A DNA stretch of 64,000 bases from Vairimorpha necatrix (Eukaryota): assembly GCA_036630325.1 (NCBI GenBank), contig CP142727.1, positions 124,001-188,000 of the forward strand, written 5' to 3'. Positions within the stretch are counted from its first letter, which is position 1, and the number at the start of each line of letters is the position of its first letter. Position numbers and translations under genes: made by a program. The notes beneath the pieces are model-generated. The model was given only the letters and a program-made list of their open reading frames with translations, ran no database searches and had not been told where the DNA came from. Below, one piece after another: positions 1 to 64,000 of this stretch.

Positions 1-1579
1 TGAAAAACTTAAACTAACTTTTAAAAATAATATCTGAAATGTAATATTGTGGGTTTCGTTTATTCAATTTATACTATCACCATTAATTGTTTTATCAATT
101 AAACATTTAATATTTTGTTATGTTTTTCATGACAGTATATCAAATTAGACATACTTTTCCACAATAATGTCGAGAAACGTGTTTATAGTTGGTATTCGAT
201 CTCATAACCTCGGCTCGTCATTTAAAAAACATGCTCTTATAGTACAATATCTGTTGGAGTCTAAACACAGAGTTACATTTAGATATTTTCTCCTAAATTC
301 TACCACACATCGAAAAATAAGATAAATGTGATTAATATCATAATTTTTATTAAGATTTATAATCTAAATTTTTTTTGCATACACTTATACTTTAGGTTAT
401 ATTACTCGATATTGTTTTTACGCTTATATAATTTTATGAATATTAATAAATTTATTATTCTGATTCAATCTTATATTTGGAGTATATGATAGTTAAATAT
501 TCTAAAAAAGATGTGTTTTGATTTTTTTTTTTTGAAATCGGATTCCACTTATCACGCGTATTTTTTACATATTAGCAGATGTGTTTATTAATTTTCTAAA
601 GTCATCCCAATATCGTTATACTTATTATATTTCAAACCTGTCTTATATTATCAATGTTTATATTGCATTTACTTTTAAAAATCATTTTAATTTTTCTAGT
701 ATAACAGCATTTCTTTTATTAACATTAAAATAAAAATTTTACGTAAAAATGTTTCAATAACGGGATGTCGGAGTTAGATTATATTATGGAACTGATTGTC
801 ATGTTTATCTTTTAATCTATTTCTGCTAAATTATAAAAAAAAGTTCAATCAGATACTTATCTTCTTTTATTAATATTTTTTTTACAAGTAACAAAACCAT
901 TTATGAATATTAGCATCAAATGTCATGTAAGTTAAAAATTTAAACAGTTGTTTTTTTTTCATTTATAGACATTGTGTTGTTTAAATAGATTAATATACAA
1001 CGATTTTACATAATCGTTCAAGAATGATTTATACATCTTTAAGACAATCTAATGTTACACGAAAAGTATTCAATCATCTAAAAAAGTCTGTTCTGTTATC
1101 ATAAAGATAATTCTAGACGTTTTAAAAAAAATAGTTAAATAAATCCGCATTGAAAAAAGTATTTTATCGTGCTAGTAAATTAAAATTTTGAATTTATCTA
1201 TCTAGCTGCTATAATGAAAATATTTATAATTTAAAATCTCTTAGAATAATTTAATTATGCTTATTTTTAATAAATTATTTAGTTTTAATATCTATAAACA
1301 CAAGAAATTCTATAGTTGCAAATAAACTTAACCTTAAACAATTTTCAATTATTACATGTATAATAAATACATTTTATTTATAAAATAGTTTGATTAAATA
1401 TTTTTTTTATTATTTTTTCTGAGACCAAACATATGAGACACGTAATGTTTTAATTTATGAAATACACATAGTAATATTGACTCAATATTGAATACTGTGA
1501 AAATATCGCGTAGTTTTCGAATATTTATACAATAACTAATTTTTATACTTTAAATAAATATCTTTTATTGCCCATATTA

Positions 1580-2488
1580 ATGTTACAATATATTTTATTA
1601 GATGTTAGTTTTGGACTTGCAAATGATAAATACGACGTTCCAACCACTCTAGTATGTGAAGACCATCGGAACTATCTACTTAATAAATTACAATACGAAA
1701 ACAACAATTTAAGCAAACTCTATTCAAAACCAACAGATGATAGATTTTGTCCTTATAATCAAAATAAAGTCACAAAAAGCAACACTCAAAACAAAAAATC
1801 AGAAATAGAACTATTATTTGGAATATTTAAATTTGTTACTTACATGAAACGCTATAATATTTATAACAATGACGTACACGACAATATTGACTATTCCAAT
1901 CGTCGTGTTAAATGTTTTTATGCTCTTTTGCATCAGTGGGAGAGTAAAAAAATAGAAATAGAGAGGACTAATAAGAAATACAGATTTATTGACAATGATA
2001 TTTGCAAAAAATATATTTCTAGCTACTGCGGTAATAGTAGATGGATGAAAAACTATAGTAAAATTATAAATGAATATTTCCCAAATATTAAAAACGAGAT
2101 CGAAAATTCAAAAATAGAAAAAAAATTTAAACAATTAATATTAGAGACTTTAGATTCTATTAAACGTGCCATGGTATACTTCGAAAGCATAAATCCTAAA
2201 AATTTAAGTTATTACAGCCATGGAAATATACTAAAAGTACGATATACTTTGTTGATCTATAGATTACCTTATTTATATGACTATTTTGATTTATGTGGAA
2301 ATTTCATAAATTTATATGAAATAATAATCGAGCAGTACATCAAAAAAATAGACAATAGCAACAACATGATAAAAACATTATTCTTGATGTCTGAAAAAAT
2401 CGAAAAAATAATAATACATCGTGAAAGTTTTTTCGAATTGATTAAACAAAAAATAAAATGGCTCGAGAATCTTAAAGAAATAAATTAA
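1580..2488 (+). CDS. Lineage-specific multigene family A protein (~302 aa), unknown function, possibly secreted
   Basis: ATG at 1580 follows CCCATATTA (the track start at TTG 1568 is unlikely). Short hydrophobic N-terminus MLQYILLDVSFG. Shares motifs RRxKCF..LLxQWE, IxRAMxYFE and YRLPYLxDYFDL with paralogs in the window. Confidence 0.8.
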   Translation: MLQYILLDVSFGLANDKYDVPTTLVCEDHRNYLLNKLQYENNNLSKLYSKPTDDRFCPYNQNKVTKSNTQNKKSEIELLFGIFKFVTYMKRYNIYNNDVHDNIDYSNRRVKCFYALLHQWESKKIEIERTNKKYRFIDNDICKKYISSYCGNSRWMKNYSKIINEYFPNIKNEIENSKIEKKFKQLILETLDSIKRAMVYFESINPKNLSYYSHGNILKVRYTLLIYRLPYLYDYFDLCGNFINLYEIIIEQYIKKIDNSNNMIKTLFLMSEKIEKIIIHRESFFELIKQKIKWLENLKEIN

Positions 2489-5400
2489 ACTTATAATAAT
2501 TTTCTAATAAACACCCTTTGAATAAAAATTCACAATAGGCCGTGACATCTTATAATTTATAATGTAAGTATAATACAATCACAACGTCTACGCTAATGCT
2601 TTGTAATCTCGTAAAATATCTTTACATATAGACAAATTCATTTCTTTGCATATAAATTGATTGTATTGTATCCTATTTAAAAAAAATTTATCGAGAAGAC
2701 GGCTGTTATTAAGTTTAAATTTTTTTTATAGGTTTTAAGCTCAGTTTGTTAGTTTGGTGGGGGTTTAATTGAATTCATTTTCTATGACTACAATAAAAAA
2801 GTTCTTTTATACATATAAGTAGACTTTTTGAAAAATTACAAAATAAAGTATCATCATGTGTTTATATTAATGAATTTTATGAATTCTTGTGGAGAGGATG
2901 CTTTTAGTAAGATTTTTAAACGATATTAAAATATGCCTTGCTTTTAAGAATATTTTTCACATACATTTTGTAATTATACTATCTTGTTTTTTTGTAAAAA
3001 TATAATTTTTTTAACCAGGCATAATGCTTATATATGAACCAAAAAAACTTTAAATGAATAAATTTTATACATCTACTTAATTGTATATTAGTATTGTAAT
3101 AAATACGATTTTATATTACGATATGTATACAAATATTAAATTTTTCGGGTTAAAACTAGAATTGTGCCCTATATAAAAACTTGGAATGGTTCGGTAGCAA
3201 AATAACAAAAATTACATAGAAGAAGGATTGTATTTTGAATCAAATCGAGGGCATTACAGCCATGACTTAAAAATTTTTTCTTGCTGTACAAAATTTGAAT
3301 GTACAAGACAGCACTTATCAAGAAAAAAACTGCGCAGTGAAAGCCAAGTAAGACTAGATACTGGATTTTGAGGATTGTTGTGAATTGTTAATTACATACC
3401 TACTTAGGCCGTAAAACATATTTATTTGACTACTATAGATTATTTATTTTATATATTGATATATTTTGATAAAAGAAAGCTGTTCGATGTCTTTTTAAAT
3501 TACTTTTTAATACTTATATCATCAAATTTTTATTTTTTATACACTAAATTGTATGTATCACATTAATCCTCTGTTGTATGATCCTATAAAAATAAAATAA
3601 TAATATAAACATTCTTTTCCTTAATTTTTAAATGTCATGATAGCAATTTTTGAAAATTTTTTCACAAATAAAATTGATGGTGATGTAATTATGTAGTATA
3701 GATTACTGAAATGATATTTTCATTTTAACGTATTGTGGTTAAAATTATAATTTGAATATAAAAATTGTGAAATAATTAATATGCGATATATGCAAGAGCA
3801 AATGTATAGGGGTACTAACAAATATTCTTTATAATTGCATTAACTACACTATAAAAATAAATTTAAAAATTATAATAAAATTAAACATATATTTTATTTT
3901 AGTTTTATTGAAATCCTTCCACAAATTTTATGTAAAATCATCTTATTGTTCATTTCTTCACATATTTAAAATATAGTTATTTCATGTGTTCCTATATACC
4001 GATTTATTATGTAAATGAATTGGATTCAAACAATACTAGTTGTAAATTTTAGAATCGTATTATGATTATTAATTGACTTTTATCACATTTCTCCTATTAC
4101 ATCTGACAACATAACGGTCTTTAACTTTCGACTTGCTATTTTTAATTGAATTTATTTTAACTTGTTGTTCCGTTATAGGATATTTTCATAGTTGAGTTAA
4201 GTTTACTAAAATTCTAATTTTTTAAATAAATACCGATAGCTTTTATTCAAGCATTATATTACAATGTTATTTTGTAACTTGAAACAGCTATCCGTCCCCA
4301 TAAACAAAGAAAGAAACTTGGCTTTTTTAAAAATAATAATAAACTATTTCTTGCAATGTCTTAAATAACTTGTCGGCTATACATAAATTATTTTGAGACA
4401 TGTTCAAACATTATCATAATTTTGATTATGTTACTATCATTAACATTATATCCAGATAGAACGATTTATTGTTGCTTTATTGTACATAAAATAAAAAATA
4501 GTAATTGTTTTATAATACTTTTTGATTTAAGTTCGTGTGAATTTATTTGTCCGTTAACGTATTTTAATTAAATATTCAGTATCATGTGTTTTTCTTTACA
4601 AATATTTAGTTATCTATATTACTACACGTTTTAAATCTAATATTTTTCGAGAATACCTCGGTTTGCTTTTTACAACGTTAAAGCTTATCAAGTCAACATA
4701 TAAAGATAACGGTGTCGTGAGAAAACTGTACCTCTAAATTCGATTTTATCCACAATAGATGGCTAAATATCAATACAGAGACGATTGGTTTTTTTTTTAA
4801 TAGGCTTTATACTTTTATAGATAAAAACTACAAACTTTTAAGATTCAAAAAAAATGTAATTACTTGATTTGCTACTCTTACTTTACGCCTTAAATATAAT
4901 TTATTTTTATATCTATACAAATATTACTCGAGGTCGCTTTTGCATATTTGAAATATTATGCAACTCAAAATTACTTTTGTGTTTTAACGAATAAAAATTT
5001 TCAATAGTTACTGGACTTCAAATGTGTACGATTCGACTTTCAGTCAAAAAGTAAACGTTGGTTGTTATATCAATTCTTGGTTCTACATTTAATGTTATAA
5101 ATGTATTTCTCGAATGCGTGACCTTCAAAACATCGTTTAAATATTCTTTCACCTAAATTAAACCGACATCTTTGTTGTGCAGACTTGTTTTACAATTAAG
5201 AGAAGCTAAATTATTAAATTTTAAAATATATTTATATATATATTTGTTAAGTGTTTTAAAAACCTTTGATAGATAAATTAAAAAAAATATAAGGAAAAAT
5301 AAAAATAAAATTTATGAATTCTTTAGTTTTACAATATAAATATATTTTATACTTTATGATTTAAGATTGTTTAATTTAAAAACAAACAGTTTGAGCAAAA

Positions 5401-5934
5401 CCTTCCCGAGATAAGTAAGAACTAGAATATTCTTATGTGAATTTTTTTAAACAAAATTTTTTAAAAAATCCTTGACGTAAAATTTTAAATGTAATGATAA
5501 ATAATTATTCTTTAATTTATCTAAGCTAAATCATTCGTTAAAAGCGGGGTTTGATTGACCAATCATAGTTTAGTTTATAATTACAGTAGAAAATTTTTTT
5601 AAGATTAATTTATTTTGTTTAATATATTGTAAAATAAGATAAAAGATCGTCAAAATTAGGATATAAGTATCTGTCATTTATATAAGTTTAGATATTAAAC
5701 ATATTATTTGTTTAAATTTTCCTTGTGCAAACCAGATGTTCAGAATGTTCTTTTAGAGGTTATCATGGAAGCTAGTAAAGAAAGCAAAATATTTGCATGG
5801 CATAGGCGGCTATAAAAAAGACCAGATCCGACAAAAGCCGCCTAAATAGTTGCACAATTTCGAGATCTATGAGATAGAGATAAAACAACACACATCCTTG
5901 TGAAATGAATAAATTCAATATTTTCTTTAATTTC

Positions 5935-7116
5935 TTATTCTAGTTGCTTGTCAAATTCATATTCTTCATTACCATTGTATTTTTCTTCTATTTTATCATA
6001 TTGAATATTTCCACAAAATAAATCTTTTACAATATTTTTGATGGTTTGCGATACGGATAAATTTCTGTGACATGCTAGTGAATTTATAAAATTAATTTCT
6101 TCTAAAGTAGTATTTTTCTGTTTTACTACTTCAAATTTATAATATTTTGCTAATTTTTCTATTCCTATAAAGTTTAAAACATCGTATAAACTTGATTTCA
6201 AATCAACTATTTTATCCACATTAAGAATTCCGTTAAGTAAAAGATTGGTCTTAGAATGTTTTGGAAAAACGAGTCCCGGGCAATCTAATAAAATTTTATT
6301 ATCTGAAAAATATATTGTTTGTATAAATTTAGTTTTACCAGGTGTTTGACTGACTTTAACTTTCTTTTTGTTTAGTAGCGCGTTTATAGTACTACTTTTC
6401 CCTACATTCGGGTATCCAATAAATCCAATAGTTTTTTCCTTTACATTTCCTAAAAAATCAATAACTGGTTGGATATTAGTAACTGCCGAATAATAAATAA
6501 ACTCGAATCCTTCTACTTTTATTTTTGTATTAGTCAAATCCGCCTTATTTGATAGTATCACATGTTTTTTATTTGGATACATTTTCAAAATATCTTTGTT
6601 TATAAAAAAATTAGGATTTCTAGAGTCAATAATTTGAATTATAATGTCTGATCTTTCACAAGTAATCCAAAATTGTCTCCAAATTTCTATATTTCTCTCG
6701 AAAATGTACTCATAATTGATTTTCTTCCATTCGTTAAAAAGGGTCAGTTCATTTTTCTTATATTGTTCTTTTGTTGAATTATCATATGCCAATCTTGGTG
6801 GGATGTTAAGTGATAAATTAATCCCTTGAAAATCATAAACATCTTCAAAGTCGTTTTCATTTTCTATTTGCTCCATTTTAGAATTGAATATTTTCTTGTT
6901 ATTTATAAGTAATAATTCTGATAATTTATCTGCACCAGTATATTCCGTTATAGAATTTTTATTAATAACGGCTTTTTTAGAACAACTTAAATTAAGTTTT
7001 TTTTCTTTTTTAATTTTTTTCTCTGCTTGAAAACTTCTTTCTGTTTGATTTTTTAGTATTTGTAGACTTCCAAATCTTTTTTCTATTATTGATTTACCAA
7101 ATTCAAATTTATCCAT
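5935..7116 (-). CDS. LSG1: Large-subunit GTPase 1 (circularly permuted YlqF/YawG-type GTPase)
   Basis: FERNIEIWRQFW..ERSDIIIQIIDSRNP motif; G4 NKADL precedes G1 GYPNVGKSS; TPGKTK; DCPGLVFP. CCC upstream of the ATG. Confidence 0.92.
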   Translation of the reverse strand: MDKFEFGKSIIEKRFGSLQILKNQTERSFQAEKKIKKEKKLNLSCSKKAVINKNSITEYTGADKLSELLLINNKKIFNSKMEQIENENDFEDVYDFQGINLSLNIPPRLAYDNSTKEQYKKNELTLFNEWKKINYEYIFERNIEIWRQFWITCERSDIIIQIIDSRNPNFFINKDILKMYPNKKHVILSNKADLTNTKIKVEGFEFIYYSAVTNIQPVIDFLGNVKEKTIGFIGYPNVGKSSTINALLNKKKVKVSQTPGKTKFIQTIYFSDNKILLDCPGLVFPKHSKTNLLLNGILNVDKIVDLKSSLYDVLNFIGIEKLAKYYKFEVVKQKNTTLEEINFINSLACHRNLSVSQTIKNIVKDLFCGNIQYDKIEEKYNGNEEYEFDKQLE

Positions 7117-7282
7117 TTTGAGGGCAAATTCATTAAATAATTTATGAAGAAAAAATATTGGATAAAATTTCTTTATTGAGAAAAATGGGATTTATTTTAG
7201 AATTTGTTTTTATTAATTTTTTATAACGTTGTTGATTTGTTTTTGACAACTAGTTAAAATTTGACAGTTTTTTGTCCATAAA

Positions 7283-8086
7283 ATGTCCAAATATATTCAA
7301 GGAAGAAAAATTGGATCGGGAACTTATGGTGAAGTATACGAAGCCTTAGATATAGAAAGTAATATGAAAGTGGCTCTGAAAAAAATTCCTCTGAATGATA
7401 CTGAAGGTATGCCCGGCACTGCATTAAGAGAAATTTCAATATTGAAGAAAATTAAACACACCAATATAATTTGTCTGTATCGTGTGTTGCATACAGATAA
7501 GCTCTTAACATTAGTATTTGAATTAATGGATTATGATTTGAGGGAATATTTAATTAAAAATAATACTAATCCTGTAATCTTAATTAATCAATTAATTTCC
7601 GGAGTAGCTTTTCTTCATAGAAACAAAGTCGTTCACAGAGATTTGAAACCACAGAATATTTTAATAGATAGACATGGAAATTTAAAAATCGCAGATTTTG
7701 GCTTATCAAGAAGTTTAGAAATAAAAGTACCTCCTTATTCATGTGAAGTCGTGACTTTATGGTATAGATCTCCCGAACTTCTTTACGGTGTCACAGATTA
7801 CAGTTATTATGTTGATATATGGAGTTTGGGCTGTATTATTTACGAAATCTTTGCACTTGAACCATTATTTACTGCAGAGACGAAAATGCAAATGTTAGAT
7901 TTAATTAATAATTTAATAGGTAAGGGGAAATCAAATTTTAAAAATTTTTTATGTGTAAAATTAAATATTCCTGATTTTTTTATAGATATCATTATAGGAT
8001 GTTTAACTCTCGATTGTAGGTATCGATTAACCGCCGAACAAATTATAGATATATTAGAATATAATTATAATAAAAGAGACGTCTAA
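7283..8086 (+). CDS. Cyclin-dependent kinase, Pho85/CDK5-like
   Basis: GSGTYG, VALK, PGTALRE (PSTAIRE variant), HRDLKPQN, DFG, EVVTLWYRSPE. VLHTDKLLTLVFE resembles the Pho85/CDK5 subfamily. Confidence 0.88.
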   Translation: MSKYIQGRKIGSGTYGEVYEALDIESNMKVALKKIPLNDTEGMPGTALREISILKKIKHTNIICLYRVLHTDKLLTLVFELMDYDLREYLIKNNTNPVILINQLISGVAFLHRNKVVHRDLKPQNILIDRHGNLKIADFGLSRSLEIKVPPYSCEVVTLWYRSPELLYGVTDYSYYVDIWSLGCIIYEIFALEPLFTAETKMQMLDLINNLIGKGKSNFKNFLCVKLNIPDFFIDIIIGCLTLDCRYRLTAEQIIDILEYNYNKRDV

Positions 8087-8220
8087 TTTGCGTTAAAAAA
8101 TAAAAACTATTTAGACCATTTATTAAAAGAACTTCTTTGATAGTATTTTATACTTATTAATTATACGATATTTTTACATTAAAATCATATAAAGTTGATA
8201 AATTTTTATTTCCCCCTTTT

Positions 8221-9600
8221 ATGCTTCATTACATTATATTAGTTTCAAGTTCAAACTCAGGAAAAAATTTTGAATCTATCCCATGTGAAAGTTTACAATC
8301 CATATACGATTTCAAAACTTTTAATTTACATCAAATTAATACAGAGCACAATAATTCGAATTCGCAGAAAAGTAGAGACTACGATACTTTGAACTCTACT
8401 CAAATTAACGAACACATTCCGTTCAACACACAAAATAGCAATGATTACAGTAATTCCTTTTATTATCCAAATATTAGCGATTATAATATTACGAATTTTT
8501 CACAAAAAGCTAACAACTTTTATAATTTTGATTTACAACAAAATAATACAGACCATTTGCCTATTATTCCTCACCAAAATGTACTCGACAAACATACTTT
8601 TAATTTACAACAAAACAATACATATAATTTTTTGGTAAATCCTCAACAAAATGTCCTCCACAACCATACTTTTAATTTACAACAAAACATTATATACTGT
8701 TTTAATATTAATTCCCAACAAAATGCTTATACCAACGGCAATAAAAATTTACAGCAAGATTATGTCTGTGTAAACACTTTTAACTTAAAAAAAAATATTT
8801 GTGATGACAATAACTATCGTTTTCAACAAAATAACAATCATGAAAGTCACTATGTACACAATAAAGAAACAAAAAAAAGAACTAAGCCATATACAAGAAC
8901 TTTTTCAGAACAATACATTCCTTACTATCAGATAAGAAGGCCTTCATTCTCTTCAACGTTGGCCTTTGTTGCGGTTTTGAGAGATAATTATACGAATATT
9001 ACAGATTATAATGACAGGCGAATCTTTTACTATCATTTACTTCATCAGTGGGAAAATGAACACTTAGATATAGAATTGGCTTCAGATAAATTAAAATTCC
9101 CAGACAGATATATTTATTATAAATATAGATACAATTCCAATATGACTGGTAAATGGTTAAAGAACTATAGGGAAATATTATATAAAGATCTGCCACAGGT
9201 AAAAAATGAGATAGAAATTTCATCTGTGGAAGAAACATATAAAAAAATAATAATTGAAAATATTGATTCTATTTCCCGAGCTATGGGTTATTTCGAAACA
9301 CTTTACCCAAAAGGGTTAAGTTATGCATATCATTCAGAAATATTAAAATTTAGATATAAGTTAATAAGCATTAGATTGCCGTGTCTTTATGAATATTTTA
9401 GTATCATTAAAGGTTTTTTAGATTTATACGAAATGATAATTGAACATTTTATAAAAAAAATAGCTAATTCTATGGCGCTGAAATCAATTTTAAATAATAT
9501 GACAATCAATGTAAAAATAATATTATATAATTATGAGGACTACCTCAAAGATATAAAATATAAACTAATACTACTTGAGAACCTCATAGAAGCTGATTAA
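8221..9600 (+). CDS. Family A protein with an extended N/Q-rich repeat N-terminus (459 aa)
   Basis: CCCCCTTTT before the ATG. C-terminal ~200 aa carry family A motifs (LLHQWE, ISRAMGYFE, RLPCLYEYF). Contains 24-aa repeats. Confidence 0.8.
   Translation: MLHYIILVSSSNSGKNFESIPCESLQSIYDFKTFNLHQINTEHNNSNSQKSRDYDTLNSTQINEHIPFNTQNSNDYSNSFYYPNISDYNITNFSQKANNFYNFDLQQNNTDHLPIIPHQNVLDKHTFNLQQNNTYNFLVNPQQNVLHNHTFNLQQNIIYCFNINSQQNAYTNGNKNLQQDYVCVNTFNLKKNICDDNNYRFQQNNNHESHYVHNKETKKRTKPYTRTFSEQYIPYYQIRRPSFSSTLAFVAVLRDNYTNITDYNDRRIFYYHLLHQWENEHLDIELASDKLKFPDRYIYYKYRYNSNMTGKWLKNYREILYKDLPQVKNEIEISSVEETYKKIIIENIDSISRAMGYFETLYPKGLSYAYHSEILKFRYKLISIRLPCLYEYFSIIKGFLDLYEMIIEHFIKKIANSMALKSILNNMTINVKIILYNYEDYLKDIKYKLILLENLIEAD
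8521..8760 (+). repeat. ~72-bp (24-aa) coding tandem repeat, 3-4 degenerate units (HTFNLQQN core)
   Basis: Unit starts at 8521, 8593, 8665 and 8737 with the tttacaacaaaa/tttacagcaaga core, spaced 72 bp apart. Confidence 0.75.
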
Positions 9601-10330
9601 AAACTATTTTATTAGGTAAAAAAGAAATTACAATTTATTAAATTTTTTGTTCAGCATATCTTTTTCTGTTAACGTCTATGATTATCTTATATTTCGTAAA
9701 ATATATCAAAAATAAGGTTATTGAATAATAATTTATTTGGTTTTTCTTTTTTTGCAATACGTCTCCTTATTAACTATCAGAAATAACCCTTATCTATTGC
9801 TTTTTCGACTTCAACGATGACTTTTCAGCGATTGATATCATTTTCGATAGTTCACAAAGGACTTTTTGTGTAATATTGGATGCCTTGTATTGCTTTTACT
9901 CTATTTTCTATTATAAAATACGACCTTATATCTTAGTTCTTGTGTTCTTTGTTATTACAAAAGTATTATTAACAATGTTATTTTTCTAATGTCAATTTTT
10001 TTCGATTGTAAATATGGTAAATCTCCGTATTCTTGCCATTTATAATATAAACTGTGTCGTAGATTCTAGGTATTTTTTAGCATATGGCGGCACATAAAAA
10101 GTTATTTGATACAAATATTCAAAATAAAAATCGGATAAAAAAAAATATAAATTTTATTATAGTTTAATTTGATGATTTTTGTTAATGTAAAATTTTATAT
10201 AAGTATAAATACGAATTTAAATTTTACAATTTCGAAGCATTTTTTTGAGAATAACTTGATTTGTTGCATAAAAGGGAATAATTACCCTAATCAAAAAAAT
10301 CGATGGGTTTAATTAGTGCAATATATGAGA

Positions 10331-13300
10331 TGTTATATATTCTTATATTTTTGATCCCTAATTATGATAAATAAATACATGGGGGCGATACCGAATTGTA
10401 AGTTAACAAGTGTTGGCTGTGGTCAAGAGGCCAGAAGGTTATTAGAAGAGTTTAAGAGGATTGTTTATGGATTAGTATTGTCTGATTATGATTTTGAGAA
10501 AAATGTAAAGAAGGAGATTTTTGATCTTGGAACTGATGAGTTGAAAAAATTTATGGTTAAGAATATTAAGATTGGAGATCATTGGAAAGTTATGGAAACC
10601 AAATTAGAGGAATTGGTTAAAGTACAGGAGGAAAAGGGTATGAGATTACGGATGATTGAGGAGGTCACAAAGATTGTGGCAGAGGAGATTAGAAATATTA
10701 GTAGAGAGGAAAGAATATTTGAAAATAGAGGAACAATGAGATGTTATAATTGTTCAAGAATGGAACATAAGAGTCAGATGTGTTATTATAGATATAGAAA
10801 TGTTAAGAATAAAGACGAATGTGACAAGATTAAAGATGAAGGTAGCAGTAGCTGTGATGAAAGGACTTATAGGAACACATGGAATGCTAAAAGACAAAAG
10901 AAACAAGAATGGAAGACAAGAAATAAAAGATGTTATGATGAGGTAGAAAAGAACGGTCTAACATTATAAGACATGAGAAAGAGGTTTAGGAACGTTATAG
11001 ACAACGAAGAAGAGAAAATAAGATATTGTAAAATTGAAAAATGCAGAATCAAAACTGAAGAAGGTAAGAAAGTTGTAAGGAAAGGTCAGCAGGTGCCACA
11101 AGCGCATAAAGAAGAGCTGAGAAAATATATTCAGAGGTTAGAGACAAGGAATGTCATAAGAAGATCGACGTCGGAATGGAGAAATCCGATTAAAGCTTTA
11201 GTTAAGCCAGATGGAAGTATAAGACTGGTTAGCAATCTCATAGCATTAAATGATTTAGTGGAGAAAGACCCCTATAAATTAGTGAACATTAGGGATATCA
11301 TAAGGAACACGCAAGGATCGAAGTTTTTCAGTGTTATATACCTTAAGGGGGCTTTTTATGGAATCGAAATAGAAGAGCAAGACAAGCATAAGACTGAATT
11401 TGAGTATGATAAGATAGTATATGAATGGAATAGTATGGTCATGGGGTTTAAAAACTCGCCTCAGATCATGCAGAGAATTATGAATAAGATTTTTGAAAAA
11501 CATTTGGGTGGTAAAATAAAAGTATACATGGATGATATAGTGATTCAAGCGAAGACTAGAAAAGAACATGATAAATTATTTGTAGAAGCGATGAAATTGT
11601 TAAAACGGAATAATATGCGGATAAATTCAAGGAAAATTCAGTATTGCCAAAAGGAAGTCAAGTTATTGGGAGTTACATTAAACGGAGATGATATGATGCC
11701 GTCTGAAATCAAGAAAAACGAAGCACTAGAGTTTCCAACGCCGCAAAATGTGTCTGACATAAGAAGATTTTTAGGACTGAGTGGATGGTTTCGAGGATTT
11801 ATTAAGAATTATGCGGAGAAGACATTATATATGACTGAAAGTTTGAAAGGTAAAAGTAAAGTATTGAATTGGACTGATGACTTAAATAAAGAGTTCGAAA
11901 ATATAAAGGAAACGTTAAGAAGTATGAGTAAGTTGAAAATTGTAAACTATGACAAGGAATTTTTATTAAGAACTGACGCGAGCAATATAGGAATGGGCGC
12001 AGTACTCATGCAGAAGAATGATAAAGAAGAGTGGGTGCCAGTACAATGGGCATCGAAGAAATTCACCCTGACGGAAACTAGATATGGTATAAGTGAAAAG
12101 GAAATGTATGCCATATATTGGGGAATAAAGAAATTTGAGTATGAGTTAAGAGGACGAAAATTTAAAGTAGAAACGGATCACAAAGCATTGGCGGAAATAA
12201 GAAGAAAGCCATGTTTTAATAATAATAGAATTAATCGATGGATTGAAAAGATCCAAGAATTTGACTTTGAAATAGATTACAGGAAACCAGAACATATGGT
12301 CGTGGCGGATGCCTTGAGTAGGATACACGAGGAGGTTGATCCAAGAAAAGAAATGATAAAAAAAAAAGAAGTGAGCGTCAAATTGAAGGTAAATGGTTGA
12401 AGCACGTCGAGACAATAGACGGTAAAGAATACTGGAATTTTGATTCGGGGAGGAAAGCATTGATTCCTAAAATAAAAGAAAGAGATGAGCTTATGAGACG
12501 TTATCATGAAGAGCATGGACACAGATGACTAGAAAGCATGTATTATGCCATGAAGTTTGATTATTATTGGCCAGGAATAAAAGAAGATATAGTGAAAATA
12601 ATAAAAAGATGCGAGGAGTGTCAAATTTACAATAGGAAAAAGTCTGGAGGATGTGATTTTGTTGCTACAAGCAGGTATTTAGAAAACGTAGCGTTAGATT
12701 TAATTGATTTTGGAGATAAGGGCAAATATGTATTAGTTGCGATAGATTACCATACGAGGATAGCGTGGGGATGTGTATTATACGATAAGAAGAGATCCTC
12801 TGTGGCCCAGTTTATTGAGAACTTATGTAGAAATGGCAGGAGGCCGAAGGAAATAATAACGGATAATGGGAAGGAATTTGATAATGTTGACTTTAAGGAT
12901 TGTGTAGAAAATTGGATATAACCCATAAAAAGGTGAGTGTCGAGTCTCATAGAAGCAATAATAGAGTTGAAAGTGTTATAGGAACGCTTAGAGAGCTAAT
13001 ATTTAAAATGAGTAAAGAGACGGCGAGTTTTAAAGACATAGTGATGGAAAGCTTTAAAATTTATAATAATAGTTACCATGAAGGTATAAGAAGTACTCCC
13101 AATGAAGCGGTAAAAGACAATACGGGAAAAATGATGATATTAAATGGACCAGAAGGAGACTACAGTAAAAGATTTGTTAGAAGATATAGAGAGCGGTTTA
13201 TTGAAGGACAACGAGTAAGGATAGCTGAGAAAGAAAACATCAAAGGATGTAATAAATACGAAAAGGGAAGGTTTTTAGACGAAGGTATTATAATGGTGAT

Positions 13301-13475
13301 ATGCCCTGGGGACTCGTATGTTGTGAAGCTATCTAATGGGCGATATGTTAAAAAGAGACATTATGACTTGAAAAATCTGCTTGGGGTTAATGGTGATGTA
13401 GGAGACTAACCGTCTTGGAGGGGGGATGTTATATATTCTTATATTTTTGATCCCCAATTAAGATAAATAAATACA
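10331..13475 (+). mobile_element. Ty3/gypsy LTR retrotransposon 1 (3145 bp, 49-bp LTRs), coding region disrupted
   Basis: LTRs 10331-10379 and 13427-13475 (TG...CA, 2 mismatches). TSD TGAGA on both sides. PBS TGGGGGCGATACC at 10380; PPT GGAGGGGGGA at 13417-13426. CCHC knuckle, RT YMDD, RNase H TDAS and integrase TDNGKEF. Confidence 0.95.
10364..13409 (+). pseudogene. gag-RT-RNaseH-integrase polyprotein of element 1, broken by stops and frameshifts
   Basis: Four ORF pieces (10364, 10973, 12538, 12900) are colinear with the intact 1037-aa ORF of element 2. TAA at 10967 aligns with Glu in element 2 (TL*D vs TLED). Confidence 0.9.
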
Positions 13476-13944
13476 TGAGATATTTATTAAATTCAAGGAA
13501 TATTATCTTAAAAATACATATACGCAAATAAAATAATTAATTATCAATGAACGCTACAAATATGCTGCAATTTTATTGTTACTACAAATCATCATATATG
13601 TGTTATTTCATTTAACGTAATACATGGTAGAAAATAAAGGAATTTCACAAATTTTTGTTACCTATGATATTTAATGCAAATAAAAAACATATTTTAATTT
13701 TTAAATAAAGCTAAAATATAATTAGAAACAAAGAAGATAAATTTTTAAACTGTATTTTTTTCCTTGCAATCAAATGTTGCTGTTTAATGTATCATTAATT
13801 TACAATTTAAAATTATACTTTGTTCCATGCAATTAAATTTCTTATACATAAACAGTATTTTTTGTTAAGTATATTTATTTTAATATAAAACCATCAAAAA
13901 CATTTTCTTAGGATATAAAAGATACTTTATCAATATCCCTAATT

Positions 13945-14877
13945 ATGTTTGTTATTTTATTGATTATAGATTACGGCCTAGGAAATGATAATCCAGACTT
14001 CACTTCAATAAAAAGATTTTTTTACGAGCCAAAGCGACTTCTGATTAAATGTAAATCGAAAAATAACGATTATGATAAACAAAAACTTTATTCTTTTAAC
14101 AAAAGACATTGTGCTTGTAAGCATACGTCAACACTTACAGATGCTTCTTTAAATAAAAAAATACAGTCAGTAAATATGCAAAATATTTCAAAATTTATGG
14201 ATGAAATGAAAAAATACAATCTAAAAAATAGTGATATCCTTGGAAATATTGATTATTATAATCGTCGTATTAAATGTTTTGACAGCCTTTTGCGTCAATG
14301 GGAAAATGAAAATTTTAATATAGCCATGACGCCCGAAAAAGTTGTATTCTCTAATACAAATAATCATAAAAAATTTATGTCTGATAAAATAATACATAAT
14401 CGATGGATGAGAAACTACAATGATTTATTAAAAGTATATTTGCCGCTGATTAAAAACGGGATAAAAAATTCATCTATATCTCAGATCAGTAAAAAAACAA
14501 TAACTAAAAAAATTGACTCTATTATGAGAGCAATGTCGTATTTTGAAAACTTAGAACCAAAAAATTTAAGGTTCGACTGCTATAGTAATGTTGTAATTTT
14601 TCGATATAATTTGATAAGTTATAGGTTTCCTTACTTATTTGACTATTTTGATTTGTCTGGGAGATTTGTAAATTTATATGAAATGATAATTATACATGAC
14701 ATTGATAAAGAATTTAATAGTATCAACATGATAAACATACTAAGTGGTATATCGAAAAAAATCGAAAAATTAATCAAAACTCGTGATGAATATATAAATT
14801 CCATAAGAGAAATGCTAAAATACTTGGAAAATTTAAAAAATATGAAACAAGTTTCGCTCGAATATTTCGAAAAATAA
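13945..14877 (+). CDS. Family A protein (310 aa)
   Basis: CCCTAATT before the ATG. Motifs NIDYYNRRIKCFDSLLRQWE, IMRAMSYFE and YRFPYLFDYFDL. Confidence 0.8.
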   Translation: MFVILLIIDYGLGNDNPDFTSIKRFFYEPKRLLIKCKSKNNDYDKQKLYSFNKRHCACKHTSTLTDASLNKKIQSVNMQNISKFMDEMKKYNLKNSDILGNIDYYNRRIKCFDSLLRQWENENFNIAMTPEKVVFSNTNNHKKFMSDKIIHNRWMRNYNDLLKVYLPLIKNGIKNSSISQISKKTITKKIDSIMRAMSYFENLEPKNLRFDCYSNVVIFRYNLISYRFPYLFDYFDLSGRFVNLYEMIIIHDIDKEFNSINMINILSGISKKIEKLIKTRDEYINSIREMLKYLENLKNMKQVSLEYFEK

Positions 14878-15229
14878 AACATTTTAAAGTAATTAGTTAT
14901 TTTTTTACTTTAATCTAGATTATGCAAATAAAATTTAATTTGGCTGTCTTTCTTCAATTTTTCTGTTTCCTCTTCATTTTTCGAAAAATAATTAAAATAC
15001 TTTTATTATTTGCAAGAAAAATTGAATAGAGATATTTTTCGATTAGGTTAGAAATCCAACATGATGAATTTGGGGACCATTAATTACATTTCGGTGTATT
15101 CATTCTTTGCTTAGTAAAAAAAATATGGTTCGACGAAACATTTTATATCGTAATTCTTACAATAGGTTTCGACTTGGCTACGATTCTTTCTTAAAATTTT
15201 ATATGTTGTTAGTGCTCATATAGAATCTC

Positions 15230-16212
15230 GGCTAAAGTCCACTTTAGTTGACAAAAATGCATATAGGGTTTTTTTGTATTTCTTACCCCTTTTCTTTAAA
15301 GATAGAGGAAAGAATCTTAACAAAAGAAGAAGTGGAAATCAGATATAATGAAAAGTAATGGAATTAAAAAGGCAGCGTTGTTATATATGTTTTGGTAGAA
15401 TGATAAAAGTGTGTAAAGATGGTAGTAATTTAAAATGTGTGTGGAAAGATTATAAAAATACAATTTTAATTCGGCATGAAACGTTCATTCATAATTGTAA
15501 ACTCGAAAATATAACATGTTTACAGATATTAACACATGAAGTTTTGGTTATTCTCGTTAGCATATTTGTCAAATTTTGAGTTGTACGAAGAAATTTAAAG
15601 AAATACGCATTTACGTTAAGTATTTATTCCTCTAAATAGGATAGGCGGTTAAGGTATAAAAGTAGAAATTGACGAAACAAAGAATGAAATAAATAAATAT
15701 CACAGAGATAAATTGGTGAAAGGCTTCTGGTGTTTTGGTATGGCCGAACGTACCATAGAACGTATAATAATAATCTTACATATTGAAAAAAATGATAAGG
15801 TTACACTTACTTATCTTTTATTGAAATATGTAAGATAAAATAGCATAATATATAGCATATGTGGAGAGCCTACCATTCTTTAGGTACTTTATATAACCAA
15901 CACCATATGGTTAACATTCATTACATTATACAGATTAAAATACAAGAGTTCATAATAACCTCATAGAAGTCGATTGGCGTATTCTAAAAAATTATATACC
16001 TAATAAAAACAGATCAGTAAATAGTGCAAACTTTATTTACCTAAGTATATGTTCCAAAGTAATTCCTCGGCTTCAGTTTTTTACGAATTTTTAAAATTAT
16101 TATTCTAATTGTAATTGTCGGTCCACTCATAACATTTTGGTTCCTCCACCTTTAAAGAAAGGGGGCAAAACCCCCCTATATGCATTTTTGTAAGCTAAAG
16201 TGGATTTTAGCC
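15230..16212 (+). mobile_element. Degenerate Merlin (IS1016/IS1595-like) DNA transposon
   Basis: ~39-bp TIRs (GGCTAAAGTCCACTTTAG.. / ..CTAAAGTGGATTTTAGCC). Relic transposase motifs IGG*GIKVEIDETK, KYHR and FWCFGMAER. No exact TSD. Confidence 0.75.
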
Positions 16213-16394
16213 AAAACTTCTTAAATTAAAAAATTATAATTATATTAAGATAAAGCAAAGAAAACATTTTCTTTATTGAGAACATTTTAATGACATTTTT
16301 AATTATTTTTTGCTATACTTTGACGTTAGCCGAAATATGAGGTTAAAGAGTATTCTTTATATAATTGCCCATCTTCATAAAATCAGAGATGTAT

Positions 16395-18195
16395 TGTCAC
16401 AGTTAGTTGGTGGAACCAGTTAGTAGAGGGAACCCTAAAAAAATTTATTAAAAAAGACCCCCGTGGGAATCGAACTTGGGACTTCTCGAAGGAATACAAT
16501 CACAATGAACGACTTTTTTGAGACGGTTCTAAATTTGTCCTAATTATATTATGGGGTATATTTCGAGTAATTTTATATAAATTTGGAGGGAAAAGAAATA
16601 AAAAAATAAAATAAACAACTTTTTAAAAAATTTATTCGTTATCAAGCAATCTTAGATCTCTAGTGTAAATTTCTTCTATAATAACCAATGGATCAGCTTC
16701 TTTAGATAACTTTACTTTATTAAATTGAAGTATATCCATTACAATATATACATCGACATCCAAATGTTCGTATAGAGGAAGCCTTCTAGTACTTTGATTA
16801 TTGTCTAAATATGGTCTTATAAGAACCCTATCTCCCAATTTATATTCGTAAAAGTCATTTCTCCACATACTTTTTTCAATCATTCTATTAGCAGCATTTT
16901 GAGTATTAAACCGTGCAGATTCGTGGTAAATTTCATTTAAAAAAAGATTTTCATTGTTTAAAGCATATAGTTTTTCGTAATTTACGACGTTATTTTCTTC
17001 AAAAACAAATTCTTCTCTTCGTTCTTCTTCCTCATTTTCAACTTCGTTGTTATTTGCAACCGAATCTATTATATCAGTGATTCTAGATTCTTGCATTATG
17101 TCTTTAATGGGCTTACCAAACATTAAACTGAATGGAGTTTGTTTAGTTGTTGAATGCCTTAAGTTGTTATATGCCCAGGTAACTTCTTGGCGTACTATGG
17201 ACCATTGCCCTAAGATATTCTTCGACCCCAGAGTAGATGCAATCATCCATTTTATTGTTTGATTGCATCGTTCTATCTGTCCTTGTATCCAAGGACATCT
17301 AGCTCTTCCTCTTACATGTCTTATTTCATACTTTACACATAAATTCACGATATATTGATTAACAAATTCTCTACCGTTGTCGGTATGAAGTATAAAACAA
17401 GATCCAAACGTATTGAATAGTGTTTCAAAGGCATCACGCACACTAATGCCAGTTTTGTCACGCAATGGAACCGTCCAACAGAACTTGGTAAATGAATCCA
17501 CTACGTTAAGTAACCATTTATACCCATCATTGAGTTCGTGATACAATCGAAGATCAATCAAATCAGCAATATACCTTTCTCTAGGATATTTTGAAATGAT
17601 TGGTCTAATAACTGGTCTAGTTATTAGGTTTCTTCTTGCTTGACAAATATCACAACTTTTCAAAACTCTCAGTACTTCGTTTTGAGTAACGTCGTATACT
17701 TTTGATTGTAACAATGGATACAATCTGTCACGCCCAGGATGTCCATTAGAAACATGAATCAGTTTGATGAAATCCAGTTTGAAACGCTGCTCATTGGTTG
17801 TAAAGAATTTCAATGATCTATATTGATCTACTTTAAACCTCACAGTTAGTTCAAAACTTCCATTGTTGTTTTCTTCAAACAACATGAAACGTTCAGCTTT
17901 TCTTTTAAAATTTTTACGATCAACTTTGTCCAACAACGTTGGTGGCAGCTGACCATATAATAAAAAATTATAAACTTCTTGTCTTTTATCATTGTCCATT
18001 TTTATTCTCATAACCCCACAAAACAAAAAATTATTTACTAAAAATTGAAGGATAATGTTACTGTATTTTCTTAATAATATTTTTTTTTCCTTTTTTAGTA
18101 AATTTTGTTTTCTTCGAGAGGTCCTGGGTTCGATCCCCACAGAGCTCTTTTTTAGGGTTCCCTCTACTAACTGGTTCCCTCTACTAACTGCGACA
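16395..18195 (-). mobile_element. Ginger-like (Ginger2/TDD-type) integrase DNA transposon, apparently intact
   Basis: TGT...ACA termini. ~48-bp TIR cores contain a 17-bp tandem repeat (CAGTTAGTAGAGGGAAC). 5-bp TSD TGTAT at 16390-16394 and 18196-18200. Single integrase ORF with no RT. Confidence 0.88.
16632..18011 (-). CDS. Retroviral-type (rve) DDE integrase/transposase (~459 aa)
   Basis: HHCC motif (HVSNGH...CDIC), ADLID, HTDNGREF and QGQIERCNQT. Likely start is the ATG at 18011 (after GGGGTT) or the next ATG; the track start lies in the terminal repeat. Confidence 0.88.
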   Translation of the reverse strand: MRIKMDNDKRQEVYNFLLYGQLPPTLLDKVDRKNFKRKAERFMLFEENNNGSFELTVRFKVDQYRSLKFFTTNEQRFKLDFIKLIHVSNGHPGRDRLYPLLQSKVYDVTQNEVLRVLKSCDICQARRNLITRPVIRPIISKYPRERYIADLIDLRLYHELNDGYKWLLNVVDSFTKFCWTVPLRDKTGISVRDAFETLFNTFGSCFILHTDNGREFVNQYIVNLCVKYEIRHVRGRARCPWIQGQIERCNQTIKWMIASTLGSKNILGQWSIVRQEVTWAYNNLRHSTTKQTPFSLMFGKPIKDIMQESRITDIIDSVANNNEVENEEEERREEFVFEENNVVNYEKLYALNNENLFLNEIYHESARFNTQNAANRMIEKSMWRNDFYEYKLGDRVLIRPYLDNNQSTRRLPLYEHLDVDVYIVMDILQFNKVKLSKEADPLVIIEEIYTRDLRLLDNE

Positions 18196-19473
18196 TGTAT
18201 TTATATTTATTTCTGAAACAGCATTTCAAAATTATCATGTTTCAGATGTCAAGAAGACAATCTGATTCGTCCGGACTATCCGCCGTCCATACTATACAAA
18301 CAATTTAGGGCAATTAAATTCAAATTCTTCGTAAAGCATTTACATTCATAATTTAATATAAAAATCAATAAATCAAATTTCTTTGCGGTATCTTTAATTA
18401 ATATTGTGAAAAAGTATAAAGCAATATAGAATTGAATGAATTTGTAATCCCTTTGAACTTCATGTATATGCCGTGAGAGGTTTGGGCAAATTAATATAGG
18501 ATTTAAAGAAAACTGTTCCTACCGTGTAATTAATTTTCGTTTGAACAGACGAGTGTTTCTTGTATTTGTACATTTTTTGTATCTAAATTGAACATAGGAT
18601 GTATTTTAGATTGATGCTGCTTAATATTTTAATTTTAATCTATATTATGCCTCTTAAATTCTATACTGGGTGTAAAGGATATTCTGACGTATTTATCTCA
18701 TTTCAAGATGAAAAGATTAAATAAATTTGACGTCGTGTTCGTCACATAATCACGTGTATAACACGAAGTCCCTTTACACAAAATCAGCTAATAAAAAGAT
18801 AAACATTTATCAATTATCTCATAAATGCTTTGAATTTTACTTATTTTTAATACATCAAGAGAGCCTCGTATAATTTATGCATGGTTACTACCTAAAAATA
18901 ATGTTGTTACCTAAATTTACCAGTTTGCGTGTGTAAGTTGTACTAAATCTTATTATGAGTATAAAATACTAAAGGTCGTTTAATAGAAACAAAAAAGTAT
19001 ATTACAATGTTTTAAATTTTGTATTTGTTTTCTAAATATTGAAATATTATTACTAAAGTTTATTTAGAACAATATCTTCTAATTAATGTCGTTATTTTGA
19101 AGCATATTAAAATTTTGTATGCTTCATCCTTAGAGGTTTCTTATACATGTTAATATATTCATTTATTAAATCAGATTGTGTTTTTGTCCAGAATTTATTG
19201 TCGATATCTATAAAAAGAGCTTTATAAGTTTACATTTTTTATAAAAAGAACTTAATTATCTATGAATCGTGTTGTCATGTATATACGATTGAGTTTTAGC
19301 ATATGTTATGAATTAGTAAACTCTTCTTTTTAACATTATTTTTTAAAGTTTATTCTTGTAGAATATAATATGATTAAAGGCTTTTATTAGATCGGTCAAT
19401 AAATTTTAACAATATTGTTTTAATCCAATGCCAAATTATAACAAACAAGATGGTAATTTTTATCTCCCCTTTA

Positions 19474-20340
19474 ATGTTGCGATATATTTTAGCTGTAGTT
19501 TGTTCGAATATTAGTAAAAGGAATTACTTGAGATCATGAATTAAGCCTAAAAATTTATTTAAAGAAAATGAACTTTTCATCATTGAAAAATCACAAAAAA
19601 ATAAAGTAATAAATTAAAACAGAGAAAACATGCAGGCAAAAAATCTTGGCTTTAATCAAAAAAGACCAAATCTACCGATACGTGTTCCAAAAATATAAAA
19701 AGTTGAATCATATGAATCAGGAGTTTTGTTGACTTTATGAAAACACAATATCTTAATCACCATAATGCTCATACAGTCGAAAGGTCAAACGCGGTTGATG
19801 ATTTTTTAATTCTATGATAGTGAAGAAGTAGTAATATAAGAAACTTCTAAATTATACAGATTTTTAATTAGAGACAAATATATCAAATATAAAGCTTATT
19901 GTGCAAGGAATAGTGACTTGATAAAAATTTTTTGTGAAATTACAAATGTACTATTACCAGAGATTAAAAACGAGATAGAAAAGTCAAAGCTGAAGATTCC
20001 TTTAATGAATTAATAATAAATATTCTAACCTTAATTTTTTGAGCTATGAATTATTATGAAACGTTGTTTCCAAGGAAGTTAAATTAAAGATAGCATTGCA
20101 ATTATTAAAAGCCCTTATATAAGTTGATAATTGAGAGATTGCCTGTTCTTTTCAACTATTTTTATATAAATAAACGCTTTATAGATTTTTATGAAACAAT
20201 TTTATAATTGTACAGAACAAAATCGGAAGATGCAGATTTTATGAAACTTATATTTTAAAATTGTCCATAAAATTCACAAATTTCTAAACGTACATAAAGA
20301 TTTTTTAAATAACGTACAAGAAATTATAGTAATGATATAA
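19474..20340 (+). pseudogene. Family A pseudogene
   Basis: CCCCTTTA-ATG MLRYILAVV, then an early TGA. Relic motifs LLPEIKNEIEKS, AMNYYE and RLPVLFNYF with several stops and frameshifts. End approximate. Confidence 0.7.
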
Positions 20341-20393
20341 AATTTAAAGCATCTCATTAAATTCTTTTTGCAAACAGATTTAGCAAAAAATTG

Positions 20394-20767
20394 TTGGGGT
20401 TTCCATGTTATAAGATCCACCCATAGAAAAGACCATGGATCTTATCTATGGGTGAATCTTTTATTGATATAAGGTATTTAAAATTTCTTTTTAAATTTTT
20501 GAAACTTTACCCCCCCCCCACCCATGAAAAAAAATCTTACACGCTAAAAGAAAAATTAGAAGGATTAGAAAAATTGCGTGAAAACAATGGCAACATAAGT
20601 ATGACTACTTTCAAGTTGAAGATTACTGGGAAAATTAAAGGGTTTCTTTATATTTAATTTTCTACATTTGGTTATGAGGTGGATCTCTTCTACTATTGTA
20701 AATTCCCATTTACAAAGTCGTATAATTCGCTTTTTGGGAGGTGGATCTTATAACCCGGAAATCCCGG
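20394..20767 (+). mobile_element. Internally deleted pogo/Tc1-mariner-like element
   Basis: Imperfect TIRs with core TTTCC..GTTATAAGATCCACC; the right end is followed by TA. Internal CCC-ATG fragment KSYTLKEKLEGLEKLRENNGNIS resembles the N-terminal HTH/Brinker-type DNA-binding domain of pogo transposases. Confidence 0.55.
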
Positions 20768-20777
20768 TAGTATTTTT

Positions 20778-23700
20778 TGTCTTTATTTATCATAATGGGG
20801 GATAGAAATTATACAAATATATCACATCCCCCCCTCAAGACGGTTAGTCTCATCTAATTTTCACATCTACCCCAAGCATACCCTTCAGATCATAATGTCT
20901 ATTCTTCACAAGCCTACCATTACTAAGTTTTACAATATAAGAATCTTTTCCACACTTTTCAACAATTTTTCCTGTATCCAAAAATCTTCCTTTTTCATAC
21001 TTATTAACACCTGCCAAATTTTCTCGTTTAGCTATTCTTACCAATTGACATTTACTAAATTTTTCGATCTTTCCCTTTCCAAACCTATTACAATATTTCC
21101 CTATAGGGCTATTTTCAAGCATTACGTCTCCAGTTTTATCTTTAGTCGCTTCTAATGGTGTACATTTTATTCCCGTATGATAGCTCTGATTATATATATC
21201 GATACTTTTATACACTTTACCTTCAAAAGTATTCGCATCCGACTTTAAAATACTTTCTCTCAAAGTTCCTATAACACGCTCTACTCTTCCGTTACTTCTA
21301 TGCGCTTCTATACTTACTTGTCGGTGTATTATATCGAGATCTCTACAAAATTTTCTAAATTCCACGTTAATAAACTCTTTCCCGTTATCTGTAATAATTT
21401 CTTCTGGTTTCTTCCCTTGCTCACATAATTTTTTCAAAAATCCAACAACATTATTACTTGACTTGTTATTTATAACTACTCCCCATACTCTACGTGTAAA
21501 ATAATCGATAGCAACTAAAACATATTTCTTCTCATTTCTAAAGTCTATCAAATCTAATGCAACCTTCTCTAAGTATCTCGACGTATCTACAAATTCACAA
21601 CCACCCATATTTTTCCTGTTATATATCTGACATTTCTGACACTGTTTTATAACCTCGTTTATTTCTTTCTTTACTCCTGGCCAATAGTATTCTTCTCTCA
21701 TTGCATAATAAACACTTGTCATGCATCTGTGGCCTACTTTTTCATGATATTCTTGGATTAATTGTCTCCTTATATTCTCAGGTGGTATTTCAACTTTACG
21801 TCCTGAGTCAAATTGCCAATATTGCTTTCCATTCTCGGAAGAAACATGTGCTTTCCATTTACCTTCTGTTTGCTTGATTGTTCGCTCTTTATTTTTCATT
21901 TCTTTAATATCCTCTTCCATATTTATTCGACTCAACGCATCTGCTACCATTATCTCATCATGTTTTTTATATTCCACGATAAAATCATATTCCTGTATCT
22001 TCTCGATTAAGCGATTTATTCTGTTATTATTAAAAAACGGTTTATTTCTTATCTCCACCAGTGCTTTGTGATCCGTTTCTATTTTGAATTTCCTACCTCT
22101 TAACTCGTATTTAAATTTATCAATGCCCCAATATATCGCAAGCATTTCCTTTTCTGATATTCCATATCTTATTTCGGTAGGTGTTAGCTTTTTAGATGCC
22201 CATTGTATAGCAACCCATTCCCCATTCTCATTCTTCTGAAGTAACACCGCACCCAATCTCAAATTGCTAGCGTCTGTTCTTAGTATGAACTCCTTATTAT
22301 AGTCCGGTAATCTTAGTCTTCCCATATTTCTTAACACATTTTTCATTTTAGTAAATTCCTCTTTCATCTCTTCCGTAAATTTCCACGAATTGCCATTTTT
22401 CTTCAAACTATCTGTCATTTTCAACGTCAGCCCGGCATAATCTTTTATAAATGGTCTGAACCATCCAGTCAATCCTAGAAACCTCCTCAATTCCGTCAAA
22501 GTTTTTGGATCCGGATACTCCAAGGCTTCATTTTTCTTTATTTCGTCGGCCGTCATGTCTATTCCATTCAGCGTCACACCTAATAATTTTACTTCCGCTT
22601 GTCTAAACTGTATTTTCCCAATATTTAATTTCATTTTATTTCTCTTAATTCTTTCTATAACCTCTATTACTAATTCATCGTGTTTACGTTTATTGTTGGC
22701 ATGTATTACTATATCGTCCATGTATACCTCAACACCATTTCCTCGCAAATCTTCAAAAATCATATTCATTGTTCTCTGTAGTATCTGTGGGGAATTTTTG
22801 TATCCCATCACCATACTATTCCATTCGTAAACTTTTTTATTAAATTCAAACGCCGTCTTATGTTTATCTTTTTCTTCGATTTCAAAATGGTAAAATGCTT
22901 CTTTGCAATCAACAACAGTAAATATTATCGACCCTTGCGTAGCTCTTATTATTTCTCTCATATTAGTTAGCTCATACGGGTCTTTCTCGACTAAATCATT
23001 CAACCCTATAAAATTACTAACTACTCTTACTTCACCATTTGGTTTAAGTATCGCTCTTATTGGGTTTCGCCATTCCGAAGACGATCTTCTTATAATTTTT
23101 CTATTTTCTAAATCATTAATATATTCCTCAGTCTGTTTGATCAAAGCCTGTGGGATCGTCTGTCCCTTTCTGACTATCTTCTTACCCTCTGGAGTATCTA
23201 TCTTACACTTCTCTAATGTACAAAAACTTATAACCTCATCTCCTTGTTTAAAAACTTCTTCATATTCTGCTTTGAGATCTTCCAACGTAAATGCCCTCTT
23301 CAGTAATCTTCTTTTCGTCTCTTTATTGCTCGCATATATTCTTTCTTTATGTCTTCTATCACTATAATTACATTCCTTTAACTTAACTCGTTTTGTCTTT
23401 CCACTTGGTTTATATTCTTTATTATCATTACTGCTACTACAACTTTGGTTTTCGTCTAAATTTAAGTACTTATTAAACTTTTTATTATTTTCCTGATTAT
23501 TGTTCCTTCCTACATAGCAGTTCCTAGCCATATGGCCAAATTTACCACAATTAAAACAATTCCTATTATTTCTTATTTCTTGTACTGTATTCCTTAAAAC
23601 TAAATCTTTCTCTTGAATTTCTTTTCTCACAGTTTCTCTAACATTCTCAGCTATGACCTCCATAAGTTCTCTCCTTTTTTCTTCTTCTTTTTTAGTCCTT

Positions 23701-23996
23701 TCTTCTCTACATATTTCCTCCTCTAATTTCTCAATTATTTTATAATATTCGTCCTCTTTACTAATTCTTTCTACCATGAAATTTTTTATTTCTTCACTTC
23801 CTTCCATAAATATTCTCTGCTTCCACAAACTGATTTCTATTTCCTCCATCTCCAACCTATACATTATTCTTCTAACTTCTTTTAATAACTTTTTGGCCTC
23901 TAGACCACAGTCCACACTTGTAAACTGACGATTCGGTATCGCCCCCATGTCTTTATTTATCATAATGGGGGATAGAAATTATACAAATATATCACA
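20778..23996 (-). mobile_element. Ty3/gypsy LTR retrotransposon 2 (3219 bp, identical 49-bp LTRs), intact
   Basis: LTRs 20778-20826 and 23948-23996 are identical. TSD TTTTT. PBS TGGGGGCGATACC directly follows the 5' LTR; PPT GAGGGGGGGA at 20827-20836. Single uninterrupted ORF. Confidence 0.96.
20850..23963 (-). CDS. Single polyprotein: short Gag + CCHC, RT, RNase H, integrase (1037 aa); no visible protease
   Basis: CFNCGKFGHMARNC; YMDD; TDAS/EKEMLA/TDHKAL/ADALSR; HEKVGH..CQKC, LDLID, TDNGKEF, NGRVER. No D[ST]G motif between the knuckle and RT. Confidence 0.95.
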   Translation of the reverse strand: MINKDMGAIPNRQFTSVDCGLEAKKLLKEVRRIMYRLEMEEIEISLWKQRIFMEGSEEIKNFMVERISKEDEYYKIIEKLEEEICREERTKKEEEKRRELMEVIAENVRETVRKEIQEKDLVLRNTVQEIRNNRNCFNCGKFGHMARNCYVGRNNNQENNKKFNKYLNLDENQSCSSSNDNKEYKPSGKTKRVKLKECNYSDRRHKERIYASNKETKRRLLKRAFTLEDLKAEYEEVFKQGDEVISFCTLEKCKIDTPEGKKIVRKGQTIPQALIKQTEEYINDLENRKIIRRSSSEWRNPIRAILKPNGEVRVVSNFIGLNDLVEKDPYELTNMREIIRATQGSIIFTVVDCKEAFYHFEIEEKDKHKTAFEFNKKVYEWNSMVMGYKNSPQILQRTMNMIFEDLRGNGVEVYMDDIVIHANNKRKHDELVIEVIERIKRNKMKLNIGKIQFRQAEVKLLGVTLNGIDMTADEIKKNEALEYPDPKTLTELRRFLGLTGWFRPFIKDYAGLTLKMTDSLKKNGNSWKFTEEMKEEFTKMKNVLRNMGRLRLPDYNKEFILRTDASNLRLGAVLLQKNENGEWVAIQWASKKLTPTEIRYGISEKEMLAIYWGIDKFKYELRGRKFKIETDHKALVEIRNKPFFNNNRINRLIEKIQEYDFIVEYKKHDEIMVADALSRINMEEDIKEMKNKERTIKQTEGKWKAHVSSENGKQYWQFDSGRKVEIPPENIRRQLIQEYHEKVGHRCMTSVYYAMREEYYWPGVKKEINEVIKQCQKCQIYNRKNMGGCEFVDTSRYLEKVALDLIDFRNEKKYVLVAIDYFTRRVWGVVINNKSSNNVVGFLKKLCEQGKKPEEIITDNGKEFINVEFRKFCRDLDIIHRQVSIEAHRSNGRVERVIGTLRESILKSDANTFEGKVYKSIDIYNQSYHTGIKCTPLEATKDKTGDVMLENSPIGKYCNRFGKGKIEKFSKCQLVRIAKRENLAGVNKYEKGRFLDTGKIVEKCGKDSYIVKLSNGRLVKNRHYDLKGMLGVDVKIR

Positions 23997-24189
23997 TTTT
24001 TTATTAAATTGTTGCTTGTATAAAGAAAAATAAAATAATTTGTAAAATAAAAAAGATTAGTGTTTATAGAAAAAACTCAAGAATAAAAAAGCGGCTTATA
24101 AATTAATACCTTTAAAAATGAACTTTAAAGTTTATAATATAATATAATTTATTTGGGTATAATATTCGGCTTATTAATTACTTTTCACA

Positions 24190-24601
24190 AGATACGCTTA
24201 CAGTCTCATCTGGCAGTTCCAGGACTTACTTTTGAGATTCACTCATTGGGCTCTTAAAGACCCTTCCTGATCTGTATCAAGCCCATGTTTTGCTGACATA
24301 GTTAGGCTTTCTAAAGTCATTTTAAGGACTCTTGACTGTATATATGCTTCCGTTCTGGGTTCTAATCTGAGCACTTTGATATGCGTACGGTGGAATTAGT
24401 TACTATTCCATCCCACGTCATCACATAAGGAATAATTTTCGGCTTGTATTTGTAGAGAGAAGCCACATTATTTGCGAGCAAGTCGTATTTATGTTTCTTT
24501 TCTGTTTCTACTGCATGGAGGTTGTAAAAGCTTGTGATTCCAACTTCTACAACGATCACTTCTTTCCTCAACTTGTCTACAATTAGTATATCAGGCTTGT
24601 T
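24190..24601 (-). mobile_element. 3' remnant of a non-LTR retrotransposon with REL endonuclease (R2/R4-like group)
   Basis: KPDILIVDK..KEVIVVEVGIT...EKKHKYDLLA...IIPYVMTWDGIVT, a PD-(D/E)xK REL domain. Boundaries approximate. Confidence 0.75.
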
Positions 24602-26869
24602 ATACTAACTTTAAAGTTTAAAACTGTTTTTTATGTATAATGTTAAATTATAATCTTTAATTTCTACGTTTAACATATATTTAGACTTTTTTAAAACTGA
24701 TTATAATGACCATTTGCATTTAAGTTGACATACTAGATGGTTTATTATAAAAATTAGTAACTATCAAGCTAAGTGATTCTTGTAGAAATTTTGTAAGCTA
24801 TAATAAACCGTAGTTAATAATTAAAAAACCCAATTTTATATTAAAATATCGAAAATGATATGATAATTGCCATATTATTATATAGGCTCAAATTAGACAC
24901 CACGAAAGAAGCTTAAAAATTTTAGTTTTTATTACATATCACTTTATTTTATTTTTTAGATTAAGTTTCTTTTTTCCGAAATTTAATTCTTATTAGATGT
25001 TTGATGTATCAGATATACATTTCAGTGTTATTTGACCCCTGAATTTTTTTTTCTATGTTTATACATATGTTATAAAATTATTAAAATTACATGATTCCAA
25101 ATCTTGCATCATTATTTCTTTTTTTGAATAAAGAGAGATTTAAATTGATGCAGTCAATATTTATATCACAACACGCAGTATTATAAAAAACTACATTGTA
25201 TTTATATGCTAAATTATGTGGGTTGGTTGTGTTACGTTTGTGTACATCTTTTGCCCAATGAGTAATACCAATACAATTTGTCATGATGATCCAGTATTTA
25301 TAAAGGTATTTTTATGTTTTATTTGAAGAAAAAAAAAGCATAATACATTTTAAATTTTTTCGGTTATAAATGACAAGTTCCGAATAAGTTACAAAAGATA
25401 CTAACTACACTGTGCCTATATTATCTACTCAAAATATCCAAAAAACGACCAATCGATAGTATATTATTATGTATTTCAATAAATATATCTTTAGGTGCAA
25501 GGATTTTACCAAAAAAATTAAAATTTGCATATACATGATTTTTGTGAAGGCAATATTAAGTAAGCATTTTTTTTGTGAGATTATAAAAGGAATTCAACCT
25601 GTATTTCTATAAAGAAGTAGATAATAATTAGTAATGTTTTTGAAATACGTTTATGAACTAACTTATGGAATAAAACTTACTGATAATAAATGCAAACATG
25701 AATATGATAGTAAAAAAAAGTACATAAAACGATATATTTTGTTTGTATTACATAAACGAAAACCTACATAAGTTTAATACAGAAAACTAAAACACAAAAC
25801 CTAAAATCTAAAAAGTCAGACTAATGTATTAAAAAATTTCAGATGGGTGAGATGCCATAAATGATAATATAAAGATTTACGTGTTAAAATATTGAAAGGG
25901 AACTAAAAATGTCTCACATAACTCGAAATATTACATATCTGGATATAATTATAAATATACATCATGTAAATTCGTGGTTTATATAATTTAATAAAAAGGT
26001 ACATTTTTAAAGTTCTATAATCCCGAATTTATCCAAAAGTTAAATGAAAATTAGGAAAAAAAAGAAACAATAAATTTACTTTATGTTAACGAAATGTTTT
26101 TAATTCTCAATCAATGAATAAATACATAAAAAAGAGGGACATTGCTCTTTTTAAATATTCTAAGTTGTGTTTATAAATACTGTCAATATATGAAACTTAA
26201 AGGGCATTTTGACCGTAAATAAAAATTTTTAATTAAAATTTGCTATTTGCGCATCTACATGTCTATTAGTATCTTAAACTACAAGATTTAAAGGGATTGT
26301 GCTTTTAACCTCTTTTTATTCTTTTATCAATAATACGATTCTTTTAAACATTCGCTCTCGTACTAAAACATATATACAAGTTATTTAAGGCCGAGTAAAT
26401 ATATTTATCGGATTAAAATGTGCCTTTCCCCTCCTATTTAACATGCTTTTGACATAAATCATAAAAAATCATCAATTTATACATTTTAGAAAGTGAAAAA
26501 TATTTTTGTCTAATGAAAAAAAAGTGTTATGATTCCGATGCAAAATGCATTATAACACATTTTTCTGATGTCAATCTTTAAAAAACTATCTTTTATGTGT
26601 AAAACCTTCACTTTGAGACTAAACCTCTACAATCATGCATACTTTCATTGTCCTTTATATTTTCCAGACACACATATAACCCTTTAAAGTTATTATTTTT
26701 ATAAAAGTTTTTTGTTTTGATTCTTTTTTCTTATACAGATAAATTTTTAAATTGGCCCTTTTTTCTTCTATAAATATAAAACTATTTCGAAGGGCCCGTA
26801 TTCTGCCTGTAAGTTTTATCATTAAAAACTTTTATATTAAACCGTTTGTATAAGAAATAATTAAGAGGA

Positions 26870-27700
26870 TATTATAGAGAAGATGCAAAAATAAGCACAA
26901 AATCTAGGCCTGTACAACGAGATAAAACAAAAACCTTACATAAAAGGTTGTACGTAGGAGCCAAGCGAAAACGAGTCTAAAAGAGAACGGCAATGCGGAT
27001 TTAACACGAGAACATTTTAGCAAGACGGCAATCTATCCTCTGTTACTTGCAAGAGAGAAAAATATTTTCTGAAAAGAAGATGAAATGTCCACATTGTGAA
27101 GAATCTAATAAAACAGCTGACCACCTGGCATCTAGAGGCGAAAAAATGCTAGGATCAGAATATATGAGATGACACAATGAAGTCTTAAAGTGCATTCGCC
27201 TATTACTGTGCAAAACACAATCTAAATCAGACAAAGAAACTCAAGAGTAATTCTGTCTAAGAAGTGGTTTCGAATAAAGACGTCGAAATAGGGTGGACAG
27301 TTTCATTAAAACAGATATGAAGATTAAACACAAGAGACTAGATCTTCTTGTTATAGACAGAAAAAAGAAAGAAATGCTCATAATCGATTTCGGTTCCACC
27401 TAAATTGATAATCTCAAGCAGGTAAACCCGAGGATTTAAACGTATGGCATTTTTGAAAATGAAATGTCCCTTGTGTATGGCTTATAATGTAATATCATTA
27501 CGTATGTATTGACGTGGCACCACGCAGTTGCCAAATTCCATGAAATGTATCGAAGAGGTCTTGATACAAAAGAGTATGTCGAGCCGTTTATCCAATTATT
27601 TGTTCTGAAAAAAATTTTGGAAGTATCTCCTTATAATATAAAAGATTGGGAGATCTCGTAAGTATTGAGAAAAGTCGAAGACGGACGGTCTAATCATCTC
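26870..27700 (+). mobile_element. Degenerate REL-endonuclease non-LTR retrotransposon remnant
   Basis: KCPHCEESNKTADHLASR..YMR*HNEVLKCI (zinc knuckle plus RHN motif) and RLDLLVIDRKKKEMLIIDFG. Boundaries approximate. Confidence 0.7.
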
Positions 27701-29035
27701 TATTCACAAAGAGAGGCATATGAAGACTGAAATAGAGACATAAGAAATAAAATTTACCTATTAAAATAAAAAGAAATAAAATGAATTTTTTGTCGACCCC
27801 CTTAATGAATTGATTTTTATTATAAGTTAATTTTTTATAAAAATTGATATTTTCCAAATCATCTGAAAAATGTGTTACAAGTATTTAATATTGTTTTAAG
27901 AGGTTGTATTAACTTTTAATAAAAACATAAAACATAAATAAAACGAATTAACTCTGTAAAGTCATTTCTTCTTAATTTTTTAACGAAAATTATTTTTTAT
28001 ATTTTTAAAACTCATGTATAAAGGCATTTTCGTTTAAAATTTTTTTATTCTAAAAACGATCATATTCGGGGCACCCCCAATATTTAATTAAAAAAAAATA
28101 ATTATTATGTATAATCTTAATATGTTCTATTATTTGTGCGAACAAAATTTGAAACTATAATCATCAATTTACGCATATTTTTCTATCTGGCACTCCATAA
28201 AAATGCTCTGATATTATTTCTAAGAGAAACTGGAAAAAAATCAATATCATAAAATAGTATCTTCATTAAAGTTAAGATATGATGTTCTTATGATAAACTA
28301 TATTATACTAAGTCTTAAATTTTCATAATTTGTCTTTATAATTAATTATACAGTTCTGTTAAATAACAAAATTATGATTTAGAAAAAAACAAATTTGATT
28401 GATTTATCTGTATAACACGCAAATGTAAAACAGTGCAATTAATTTTCAACATCAAAAAATAAGCTAATCTATTGAAATGATTTATTTTCTTCTATTTAGT
28501 CTATGTTTATATTCAAATATTTAATATTAGAAACAATATTACCTTTTATGATCATATTATGTTCTTTTTTTATCAATCAGAATTATAGTCATAAAACATT
28601 TAAAACACATCTAGAATATACATCAAGACAGTTTTTTAAACGAAAAAATATATTAATAATTATTATTTATATAAAAAAGAGTCGATCTAATTATATACGT
28701 TAAAAAGACAAGTAAATAAGTTATAAAAATTTATATTCTATTCATTAAATTTAATGCTAATAATCACATCCATAGTTTTAAAGAAGAAATAAAAAAATTA
28801 ACTGATAAATCATGATATCATTGTAAACAATGTATCAATTAAGATCAACCCATTTTTAATGCATTAATTGTCTCAATTTTTATAGTTGCTATTGTTTTTT
28901 TAATTTGGAAAAACATATTCGCCATACATGTAATTTTTAATTTAGATGTATATAAATATTGCATACTGTTTCATAATTCATTAAAACATTTACATCTAGT
29001 AAATACTTTTTCCTAACTATATTATTTACCCCACT

Positions 29036-29926
29036 ATGTTACAATATATATTGTTTGATATTAGTTTCACTATCGAAACAAATGAAAATAATTTATGGAG
29101 AGGATGGGAAGATCAATCAAAACTTAATTTCGATGAATTACAATTAATTAAAAACAATGATAATAATGTAAAAGAAAATTTATTGAACCAAATATATTCA
29201 TCTTATAGAAGAAGAAATGAAAAATTTAATGCTACATCTAGGAAAAAACCCAAATCAAAGATACTGCTAGGACTTTTAAAAAATTTTAATAACATTAAAT
29301 ATTATAACCATAAGTACAATGACATATCCGAAAACGTGGATCACTATAAGAGTCGTAAAATATGTTTCGATAGTCTTTTTAGACGATGGAAAAATGAAAA
29401 TTTTGATATAAAAGAGATATCCAATGCTAGAAAATTTAACAAAGAAGAAAGCAAAAAATACCTTGAAAATTCCTGCTCATGCAATAGATGGTCAAGAAAG
29501 TATAGTGCGATATTAAAAAAATATTTGCCTAAGATTAAAAAAGAGATTGCAAATTTATCGGCGGATGAAATATATAAACAGTCAACAATTAAAACTATAG
29601 ATTCTATATCTAATGCAATGGCATATTTTGAAAAAATACACCCCAAAAGTTTTAATTACAAAAAACGATATGACGAAATGGTAAATAACTATAGATTGAT
29701 AATTTATAGATTGCCCTATCTATTCGACTACTTTGACCTAGTTGGAAAATTTATAAAACTGTATGAAATGTTAATAGAGCAATGTATTGAAGAATCACCT
29801 GCTTATAACAACATGACAATAATACTATTTGAGATGTCCAAACAAATCATTAATATAACAATACTTCGTGGTGAATATTTAGAAAGAATCAAAAATAAGT
29901 TGAGATTACTGGAGAATTTAAAATAA
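29036..29926 (+). CDS. Family A protein (296 aa)
   Basis: CCCCACT-ATG; MLQYILFDISF; RKICFDSLFRRWKNE, AMAYFE and YRLPYLFDYFDL. Confidence 0.82.
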   Translation: MLQYILFDISFTIETNENNLWRGWEDQSKLNFDELQLIKNNDNNVKENLLNQIYSSYRRRNEKFNATSRKKPKSKILLGLLKNFNNIKYYNHKYNDISENVDHYKSRKICFDSLFRRWKNENFDIKEISNARKFNKEESKKYLENSCSCNRWSRKYSAILKKYLPKIKKEIANLSADEIYKQSTIKTIDSISNAMAYFEKIHPKSFNYKKRYDEMVNNYRLIIYRLPYLFDYFDLVGKFIKLYEMLIEQCIEESPAYNNMTIILFEMSKQIINITILRGEYLERIKNKLRLLENLK

Positions 29927-30999
29927 AACTTATTAAATTTGTATTTATACGCAAGAGCACACAGCCTTATGTTTATATAGAGTCATATATATAGAAAAAA
30001 TGTATTTTATGATATTCAGCCTTTATTAAAAAATTATATATCTTTTTTTATCAAGCATTTTTTAGATTTGACAAAAACGAAACAGATATACTCAACTAAA
30101 GGTTTAAATAAACAACCTGATCGGCTTATATATTCGAGAATGAAAATCTAAGGCATATTATCTAATTACAAATGCATTGAGTAATAATAATTCGCGGATA
30201 AGAAATTTTTTTATGTATGCCATTTGATGAAGGTGTGTTCATAATCAAGATAAAATGCCCTATAATTCCATTTTTTACAAAGGATAAATACAGTCCAATG
30301 TTACAAAAAGAAACAAATTCTATAAAATCGGATTAAATACAAGGATTCGACTATGAAAATACCAAAAAAAAAAAAGTTTTGAGCTTTAAACATTGTTTGG
30401 AAAGACGATTTGTTAGAAATTGAAGCGTTTAAAAAATAGCTGTTAAATTTTAGAGCATAAAATGATTGTTTAAATCAAAATAATAAACAATTGTAAAGAG
30501 CCAATTGCTTGAACGAGTCCTTGAATGTTTGTACTAATGAACTATAAAATAATCTTAAAATATCTCATTAAATTAATTACTTGTTTAAATAATAATTGTT
30601 AAATCTAATAACATATTTAAATCTTATTGATTGCTTAAAAACATGTAGAATAATAATAGTAAAAAATTATTAAATTAGAGCCAATACATATTTAGCATAA
30701 CATCTATTTTTATCAAGAGCCATTCCTGACTGAAAATTACAGGCGAGTCGCAAATACGACAATTATAAACTAAAACACATCACCAATCAGTATTAATACA
30801 TAAAATCAATCAAAAATAATATTTGAATTGTTATCTACCAAAAAACAACAATATGGCATATAAAAGTAAATAACATTCAACCGGGCGCACGACTATGTTT
30901 CTTCATTTTATAAAAGTTTTTTTTAATATTAAAATATTTGTCCACCGAACAATTAAGCCAAAAGCACTGTTGAAATGTAGGAAAAGGTGCTAAAAAACT

Positions 31000-31990
31000 A
31001 CAGGACATGACCATGAGAGGCTTTACACTGAAAATTAAATGTCTTTACTTCAATTTAAGAAATTAAAGATCAAGAAATGTACGTTGAATATTAAGAAACC
31101 TAATCGATTTAGCAAGTTGTCGCGAATAAATTCGTGGAGATAAGCAACAATATTTGCACAAAACAGACATAAAAAAATAATTTCCAGGTAAAGTAGTTAT
31201 AAACAGAATATTAAATAAACGGCAATGGAAAATCTATAGGCACATCGAAAGACTATCTTCAGCAAATGGGATCAGAAAAACTTTTGACAAATGGAATTGT
31301 GTTAATTTATGGATTTAAACCAACTCAATTTCACACAATTATACTTAAGATGGCATAGTTTCCAAGTTCGACATGCAAGACTCAGAATTTTCTGGGCTTC
31401 AAAGAGAATTTTTGATTTTCAATATTCGAAGACTTTCAAGAAACCTCTTTAGGCATCTGATTGGACTACCGTAGAATAAGTGAGAAGATCATGGTTAAAA
31501 GTTAAAGGAGATTTTTATTTACAATATTACCCTCCACTTTATAGTATTTATAGCAATACTAATTATCCGAAATTAAAGCAACCAATAATTTTGATAAAAT
31601 TTACCTGTATAAAAAATCATCCTTCAACAATAATTGATTCAACAAGGAGAAGTTCAAAACAATATTAATTAATATGTTATGATAACATGAAGTTAGAAAG
31701 TATGATGTCTTTGCGAACGAACGAGCATAATATATGGTTTTTAAACAGAAAAAATTCCCTACGTAATCACTTGTGACGGTATAGTGACTAAGTTTCGCAA
31801 ATCTTATACCACAAGACTTGAAGTCCCAAGAAGATAGAAGCGTACATCCAGATGATTACGCCAAGGAAGGCTTTAGAAAGCATTTCTCTGGACTACCGAA
31901 GAAGAGGAGACGGAGCCGATGTGAATAGAACTATAGGACGGAGCTACCTACAAGCAGGAGACGGAACGCGGAACCTTTCTTTGTTAAATT
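31000..31990 (+). mobile_element. Highly degenerate REL-type non-LTR remnants (two tandem 3' pieces)
   Basis: DGIV(S/T)KF-type segments near 31350 and 31775, and EAYIQ...ESISLDYRRR, similar to the other remnants. Boundaries uncertain. Confidence 0.5.
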
Positions 31991-33059
31991 AGAAGTGTAA
32001 CTACACTAAGCATTTCCTAATAAAATTTATTTATTTGAGCTCGTGCAATAACAAAAAAATAAAAATCAATAAATTAATTTGAATATGTACATAAATTTTA
32101 CATGGTGTTAAGTATATGCAATTTGTGATAAAATAATAGATTGTATGTGATATTTCTATTGTGCTGTTATTTATTTGCTACAAATTTTTAACAATAAAAT
32201 CGCCTTTTCTTCTGAATAAATTGAAACATTTCTACCGCTTTCTTAATTATGATCAATTGGATTTACACTAATTTAGTTTAAAACTCAAGAATTTTCAGTA
32301 TTTTTAGTTTTTCTCGAATTATGGCGTCTCATGTCCAGATACATGGAAAAAAGTTGTTTCACGCTTTGCATTCATTTCAGATATCAAGTAATAAATTTTT
32401 ATATATTTTATATTATAATTGTTACGTATTATATAGAAGCTTGCCCAGATTCTAGATATAAAATTTCTTAGTTTTATTTTCATTTATATATTTAATGTTG
32501 AGTATACTACATACAATCGTTATTACTTTTTTATTGTAGCTTCCAATCTTTTTATTAAATTGTTTTCTAATTATTTGTTGAATTATGTGAGATTTAAATA
32601 ATTGTAGCTCACATAAATAATAGTCGGATGTTTACATTTGACTATTTTTTATGTCTCCTAATTAAAAACTCCCCAATCTATTTCTCAATTTGGTCATATT
32701 TTTAAACTGTTTTTCTAATTTTACAAAGTGCCAAGACTGTTTTTTTACAAGAAACTCTCTTCTTTGTTGTTAAAGATTAAATTTTTCAAAATTTTGGCCA
32801 AATTAGTTTCAATTTAGGCGAGTAGGGGATTATTGTATACAAAAGAGTTTGTGTTTAAATCTCCATATCAACTTTGAGTGTAATCATTTGTTTGTTATTT
32901 TTTATAGGGGATGGGCTCTGGGCCTTATTTATTCATCTGCGTTAGGATCTTATATATGTAGTTTTCCTGTATATCATTCAAAAAAGTAAACCTAATTTTA
33001 ATTATACAAATTTACTTCATGATTCTTTTATAAAAAACAAAAAAATATAAACCCCATAC

Positions 33060-33950
33060 ATGTTACAATATATGTTGTTCATTATTAGTTCCGCCATTGA
33101 AACTAATGAATATAAATTATTGAGAGAGTCAGAGAACTATTCAAGACATGAAATTGACGGCATAAATTATAAAAATTACGACAATAGGGAACTAAATTCA
33201 AATACATCGAATGAGAGATATATCACTAGTAAAAAATTAAAAGCAACATCAAGTAATAAAACAACAAAAAAAACTCGGAAAAAACAATCTTCAGAACTAT
33301 TAAATGTCAAAAATAAATTTAAACGATATAATAATTATTACAATGACATATCCGAAAATACCTTATATTATACTAGACGTAAAATATGTTTTAATAATTT
33401 TTTGAATAAATGGGAGGATGAAAAATTGAAAATAGAAAAGATTTCTCATTATAGAAGATTTAATAAAGACGAAAGCGATCAATATGCAAAAAATTATTGT
33501 CCATGTAATAGATGGTTAAGAAAATACAATGAAATATTAAATAAATTTTTGCCTAGGATTTTAAAGGAAATAGAAAAATCAAAGATGGAAGAAACATTTA
33601 AAAAACAAATAATGGATCATATAAAAATCATATCTAGAGCCATGAGGTATTTTGCAAAGATTTACCCCCAAAATGCCAATTACCTAAAATATTACGACTA
33701 CAATATACTATACTATAGATTAATGGTTTATAGATTGCCTTATCTTTTTAACTACTTTGACCTAGGTGGCAGATTCGTAAAACTATATGAAATGCTGATT
33801 GATCAGTATGTTAATAAACTAGATATAACTAATATCATGACAACAACATTATTTGAGATGTCTGAAAAATTTATCTATGTAATAAAACTTCGTAAAAATT
33901 TTCTAGAAAAAATTAAAAGTAAATTAAATTTGCTAGAGAAGCTAAAATGA
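33060..33950 (+). CDS. Family A protein (296 aa), closest to 29036..29926
   Basis: CCCCATAC-ATG; MLQYMLFIISSAIETNE; YNDISEN, C.CNRW, ISRAMRYF and YRLPYLFNYFDL. Confidence 0.82.
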   Translation: MLQYMLFIISSAIETNEYKLLRESENYSRHEIDGINYKNYDNRELNSNTSNERYITSKKLKATSSNKTTKKTRKKQSSELLNVKNKFKRYNNYYNDISENTLYYTRRKICFNNFLNKWEDEKLKIEKISHYRRFNKDESDQYAKNYCPCNRWLRKYNEILNKFLPRILKEIEKSKMEETFKKQIMDHIKIISRAMRYFAKIYPQNANYLKYYDYNILYYRLMVYRLPYLFNYFDLGGRFVKLYEMLIDQYVNKLDITNIMTTTLFEMSEKFIYVIKLRKNFLEKIKSKLNLLEKLK

Positions 33951-35664
33951 TTCAGATGAAAAAAATATATATTTATCTAATAAATTCTTAAAAAGAAGCA
34001 ATAAATCTTATTTACCTAAATTTTGTAAAATAATATCTTACTCAGATGTTTGCAGCGAAAATAAAATCCTACTACAAAACATATAAAAATCAGATATAAC
34101 GCACAACAAAATGATTTGCAAGATTTTAATTAATTTAGACAAAATTATAAATTTGTTTTCTGTAGCTATAATTGTTTTGCTTGAAGTATTAAGTCAAGCA
34201 TAATTTAAAATAAATTATATGTCAACTATTTTGTTTTTTAGAATATAATTTCTTTTTGTACATACCCAATTATTGACTTGTACGTATCATTGCACCATTA
34301 ATACTTTTTGTTAGAGGTTGGTCTTTATGTTATAAATCCAAAAAACTCTCTTTTGTAATTTCAAAATCCAACCATATCACTTTTTATATCATATTGAATT
34401 TAATTGAACGGAAATATTATCAGGCTATAAATCTATTAGGTCATAGTATTAATTGATTATAAATACTATTTCACGATGATTTGTAAAGAGATTTTGACAT
34501 GAAAAAATAACAGTTTTTTTAACTTCAACACAAAAATCTACAAAAACATATGCTTGAAACACAATAGTGTTTGTACATGTGGTTTTTGGTTCTGCGCCAC
34601 TTTCATCATCATACAATATTTACAAAAATATACAAGGAAAGAGCTAGGGCTTCATCTCAGAGTTAAAACAAAAAAAGCTGATTTTCCGAAAAATCATCAA
34701 ACATGGGCGTTTTAACAACCTTATAAGAAGAAAAAAGAACAAAAAATTCTATAACCAATTTTTTTTACTAATAAAGCAGCATTGTCCTTCATACAAAAAG
34801 ATAGCTTTCTTGAAGTAAGCAAATCATGGTTTAAATATTGGGTGAATGGTTTATGGTTACGATCTTGCGTATTGCAACAATTTTAGATAAAATATTTAAC
34901 TTATGTAAGAAAAAGAGCGCCGTTTTTATGTTTTTTCACTTTTAAATCCAGAGGTATTCACATGCATGTACTTATTTTGAATGCTATGGTGGTTAAGTAA
35001 AAATTATAAATTGTTATAAAAATAACTTTTTAAATGAATAGTATGAAGAAAGAAAAGAGACGAAAATAGAATTAATTTCTATAGATAAAAAACATAAGGG
35101 ATAAATAAGAGCCAGATTAAACAATAAATGCAGATGAGAAAGTAATAATAAAAAGATAAATTGTAAAACTCCCGTCGGAAATGTACGAATAGATACTAAA
35201 GCAGCTTATATACTTGATGTTGTTATGTACACCCCTGTTCTTATAGTAATAGCAAATAGAAATAAAGAAGCCTCCAAACTTTTTTCCATAAAAAACCTTA
35301 ACTATAAATTTAACCTGAGTGCACGATCGTTACTCTCACAAGCTTCCTGGGATTATAAGAATAAATAATATAGTAAAATTGTGAAGAAAATCTTTCGACT
35401 ATTGATAAGACCTTATAATTTAATAGAATATGAGTGGTCATATTTTAATCCGACAACACACGAAGGAGAAATCCAAAATTGTATGAAGACTATAAGAAGA
35501 ACTTGTTCGGAAAAGTAGAAATAGCATAAATAGTTCTAAGTCCTATAAAGCATACTTTTTATACCTTTAAAAACTCTTTTTAAAAATGAATAATTATTCT
35601 GAGTATGTTTTAGATTAATTTCTAATCCCAACTAAAAAATACATCTACAGTAAATGTGCCTAAA

Positions 35665-37253
35665 AGTGACCGGAAGTTTCGTCCCGGTGGTAGGGGTTAA
35701 AAAAATAAAAAACTTGTTTTGTGTTTTTTTTTATTTTTTAACCCCTACCACCGGGACGAAACTTCCGAAAAAAAAAATAAAACTTTAATATTGCAATCAT
35801 TTCAAAGACAAAATCTGCACCAACCCCTTCATCCACAGTCTTATTCAAACAATCAGCTAGCCAATCTCTTTGTCAATGTATTTTTGTTTACGTTCAAAAA
35901 CATGATTTGAAACTGTTTGTTGTATTATCTTGATTCTAACTGTATCTTCTTCATCCTTTAACTTGCTCACTAATAGATAAAAACTGTAGCGACTAGTACC
36001 AAATGTGTTTTTAAAGGTATTATGCCAACCTATAATAGCATTATTCGTTCTTGGAAATCTATATCCATATTATTTCGCGCGTGCCACAAATTCGGCGGAA
36101 AACGTCATCCTAAATCAATATAATTTGTAAAGAAATAGCAATATAACTCAGTCAAGCATTCCGGAAAATTTCTGTCTTGTTTTAGTTCCAAAAAAGTAGA
36201 CAATATTTCGTCATATTCAACATATGCAAGTGCCGTAAGAGGCAAAACAAACCTTTTCACCATAGGTAAACACGTGATAAAAAAAAGTCCTGAACTTTTA
36301 ACACGCCTATCAATAGCCCGAGCTAAGTGAAAAAGACAACCTGAAATTTGACAATCCGGGAAAACTATAGAAAATGCCCTTATCGCAGCATACTCAAAAT
36401 CAGTTTTTATTAACCTTTGGTTGAGCTCTGGAAACCTTTTCTTTAACATTTGAAACAAAAAACAATAGGTTTTAAAACTTTTATCTTTCAAAATTGCAAA
36501 TATTATCGGGAATACATGCACATCACGGATAAAACCAATTGTGTAAAGTTGATAATATGGAATTGGAACCACCGCAAAGGTCCCATCCATCGCCTAAATG
36601 TCAAATAGAGCCAATTTTTTCATAGCCGAATCTGTATAAAAAATTATTATACTGTCATTGGGTTCGTCACTCCCGTACTTTTCAGGCCCATATCGATACC
36701 ATTGTTCGCCCGTATGACTGATTAATAAATCAACACATAAACCTAATTTTTGGTTGGCGTATGGTTTTGGATAAAAGGAATTCATCCGAGCATTCCTTAA
36801 TATCCTTGTAATAGGCTCAATAGGGCCCATTTCGGCGATCGTTTCTTCCCCAGCTCCTCTTAAGGCAGAAAAAGAAATGTTTCTAAGAGAATCTTTGGAG
36901 AGATAATTTCCCGTTTCATTTTATCTATTTTATTCTTTTTACAGACCAGTTCAGGATTTGGTTCATGATTATGAGCCGAAGAAATAAAAAAAGGATTCGA
37001 GTTTATCGACGTAAACAATACTACTAATGGCTTTGGCATTACAGCTTCGTACAATGCATCGCCACTTTATAGTATTTTTGTTGATTCTTTTTTTTCGTAA
37101 ATAAATAGAATTTCATCTATTATTTGATCCATATTCCTGTTGCTTTTAATGATCCTTTTTGTCCAGGTCATAGGGGTAAAAAATAAAAAAATAAAAAAGT
37201 TCGTTTTTTTTATTTTTTTAACCCCTAAAACCGGGACGAAAAAGCCGGGTACC
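35665..37253 (-). mobile_element. Mutator-like (MULE) DNA transposon with a disrupted transposase
   Basis: 9-bp TSD GTGCCTAAA at 35656-35664 and 37254-37262. Imperfect ~48-bp TIRs. Transposase pieces start at CCCCT-ATG (37171) and include WRC..C..HNH, DGTF, TDFEYAA, CLFH and RTNN..GWHN. Confidence 0.9.
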
Positions 37254-39082
37254 GTGCCTAAAGCCCAATAAGAAGCTGGGACAAATTTTAGCTCACTTTT
37301 CAGTGAGCTGCAATATTTAGACTCGAAATCAAAGTACAACAAAGCGTTCTCTTGAAACTTTTTAAACAACTGCTTTGTGAGAAAAATTATAACTTAAAAC
37401 GATATTTTTTCAGATGATTGGGTCTATCTCAAAAATATCAAAAAAGATCCATTTAAATTAGAACTAAAAACTTTTATAACTATAAAATCTCGCCGCTTTC
37501 GATAAAATCATTTACACATATTACACGATTTGATACTCTTCTTTTCTATCTGAGTGCGATTATTAATTGATTACTTTTTAATTGTTTGGTATTATCATGA
37601 ATCAAGAAAAAAAAAATTTTAAATAAATTTTATAATTAGATAATTTAATTTTTATCCTTTTATGTTTATGTCACAATTATTTTTTGTTGCTAATTAATAT
37701 CACAATAGTAATAGTGTAATTTTAATGACATAGAAAAGAATTAAAGACAAAACTAAATAGTCATACTTTATAAATCAAAACAAAATAACAAGTTACAAAA
37801 AATATCAGTTTAAAAAATGTTATATATAATATATATTTTTTACAGGCACATATCTATGAAAAATAATGATATTCCCAAGCAAACAAAGTTTCTCGATTTT
37901 ATTTCGATAATTTGACACACAATAAGCATATTAATACATCAGGCACAAGATTTTTTAAGAAATGCTTTGTAATCAGTACTAGATATATTTTAATACATAA
38001 TATCTATAATTACATATTTGCTTATAAAGTAGAAATACTTTTGCTTTTGAAATGTATTATCATAGAAAGAAGAACGTATACGCAGTTATGAAAATTCCAT
38101 TTTAAAAAGCCATATTTTTTTAAAAAATTAAAACTTTTATGTTTAGCATTTCAAAATTAATATGACCATACCTCTAAAATATCAAAAAAGCAAAAAACAT
38201 GACAAAATACAAGTTTATTTATAAAAAAAAAGTGATATTGAATAAAAATAACAAAAGAACAAACAATAGTAGTCTTAGCAATGTCTTAAAGCAACGATAG
38301 AATGAATTATTTACTTTAGACACACGAGAATCAAAAAACTAGTATTATTGAATATCGGGTTTTTTGTAATATTTCATTAACTAAACAATATCTAAGTGGA
38401 GATAAAAAAATTAGTTCTACTTGGTTGGGTTACATAACTTAGGATTCATTAAGATAATATATGCCACGTAATTATATAATTTTATTGATGAGTTGTAACT
38501 GTGTATATAAATGTATTTTGTTCTTAAAAACAAGCGCCCATAAGAAATATCAAGATTTAAAAATCCTATAGCTCGAACAACTATAATAAATCATGTTATA
38601 TATTTAAAATTATACTTTAAACAAACAATAAAGTTAAATTTTGTTCGTCTAAACATTAAAATTTGAAATATTTAGGTAAAACTAGAAAAGATATTTAACT
38701 ATTATCATTATAAATTATAAACGTATCTAAAATTTAACAGTTATACTATTTATAAAATTTTGCTTAAATTTTTGCTGAATACATATAATGTGCATCTTTT
38801 AATGTATACACATAGTAATATAGAAAAATAAATAATTAGCTATTCCCGCTTGAAAAAAAAACGTTACCGATTCTTGTATTTAATATTGTTCTAAATTAAC
38901 GTTTTATATTTTCTTGTGGTAAAATATTATTAAACATTTGTCTTAAGAATTTATTTTGAATAAAACGCACTCATGGTATAGAAGAGCACATAAAATATTG
39001 TATATACTAGATAATTTTATTAAGCTACTATATTAATTTCAATATTGAATAATTCTTAAATTTTGCTATACATATAATTTTA

Positions 39083-40229
39083 GGCTCTACTAGGAAAATC
39101 GCCCCCCCTAGTAAAACCCGCATAGAAAAAAAAAATTTATTTCTTTAAAATTAAAAAACCTCTCGATTTTGTACTTTTTTGCATATTTTTTTTCTAGGGG
39201 GGGCGATTTTCAAAGCAATGGTATTTTTTTCACTTTTCTTTCACATTTTTCTTACCCTTCATGTTAGGGAGAATACTGGAAAAGGTAGAAGAACTCGATC
39301 CTTGGAATCCTATATTCCAAGATAATGATCTCGCAATTGCCCTTTTGGTAGAATTGGGAATAATAAAGCCTACCATTCCATGTGTCTCAAAATCATGTCA
39401 TGGAAACATGTCAATCGCTAGTGTTTCTTCCTTTATTGATGGGAAGGGGTACATATGTAAAATAAAAAAGTGCAAAAGAAAATGTAGTTTGAAAAAAGCA
39501 CAAAATGGTGTTTATATTGTTGGATCTTTTCTTACTCAAATTATCAAGCTATCAATTTTTGTAAAATAGCCGAGTCCACGTTCATTGAATTTAAAAACAT
39601 TCTAATTGACATTATAAGCGAGACTCCTTTCGATATAGAACAGATAGGGGAGAAAACACAAGGGCACAAGTCGATGAAGCTGCAGTATGCAATGGCTTAG
39701 TGATTGAAATTCCGTCATCTCTACACGACGATACTTCTAATATACAGTGGATACTTGGAGGAGTTGTAGAAGGTGATGGAACTAATTTTTTTGTTTCATT
39801 AATTCCTAACAGAAAGCATGAAACTTTACTAGAAGCGTTTAAAAAACATTTACTTCCTGGAACTATTATTGTTACTGATGGATACCCATCTTACCTAAAG
39901 CAGTGGCCAATTTTGGATCTGAGCATGAGATAGTAAATCATAGCATAGGGTTTGTAAACAACGAGGGAGGGCATACAAATCAGATTGAAAATTTATGGTA
40001 CCACTTAAAACACGATTATAGAAAAAGAAGTGGATTAAATCATGACCGTATCATTAAATTTTTAGAAGAATTTTCTTGGCGTAAGAGACATTGCCAATAT
40101 AAAAAAAAATATTCAATTCCTCATGCATTTGCTCTACTTTTACAAAATTGCATAGTTATCTAATAAAAATTCCATAAATTTTAAATAATTTTTTTTTTTT
40201 TGGGGGGGGGCGATTTTCCCAGTAGCGCC
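39083..40229 (+). mobile_element. Merlin (IS1016/IS1595-like) DNA transposon with a frameshifted transposase
   Basis: TIRs GGCTCTACTAGGAAAATCGCCCCCCC / GGGGGGGCGATTTTCCCAGTAGCGCC. ORF pieces 39261-40163 have an N-terminal Cys cluster, QVDE, WILGGV, IVTDGYPSY, VNHS and HTNQIENLW. TSD imperfect. Confidence 0.88.
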
Positions 40230-41569
40230 AATTTTTTTTCTGATAAACCAAATTATGTCCTCGCTTATTTACGCTACAGCATACATTTCTTACTATAGAC
40301 ACTTTAAAACATATATATGTATTTGACAGTATATATTTCATTTTACTTTTACAATAGTCTTACAAAGCTTTATCTTATAATATAGTATTTGTACATCATC
40401 GAGAATTTAACACAGAGATATCGCTGATTAGTCAATTTAATACAAAATTTTATAATTAAATACCGCCCTTAAAATTAGAACATCATAGTATTTAATAAAT
40501 TAGAATGATTTTATATTACTTTATATACCTCAAATACGTTTTAAAAGTTTTATTAAATTTTACATTTGTTGTGTCATCCTAGTGCATTAGTTTAGAATAC
40601 TTGATCTAATTTGCAGATCAGTAGTCACTTAGTAAAAAAAAATTTGCATATTACAAGTACAAGATAATTATGAAAGATTGGAATATATATATATCAGTCA
40701 CTAGTAGAAACTTACAAGTTAAAACAATGTCTAGACAATCAATTCTCAAAAAAAGTAATAATAATATATTTATAAAAAAATCATAAACGGAAGCACTTTA
40801 TTCATCATACAAAGCAGTAAATTTTTTTCAAAAAGAAAAAAACAAAATCAATATATTAAATTTTAAGTAAATTTCAATTAAAAACATTATATATACTATT
40901 TAACATAAATTACGTGGTATAAAATGATTAAACTTCAATATCTAAAAAAAATATTTTGCTTCGGCTCCATATAATGATATAATGTTTATATGTTTTTAAA
41001 ATGTAAATTATTGTAATTTGAAATTAATATGAACATAATAATATATTATGATTACTATGGTTGCATATATTTTATGCAACGATTTGTTTAGATTCGTTTT
41101 TTTTTGTAACATAGCTTTAAATATGGTCAGAATCGTTTTTTTAAAAATTTTATAACTCCCAAAAGATTGCAAAAAAAACGTGCAATATAATTGGCAAAAT
41201 AAATAAAATTACGATTATAAATTAGACCAAATACAGTTTTAAATCTCCTCCCTATTTCTTTAAAAATTGAATTACCACTACCATCTAATTTTGATTAAAA
41301 AAATTTGCATGCTAAAAATTTCATATTTTCTCTGTTTAATAATTTTCCTTAAACAAAAGATGAATTTCTACCAAAATAATAATTAAGTAGATGAATAAAA
41401 TAATTTTGTTTAAAGACCATTAAATTATACAAATAATAAGAGTTGGGTTAACTCGTTTTATAAACAAAGAATGCTTAAATCTCAAGTTATTTTAATTTAT
41501 ATCGCTTTTTTTAATGATAAAAAACAAAATCAGCATTCTAAATTTGATGGTTTTTTTACCTTTATATAT

Positions 41570-42460
41570 ATGCTACAAATTATTTTGTTTGTTAGTAGTC
41601 TCACATTAGGAAATAATAACAATAATTTATGAGAGGATAGAATATCCTGAAAATGATTGGCTCGACAAAACAAAAGACGATGACAAAAACTACTTCAAAG
41701 TAAAATTAAAACCAATAAATGAAAGCTCTTTCCCCAATAAAAGAACAAAAGCGATATTAAGTGATACTGATAACAAAACATATCAATCAAATCGGCAAAC
41801 TACTTACTAAAATTCTTTAGGAATATTAAGATATGCAATCATAAAAATATTTCATTAATAAAGAAACTATATGCTATAATAGACGTGTAAAATGTTTTCA
41901 TAGTTTTTTTGGACCAATGGGAGGCCGACAATCTAGAAATACAAAATACCACTATAAATATTAAATTTGAAAACGATGATTACAAAAAATATAATTAAAA
42001 AATGAAATAAAACGTAATCGGTCGAAGGATTAGAAGGAATATTAAACGATTATAAAACAAAAAATTAGGCAAAAAGATGAAAACCCATCGTCACAAAAAA
42101 AATACAAACAAAAAATAACTAAAAACATATGTTTTATGTCTTGAGCTATGAAATATTATGGATCATTGATGCCGCAATCTAAAAAATAACAGGTATATTA
42201 CAAAGAACTAATAGAATACTATACTTTAATAAGCTATAGATTACCATTCTATTTGACTATTTTGACTTATGTGAGAGATTTAATGATTTTATGAAGTAAT
42301 AATTGAGCAGTACATATAAATAGCAGATTATACCAACAACATGATACAAACATTAATTGAAATGTCCAAAAAAATAACATTACAATAAAAAATCGTACTA
42401 CAAATCTGCAAAACATATAAGAAATAATAAAATTGCTTAAAAAGTCAAATAAAAAGTATT
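41570..42460 (+). pseudogene. Family A pseudogene
   Basis: MLQIILFVSSLTLGNNNNNL then TGA. Relic YNRRVKCFHSF, QWEADNLEI, AMKYYG and YRLPF..DYFDLC with many stops and frameshifts. End approximate. Confidence 0.75.
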
Positions 42461-43586
42461 TAAATACCCCTTATTATAAAACGTAAAAAGGTATTTTGTT
42501 TATTTTGTCACTTGTTTTTTCGCAGTTTTGTAATATCTAAACTTCTTATTTTTTATTTTTGCATAAAAATGAACCTAGAGCAGCAGTTTATCAATTTTGA
42601 TTGCTTATACACCCTGACACAAAAAAAAAATATATGGTAAAAATTCACTTTAGTAAATCTAGGATCAAATAAAAAGCAAGATTCGTTTTTAAATTTTCAA
42701 AAACAATAACAACAAGACGAATTACATAAATGTGAAAATGCAATAAGTCAAATATTGCAATAGAATTTTTATACTTATTTATTGTGTATTATAAAAAATT
42801 TTAAAACATGTGGATGCAATCTTTTGCGCAATAAAAATTTCTAATATTTAAAAGATCATAATTTCTCCTAAAAAGAGGAAATTTTAAAAACCATTATTAA
42901 AACAAGGAGCTCTAATTTTTTACGTTTTATAAAGACCAATAAAAAAATGCACATAACATTATGTATTTGTAATCTTTTATGATTGTATGATACTTTAATT
43001 CTAAGATAAAATTAATATGGAACTTATATTTTTTTACATCGCAATATATAAAGAAATTTCTTTAAGTTCTTACAATTTATTTTAGTTTTGAATCAACTTA
43101 ATTGCCATTCTAAATTTTTTAAAATTTTTTTTTGGTTTGAACTTAAAGGAACAATTTGATAAATAATTTTATTAAGCTTTATGTTAATATGTTTCATTTT
43201 AGTTTTTTTCCTAAAAACAATTCAAATTATAGTCAAAATTGGTTTTAGATTTATTTAATTTTTTTAGTAAAAATTCCAAAAACAATTAACCATTAAAAAT
43301 AATATTTTACAAATAAAAAAAGCAATAATATTATTTTAGAATTATGGAAATTGTCTTGATAATTTTATAACTGTTTTTAAATCAATTTTATTGTATAAAT
43401 CGAATTTAAAAGTTTTTTTCAAGATCATATTTTCACTTTTTGTTTTTTTACCAATAAAAGTAAATGCAAAAAATTAAAGAGGTAAATTACATAAAAAATC
43501 ATGTGAAAATTCGCATTAAAATATAGATCAAGCACTAGTGATAAATTAATTTTTGAATATGGACAAATTTTTTGACCCCCATATTA

Positions 43587-44458
43587 ATGCTGCAAAATAT
43601 TTTGTTCGTTGTCAATCTTGCACAAGGAAATAATGACAATAATATATGGAGAGGACGGGATGATCCTTAAAAAAATGAGCTTAATGAATTGAAAAATAAT
43701 GACAAAAAAATCATAAAGTAACCCCAAGATTATCAAATACTACCGCAAGTAATACAATTGACAAAATAGATCAATCAAATCAATTGGTCGAAGTACAAAA
43801 ATTCGTTGGCAATTTGAAATGCCTTAATAAAGAAAATGACATAAATATAAAAAATGAGGATTACTGTAAACGTATAAATTGGTTTTTTAGTATTTTGGAT
43901 AAATGGGAGGCCGCTGGAATAGAAGTACCAATTACCTCTATTGATATTCAATTTGGAGACATTGATGACGAAAAATATAAAAAAAAAATGAAAGCTACAT
44001 GTAAATGGACGGCGAAATATATAAAAATATACAACTATTATATTCCGAAAATTAAAATTGAGATAGAAAATTCATTGTTACAAGGAGAATGCAAATATTA
44101 TATATTAGTACAACTATATCATATATCTCGAGCCATGGAATATTTTGAATTGATTATGCCGTACAATTTAAATTACAAAAATAATTACAAAGAATTAATT
44201 TTTAAGTATAATTTGATAAGGTATAGATTACCTTATCTATTTAAATATTTTGACTTATGTAAAAGATTCATAGATTTAATTGAAGTAATTATAGAGTTTT
44301 ACATACAAAAATTAGATAATACTAGCAACATTACACAAATATTACTTGAAATGTCTAAAGAAATATTTTTTATAGTAAATAATTGTAAGAAATATTACAA
44401 AAATATTAATGAAATGACTAAATTGCTTGAGACTTATGAAGAAAATATAATTGAATAA
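43587..44458 (+). pseudogene. Family A gene with a disrupted N-terminus; C-terminal 224 codons remain open
   Basis: CCCCCATATTA-ATG at 43587 (MLQNILFVV..) hits TAA at 43668. The downstream ORF (43784..44458) is in another frame and retains ISRAMEYFE and YRLPYLFKYFDL. Confidence 0.75.
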
Positions 44459-44970
44459 AATTTTTTACATATAACATGTTTAATTATTTTTTATTGTTAT
44501 TCCTTCTAATTGCAGTTTTGTAATATCTCAAGCATTGTTTTTTAATTCATTTATAAATACCAAATATAATTAAATATGCCCTTCACCACTTATAATGCCT
44601 ATAATTTACTCCCCAAAATATATTTTTGTTTGCGATTATTAAAATAGATCTAACTATCGGTAGAATAGTTATATGATTTTTTAACCCTTATATAAAAATT
44701 GTAAAAATTTTTAACCATCTAAAATTAAACATGTATAAAAAAAACTTTTTAAACGTGAATTCTCGGTTAAAAAATTAACTCGTTGGATCCTAAAACTATT
44801 TTCATAACAACTTTGCTTAAAAACTGCGAGTATTTTCCAATATTGTTTTAAATTCTAAAAAACAGCGTTTGAAAAGTCGAATTTCAAAAATTATAAAAAT
44901 GCAGAAAATGAAAAAATAAATCCTGTTGTTAATAGCAGAAAAAATTACGTAGGTTTTTATAATATATTTT

Positions 44971-47571
44971 TTAATATACCAATTGGACCAATATTGCTAT
45001 AGAAGGTAGCCAAATATCACATTGTTGGTTTTTGATTTCCGAACATTCATCCACTATGCCTCTCACTTTAGTTTTTATCGATGTTTTATCCATCTCAGAA
45101 TTTATGATTTCCAAAATTTGATTCATTCTACTCAATAAAGTCATTGATAAATCGTTTTTATTGGTCTGTTGAAAGACTTGAAATCTTCGTACAGCATCTT
45201 TAATTTTATTGCCTACAATGAGATTATTTTTTTTGCTGGCTTTTTCTTTGAGAGATTCGAAAACTTCTTCAAATTTCTTGGACAAATAAATCGCGTCAAA
45301 ATTCGTTTGAATATTTTCTTCCGTATTTCTGGTATTATTAGAAGATGGAGTTTGGTTTACTGGTTGGGGAATAACTGGAGACTTATTAAATGGTTTTGGT
45401 ATACTTGATACATTAGATTGAGGAGGTGATTGAACAGGTTTCTGTTGTCCATAAGTAGAGACTGATGTATCTGGCTTTGTACTAAATGAAGTCGCGCTTC
45501 TATTGAATACTCCGGAGTATAAACTTTTCTTAGGTGGCGCAGGCTTGTTCAATGTTTGCGGCGATGTTTCAGTCGTTGGCTTAGTAGAAAAGGCAGTGAC
45601 GCTTTTATTTGGCACACCATACAAAGGCTTCTGGGAAGATGTTTCGGGCACAGGTTTAGTAGAAAAAGAGGCCACGCTTTTATTCGGGGCGCCATATAAT
45701 GGAGGACGCACGGGCGCAGGTGAAGCTTCGGGCACTTTTTTCTGTTCTTGTTGGACTTTATTTTCAATTATTGGCTTACGCATTGGCGCAGTGAGAGTGA
45801 CGTTGCTTAATTTTTTCTCTACTTCGTCCACTTTTTTATACGTTTCTTGTTCTTTTCCAATATAATTTCTGATAATTTCGTCTTTAAAATTAAAGTCTTT
45901 CATTTCTCCAAACATATTGTGACTGATCGCATACCAAAAATATTCATTTATAATCGGGTTATCGTATGAATTATTAAGTTTTTTCAAACTAAAAATTTCA
46001 TTTCCATATTTTCCAAAGAAATCTTTTACATCAAATATTTTATCTGGTAGGTCAGTTGAAATATTTCTACTATTGAAATATTCTTTAGAATCGTTATAAA
46101 TCAAATTAAGAATTGGAATTTTAAAATATTCAGAAATATTTCTAATAATTTCTAAAACTTTTCCATTATTCAAATCCGAGTATAAAAGTATTGCGATCAT
46201 AATCGTCCATTGGTCAGATGAAATTTTTTTCCAAAATTCTTCATATTCTTTATTCACAGCCAGACACACTAAAAACTCCAAAGAATCTGCAGGGTCAACT
46301 TTGTTATTTTTTATCATCAAGTCAATTACAAAATTTAAATTTATTTTTTTTTCATTAAAAATTTTTACATCCTCAAAATTTTTTGTTATTAAATTTTTTA
46401 CAACATCGTCTTGCAAATCAAAAATAAAACCTTCATTTTTAATACTAGATTTAGGAAATATATTTCTATTTTCTAAAAATAATTTCCCAATTTCTTTTCT
46501 CGAATTTTCGTCAAATTTAAATTCTTCTTCTGAATATAAAATATCGATAATTTTCTTTTCTATATTTTCTTCTACATTTATTTTTAATGGGCTTGTGTTT
46601 ATTTTATAAATTTCTGGACCTACGATTTTATTATTAATTTGTAAATGAGCTTTTCCTAGATTAAAATTTTTACAAAGGTTACTAAATACTTCTGTAGTGC
46701 CACTGTTGTATGAAGAACAATAAATTGGATCTTTTTTACTAAAACTGATATCAAATGCATTTTCCGTGTTTATTTTCTCTTTGATTTCAAATGTATCCAC
46801 GTTTATGTATTTGATTTCATTGTCGCTGCAACAAACTGCAGTGTCTTGATTTAAAATGTCAAAATTTATTGTTGGAGACTTAAATTTCCCAATTTTAGTC
46901 AAACTATTAGATTCAAGTTTAAAACAAGCAAGATCATTTAAATTTGATGATGCGAAAATTGTAGTACTACATTTAGGATGCCATTTTATATTATTTATAT
47001 CTTTTATATCTTTGCTTTGTAATGTTTTTACTATTTCTTTAGCTCTTAAATCTAAAATTAATATGTTCCCAGTAGCTGTGCCTACAGCCAAAATTCTTGA
47101 AACTTGGTTGTTCCAAGCCAAGCAAGTTATATTTTCTTCTATAGGAATATCACATTTATATTGTTGATCTAATTTGTCTAGATTTAGAAATACTAAATTT
47201 CCATTTGCAGATCCTGCCGCTATTACATTTTTATTTTTGTTAAAATCAAGGCCTAGTACTTTGCCAGTAAGCCCTTCAAAATTTTTTATAAGTTTGAAGC
47301 TATCAGAAGTTTCAGATAAATCTGAACATGGTTCAAATAAAGACATAGTGCCATTTGTATGACCAGAAGCGAGTAAATTTTCGCACCACTCTACTTTACA
47401 ATATTCTACGTCTGTTTGTAGTGGAGTATAATGAACATTATGCGCATAATCATAAAGACTTAGTTCGGAATTAAGCGTGAATTTCGAGTCAATAATTTTC
47501 CCTTTACTTGCCAGTGCAAGATATGGCTTGTTTTTGGAGAAAGTGGTTAAGTAACTTTTATTAAATATCAT
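44971..47571 (-). CDS. SEC31: COPII outer-coat protein Sec31 (~866 aa)
   Basis: N-terminal WD40 repeats (VLGLDFN..IAAGS, ITCLAWNNQVSRILA, IKWHP), helical middle, Pro-rich region and C-terminal helical domain (KIKDAVRRF...WLPSI). ATG at 47571 after CCCCCAC. Confidence 0.85.
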   Translation of the reverse strand: MIFNKSYLTTFSKNKPYLALASKGKIIDSKFTLNSELSLYDYAHNVHYTPLQTDVEYCKVEWCENLLASGHTNGTMSLFEPCSDLSETSDSFKLIKNFEGLTGKVLGLDFNKNKNVIAAGSANGNLVFLNLDKLDQQYKCDIPIEENITCLAWNNQVSRILAVGTATGNILILDLRAKEIVKTLQSKDIKDINNIKWHPKCSTTIFASSNLNDLACFKLESNSLTKIGKFKSPTINFDILNQDTAVCCSDNEIKYINVDTFEIKEKINTENAFDISFSKKDPIYCSSYNSGTTEVFSNLCKNFNLGKAHLQINNKIVGPEIYKINTSPLKINVEENIEKKIIDILYSEEEFKFDENSRKEIGKLFLENRNIFPKSSIKNEGFIFDLQDDVVKNLITKNFEDVKIFNEKKINLNFVIDLMIKNNKVDPADSLEFLVCLAVNKEYEEFWKKISSDQWTIMIAILLYSDLNNGKVLEIIRNISEYFKIPILNLIYNDSKEYFNSRNISTDLPDKIFDVKDFFGKYGNEIFSLKKLNNSYDNPIINEYFWYAISHNMFGEMKDFNFKDEIIRNYIGKEQETYKKVDEVEKKLSNVTLTAPMRKPIIENKVQQEQKKVPEASPAPVRPPLYGAPNKSVASFSTKPVPETSSQKPLYGVPNKSVTAFSTKPTTETSPQTLNKPAPPKKSLYSGVFNRSATSFSTKPDTSVSTYGQQKPVQSPPQSNVSSIPKPFNKSPVIPQPVNQTPSSNNTRNTEENIQTNFDAIYLSKKFEEVFESLKEKASKKNNLIVGNKIKDAVRRFQVFQQTNKNDLSMTLLSRMNQILEIINSEMDKTSIKTKVRGIVDECSEIKNQQCDIWLPSIAILVQLVY

Positions 47572-47728
47572 GTGGGGGTAAAAAAACAATAATTTTTTAA
47601 AAATAAATTTACAAAATAAATAAATGAGTAAAATATAGAAAAGTATTTAGATTCTTAGAAAACCTGAGATATATTTATAATATTTCTATTTTCTCTTCAT
47701 TTCTTTGATTTTCTTTTTTCCTCCCTTA

Positions 47729-47971
47729 ATGGCCGATCACTTTACAGCTTTGCTAAATTCCAGATTATCAAAAATAATGGAAAAATATAAAGACGTAGAT
47801 GACTCATGTGATCCTTCAATAGACTTGGAAACAGGGCTAGTGTACGATTATGAAAGCGAACATGACAGCATTGAAGATATCTCAGACCACGAGAAAGAAT
47901 TTGAGAGAATTTATAATTTAGAATTTGTTGTTGACAATTTTTATGATCTTTACGAATTGCTTTTTGAATGA
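47729..47971 (+). CDS. Small acidic protein (80 aa) with an Scm3/HJURP-like N-terminal motif
   Basis: CTCCCTTA-ATG. The segment LNSRLSKIMEKY..D...IDLETG resembles the fungal Scm3 pattern (L.SR...I..KY...D.IDL.TG). Confidence 0.62.
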   Translation: MADHFTALLNSRLSKIMEKYKDVDDSCDPSIDLETGLVYDYESEHDSIEDISDHEKEFERIYNLEFVVDNFYDLYELLFE

Positions 47972-48161
47972 GCCTAAAAAATATTGAGCCATTCCACATT
48001 TTACAAATGTTTCTTATTCTAGTAACATAGAGTATTTCATCTTTATTCCACTAAAATGATCTCATTATTTCTTTAACTTTTTTAAGTGCCAATTTCAATA
48101 AATTTTGTTTTTTGTTAAAATAAAATATGTTGTTTTCTTATTTGTTTATATTTTGCCCTTC

Positions 48162-49304
48162 ATGACTAGTCTCTTGAATATTTCTACTCTAAATTATGAA
48201 GATGTTCTTTCTCATTACAAATCTGCAGATAAAAATGAACTAATTTCTACACTAAAAGACTGTTTTCTTTACGCCCCACATAAGGTCGACCTTATTTGTC
48301 AGTTATTAATTAATATTTGTCAATCTGATAGCTCTTTAATTTTAATCATAACAGAACTGCTTACTACTCCATCTCCTTCTATTCAGTCAAATATTTCTCT
48401 TCTAATTTATTCTAAAACATTAAATTTTAATATTCCGTCTATTAATTCTAAAGTAATAGAAAACGAAATATTTAAAAATAAAGAAAATGACATTTTAAAA
48501 GACAGAGAATTGGAAATTAATGAATATCTCAATAATTTAGAATGTTTTCTTGAAGAAATAAAATCAAAACTACATTTTAATGTAAAAATCGATGAACTAG
48601 AATTTTTTAAAATAATTTTTATTATAAAAAATTATCAATTTGATATTTACGAATGTCTAGACGAATTAACAAAATATTCTACTAATGATATAGATTATTT
48701 AGCAATCTTATACTTGATCAACAATGAAGAGTTAGATTCATTTTACTTAATCAATTTATTTTTAAGATCAATACACGATAAAGAAAATGTAAATACTTTA
48801 TTAAAAATATTTCCTATGATGAATAAACAAATAAGAGACAGGTTAATAGCTTTTATTTTTGAATATTTTATAAACAGAAAATTTTTCCGCCATTCGCCAG
48901 ACACGAAAAATTTTTTTGATTCTGAGGAAGAAATTTCGGAGCTTAAAAAATTTATTGACGAAGACACTGTACGAGAAATGAAGAAATTTGTGAGCATTCA
49001 AAATCTCGAATCATTTTTACCGGACTTTAAAAATATTTATGAAGTCAAAAAAATTAATCCAGTAAAAAAAGAAGATTTTAATGTTAATCAGGATAAAGAA
49101 GGCTTTTATAGAGACTTCTGTTTATTAGGGTCGCCTTCTATTTCTCATTTTTTAAGTTATTTAGAAATTTATAAAGAAGAAATGAGAATGACAGAAGAAG
49201 ATCAGAAAATCTTTTTAGATATTTTTAATGAGATTTTTGAGAATAGGACGAGTTTTAAGAGGATTGTGTTGGAGAAAATGAGCAAGTTTAAATTTATCAA
49301 TTAA
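48162..49304 (+). CDS. Reduced nuclear cap-binding protein large subunit (CBP80/Sto1)-like, ~380 aa
   Basis: CCCTTC-ATG at 48162. N-terminal C...PHK and C-terminal LGSPSISHFLSYLE resemble CBP80 motifs (LPxK; GSKSxSH). Confidence 0.65.
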   Translation: MTSLLNISTLNYEDVLSHYKSADKNELISTLKDCFLYAPHKVDLICQLLINICQSDSSLILIITELLTTPSPSIQSNISLLIYSKTLNFNIPSINSKVIENEIFKNKENDILKDRELEINEYLNNLECFLEEIKSKLHFNVKIDELEFFKIIFIIKNYQFDIYECLDELTKYSTNDIDYLAILYLINNEELDSFYLINLFLRSIHDKENVNTLLKIFPMMNKQIRDRLIAFIFEYFINRKFFRHSPDTKNFFDSEEEISELKKFIDEDTVREMKKFVSIQNLESFLPDFKNIYEVKKINPVKKEDFNVNQDKEGFYRDFCLLGSPSISHFLSYLEIYKEEMRMTEEDQKIFLDIFNEIFENRTSFKRIVLEKMSKFKFIN

Positions 49305-49536
49305 AAAGCAATTTTTGCAAAAAAACTATGTTTATTTTCATTTTTTTTACGCCATTATAACAATTTCTAATATTAATATGTTTATATTATGTTAAATTAT
49401 ATATTTTCAGTCTAATGCTCAAGTATTTTCATGTTGTTTGTCTTTAATACATTTTAATAATTCACTATTATCCGAAGTTTTAACTTACTTTGTTCTGCTT
49501 CTCTTTTTTCTCTTTTTTCATGCTGAATATTTTTTA

Positions 49537-49547
49537 CCCCCAAAATG
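49537..49547 (+). promoter_or_regulatory. Microsporidian-type CCC motif just upstream of the ATG (example at RPS15; recurrent across the window)
   Basis: CCC(C) within ~10 nt of the ATG at 1580, 7116(-), 8221, 13945, 29036, 33060, 37171(-), 39261, 47571(-), 47729, 48162, 49545 and 62536. Confidence 0.75.
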
Positions 49548-49976
49548 GCTCCAACAGAGAAAAAATCATTTAGAAAATTTTCATACAGGGGTGTTGATTT
49601 TGATATCATAAAAAAAATGAAATTCAGTGAATACGCTGAATTATTACCATCAAGATTAAGACGAAGAGTTAAGAGAGGATTATCTGGAAGAGAAGTCGAA
49701 CTTATAAAATCATGCATAGCATCCAAGGAGGCTATGACAAATGCACATGAGAAACCAGAGATAGTCAAGACTCATGCTCGTAGTGCAATTATTTGGCCAT
49801 GTATGGTTGGCAGTATTGTCGGTGTCCATGTAGGCAATGGATATCTTCCTATAGAAATCAGGCCTGAAATGTTAGGCTGCTTACTTTCCGATTTTGCTCC
49901 TACTCGTGTGCATCCTAAACACGGTAAGCCTGGTATTGCAGATCATGCAGGATCAAAATTCGTACCACTTAAATAA
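49545..49976 (+). CDS. RPS15: 40S ribosomal protein S15 (uS19)
   Basis: [42 protein letters not shown]...[13 protein letters not shown]. Confidence 0.96.
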
Positions 49977-50949
49977 ATTATTTATAATTTAATCATTAAG
50001 TTTAACATTTTTATTTTTTATAAATTTAGTAACTTTAGTCTTCTTATTGCAGCAAGATCAACTTGTTCTATTTGATGACTTCTTTGTTTTTTTTTTGTTT
50101 ATAAGTTAGAAACATAATCTTCTGAGAGATTAATAACACTTATTAAATAATATATATGATAAAAATGATTTTAATACATCTATAAAATATTATATGTTTT
50201 ATTGATTAATTTTAATTTTTCTTTCTCAACTTGGAGAAATTAACTTAAAATTCTTATGTTTATCTCTTTAATTAAACAAAAAAATAATTGCAGCGTGCAA
50301 TACATAGTTATATTATATAGAATGGTCTTCTCATTTTTATTAAATGTAATTTTTTGCAAAAAAAAACTTTTTTTGTTTACAAAATTATTAGATAAATTGT
50401 CAAAATAAAGTTATATATTTGGCGGGTATTATCGGCCCGACTTGAGAGTAGTTCTTGATTTTTTTTGAAATCGAAATTTAAAAAAGACGGAGCAAGAACT
50501 GATACAAAAATTTTTTGGCCATTTTTGATATATAGATAATAAATAAGCCTTGATGTAAATACAAAGTTTAGTTATAATCTTTTTATCACTACCAGCCCAT
50601 ATCTTAAGAAGCTAGTCAACATAATTTTAATAAACCTTTCTTCATCTATTATCCAATTCTAGAATAAAAAATGTGTGTTAAACTGTTCTATTTCGAATAC
50701 TTATTTTTTTAAACGAGTTCATTATTCTAGAATGATATCTTTTTATAGATTTTCTTATATTAAACTTAAAACGGTTAAACACAATTAATGTATGAAATAT
50801 GAAATATGGGCGAAACTATAAGAATAAATAGTTTATGAAATAATTTTTTACCTTAATTTATAAATTGTAGTACAGCTTAGTCGGTATCGCTCATGGGATT
50901 CAGCCTTTCACTGACTAAAATTTCTGTGAAATTTTTTTTTAGATTTTCA

Positions 50950-51770
50950 ACCTCAGATTCAGCTTCACCCTCATTAAAACGACACCACTTCTTTATCGGT
51001 CCCCCTATTTGCTGTGCGCTTACAGATTAGACACATCTTTCTCGACTGCATCTTTTTGTTCGTATCCTCCTCGTCATTCAAAAGAGATGGACTTTAGACA
51101 TCTTTACACAATAGACTGGATGTATGCCTCAAGTTTGTTGTATTTCCAGCTCCCAATGGCTTTCTGTGATATTTGCTCGCCACTCCATCTCATGTCATTA
51201 CATAAGGAACTATTCTGTCCGGGATTTATGATTAGTCTCAGTTCATTTTTTATTTTCGACTATGAAGTCGGTCGTGGTTTGCTATACCAACTTCGACTAT
51301 AGAAATTTACTTTTTTTCTTGTCAAACACAAGAATATCAGGCTTATTATGGGTCCCCTTTATATTAGGGATATCCTGTATCTACTCTTATATCCGCACGA
51401 TCGTTTTCCATGATCTCTTGTACTGAGTGTCAAAGTATTTTATTTGTCTTCTAAACCCCATGTTTATTACGTAGTAAGAGATGAATGCATCTAACTACCT
51501 TGTCGTGTTTTAATATAATCTGACCCCACATTCGATCGCATTTGGTAGCTAAATGATCTACATAAATATTTCATTCTGTAGGAAGCAGTAAACTGCTTCG
51601 GATCTATCCTGAATGTTTCCTTTGACTAGGTTGGTAAAAGAGCCCCATGCTTACTTAATTATTATCCAAGGCTTTAAAAAACTTTCCGTGTTTGTCCTTG
51701 TGTATATTTTGATGTAAAGCGCTTCTTTCTTCGATTCTATTAGCATCTTTGGGATTATCTCTCCTACAAA
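50950..51770 (-). mobile_element. Degenerate REL-endonuclease non-LTR retrotransposon remnant
   Basis: Minus-strand relics VDHLATKCDRM, HDKVVRCIHL, KPDILVFDKKK and EAYIQSIV. Boundaries approximate. Confidence 0.7.
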
Positions 51771-52227
51771 GCTTCAAAAATATACACCATTTAATTTTTG
51801 AATGTAATATATTGATACAAAATACACATTAAATTACAAATTAGAAAAAAAATATTTAACCTTTACAATTAGTATAAAAAGTAAAAAAAATGTATCTTTG
51901 CTGCAAACAATAATTTTTGAATATATGTCAATTTAGGAGCAAAATAAATTACATTTCAAATAACTACAATTTTTCATGTTTATAAACCGAGAATATAATT
52001 ATTTGAACAATCAAGTGTTTAATTTTTTTTGGTTTCTTAGTTTTTTAAAATACTATAAATATGTTTTACAATACATTTTTTTAAAATCACTAAAGCTTAA
52101 TATACATATTTTACTTTACCTATTTCGTTGTCCCTTTAAGGCTGAAAATTTTTATTACGTGGTCTGACAGAAAAACAATTTCCCCTATATTTTTAATATA
52201 AAAAAAATATTTTACCCTGACTATAAT

Positions 52228-52902
52228 ATGAACAGAAAAGATATATTTGTTTTATCGGTACTAATAATGAGTGTTTTCACGTATTTATATTTGCAATTTA
52301 AATCTTTAAAAGACAGTGATTTTACATTTTTCTCCAAAAAAAACAATAATATTATTATAAATGATTCCTACATTGATAAACTTCATATTCTTAGCGCCGT
52401 GAATGAACTACACTCTCAGTCTAAAATATATAGCAAAGAACAAATTAAGAATATATTAATTGCCCTGAGAATATATTCTAATTTTAGACCAAGTTGGACA
52501 GTTTGTTATGAAGGAACCCAGTATTTCGAAACAAATAAAAAGGAGATAGATGATTTTATGTCTTCATTACACACATTCTTATTTTCAAAGAAAAATGGAG
52601 TAAAGGAATGTTACAAGGGTACCAAAAAAGAGCATAAATACATTGCCAGCCTATTAACGTCACTAATATCTAGCGAAACGATGAACGAAACGAATTATCC
52701 CATAATATTTTATCTCGGAGAACCTTATTCAACTTTAAAAGAACATGCTGAAGATTTGTGGGATAAAAACTTAAAAAATCAAATTAATAAAGAAACGTTA
52801 AAGATTAGATATAATGGTATTGAAAAACTTATATCTGTGGCTAACTATGTTTGGATACGTTTGTTTGTGCATTTTGATATAATCATCCTCGGACAACCTT
52901 AA
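52228..52902 (+). CDS. Family B protein (224 aa) with an N-terminal signal anchor/TM, unknown function
   Basis: Hydrophobic segment at about residues 6-24. Paralog of 56938..57615, sharing YIDKLHI, KNILIALRIYSNFR.SW and YVWIRLFV.FDII. Confidence 0.82.
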   Translation: MNRKDIFVLSVLIMSVFTYLYLQFKSLKDSDFTFFSKKNNNIIINDSYIDKLHILSAVNELHSQSKIYSKEQIKNILIALRIYSNFRPSWTVCYEGTQYFETNKKEIDDFMSSLHTFLFSKKNGVKECYKGTKKEHKYIASLLTSLISSETMNETNYPIIFYLGEPYSTLKEHAEDLWDKNLKNQINKETLKIRYNGIEKLISVANYVWIRLFVHFDIIILGQP

Positions 52903-55900
52903 GATGAAGTAAAATATAAGTTGCATCTACACATCAAAAAAATATAATGAAAAAAATAATTTTTATACTTTCTTATTATGAAGATTTAAAATAAATATTT
53001 AGTTTGACAGTAAAACGTGAAATTTTTTTTTTATAATCTCATGTTTTTATAACTTTTAAAATTAGTATATATTGATAAATAAATCTTCTCTGTTTTTTTT
53101 AGTTTTTTGGACTTATATGTTTTAATCGAAAACCAAATATGTACTAAAAAAAATTATGACAAATACAAATATCAATTTATACATAAATAGCACAGCTGAT
53201 ACTTGTAGTAATTTTTTATACAGTATGCAAATAAACACAGAAAAAAATAAGGTTTTTTATAAAGCAGACTTCTGAATAACATTTCATTTTATTTAATATC
53301 AAATCTTAAATCACTTTTAATTTTTATTTAAAGACTAAAAATTTTATAATTATTGTATACACAGTGGCGTCTATGATGGTACTTTGGCCAAGGTCCGCCT
53401 TGATTCGTCTTTGTGTTCTCTCTCATGTTTTTCTCATATACTACAAGAAGTGCATTGTGTATTTTCTATAATATTTTACATTGAATTTAGGCATTAACCT
53501 TTGTATCTATTTCGATTATATACACTTAGCAAAATGTCCCGATGCAAGCTCAATATTAGGCATGGCTAATTTAAATGCTAGGTGCGTCAAAACGGTTTTA
53601 CTTTCTATGATGCAGCTGGAACAACTCAAATGATTAAATGTAAAAGAAAATCATTACTTAGATTCAATGATACTTTTGCATCTAGCCATAAGGGGATTAG
53701 CTTCCAGTGTAGAAATGCCTTATAATACGTTGACTGCAAAAGTCGTTAAAAGATCTTTTCAATATGAATTGTGTTCCAAGTTTTAAATAAACCAAGAATA
53801 TAAAATAGTTCATGTTTTGCTTTTCGAAATAAATAAGCGTATAGATCATTTAAACTAAATTAAACCTTTGTATTTTACTCTTTAATGGCTTTTTTTTGCT
53901 AACAAGCGTCAAACATAACACACGTAACTCTAATAATTCATAATTTATAGGAAAATTTTGAAAATGAGATTAATTTAAAGTGTTGAGGCTGAGCTGAAGG
54001 GAAATTCCTTGACACACATATTGATAAAGGTAGGCAACGTGTACGGCTTAATCTTATTTATTCTTGTAATTATTTATAAATACATAGAAGTATCTGTTGG
54101 TACAGCCCAATTTAATTCTATAACTTGTGTACGCTAGGCAGGTATCCTAACCCCTACCAAGAGAATAGAGGAAGTATAACAAGTAATGTCTCGTGGAATT
54201 TAGCCTACAAATTCCTTGACACGGTCTCAAATTAGAAGTCGATATAGTGGTTAATGATGCTCAATAAAATACCGGGCTGGTGATGTGGCAGTGTAAGAGC
54301 CATATGTGAAATGCATATAATTGAAGAACCATTTTAGCTAGTAGATGATTTCTCTCTAAGGCTATTAAACGTCAGTAAGCTTAGCATATCTGTTATAAGT
54401 TTCTGATAGACTCAATTTGGGAATTTAATATCAAAATATTTTTCGGAGCTAAAGTCAAATGGATACGGCGGAGCTGCCGTGGCGGCTTGATATATAGAGG
54501 AGGTTTTAGTGAATAAGAACCTCCCAGAACCAATTGGAAAAGGATTAAGTACAAATCTCTCTGGTCCCAATGTTGTAAATTCTATACCTCTCATTTGCAA
54601 AAAAAGTGTCAATCTCCATTTTACCTTCGTACATATATAAATATCAATTTTAAAAAAAATCCTTTTTTTTGAAACCAAAATATAAAAAAAGAAAATAAAT
54701 AATTTATAAAGTTCAAAAAAAAATAGTTATTATAAGATCTAATTTGGCCACAATATATGAAAACAACCATAAACTAAATTTTATATTTAATTTTCCTATA
54801 TTGTCTTTATATATATATATATATATATCTAAATACATAAAAAAAATTTGTTTTTTAGTCATTATAACTAGGTTTTAATGCTGATAATTATGTTTTTATT
54901 TTTTTGTTGTTTAAAACAGGTCTATGGTATTGTAAACATTATTTTTGCTTTGGGTAAGAAATTAGTATTTTTGTAATTTATTGGTACTTATAGACGAATA
55001 ATTTAGTAATAGTTCATATTATTGTTCTTTAAAGCATTCATATGTAATTAATAACCTCAAAATTGTTAGTTATAAAATCTAACCTCTATTATAATGATTT
55101 TTATTTATTTATATAAATATATGTTTTTACTTACTGCTAAATTATAGCATTATTTCTGAGTTATTTTAATATTCATTATATATATAACTATGTTTCTTTA
55201 TTTTACATAAAGATATATAAAATACAGATTTATTTAAGTAGGTAGTAAAATAATAAGAAAAAATAAAATTTTAGATAATTTATTATTTTTGAATTTTATG
55301 TTGTTTTATTATAGTTTTTTGTTGTTTTTCTCATTCTCGTTCTGTCCAATTCGAATTTCGAAATCATGAATATGTTTTAAAAATTGGTATTTATATATGT
55401 AAAGGGTGTAAAGTGGAAATGCTCCAAAATTAAATTACATTTAATGTATATTATAATCGTGTACGTGATTTCTCGACCCAATCATTTTCCAAGGATAAAA
55501 AATTTTCGATATAACATTTATTTTTTGATAGTTTACGAGATTTTAAAATGGGTAGTTTTTTATTTTACGTTATTTTATGCTCGTAATACGTATATTAACA
55601 TATTCTACATATAAACTTTCGGTTTTTTGTCTTCTAAGCCAGTAACTGCCTTTCTTAGCCACTTTTATACTCTGACAGTTTCCTAGTCATTGTTTTCATT
55701 TTATCTAATATACAGGCTTATGTCTTCTTAATCACAATATTAATTTTTTGTAAAAAATGAAGTGAGCTTTGAGCTAATTGATCTTCTTGTTATAATATCA
55801 AGTCTGCGTCTCATGTCATTATCCAAAGATAATTATTTACAAATGTTTTTATAGACTATGAATTTCAAAACATATATTTTTTATATAAAATAGAATTTGC

Positions 55901-56937
55901 TTTTTTTGATCAAAAATTGGTAGTGATAAATACAAAATCTCTTTTGGCAATATTTTTATTGTGTACTAAACCATAATTAATATTAAAATTATATTTTTGC
56001 GGCATTTGATCATGTATACGGTTTTTAAAATGTTTTTTCTCGTTTTGTAGTGTATATACGGCAAACGAATATTAGAACTTTTTTAGTAATTCTTTAATCA
56101 TGTGGTGAATGAAAGCAAAACGATAAAGATGTTTTTGCTATATAATTTTTACAAAAAAAAAACAAATACATTGAGAACGTTATATTTATAAAAACAATAT
56201 AAACTATTTTTTTAATTACATTCTTCCTTAAAAAAGATGATTTCATTTTAGATCTCATGAATTGCTGAATTTATGTTTCTATCAGAATAATCGTTTTTCT
56301 GTATTATAAAATTATTTTTTACTAATAAAAAAGGAGTTCATGTGGCCACGATTGCGTTACACAACCCTTTCCACATATGAATTGTCAAAAAGGGATGAGA
56401 TATGATGACAAAATATAATATTGTGAATCATTGTATAAAGTAAGAGTGTGATATTACCGTAAATGTATAATATATTTTTTAAGAAATATACACCTTTTAA
56501 TTTTAAATAATCTAATTCCTATGATACGAAATTAACATATAATTTGAAATTAAAAAAAAATAACTGCATAATATTAAACACTAACAACAAAACAACATCA
56601 GAATCTTATTTCTCCACTGTAAAACATATCAAAAAAAATATACACCTTTGAAACAAAAATAAAAATTCCATTGCATATAACTACAATTTCTCAAGTTTTA
56701 TATCCGAAAATAAATTATTTGGATTAACATGGCAATGTTGTTTAAATTCTTAGTTTTTCATAATATTATAAATATTTTTTACAATACGTTTTTTTTAAGT
56801 GCTAAAGTTCATTATACCTGATTTACTTTATCTATTTTTATAGTCCTTTAGGGGTATAAACTTTTATTACGTGGTCTGACAAAAAAAAGATTTCCCCTAT
56901 ATTTTATTATAAAAATAATATTTTACTTGTCTATAAT

Positions 56938-57615
56938 ATGAATAGAAATGTTATGTTTATTTTTTTGGTAGTAACTTTAAGTGTGTTCACGTATTTTTAT
57001 TTGCATTTTAGATCTCTAAAAGACCATGGTTTCTCAGCTCTATACAAAAAAGACAATATAACTATTATAAATGACACCTACATTGATAAACTTCATATTC
57101 CCAGCACCGTGGATGAACTATACTCTCGATGTCCGAGATTAAGTAAAGAACAATATAAAAATATATTAATTGCGCTGAGAATATATTCTAATTTTAGAAC
57201 TAGTTGGCTAGATGATTATAAAGAATCTATAAACTTTAAAGCAAATAAAAAAGCGATCGATGAATTTATGTCCTCATTAAATGAATTTGTATTTTTGAAG
57301 GAAAACGGAATAAAAGAATGTTGCGACGGATTGGAGAAAGAGCATCTATACATTTGTGGCCTATTAACTTCATTAGTTCCAAAAGACAAAACGTTTGAAA
57401 TAAATACACCTATAGAAAAATATCTTGAAGAACCTTTTGCATCTCTAAAAAAACAGGCTGAAGATATGTGGGATGAGAACATAAAGAATCAACTTTATAA
57501 AGAAATGATAAAGATAACACACAAGGGAAAAGATTTACTAATAACTGTGGATTCCTATGTCTGGATACGTTTGTTTGTGTATTTTGATATAATAACTGCG
57601 CTTGAACTTCATTAA
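56938..57615 (+). CDS. Family B protein (225 aa)
   Basis: Full-length colinear paralog of 52228..52902 with a conserved upstream region. Confidence 0.82.
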   Translation: MNRNVMFIFLVVTLSVFTYFYLHFRSLKDHGFSALYKKDNITIINDTYIDKLHIPSTVDELYSRCPRLSKEQYKNILIALRIYSNFRTSWLDDYKESINFKANKKAIDEFMSSLNEFVFLKENGIKECCDGLEKEHLYICGLLTSLVPKDKTFEINTPIEKYLEEPFASLKKQAEDMWDENIKNQLYKEMIKITHKGKDLLITVDSYVWIRLFVYFDIITALELH

Positions 57616-60585
57616 GACTATTAAATTAAAAATCTGCCATATCTTAGTTTAAAAAATATTAAAAATATTTCAGAACTCTCTTATTATGAAGATGCTTAAA
57701 TAAAGTTTTAGTTTGTCAAGCAAATGTGCTGTTTTTTTTCTTGTAATATATATGTCTTATATCTTGTCGAACTATTTTTTTTCTGAAAAAGTTCTTCTCT
57801 GTTTTTTAAGTAATGTATGTCTTTATGCCTTACAACAGAACCAAATATGAAAAAAAAAATATTGATAATTCAGATTACAGTTTATTTACCATAAATAATA
57901 TAGCTGATATGTGTGGTAATTTTTTTTTTTAACACGCAAATTAACACAGAAATGAAAAATAATACTTAGAAAGCCTTTCATTATATATTAAATCAAATTT
58001 TAATCACTTTAAAATTTTATTTTTGAAGCCTATAAATGTTATAAGTATTTTATGCAAAATGGACAATTAGGTGCTTTATGCTAAGGTCCGGCCATTATTA
58101 GTCTTTGTGTTTCTTTTTTGTCATTTTAATATACTACAAGAAATGCAAGGTGTATTTTCTATAATAGTTTACATTGGATTTAGGCATTTAAATTTTGTAG
58201 ATATTTCGCTTAAATACACTTATTCTAATGTCCTAAGGTAGAGCTAATTATTGGGCATAACTTAGTTCAAATTCCAGGTGCCATCCGTTTTTACTTTCTT
58301 TGATGCAGTTGGAATAACTCAAATGATTAAATGTATATGAAAACCATTAGTTTAGCATGATGAAACTTGTTTGCGTCTAGTCATAATGAGATCAGCACCA
58401 TGTGTTGAAACGCACGCTAACATGTTGGCTTCATAGGACATTTTTTTGATCAGATATACGTCCCACTTTTAAATAAACCAAAAATACAAATATATAATTT
58501 ATTTTTCAAAATGAATATGCATAATGGACATAGCAAACTATATTAATCCTTTTATAGATTTACATGCTTAAAGCCGTTGAACAAAACTTACGTAAATCAA
58601 AAATTAATATATAATTGCGCTATTAGAACATATAATTTAGGGGTAAATAAAAAAGTGCTTTTCTAAGTGGAGAGGCAGGCTTAAGGGAAATTTGTCGCGC
58701 CATATAAGGATGACGGGCTGTCAACGTGTTAAGGCAAAAAGTTTTCATTCTTAAAGTTATTTTTCAAAACATACAAGTATCTGTTAATACAGTTAGGTAA
58801 AATCTCAGGTCTTGTGCAGTCTAGGATGTTATCTCCATACTGTTCTAAGATACTAGACAAATTAGAGCAATATAAGAACCTGGGGGTCTTATCTTACAGT
58901 CTATCTAGCAAAATTGACGAAATGGGAGTCAAACTTGTGTTAACGCGCCTAAATAAAATGCCGGTGGGATGTGGCATCGAAGAGCCGTATGCTAGATGCA
59001 GATAACTGTAGGACTATTTGCTCCAGTACTATGAATTATCTTATAAAACGCTTAACGCCAATTCGCAAATGCATCTGTTTAAGGGTCTTCTAGACTTGGT
59101 TTGAGGTAAAAATAAAACATATTCTTCTGGAATCAAATTCAAATTTCTTTGCGGAGTTTGCTATGTATCAAGTTATACATGGGGTCTTAAGTAAAAACTA
59201 TTCAGTAGCAGATGATTGAGGATCACTCTCAAATTCATCTTCTATTTGTAAGATTTATCCTCACATCTTACTTGTTTAAAAATGAGATCTTTAATATTTC
59301 ACTTTATTTACGTAAAATATCCTATACATTATAACGAGGCAATTATAAATTACTTTTATTCGTGCATGAGAAACATTTATTTCGTCAAAATTACGCGGTT
59401 CTGGCTCGAAATCAGTAATTTTTTGTTAGGTTAATTCCTTCTTCTATTGTAGACAGTATTTGAATCAAATTGTAATTTTATTAAATTAATCTTACATCAC
59501 AAATGTAATATCATCATAATAAGGGGGTATACTCTCATTTTAACTTGTTTAAGATATCACTTATTAAACATAAGTTATTCCTTCGAAATATATGCTTAAA
59601 AATTTGTACTCACAAAAAAAATTGGAAATATTTTTCAACACTTCTTTAGTGGATTTATAAAATGTCAACCACTTATTTTGCTGATTTCTTGATGTAATAT
59701 TAAATATAAATTTAAAGCGAAAATTTGTTACTTATAATTACTTGGTATTTACCCGGAATTGTGCCAGTAGCAAGAAAGCATTCAATAATGCTACGGCCAT
59801 GTGAACCGTGAATTTTCAGGGTAGGTGTAAATTAAGATGAATAATGTTTTTGTTAGAGGCGTCATAGGCTTGAGCTGGAGTGTAGGTGTTGTAATTCTTA
59901 GGCATCATGTTGCGCGATGAATTAGTTATTTATATTTGTGGGTAACAAACTAGTAGAAGTTAGTGTTACAGAATTGTCCACTAACTGAGAGGGGTGCTTG
60001 ACGTGTATGAGGTTAGATCAGCGTTTCATCATTTATTGGTCACCATAAAACATGTGGTATGAATTATTATACCACAATTACAAAAATACTTGGGAATAAT
60101 CTCTTTTTTATAAACAGTTTCTCCGTAAATTCAAGCTTTAAATATTTTTAAGATTGTTTTTGAAAATTTTTACCTTACCCCTCCCCTCAAAAAAAAATTG
60201 CAAAAACATCAAAATCATCTTGTTTAAAATGCAAAAATAATGTTTGGAGTAAACTTTACAATATTTAAAAATTATCTCAATAAATCTTCTAATTTTTTAA
60301 CTCATTTTAGACTTATATGTTACTTAAAAAATGTTTAGTCCATCAAATTACCCCTTATAATTCCCAATTCCCAAAATGGAATCAAAAAAACAAAAGGAGA
60401 TATAGATCATAAAACAAATTATTGGACCAAGTTTCTTCAAATGATAAAGACGCCCAAGTTTTTTTTAAAAAAAAATATTTTTCCTTGATTTTATGTAATT
60501 TATTTGTTGTAAAAGTTTTTCATTTGGATTTCATTAATTGATAAAATCCCCTTTCTTCATTATTCCTTTTTAATTAAGCCCTAAT

Positions 60586-61400
60586 ATGAACAAGAAGACT
60601 ATATTCTCTCTAATTTTATCAACAATCTGCAGTGCGACGGTTTTGTATATAATTTATTTGATTTTAAAAAAACAAAATTCTATCATCTCCAGACGACATA
60701 ATTTCTCCATCTTTAGAAGACAAGGGTAATTTATTTATAAGGACCATTAGTTCCTCGTCTTTTGAAAAAAAAAGTTTTCAATCTCCAGAGAACATAAGTT
60801 TTCCATCTAAAAAAATCAATACTATTGGATGTTCAATCCCCCAAAGTTCTTTGTTAACAGAACACATCAATCATTTTTCAACTGACGATATCATTGATAA
60901 AAAAATCGTTGAAGATGGTGCAATATTTTTAAAACAGTTAGGAAAATGATTGACTATTGGACAATACAAAAGTATAATCATTGCATTAAGAATATTTTTC
61001 AATTTCTGAACTAGTTGGATAGATGAGCATATAGTAGCTCTAAAGCTTAAGATAGATAAATTAAGGGCAGATGAATTTATGTCCTCGTTAAAAAAAACTC
61101 TAGGCTCTATACTGGGCTGGGCAAAATTTTAAAAGTACAGTGACTATCGATATATGTATTAAGAGCCTATTAGTGTTATTAGTTCCTAAAAATAGCATGA
61201 TCAAAATCAATGCCACTATTAAAAAATATCTTGAAGAACCATATAAAATAGAAAGAGAATAAACTGAACGTATGTGGAGAAAGGCAGCGAGGACGAATTT
61301 AGATTTCGTCAAATATTATTATACTATTTGGGAAAAATAGAAATATGGCGTGTTCGATGGTATGTCTATGCATGTTTGATGCATCATTTAGAAAATATAT
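60586..61400 (+). pseudogene. Family B pseudogene (more diverged third copy)
   Basis: CCCTAAT-ATG MNKKTIFSLIL. Relic QYKSIIIALRIFFNF*TSWIDE, DEFMSSL and KYLEEPY, with stops and frameshifts. End approximate. Confidence 0.7.
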
Positions 61401-62448
61401 CTAAAGCAAATGAAACAAACCTAGAAAATCGAAAACAATTTAAATATTGCTCAAAGTTCTTATTTTTTTTTGTCGTAAAAAAAAATTACTGTTTCTAAAT
61501 AAGATGTTAAAAGATTAAACACTATAATTTACATTTTTATTCTTACTAATGCCTACAATCTTATTTACATCCGAAGTCTTTTTCATATCAATAAATGGTT
61601 AGAAAAAAATCTAATCAGCTGTATTAACTACTTAAAAACATTAATTTTTATTTTTACAAAACAACTGAAGATATATACTATTAAACTATTTATTTTGACA
61701 TGCTACACTTACTAAGTGGTAGCGCATCCATTTTCGCACCCATTTGCACATGTGTAGTGGAATTGTCTCTCGGCGAGCTATATTAAAGCTTCATTAAAAC
61801 ATTTTTTCCATCTAAAAATTTTGACCGTCTAAAATATTTTTTAAATACATGTAAATCAAAAAAAAATGAAAACCGACGTCTTTTTTTATAGTTTATTAAA
61901 AGATTTCTGAGCGACAGCAAATAAAAAGAGTACAAACACATTTTATAATCATAATGACGATTTTATGCTGAATGATTGACATCCATGACATTTTTTCGCA
62001 TTAAGAACATAAACAAATTAAAAAGCGATAGACACGCTAAAATGTATAATTTTAGAGTTTAACTTGTAACCTTGGCAAATAATTTATGACAATTTCAAAA
62101 TTTTAATTTTTTGTAATAGATACGCGCTAATTGACCTAGAACCCTCATGGAAATGGCATGATTATGTCTTAATTTTTTAACTGTACAATGTCAAGTGTAG
62201 TCAATATACATCATTGCAAAAAACAACAACTTTATATAGTTTCTGTATTTAATGTTAGTGTTTATTACATAACACAACTTCAAATACGCCGAACAAATAG
62301 TAGGAAATAATCTTGTTAATGATTAAAACCCTTTTTTAAAATTTTACAATACACTAAATGAAAAATAATTGTGTCGTACTTCATGACATTAGTAATAGCT
62401 ACATCTATCAGCTTCATCAAAAATAAGAATTCTAAATTGACATCCTTG

Positions 62449-64000
62449 TGTAGGAATATATGTCAATGTCAAATATATAATCGAGTTGATATATTTGACA
62501 TCTGATCTTTTAAACAATTTTATAAAAATAAACCCATGTTTTGTTCCAACAATTTGGCGACAAGCGACAAAAATATTCTTCTCATCTTCAGAAATGAAGA
62601 GAAAGACGACCCACAACAGTTCATAGAGGACTTGATGGAAGTGGGCAGGTTGAATGAGTACAGCGAGGGTAAGATGTTACTTACATTCAAGATGTCTCTT
62701 AGGGAAGAAGCAAAAGATTGGATAATGGCCCAACCAGTAGGGCCAGACTTGGGTGAACTAATAGATAGATTCAGGGAGAGATTTGTCAGTAATATGATTC
62801 TGAAGATTAGTTTGGAAAAGCTTGCAGCATTGAAGTATACAGGTGGATCTATTCTGAACTATCTCGACAGAATGGGTGCCATAGCGAGGAAAGGAAATGT
62901 ACCAGAACAAGTCCTGGTAGCGTTTACATTGAATGGTCTGCCGAATAATCTAGCTAACATCGTGCTTATTAACAACAAAGAGGGCCTTACGTGGAAATAC
63001 ATCTATGATTCATTAAAGAATATTAAGGATACGAGAGAGACCGAGCGAAACCAGATAGCATTCTCATACTGTCAAGAAGTTAAGGTCGAAGCAATAAGAA
63101 ACAAAGTTAATAGTAAAAAATCAAGCTATTCAAAAATTAGATGTTTGATCTGTAGCGAGCAAGGACATGTGGTCTCTCAATGTCGTTTCAACAGTTTAAG
63201 GAAAAGCTCTAAGGTGAAAAAACAAGTTAGAGAGGTTAGTATACCACAAGGGAATGATGAGATAGATGTGGAAGAAGAGGACTTGAATAAATTTATTTTT
63301 AATTATAGGTTATTAAATAGCAGAAGTAATCGATCCACTGTTAAGTTGGCTACACTTGAGAACAATAAACGACCGTTTAAGGTATTATTAGATACAGGTG
63401 CAGAAGTTAATTTGATTAGGCCGGAACACCTTGAAGACAAAACGAGATTGACTAGAGATAATCTTCAATTACGGGCGGCCAACGGGTCACAGATAAGAAT
63501 CATAGGGAAAACGATGCTGAAAATAAAAATAGAAGGATACATATTTGAAGACGAATTTATTGTAACACGGGACATCACCATGCCGTGCATAGTAGGATGG
63601 ACATTATTGGACAAATATGAAGTTGACCTAAGATTTGGAAATGGAAAGGTCAACATGGAGTCGGGACAAATCCTTAAAGGAAATGCAATTGGATATCATA
63701 GGATTAACACGGGAGATAGTGAGCCAGTCATGGCTCAGCTATATAAATTAGGCGGAACGAAAGAAAAAGAGGCATCTAAAATAATAAAAGAATACCTTGA
63801 GCTGGGGGTGATACGGCCAAGTGAGAGTGCTTGGCGAAGTCCAGTGATTGTAGTACCAAAAAAAGATGGAGGATATAGATTGTGTATAGATTACAGGCGG
63901 CTTAATGATATTACGATTAAGGATGCATACCCCATGCCTAGAGTGGATGAGTTTATTGATGCACTAGAGGGTGCAAGTTATTTTACTAAGATGGATGCAG
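62449..64000 (+). mobile_element. Ty3/gypsy LTR retrotransposon 3, 5' part (runs off the window)
   Basis: Putative 5' LTR 62449-62551 with TGTAGGAA...TTCCAACA inverted ends. PBS TGGCGACAAGCGAC at 62555. The 3' LTR is outside the window, so the LTR start is unconfirmed. Confidence 0.8.
62536..64000 (+). CDS. Gag-protease-RT polyprotein, open to the window end (absent from the ORF track)
   Basis: Hand translation is open from CCC-ATG at 62536: MFCSNNLATSD.., capsid-like region, CLICSEQGHVVSQC knuckle, protease VLLDTGAEVNLI, RT SAWRSPVIVVPKKDGGYRLCIDYRRLN. Confidence 0.92.
   Translation, partial: MFCSNNLATSDKNILLIFRNEEKDDPQQFIEDLMEVGRLNEYSEGKMLLTFKMSLREEAKDWIMAQPVGPDLGELIDRFRERFVSNMILKISLEKLAALKYTGGSILNYLDRMGAIARKGNVPEQVLVAFTLNGLPNNLANIVLINNKEGLTWKYIYDSLKNIKDTRETERNQIAFSYCQEVKVEAIRNKVNSKKSSYSKIRCLICSEQGHVVSQCRFNSLRKSSKVKKQVREVSIPQGNDEIDVEEEDLNKFIFNYRLLNSRSNRSTVKLATLENNKRPFKVLLDTGAEVNLIRPEHLEDKTRLTRDNLQLRAANGSQIRIIGKTMLKIKIEGYIFEDEFIVTRDITMPCIVGWTLLDKYEVDLRFGNGKVNMESGQILKGNAIGYHRINTGDSEPVMAQLYKLGGTKEKEASKIIKEYLELGVIRPSESAWRSPVIVVPKKDGGYRLCIDYRRLNDITIKDAYPMPRVDEFIDALEGASYFTKMDA

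Follow-up and report, generated by a model that had tools for sequence, protein, structure and literature searches.

In a 64,000-nucleotide stretch of the Vairimorpha necatrix genome (the window), three LTR retroelements carry a gag-pol reading frame that opens with an ATG still within the 5' LTR, from where it runs through the LTR end into the primer binding site (PBS). This raises the question of whether Gag synthesis begins at this codon and whether the layout belongs to these three copies or to microsporidian gypsy elements at large. Taken together, the sequence comparisons described below suggest, with a probability of roughly 0.8, that gag-pol is translated from the in-LTR ATG of a near-leaderless RNA and that the PBS is part of the coding sequence.

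Three elements in the window

All three elements have TG...CA LTRs, 5-bp target duplications and polypurine tracts (Table 1). The duplication is AAAAA in element 2 and CCTTG in element 3, whose 3' LTR lies outside the window and was seen via L046. An earlier note on this DNA had placed ATGs within the LTRs at 10364, 23963 (reverse strand) and 62536 and had given the N-terminal peptide that follows each of them; coordinates and peptides were found as claimed, and the frame was open across the LTR end and a tRNA-matched PBS in all three elements. In elements 1 and 2, the next ATG straddles the LTR/PBS junction and is in frame, as also stated in the note, while the 49-bp LTR described there is that of these two elements, the LTR of element 3 being 103 bp long. 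Read in frame, the AATAAA at 10370-10375 in the 5' LTR of element 1 encodes Asn-Lys. Element 1 is decayed, with a stop after codon 201, further breaks and an altered ATG in the 3' LTR.

Table 1. Features of the three elements and of a neighbouring host gene start (positions in the window)
Feature	Position	Strand	Remarks
Element 1 target-site duplication TGAGA	10326..10330, again 13476-13480	+	5 bp
Element 1 5' LTR	10331..10379	+	49 bp, TG...CA; AT-rich tract, CCC 10356-10358, ATG 10364, AATAAA 10370-10375
Element 1 second in-frame ATG	10379..10381	+	last LTR base and first two PBS bases
Element 1 PBS	10380..10393	+	14/14 complementary to tRNA-Pro(AGG) plus CCA; adjoins LTR directly; within gag frame
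Element 1 gag-pol	10364..13409	+	decayed: four ORFs (201, 475, 127, 133 aa); RT, RNase H and integrase matches
Element 1 polypurine tract and 3' LTR	13417..13475	+	LTR 13427-13475; differs from 5' LTR at two positions, one within ATG
Host gene start context	13935..13947	+	13 bases in common with element 1 5' LTR only
Element 2 polypurine tract and 3' LTR	20778..20836	-	LTR 20826-20778, identical to 5' LTR
Element 2 single ORF	20850..23963	-	1037 aa; short Gag with CCHC, RT, RNase H, integrase; without protease motif
Element 2 PBS (tRNA-Pro AGG, 14/14 match), coding	23934..23947	-	
Element 2 5' LTR	23948..23996	-	49 bp; CCCCC, then ATG 23963; AATAAA 6 nt past ATG
Element 3 5' LTR	62449..62551	+	103 bp; AATAAA 62527-62532, CCC 62533-62535, ATG 62536
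Element 3 spacer (3 nt) and PBS (tRNA-Ser, 9-base match), coding	62552..62563	+	without junction ATG
Element 3 gag-protease-RT	62536..64000	+	runs past window end; 1172 aa in L046

Domain matches (Pfam) in elements 1 and 2 follow the order RT, RNase H, integrase, as in Ty3/gypsy (Metaviridae). In element 3, the protease and the start of RT lie within the window and an RNase H match was found. An aspartic protease between Gag and RT was absent from elements 1 and 2 and from four Pro-primed families, and present in element 3. Judged by their domains, elements 1 and 2 were filed as a protease-less derivative of Ty3/gypsy and not as canonical members of this group, while element 3 fits Ty3/gypsy in the features that were compared. 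Ty1/copia (Pseudoviridae) identity was rejected, as the integrase does not lie ahead of RT.

A sequence within the LTR of element 1 had also been reported to be identical to the start context of the host gene at 13945. The 13-base identity is real but is a coincidence confined to a single copy: CCCT was found in only 1 of 12 printed copies of the element 1 family, and CCCC in 7 of the 12 as well as in element 1's own 3' LTR. An LTR origin of this host gene's start was rejected, given that just 13 copy-specific bases are shared.

Survey of LTR families in the genome

The V. necatrix genome surveyed comprises 15.0 Mb in 12 contigs. Its low GC, its compact genes, the CCC motifs ahead of host starts and the named relatives that its retroelement proteins have in Nosema granulosis agree with a microsporidian of the Nosema/Vairimorpha type. 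An RT_RNaseH profile gave 754 candidates genome-wide, of which 150 were scored; 110 loci were examined, 81 of which had an LTR pair and a PBS, and the 29 loci without a detected LTR pair were dropped. An in-frame, open ATG lying wholly in the 5' LTR was present in 75 of the 81 full elements; three others had the junction ATG only and three had neither. Exact 5-bp target duplications flanked 74 of the 81. These elements were assigned to 22 families, derived from 18 RT clusters at 90% by splitting one, adding four by inspection and dropping one, namely family M2 (L166), which is represented by a copy with a frameshift directly behind the PBS.

An in-frame, open in-LTR ATG was found in 21 of the 22 families, compared with 1/22 and 0/22 for the other two frames, so that the pattern is wider than the three elements for which it had been claimed. 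In the remaining family, J, the sole LTR ATG is the one formed at the LTR/PBS junction. Shuffled LTRs gave an expectation of 2.96 families with such an ATG, and the product of the shuffle rates over 11 lineages, which were chosen by hand, was 3e-10; the families are interrelated, and family counts are therefore not independent. Chance was rejected as the source of the in-LTR ATG on the basis of these counts and of a compensated frameshift (see below). Judged from the sequences surveyed, the in-LTR ATG layout in these elements is real, general and well above chance.

The layout was found over a wide range of LTR lengths (48-350 bp), ATG offsets (-10 to -90 from the LTR end) and spacers (0-3 nt), and with four primers, namely tRNA-Pro, -Ser, -Ala and -Leu. 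The tRNA-Pro(AGG) gene was found by a pattern search of the genome, and the PBS match in Ala- and Leu-primed families reached up to 14 bases. Single ORFs of 1014-1278 aa were present in 20 of the 22 family representatives, the remaining two being interrupted copies. Among the LTR matches listed for Pro-primed families, 53 of 55 kept the ATG, which is weak evidence as these copies are young. Families B2, H1, H2 and I have further in-frame ATGs upstream within the LTR, and for these the first ATG used cannot be read from sequence alone.

Sequence context of the in-LTR ATG

Host mRNAs of Encephalitozoon cuniculi have been reported to have 5' UTRs of less than 7 nt (PMC2803860), in line with the very short microsporidian leaders invoked in the earlier note. 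The same source describes, for Encephalitozoon, motifs resembling CCC or GGG directly upstream and a weakly recognized AAUAAA. A CCC/GGG motif precedes the ATG, behind an AT-rich tract, in all three window elements. Of the 22 families, 18 have it at most 20 nt ahead of the in-LTR ATG, and the other four lack it within this distance. In host genes, this context was present at 40 of 52 ORF starts compared with 37 of 306 internal ATGs, which bears out the proposal that the elements use a host-type context. The likeness to the microsporidian host core promoter thus consists of the same motif at a host-like distance from the ATG; the difference is that in the elements this motif lies within a terminal repeat that also holds the integrase ends, the poly(A) signal and the strand-transfer region.

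Signs that the in-LTR frame is used

Relative to element 3, its sister families carry one extra base between the ATG and the LTR end and are four bases shorter beyond the LTR end. As a consequence of this compensated frameshift, the PBS is read in a different frame and encodes a different peptide, while the ATG stays in the Gag frame. Moreover, wherever an AATAAA follows the ATG within the LTR it stands in frame 0 (Asn-Lys), in 14 of 14 families, and never in the stop frame.

Further signs come from the predicted Gag proteins. Element 3 has no in-frame ATG between the in-LTR start and Met34, the first ATG past the PBS. Met34 is located downstream of a Phe that is invariant in 10 of 10 aligned Gags and inside a predicted helix (residues 26-39), while residues 1-13, which are encoded by LTR and PBS, have low confidence in the structure model. 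Met34 of element 2 likewise falls within the first predicted helix, and two families related to elements 1 and 2 do not reach a Met past the PBS until residue 64 or 123. According to these models, a Gag begun at the post-PBS ATG would lose part of its first predicted helix. The best fold matches of the element 3 Gag model were the capsids of Arc, PNMA2 and PEG10, the best E of 1.2e-3 falling short of E 0.001; its profile match to Retrotrans_gag had an E of 0.005, and the sister families were above the cut-off. Element 2 Gag, which has a CCHC only and is about 80 residues shorter than that of the sister clade, gave no fold match with its structure model, and a homologue search with its residues 1-160 returned none at E 0.001 among 643 candidates.

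Other microsporidia and a control

In Anncaliia algerae, 43 of 50 complete families have an ORF that begins within the LTR, as counted by hand from Table S1 in the supplement to Parisot et al. 2014 (PMC4202319), where the ORFs of consensus sequences had been located with ORF Finder; the survey of other microsporidian LTR families that the earlier note had called for supports the generality of the layout among microsporidia. The other seven families are tabulated with the ORF outside the LTR, but in the entry for retro_S the columns seem to have been swapped. When sequence starts of six A. algerae families were examined by eye, CCC/GGG-ATG was found in five; the sixth, retro_H, had no CCC/GGG and an unclear LTR end (PMC4202319). 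Family retro_L, which is 3127 bp long, resembles elements 1 and 2 in its 50-bp LTR with CCC-ATG, in an ORF from position 32 and in a junction ATG that is in frame, and differs from them by an AATAAA ahead of the ATG and a different PBS, while retro_O has the same spacer and frame as element 3. The main text of PMC4202319, as far as it was accessible, does not mention PBS, primer, CCC or start codon, although Figure 1A may draw the overlap; the layout is thus tabulated since 2014 but undescribed in that text.

In Nosema granulosis, the first nine residues of a Gag-Pol are those of element 3. From 150 database matches, 36 Gag-like proteins were picked; after removal of two near-copies of V. necatrix families, 34 independent proteins remained, of which 21 had a PBS-coded Met-Val-Glu near the N-terminus, these N-termini being gene-caller starts without DNA context. 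By comparison, a metagenome scan for gypsy elements yielded 79 loci with 26-33% identity and no close relative, most of them without a full LTR pair. An in-LTR ATG was found in none of six loci with a recognizable LTR end, which were picked by eye among the 79 and in which the tested frame was not always gag. Across the genomes compared, an in-LTR start looks like the rule for microsporidian gypsy elements.

Alternative start codons

For the zero-spacer families, which include elements 1 and 2, the working start could instead be the junction ATG, with the ATG 15 nt upstream lying too near the cap or ahead of the transcription start site; the PBS would be coding in this case as well. All 12 zero-spacer families have their junction ATG in the gag frame, the LTR of family J offers no other ATG, and 9 of the 34 independent database proteins were called from the PBS-coded Met-Val-Glu, whereas 12 of the 34 have a Met further upstream of it. 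We nevertheless consider a junction start improbable for these families, given that element 3 and nine more spacer families lack a junction ATG and have kept the in-LTR ATG, and that two A. algerae families have TTG at the junction with the upstream ATG kept. In elements 1 and 2, moreover, CCC is 5 nt from the upstream ATG but 20 nt from the junction ATG, the commonest host range being 2-6 nt, and the ATG is constant at -16 in four Pro-primed families whose RTs are 62-73% alike. The junction ATG of elements 1 and 2 is likely to be a back-up start.

Alternatively, the upstream ATG and the open frame could be a by-product of short, AT-rich LTRs with conserved ends, Gag then starting at the first post-PBS ATG. 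ATG is frequent in AT-rich DNA, shuffled LTRs yield such an ATG in 4.5-22%, and in family D the post-PBS Met precedes a conserved Gag motif. Against these points stand the excess of families over the shuffled expectation, the compensated frameshift and the location of the post-PBS ATG, which falls within the first Gag helix, beyond it, or as far in as residue 64-123, so that we regard this explanation as very improbable, and a start at the in-LTR ATG remains the preferred reading.

Proposed architecture of the LTR

Under initiation at the in-LTR ATG, the LTR would combine a microsporidian core promoter with the first Gag codons. U3 would hold the AT-rich tract and the CCC/GGG motif, and transcription may start a few bases before the next ATG, as in host genes. 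A promoter in U3 together with the short-leader grammar of the host would make the first ATG after the motif the start codon and place it inside the LTR. The genomic RNA would be nearly leaderless, with a single gag-pol frame passing through the LTR end and the PBS and ending at the polypurine tract or within the 3' LTR. The residues encoded by LTR and PBS may form a disordered N-terminal tail for which the frame counts more than the letters.

In elements 1 and 2, the LTR would divide into a U3 of about 30 nt and an R of about 20 nt, U5 being minimal or absent, and the AATAAA would be read as Asn-Lys in the 5' copy and serve as polyadenylation signal in the 3' copy. The AATAAA ends 4 nt short of the end of the 49-bp LTR, so close that cleavage would occur at the terminal CA or in the flank and no real U5 would be left. 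Insertion sites of the families with 49-bp LTRs were 91% AT (22 duplications), compared with 68% for 52 others. In element 3, the AATAAA is located 9 nt ahead of the ATG and is thus probably part of U3, in which case only its 3' copy would be transcribed. The earlier note had proposed that U5 and the PBS were made coding. This is consistent with our results for the PBS, but the AATAAA of the 49- and 103-bp LTRs is placed such that a U5 would hardly fit, which makes R the more probable coding part in these LTRs. The LTRs of long-LTR families could accommodate a coding U5, and one of these families keeps a hairpin there with compensatory changes (four sequences).

During retroelement replication, two bases of the junction ATG are copied from the CCA end of the tRNA. 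The PBS lies 16-19 nt past the ATG, a spacing at which a ribosome during initiation would compete with the tRNA primer for the RNA. A joint reading of these features can be put forward, which is tentative and, taken as a whole, rather doubtful. Microsporidian gypsy elements as a whole would be nearly leaderless and coding from end to end, each LTR comprising a host-type promoter, a start codon and a poly(A) signal, with R coding and U5 almost gone, and minus-strand strong-stop DNA would be only about 20 nt. A ribosome initiating 16 nt upstream would cover the PBS, so that translation and tRNA priming would be mutually exclusive and act as a switch between mRNA and genome, and the junction ATG, with two bases recopied from the tRNA in each cycle, would be a self-renewing second start. 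If true, each LTR would also be a portable promoter-plus-ATG cassette able to fuse with host ORFs.

These results suggest how the way in which a host transcribes its genes can reshape an LTR element: where leaders are just a few bases long, a promoter in U3 puts the first ATG inside the LTR. The testable consequences concern the cap site, the poly(A) site, the N-terminus and strong-stop DNA of about 20 nt, and the predictions bear on the minimum size of R and U5 and on how one stretch of RNA could serve both ribosome and primer. The layout also matters for annotation: in microsporidian elements the gag start should be looked for within the LTR, and an LTR of only about 50 bp is easily overlooked.

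Origin of the layout

The earlier note had suggested that separate gypsy lineages adapted to host expression. Convergence of this kind, with separate lineages arriving in microsporidia and each shifting its start codon into the LTR in response to the short leaders of the host, is a less likely but serious explanation. The RTs of elements 2 and 3 share only 30% identity, the two elements differ in tRNA and spacer and fall into different well-supported groups, three microsporidia-specific groups were described by Parisot et al. (PMC4202319), and a quick RT tree without three families split the V. necatrix rows in two. However, the full RT tree, which is unrooted, gathered all 21 V. necatrix rows to one side of a branch (82/91) that recurred in 83% of bootstrap trees; the outgroups were 35 unnamed metagenomic RTs, those of the 79 loci left after removal of stops and near-copies. 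In addition, no lineage free of the trait was seen, and A. algerae repeats lineage-specific combinations of spacer and frame, with retro_L resembling elements 1 and 2 and retro_O element 3.

Taking these comparisons into consideration, inheritance is at least as likely as separate adaptation, and a single origin is slightly favoured over convergence. We lean towards a layout inherited from an old microsporidian gypsy stock, as opposed to one gained repeatedly, as the somewhat more probable history, with repeated gain the somewhat less probable one.

Comparison with known systems

Ty3 of Saccharomyces cerevisiae resembles the elements in its domain order, its TG...CA LTRs, the presence of a PBS and a polypurine tract and a 5-bp target duplication. 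It differs in having a bipartite PBS in an untranslated 5' region and gag and pol as separate frames, and elements 1 and 2 are further set apart from it by the absence of a protease motif. The original description of Nbr is reportedly that of Xu et al. 2006. The microsporidian gypsy groups of Parisot et al. 2014 (PMC4202319) share the single gag-pol polyprotein. No description of an in-LTR start or a coding PBS for Ty3/gypsy or microsporidia was found in the literature searched, a collection with most subscription papers outside its coverage. The sole match on an in-LTR location, in the accessible part of PMC11302176, was unrelated, and LTR and gypsy are mentioned neither in PMC7313128 nor in the accessible part of PMC10759460.

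The principle of a coding PBS is already known from Ty1, which belongs to another superfamily. The Ty1 LTR ends at nucleotide 334. In Ty1 of S. cerevisiae, the PBS lies within the GAG ORF (PMC4974528), and the RNA starts at nucleotide 241 with a 53-nt 5' UTR and has its primer-pairing bases at 335-347 (PMC5454406), which puts the AUG about 40 nt ahead of the PBS. The statement in the earlier note that Gag normally starts downstream of the PBS thus has a known exception. The V. necatrix elements are Ty1-like in that their PBS lies within the gag frame and their start codon upstream of the LTR end, and Ty1 likewise combines a coding PBS with an AUG before it. Ty1 differs by its superfamily (PR-IN-RT order), the frameshift between gag and pol, a structured 53-nt leader and an initiator-Met primer. 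By comparison, the V. necatrix elements have the order RT-RH-IN, one ORF, LTRs down to 48 bp with an ATG 16 nt from the LTR end, and four elongator tRNAs as primers, and their layout is spread over many families.

Reading frames in the LTRs

Among the 22 families, each represented by one element, there was no representative in which the TGG of the PBS begins at codon position 1. Leu-primed families have retained a 9-bp hairpin with compensatory changes across four sequences, and this hairpin lies in the coding part of the LTR. In seven of the loci surveyed across the genome (L116, L127, L129, L134, L143, L144 and L146), the ORF crosses the polypurine tract and stops 41-83 nt into the 3' LTR; therefore, both LTRs are coding in these elements. 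Reading in frame from the ATG of the 3' LTR into the flanking DNA gave 172 and 235 codons for L151 and L152, respectively, and the flanks of both loci resemble other mobile elements. The element at L137 sits in frame inside a host ORF: the frame is already open for 681 codons ahead of the element and continues across the entire 124-bp LTR into gag-pol, for a total of 1921 codons, and outward reading from the 3' LTR gave 103 codons. The 5' LTR of the Ser-primed element 3 (L046) is 103 bp long and its 3' LTR is longer by one 6-bp repeat unit; LTRs in other copies of this element range from 103 to 115 bp.

Other features and the Pro-primed clade

The window also carries other mobile elements and a dispersed host gene family, which encodes products of approximately 300 aa with hydrophobic N-termini; some members have decayed, and a Pfam scan of two members found no match.

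Location of features in the window and at surveyed loci
Feature	Location	Strand	Description
Dispersed host gene family	window 1580-2488, 8221-9600, 13945-14877, 29036-29926, 33060-33950, about 41500-44460		
DNA transposon with retro-type integrase	window 16395-18195		48-bp terminal inverted repeats flanking 459-aa integrase ORF
459-aa integrase ORF	window 16632-18011	minus	GGGG motif ahead of ATG
MULE transposase fragment	window 35670-37248		bounded by inverted repeats
Pro-primed clade members	window 10331-13475; window 20778-23996; L001, L061, L154, L159		
L137	G000:C5:831800-841000		in frame within host ORF
9-bp hairpin	final 30 nt of LTR		L127, L129, L132, L143

Elements of the Pro-primed clade are 3.1-3.2 kb long. 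Although these elements lack a protease motif and their Gag is approximately 80 residues shorter than that of the sister Ala-primed clade, the clade is nonetheless present as many near-identical copies.

Follow-up and report, generated by a model that had tools for sequence, protein, structure and literature searches.

A compact retrotransposon and its neighbours

The DNA analysed here is a 64-kb stretch (the window), and our analysis confirmed that positions 20778–23996 of its minus strand hold a complete Ty3/gypsy-type LTR retrotransposon of 3219 bp, referred to as element A. It contains one ORF (20850–23963, minus strand) of 3114 nt, equal to 96.7% of the element, which encodes a protein of 1037 aa (P0001). 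The start codon lies inside the 5' LTR, the frame runs across the LTR/PBS junction with the PBS being read as protein, and the stop codon is 23 nt short of the 3' LTR. The features of element A and of the other elements in the window are as follows.

10326–13480, plus strand: element B, a decayed sister-family member; LTRs 10331–10379 and 13427–13475, TSD TGAGA on both sides, same PBS, broken ORF
20773–20777, unstranded: TSD TTTTT, left copy; matches 23997–24001, low complexity, within a T-run
20778–20826, minus strand: 3' LTR, 49 bp, TG..CA; exact repeat of 23948–23996 (49/49 identity)
20827–20849, minus strand: whole 3' untranslated region, 23 nt; AGAC..GTCT inverted word, then G-rich PPT adjoining the LTR
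20850–23963, minus strand: single Gag-RT-RNaseH-integrase ORF (P0001), 1037 aa; ATG at LTR position 34
21321–21785, minus strand: integrase, H2C2 zinc finger and DDE core, residues 727–881 (Pfam Integrase_H2C2, rve)
21987–22379, minus strand: RNase H, residues 529–659 (Pfam RT_RNaseH and RT_RNaseH_2)
22404–23291, minus strand: reverse transcriptase, residues ~225–520 (Pfam RVT_1 305–465; YMDD at 414)
23292–23516, minus strand: basic disordered linker, residues 150–224, at the place of the relatives' aspartic protease; pLDDT <50 for 159–207, no strand
23517–23561, minus strand: CCHC zinc knuckle, residues 135–149 (Pfam zf-CCHC, E 2.9e-4)
23565–23912, minus strand: reduced Gag, helical domain, residues 18–133; three short helices and one 60-residue helix, AlphaFold pLDDT >90
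23931–23947, minus strand: PBS, 17 nt; adjoins the 5' LTR, translated as residues M6–N11, 17/17 identical in element B
23948–23996, minus strand: 5' LTR, 49 bp; coding strand with A/T-rich TATAATTT box, CCCCC, ATG and AATAAA
23997–24001, unstranded: TSD TTTTT, right copy; from sequence reading
62536–64000, plus strand: 5' portion of a separate Ty3/gypsy element with one protease-bearing ORF; Gag, CCHC, LLDTGA protease, RT start; truncated by the window edge

Element A thus has the direct repeats with TG..CA ends and a TSD of 4–6 bp, the PBS by the 5' LTR and PPT by the 3' LTR, and the order RT, RNase H, integrase with a gypsy-type RT (by Pfam, hhalign and the tree) that define Ty3/gypsy elements (Metaviridae), while the retropepsin-type aspartic protease expected between Gag and RT was not found in it. 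An earlier, sequence-only reading of this DNA had given the element as 3219 bp, filled to about 97% by an ORF of 1037 aa and bounded by identical 49-bp LTRs with PBS and PPT adjoining, all of which recalculation bore out. Of the 5-bp TSD that it also proposed, the presence of TTTTT on both flanks stands, but this is weak evidence alone because the word is of low complexity and sits in a T-run. An exact-repeat search gave 50 nt for the LTR pair, the extra base being flank.

Pfam analysis of P0001 matched CCHC, RVT_1, RNase H, H2C2 and rve, and 25/25 relatives scanned had these five families as well. Within the group A1 alignment, knuckle residue C149 is invariant, and C136, C139 and H144 are nearly so; likewise, integrase residues H740, H745, C775, C778, D804, D859 and E895 are invariant (25 sequences), and an SH3-like tail follows the integrase core up to the end of the ORF. 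The top Foldseek rows for the element A model were the RT fingers of Ty3 and foamy virus. Upstream of the knuckle there is a helical domain of ~115 aa, which together with the single CCHC knuckle agrees with the shortened Gag described previously. Two-lobed capsid matches to this domain were sub-threshold, with the model aligning to Arc, RSV and Ty3 capsid lobes at Z 5.1–5.8, which is weak and below the noise bar for helical models. A phmmer search of residues 1–260 against 1.84 billion representatives returned 140 matches, for the most part generic CCHC knuckles or short pieces of this Gag, and did not reveal the origin of Gag, and an Atlas search with residues 1–150 led to small Gag/CCHC clusters only (scores 0.87–0.92).

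Element B is 64% identical to element A in nucleotides overall, and its ORF is interrupted by stops and two 1-nt frameshifts. Its 49-bp LTRs are alike at 47/49 positions and share 40/49 with the LTR of element A without gaps, the same count as had been reported for a relative at 10331–13475. L001, an unrelated metagenome copy 3163 bp long, has 39-bp LTRs and a TSD of TTATA. It was the sole close relative (51%) among metagenome contigs, from which 463 relatives were obtained and 80 kept, the others being ordinary gypsy matches of 24–33% that were set aside; a viral contig collection gave 44 pattern matches and 0 relatives. Logan-assembly proteins of 996–1039 aa were in 18/18 cases on contigs just 3035–3283 nt long. 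When family members were checked for a protease or longer LTRs, the protease was missing and the LTRs were tiny (49 bp in element B and 39 bp in L001). The protease-bearing element that had been proposed at 62.5 kb is present, with its LLDTGA protease.

A linker in place of the protease

The aspartic protease is absent from element A and is replaced by a disordered basic linker, which across the lineage measures ~55–100 aa. Pfam found no protease family in P0001 at E≤1, and in 25 relatives a protease was missing among the matches listed (25 of 50 families). We built a protease HMM from seven protease-bearing relatives and ran it with --max, which gave 0 matches at E<0.05 among P0001–P0051; the same HMM detected the protease in P0052, P0060–P0063, P0065, P0066, P0071, P0072 and P0096, and in many animal elements. 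Labels of protease absence on the animal Pol-only proteins P0067–P0120 are unreliable and were left out. A 29-sequence alignment of N-terminal regions placed a ~90-aa 'LDTGA...ILG' block in the five protease-bearing relatives only, with a gap in 24/24 close relatives. Further analysis with hhalign, which matched the family to gypsy relatives at E 3e-172, began the alignment between the family profile and the protease-bearing profile at P0001 residue 252, just past the template's protease, and aligned nothing upstream of RT between the family Gag and that of protease-bearing relatives.

Spacing and motif content point the same way. The earlier claim of ~100 residues between CCHC and RT lacking a D[ST]G motif held, with 101 aa from the end of the P0001 knuckle to the conserved RT N-terminal motif and D[ST]G only at residues 719 and 996, in integrase regions far from the expected place of a protease. 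The median spacing between these points is 73 aa in 31 members, and in protease-bearing relatives it is ~150 aa (an estimate from the alignment and motif positions). Residues 150–260 were checked for a retropepsin fold and none was predicted: AlphaFold models of residues 1–320 and of 140–300 alone are both coil and helix, strand-free before residue 302. Foldseek returned nothing at E≤0.001 and no retropepsin for either model, and a wide fold search, which effectively covered residues 11–135, gave generic helical matches to Z 6.5 with retropepsin not among the best 50.

In a tree of 118 rows (a quick search with midpoint root, for which compositional heterogeneity was flagged), a 53-row clade with SH-aLRT 99 comprised 44 protease-less and nine N-truncated rows. 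All 44 of its N-terminally complete proteins are without a protease, and protease-bearing groups lie outside the clade as its sisters. Protease loss maps, as judged from these sequences, to this one well-supported clade, in keeping with the earlier view that the trait belongs to the lineage and did not arise from a single deletion in one copy. The protease-less clade, to which the decayed family of element B also belongs, spans down to ~40% identity, and every member that bears a name is from microsporidia (Nosema, Vairimorpha, Enteropsectra and Nematocida). LSG1, a gene of the host, is likewise microsporidian, its nearest match being Nosema granulosis at 54%, and element A fits the pattern of a single gag-pol ORF in a microsporidian host. 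Gene callers give the relatives' ORFs ordinary protein labels, and bacterial MAG names are attached to some of them.

Replication, terminal repeats and activity

We infer that the lineage of element A replicates without a protease of its own. Its Gag-RT-RNase H-integrase polyprotein would most likely act unprocessed, or host proteases may clip the exposed linker, and the acting form would be a small ribonucleoprotein and not a maturing capsid. Our tentative reading, to which we give not quite an even chance, is of an ancient and still active clade in which the unprocessed polyprotein, with its chaperone knuckle, RT, RNase H and integrase, copies and integrates its own mRNA without an aspartic protease or maturing capsid. 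Comparison of elements A and B gave pN of 0.21–0.27 in RT, RNase H and integrase, with pS saturated at ~0.8, which indicates that these three domains are under purifying selection.

It is unlikely that the lineage instead borrows the protease, and perhaps the capsid, of a co-resident protease-bearing Ty3/gypsy element, such as that at 62.5 kb, with its polyprotein being cleaved in trans. The presence of a protease-bearing single-ORF element in the same window makes such supply physically possible, related protease-bearing groups are sister lineages, and the linker is predicted to be exposed and disordered, hence cleavable. However, the protease-less clade is both deep and diverse (53 rows, ~40% identity, Nematocida to Nosema), RT, RNase H and integrase appear to have been kept under purifying selection, and a history of this kind would require co-packaging with a diverged Gag, when the lineage's own Gag is weakly alignable and hhalign found nothing upstream of RT. 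A conserved cleavage-site motif was also not found. Of the three routes that the sequence-only reading had offered (an uncleaved polyprotein, a host protease, or a protease in trans), the evidence goes no further than to make long-term reliance on a foreign protease the less parsimonious.

Our reading of an unprocessed polyprotein extends to the terminal repeats. On the coding strand the 5' LTR of element A carries the A/T-rich box at positions 14–21, CCCCC at 26–30, ATG at 34–36 and AATAAA at 40–45, with the CCC motif 3 nt upstream of the ATG. Published text on microsporidian gene signals describes an A/T-rich box, a CCC motif just 5' of the ATG, 5'UTRs of <7 nt and AAUAAA (PMC2803860), and a text on Anncaliia notes a GGG motif ahead of the start of a TE polyprotein that was seen by proteomics (PMC4072689). 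Host-type signals in the LTR (A/T-rich box, CCC and AATAAA) plausibly explain its small size, since an LTR built from the host's own miniature gene signals could afford to be so short. With the same reserve as for the polyprotein, we regard the 39–49 bp LTRs as perhaps reduced to a core promoter of host style, the ATG and a poly(A) signal, with little besides. From the sequence, U3 would be ~30 nt and R ~16–23 nt, with practically no U5. The AATAAA is 4 nt from the LTR end in both A and B, so that cleavage is predicted in flanking DNA, an unusual but workable arrangement. The start pattern M-x-M-[AG] or M-[AG] was missing in 7/32 family N-termini.

These cis-acting parts are conserved beyond the proteins. 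The LTR and PBS together are identical at 57/66 positions between A and B against a background of 64% (P=4e-5), which is above the coding region, and the 23-nt 3' untranslated stretch is near-identical in element B and recognisable in L001 despite proteins that are 51–55% identical. Within the 64-kb window, matches to the PBS word and to the LTR core are confined to elements A and B (chance expectation 0.02 and 0.00).

Reverse transcription would be primed by a host tRNA; the PBS of element A resembles the complement of what we take to be the 3' end of tRNA-Pro, and no tRNA genes were found within the 64-kb window. Very unlikely, in our view, is self-priming as in Tf1, where the 5' end of the transcript folds back onto the PBS and no tRNA is used. 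The CCCCCAU of the element A LTR can indeed pair with AUGGGGG of the PBS (7 bp, in A only), but the fold is no better than in shuffled sequences (z −1.6 in A, −0.13 in B and +0.26 in L001) and the pairing is absent from L001. Moreover, families that are 64% alike have the same 17-nt PBS at every position, which is what dependence on an external host tRNA would predict.

The sequence-only reading had called the element apparently recently inserted. The LTRs date the insertion weakly, because 0 differences in 49 bp permits up to ~5.9% LTR divergence (95% bound), and youth is better argued from the intact 3.1-kb ORF. In contigs of three public runs, word depth was higher on the elements than on their flanks, which points to several copies, although depth is not equal to copy number, and some run contigs joined an LTR edge to different flanking sequence; 0 contigs from the three runs bridged an empty insertion site. 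We think it highly improbable that element A is a defunct relic, or has been domesticated as a host gene, and is not a working transposon. A look among the public runs for RNA data containing the element listed none, and an Anncaliia TE polyprotein was read by its authors as possibly domesticated, according to the text of that study (PMC4072689), but in element A the parts that serve transposition only (identical LTRs, PBS, PPT and TSD) have stayed intact and are better conserved than the coding background, several families and numerous insertion contexts are known, and the neighbouring copy, element B, has decayed as expected of selfish elements. Element A is, in our reading, an intact and probably still mobile copy of a microsporidia-specific Ty3/gypsy lineage compacted to ~3.1–3.2 kb, and we find it fairly probable that this account as a whole, with replication lacking a protease of its own, is right.

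To a cryptic or non-canonical protease hidden in the linker or elsewhere in the polyprotein we give next to no weight: sequence tools can be blind here, as Pfam overlooks the diverged proteases that certain relatives carry (P0061, P0063 and P0065 lack a precomputed protease family and yet have a clear protease by alignment and HMM), but the region is a gap and not a divergent block, with its median motif distance of 73 aa, both AlphaFold models predict it to be without β-strand, the purpose-built HMM was empty and the D[ST]G motifs of P0001 are confined to the integrase regions.

Significance and comparison with known systems

In the textbook view, LTR retrotransposons and retroviruses cannot do without an aspartic protease, a capsid of two domains and LTRs hundreds of bases long. 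Contrary to that requirement, a diverse lineage, apparently under purifying selection, manages without a protease or long LTRs and perhaps without a two-domain capsid, and element A may show how little a retrovirus-like element requires for copying itself. If autonomous, it would set a lower bound of ~3.1 kb for a working LTR retroelement and offer a natural system for asking which steps truly require polyprotein processing. Should the unprocessed polyprotein prove to be the acting form, no autonomous LTR retroelement of smaller architecture would be known, and the rule that elements of this class need Gag-Pol processing would have a natural counter-example. Element A also appears to be a mobile element that has taken on the extreme compaction of its host's gene signals. 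Standard LTR finders have a minimum LTR length near 100 bp and would miss LTRs of 39–49 bp, so the retrotransposon content of microsporidia may be under-annotated.

In Ty3 of Saccharomyces cerevisiae and Tf1 of Schizosaccharomyces pombe the LTRs run to several hundred bp, the capsid is two-lobed and the aspartic protease is indispensable, whereas element A has 49-bp LTRs, a short helical domain with sub-threshold capsid matches, and no protease. Shared with element A are the RT-RNase H-integrase order, a CCHC Gag, a 5-bp TSD and a tRNA-type PBS by the LTR. Tf1 resembles element A further in its single gag-pol ORF, but is self-priming, which is not supported in element A. TRIM and LARD elements are non-autonomous LTR elements with zero coding capacity that depend fully on helpers; they resemble element A in having very small terminal repeats or missing functions, but are noncoding, whereas element A encodes a complete RT, RNase H and integrase with invariant catalytic-type residues.

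Also comparable are the Nbr1–8 LTR retrotransposons of Nosema bombycis, which are Ty3/gypsy elements of a related microsporidian genus and likewise have a single polyprotein; according to a text on the work of Xu et al. 2006, 'nearly all' of them encode Gag, protease, RT, RNase H and integrase (PMC2474625), whereas the lineage of element A is without protease. Parisot et al. 2014 describe microsporidia-specific Ty3/gypsy clades with gag and pol fused in one polyprotein ORF (PMC4202319; cited again in 2026, PMC13174016). Element A has the same fused gag-pol ORF in a microsporidian host and almost certainly falls within one of these three groups. The running text of these papers mentions protease 0 times and gives no LTR length (PMC4202319, PMC13174016), and figure 1A or the supplementary consensus sequences of the 2014 study may show the same architecture. 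A search of the literature for an existing description of the architecture, made in searchable text as distinct from figures and supplements, found no statement of a microsporidian gypsy lineage without protease or with LTRs <100 bp.

A further comparison is with the protease-bearing relatives (P0052, P0060–66, P0071, P0072, P0096 and the element at 62536–64000 of the window), which are sister lineages with a single ORF of ~1000–1140 aa on contigs of ~3.4–3.5 kb. Given these compact ORFs and contigs, they are probably mini-LTR elements too, but unlike element A they have kept the ~90-aa LDTGA...ILG protease, and their Gag is longer and includes a Retrotrans_gag-like block.

Element A, its relatives and its neighbours

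Element A is a Ty3/gypsy-type element on the minus strand at 20778-23996, and using sequence reading and a repeat finder we recovered all the main parts first proposed from the sequence alone, namely a 3219-bp element with identical 49-bp LTRs, a PBS, a PPT and one ORF filling ~97% of its length (3114 nt, 96.7%). The gap between the stop codon and the 3' LTR is just 23 nt.

Features of element A (window coordinates)
20778-20826, minus strand: 3' LTR, 49 bp, exact copy of 23948-23996
Adjoining the 3' LTR, minus strand: PPT, a G-rich purine run directly before the LTR on the coding strand
20850-23963, minus strand: single ORF, 3114 nt, 1037 aa
23931-23947, minus strand: PBS, 17-nt word beginning with TGG, directly 3' of the 5' LTR on the coding strand
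23948-23996, minus strand: 5' LTR, 49 bp, with TG at its start and CA at its end on either strand

The 5-bp target duplication of the sequence-only reading stands in part: five T's lie at each end, which fits such a duplication, but this is weak evidence since the site is a T-run. Within the 64-kb window the PBS word and the LTR core were found only at element A and at element B, a decayed relative from a sister family (chance expectation 0.02 and 0.00 matches, respectively). The regions holding the two elements (20001-24000 and 10001-14000) have a G+C content of 0.30-0.33 compared with a host background of about 0.23-0.27, and their GC and AT skews are strong and strand-specific (purine-rich coding strand).

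Element B (10331-13475, plus strand) gave the same counts as had been claimed for it, with 49-bp LTRs that match those of element A at 40/49 positions. Its own LTRs are 47/49 alike, it has a clean TGAGA duplication and the same PBS (17/17), and its ORF is interrupted by stops and two single-base frameshifts. Overall identity between the elements is 64%, against which the LTR and PBS together (57/66) are better conserved (P=4e-5). Among 80 metagenome loci (the best 80 of 463), the sole close relative was on contig L001, at 51% protein identity. This element, 3163 bp in length, is bounded by 39-bp TG..CA LTRs at 540-578 and 3664-3702 that are 98% alike; its target duplication is TTATA, its PBS begins with TGG and its PPT region is similar. 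LTRs of 39-49 bp and 5-bp duplications are thus present in 3/3 elements viewed at the DNA level. The 23-nt stretch before the 3' LTR (20827-20849 minus; 13404-13426 plus; L001 3641-3663) is nearly identical in elements A and B and conserved in L001, although the proteins of these different families share only about 51-55% identity. Immediately ahead of the PPT's G-run this stretch contains an inverted word, AGAC..GTCT, and it may serve as a signal for plus-strand priming or for packaging.

A tblastn search across the window recovered elements A and B together with two other loci: at ~17 kb an unrelated integrase standing alone, and at 63.8 kb the beginning of the RT of a further element. The latter (62536-64000, plus strand, cut by the window end) is the 5' part of a protease-bearing single-ORF Ty3/gypsy family, with a Retrotrans_gag-like Gag, a CCHC knuckle and the start of RT; as had been reported, it carries a protease (LLDTGA; Pfam gag-asp_proteas, E 3e-5). 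Its ATG is followed by a TGG-initial PBS-like word. The integrase-like ORF (16632-18200, minus strand; Integrase_H2C2 and rve; 459-522 aa) has no RT alongside and no LTRs within 14800-19400. In one public run a contig connects 16395 with 18224 through 22 other letters, and this segment may be variable between samples. Three paralogous ~300-aa ORFs without a Pfam match (13945-14877, 29036-29926 and 33060-33950, all plus strand) have the common motif '..YR.PYLFDYFDL.G.F..LYEM..', two of them sharing 46% identity (E 3e-79), and are probably a lineage-specific multigene family. A further 459-aa ORF (8221-9600, plus strand), also without a Pfam match, equals the integrase ORF at 16632-18011 in length and is unrelated in annotation. 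The LSG1 GTPase gene beside element A has best matches of 71-73%; among named species these were Nosema granulosis (54%) and Encephalitozoon or Ordospora (43-45%), which identifies the window as microsporidian DNA.

A polyprotein lineage without a protease

Pfam analysis of P0001, the 1037-aa protein of element A, gave the following domains, with no protease family at E<=1.

Pfam domains of P0001 (residues)
135-149: zf-CCHC
305-465: RVT_1
529-659: RNase H
727-783: Integrase_H2C2
804-881: rve

D[ST]G occurs solely at residues 719 and 996, and the interval between the CCHC knuckle and RT is without it, as first noted. Retropepsins are rich in beta structure. An AlphaFold model of residues 1-320 (30 aligned sequences, mean pLDDT 72.6) showed a confident helical domain (helices 18-39, 44-54 and 57-66 plus a 60-residue helix 74-133, all with pLDDT >90), the zinc knuckle, a segment of pLDDT <50 (159-207) and the RT fingers, represented by their helices and first strands, with no strand before residue 302. 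Likewise, residues 140-300 modelled alone (38 sequences) formed coil and then three or four helices, with no strand, and Foldseek returned no match for either model at E<=0.001, its best rows for the 1-320 model, above that threshold, being the RT fingers of Ty3 and foamy virus. The expectation that residues 150-260 hold no retropepsin fold is therefore borne out by these models. An exhaustive VIA structure search gave only generic helical matches (top Z 6.5); Arc C-lobe, RSV capsid CTD and Ty3 capsid NTD matched residues ~14-92 at Z 5.1-5.8, which would be compatible with one surviving capsid-like lobe but is inconclusive, as these scores are below the noise bar for helical models.

Of 8000 candidates in a homolog search with P0001, 736 proteins scored at E<=0.001. 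Among the best 120 of these were dozens of ~1000-aa proteins with 40-63% identity to P0001, the named homologs being from Nosema granulosis, Vairimorpha necatrix, V. apis, Enteropsectra breve and Nematocida species, and the first 60 (P0002-P0061) had no precomputed protease family. P0018 and P0065, eukaryotic retrotransposon proteins labelled 'MAG: ... [Clostridium sp.]' by NCBI, most likely come from microsporidian contigs that were wrongly binned with bacterial metagenome-assembled genomes. Logan-assembly proteins of 996-1039 aa were on contigs of 3035-3283 nt in 18/18 cases, which leaves no more than 30-170 nt beyond the ORF.

In a MAFFT alignment of 29 N-terminal halves, the ~90-aa block 'LDTGA ... 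ILG' common to five protease-bearing distant relatives (P0061, P0062, P0063, P0065 and P0066) was a gap in 24/24 close relatives, P0001 included. Upstream of the knuckle these are also missing ~60 aa of the Retrotrans_gag-like block. We built a protease HMM from this block in seven protease-bearing sequences, including the 62.5-kb ORF, and with all filters off it matched P0052, P0060-P0063, P0065, P0066, P0071, P0072, P0096 and many animal elements, with 0 matches in P0001-P0051 at E<0.05 (best P0008, E 0.071, inside RT). When the family profile (25 sequences) was compared with that of the protease-bearing elements, 737 columns aligned (E 3e-172), beginning no earlier than P0001 residue 252, just beyond the template's protease. 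Spacing from the knuckle to the RT N-terminal motif had a median of 73 aa (range 54-193, n=31 members).

A maximum likelihood tree of the RT-to-integrase core (118 rows; quick search, SH-aLRT, midpoint root, compositional heterogeneity flagged) placed 44 protease-less proteins with a complete N-terminus and nine N-truncated ones in a clade of 53 rows (support 99). Protease-less P0056, P0057 and P0059 and protease-bearing P0052 branch at the base of a larger, 57-row clade (support 100) that encloses this one, with the remaining protease-bearing compact groups outside. This pattern is accounted for by one protease loss, two at most, and the architecture is a lineage trait, as first proposed, not a one-off deletion. 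Element A is a Ty3/gypsy member by RT/integrase descent and cis-anatomy that has no protease.

Signals, activity and mechanism

The ATG of element A (23963) is at position 34 of the LTR, and the frame crosses the LTR end such that the PBS is translated. N-termini of 32 family proteins with complete Gag read M-x(2-7)-M-[A/G] in 17, M-[A/G] in 8 and otherwise in 7, the internal Met-Ala/Gly being the in-frame reading of the ..CA|TGG.. LTR-PBS junction. On the coding strand the LTR contains an A/T-rich TATAATTT box (14-21), CCCCC (26-30), the ATG (34-36) and AATAAA (40-45), and CCC just 5' of the ATG is also found in element B, L001 and the 62.5-kb element. Because of these host-type signals, and the microsporidian 5'UTRs of <7 nt described in a passage of Peyretaillade et al. 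2009 (PMC2803860), we predict a U3 of ~30 nt, comprising an integrase-recognised end and a host-type core promoter, an R of ~16-23 nt and essentially no U5. None of the RNA runs among the public runs listed contained the element. The AATAAA of elements A and B sits 4 nt short of the LTR end, and cleavage is therefore expected in the flank; in L001 it lies upstream of CCC.

Several features were taken as evidence for activity. The LTRs of element A are identical, its 3.1-kb ORF is open despite ~30% G+C, and the catalytic-type residues (YMDD; RNase H D564, E604, D631 and D675; HHCC; integrase D804, D859 and E895) are invariant across 25 sequences. Between elements A and B pN was 0.21-0.27 in RT, RNase H and integrase, compared with a saturated pS of about 0.8. 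In contigs of three public runs, word depth was higher over the elements than their flanks (depth not being equal to copy number) and LTR edges were joined to other sequence. The recent insertion proposed earlier agrees with the intact ORF and identical LTRs, but 49 bp bounds LTR divergence only to below about 5.9%.

We prefer a mechanism in which the polyprotein would act unprocessed, or be cut by host enzymes within the linker, which is long, basic and disordered, because the clade is old, diverse and selected, and because the shrunken Gag is unlikely to build a maturing shell. In the alignment of 29, the linker of most members has a conserved KR(K/R)-type cluster just 5' of RT, which could equally be a nuclear-import signal. 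Co-resident families such as the 62.5-kb element, present in the same window, may instead supply protease in trans. The family Gag could not be aligned to that of protease-bearing relatives by profile-profile comparison, which makes co-assembly with them doubtful and is a further reason for our preference. A cryptic protease is very unlikely given the null HMM result for P0001 and the strand-free CCHC-RT region in both AlphaFold models. For priming, the evidence favours a host tRNA over self-priming of the Tf1 type, because diverged families share an identical PBS and the fold-back is not significant and has not been conserved; the PBS presumably resembles the complement of the tRNA-Pro 3' end.

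Comparison with described elements

The observation on element A is confirmed and its initial interpretation supported, with protease absent from all 44 clade members that have a complete N-terminus. In the text of Parisot et al. 2014 (PMC4202319) the word protease is absent and matching passages give no LTR length, while the relevant part of a 2026 genome paper (PMC13174016) still cites only their statement on microsporidian Ty3/gypsy elements. Searches of full-text literature found no description of a gypsy lineage that lacks a protease or has LTRs below 100 bp (figures, supplements and Repbase being outside this search), and the architecture may be implicit in consensus sequences already deposited. 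The lineage of element A, without a protease, differs from the elements of Nosema bombycis, 'nearly all' of which have Gag, protease, RT, RNase H and integrase according to a passage of Williams et al. 2008 (PMC2474625) on Xu et al. 2006.
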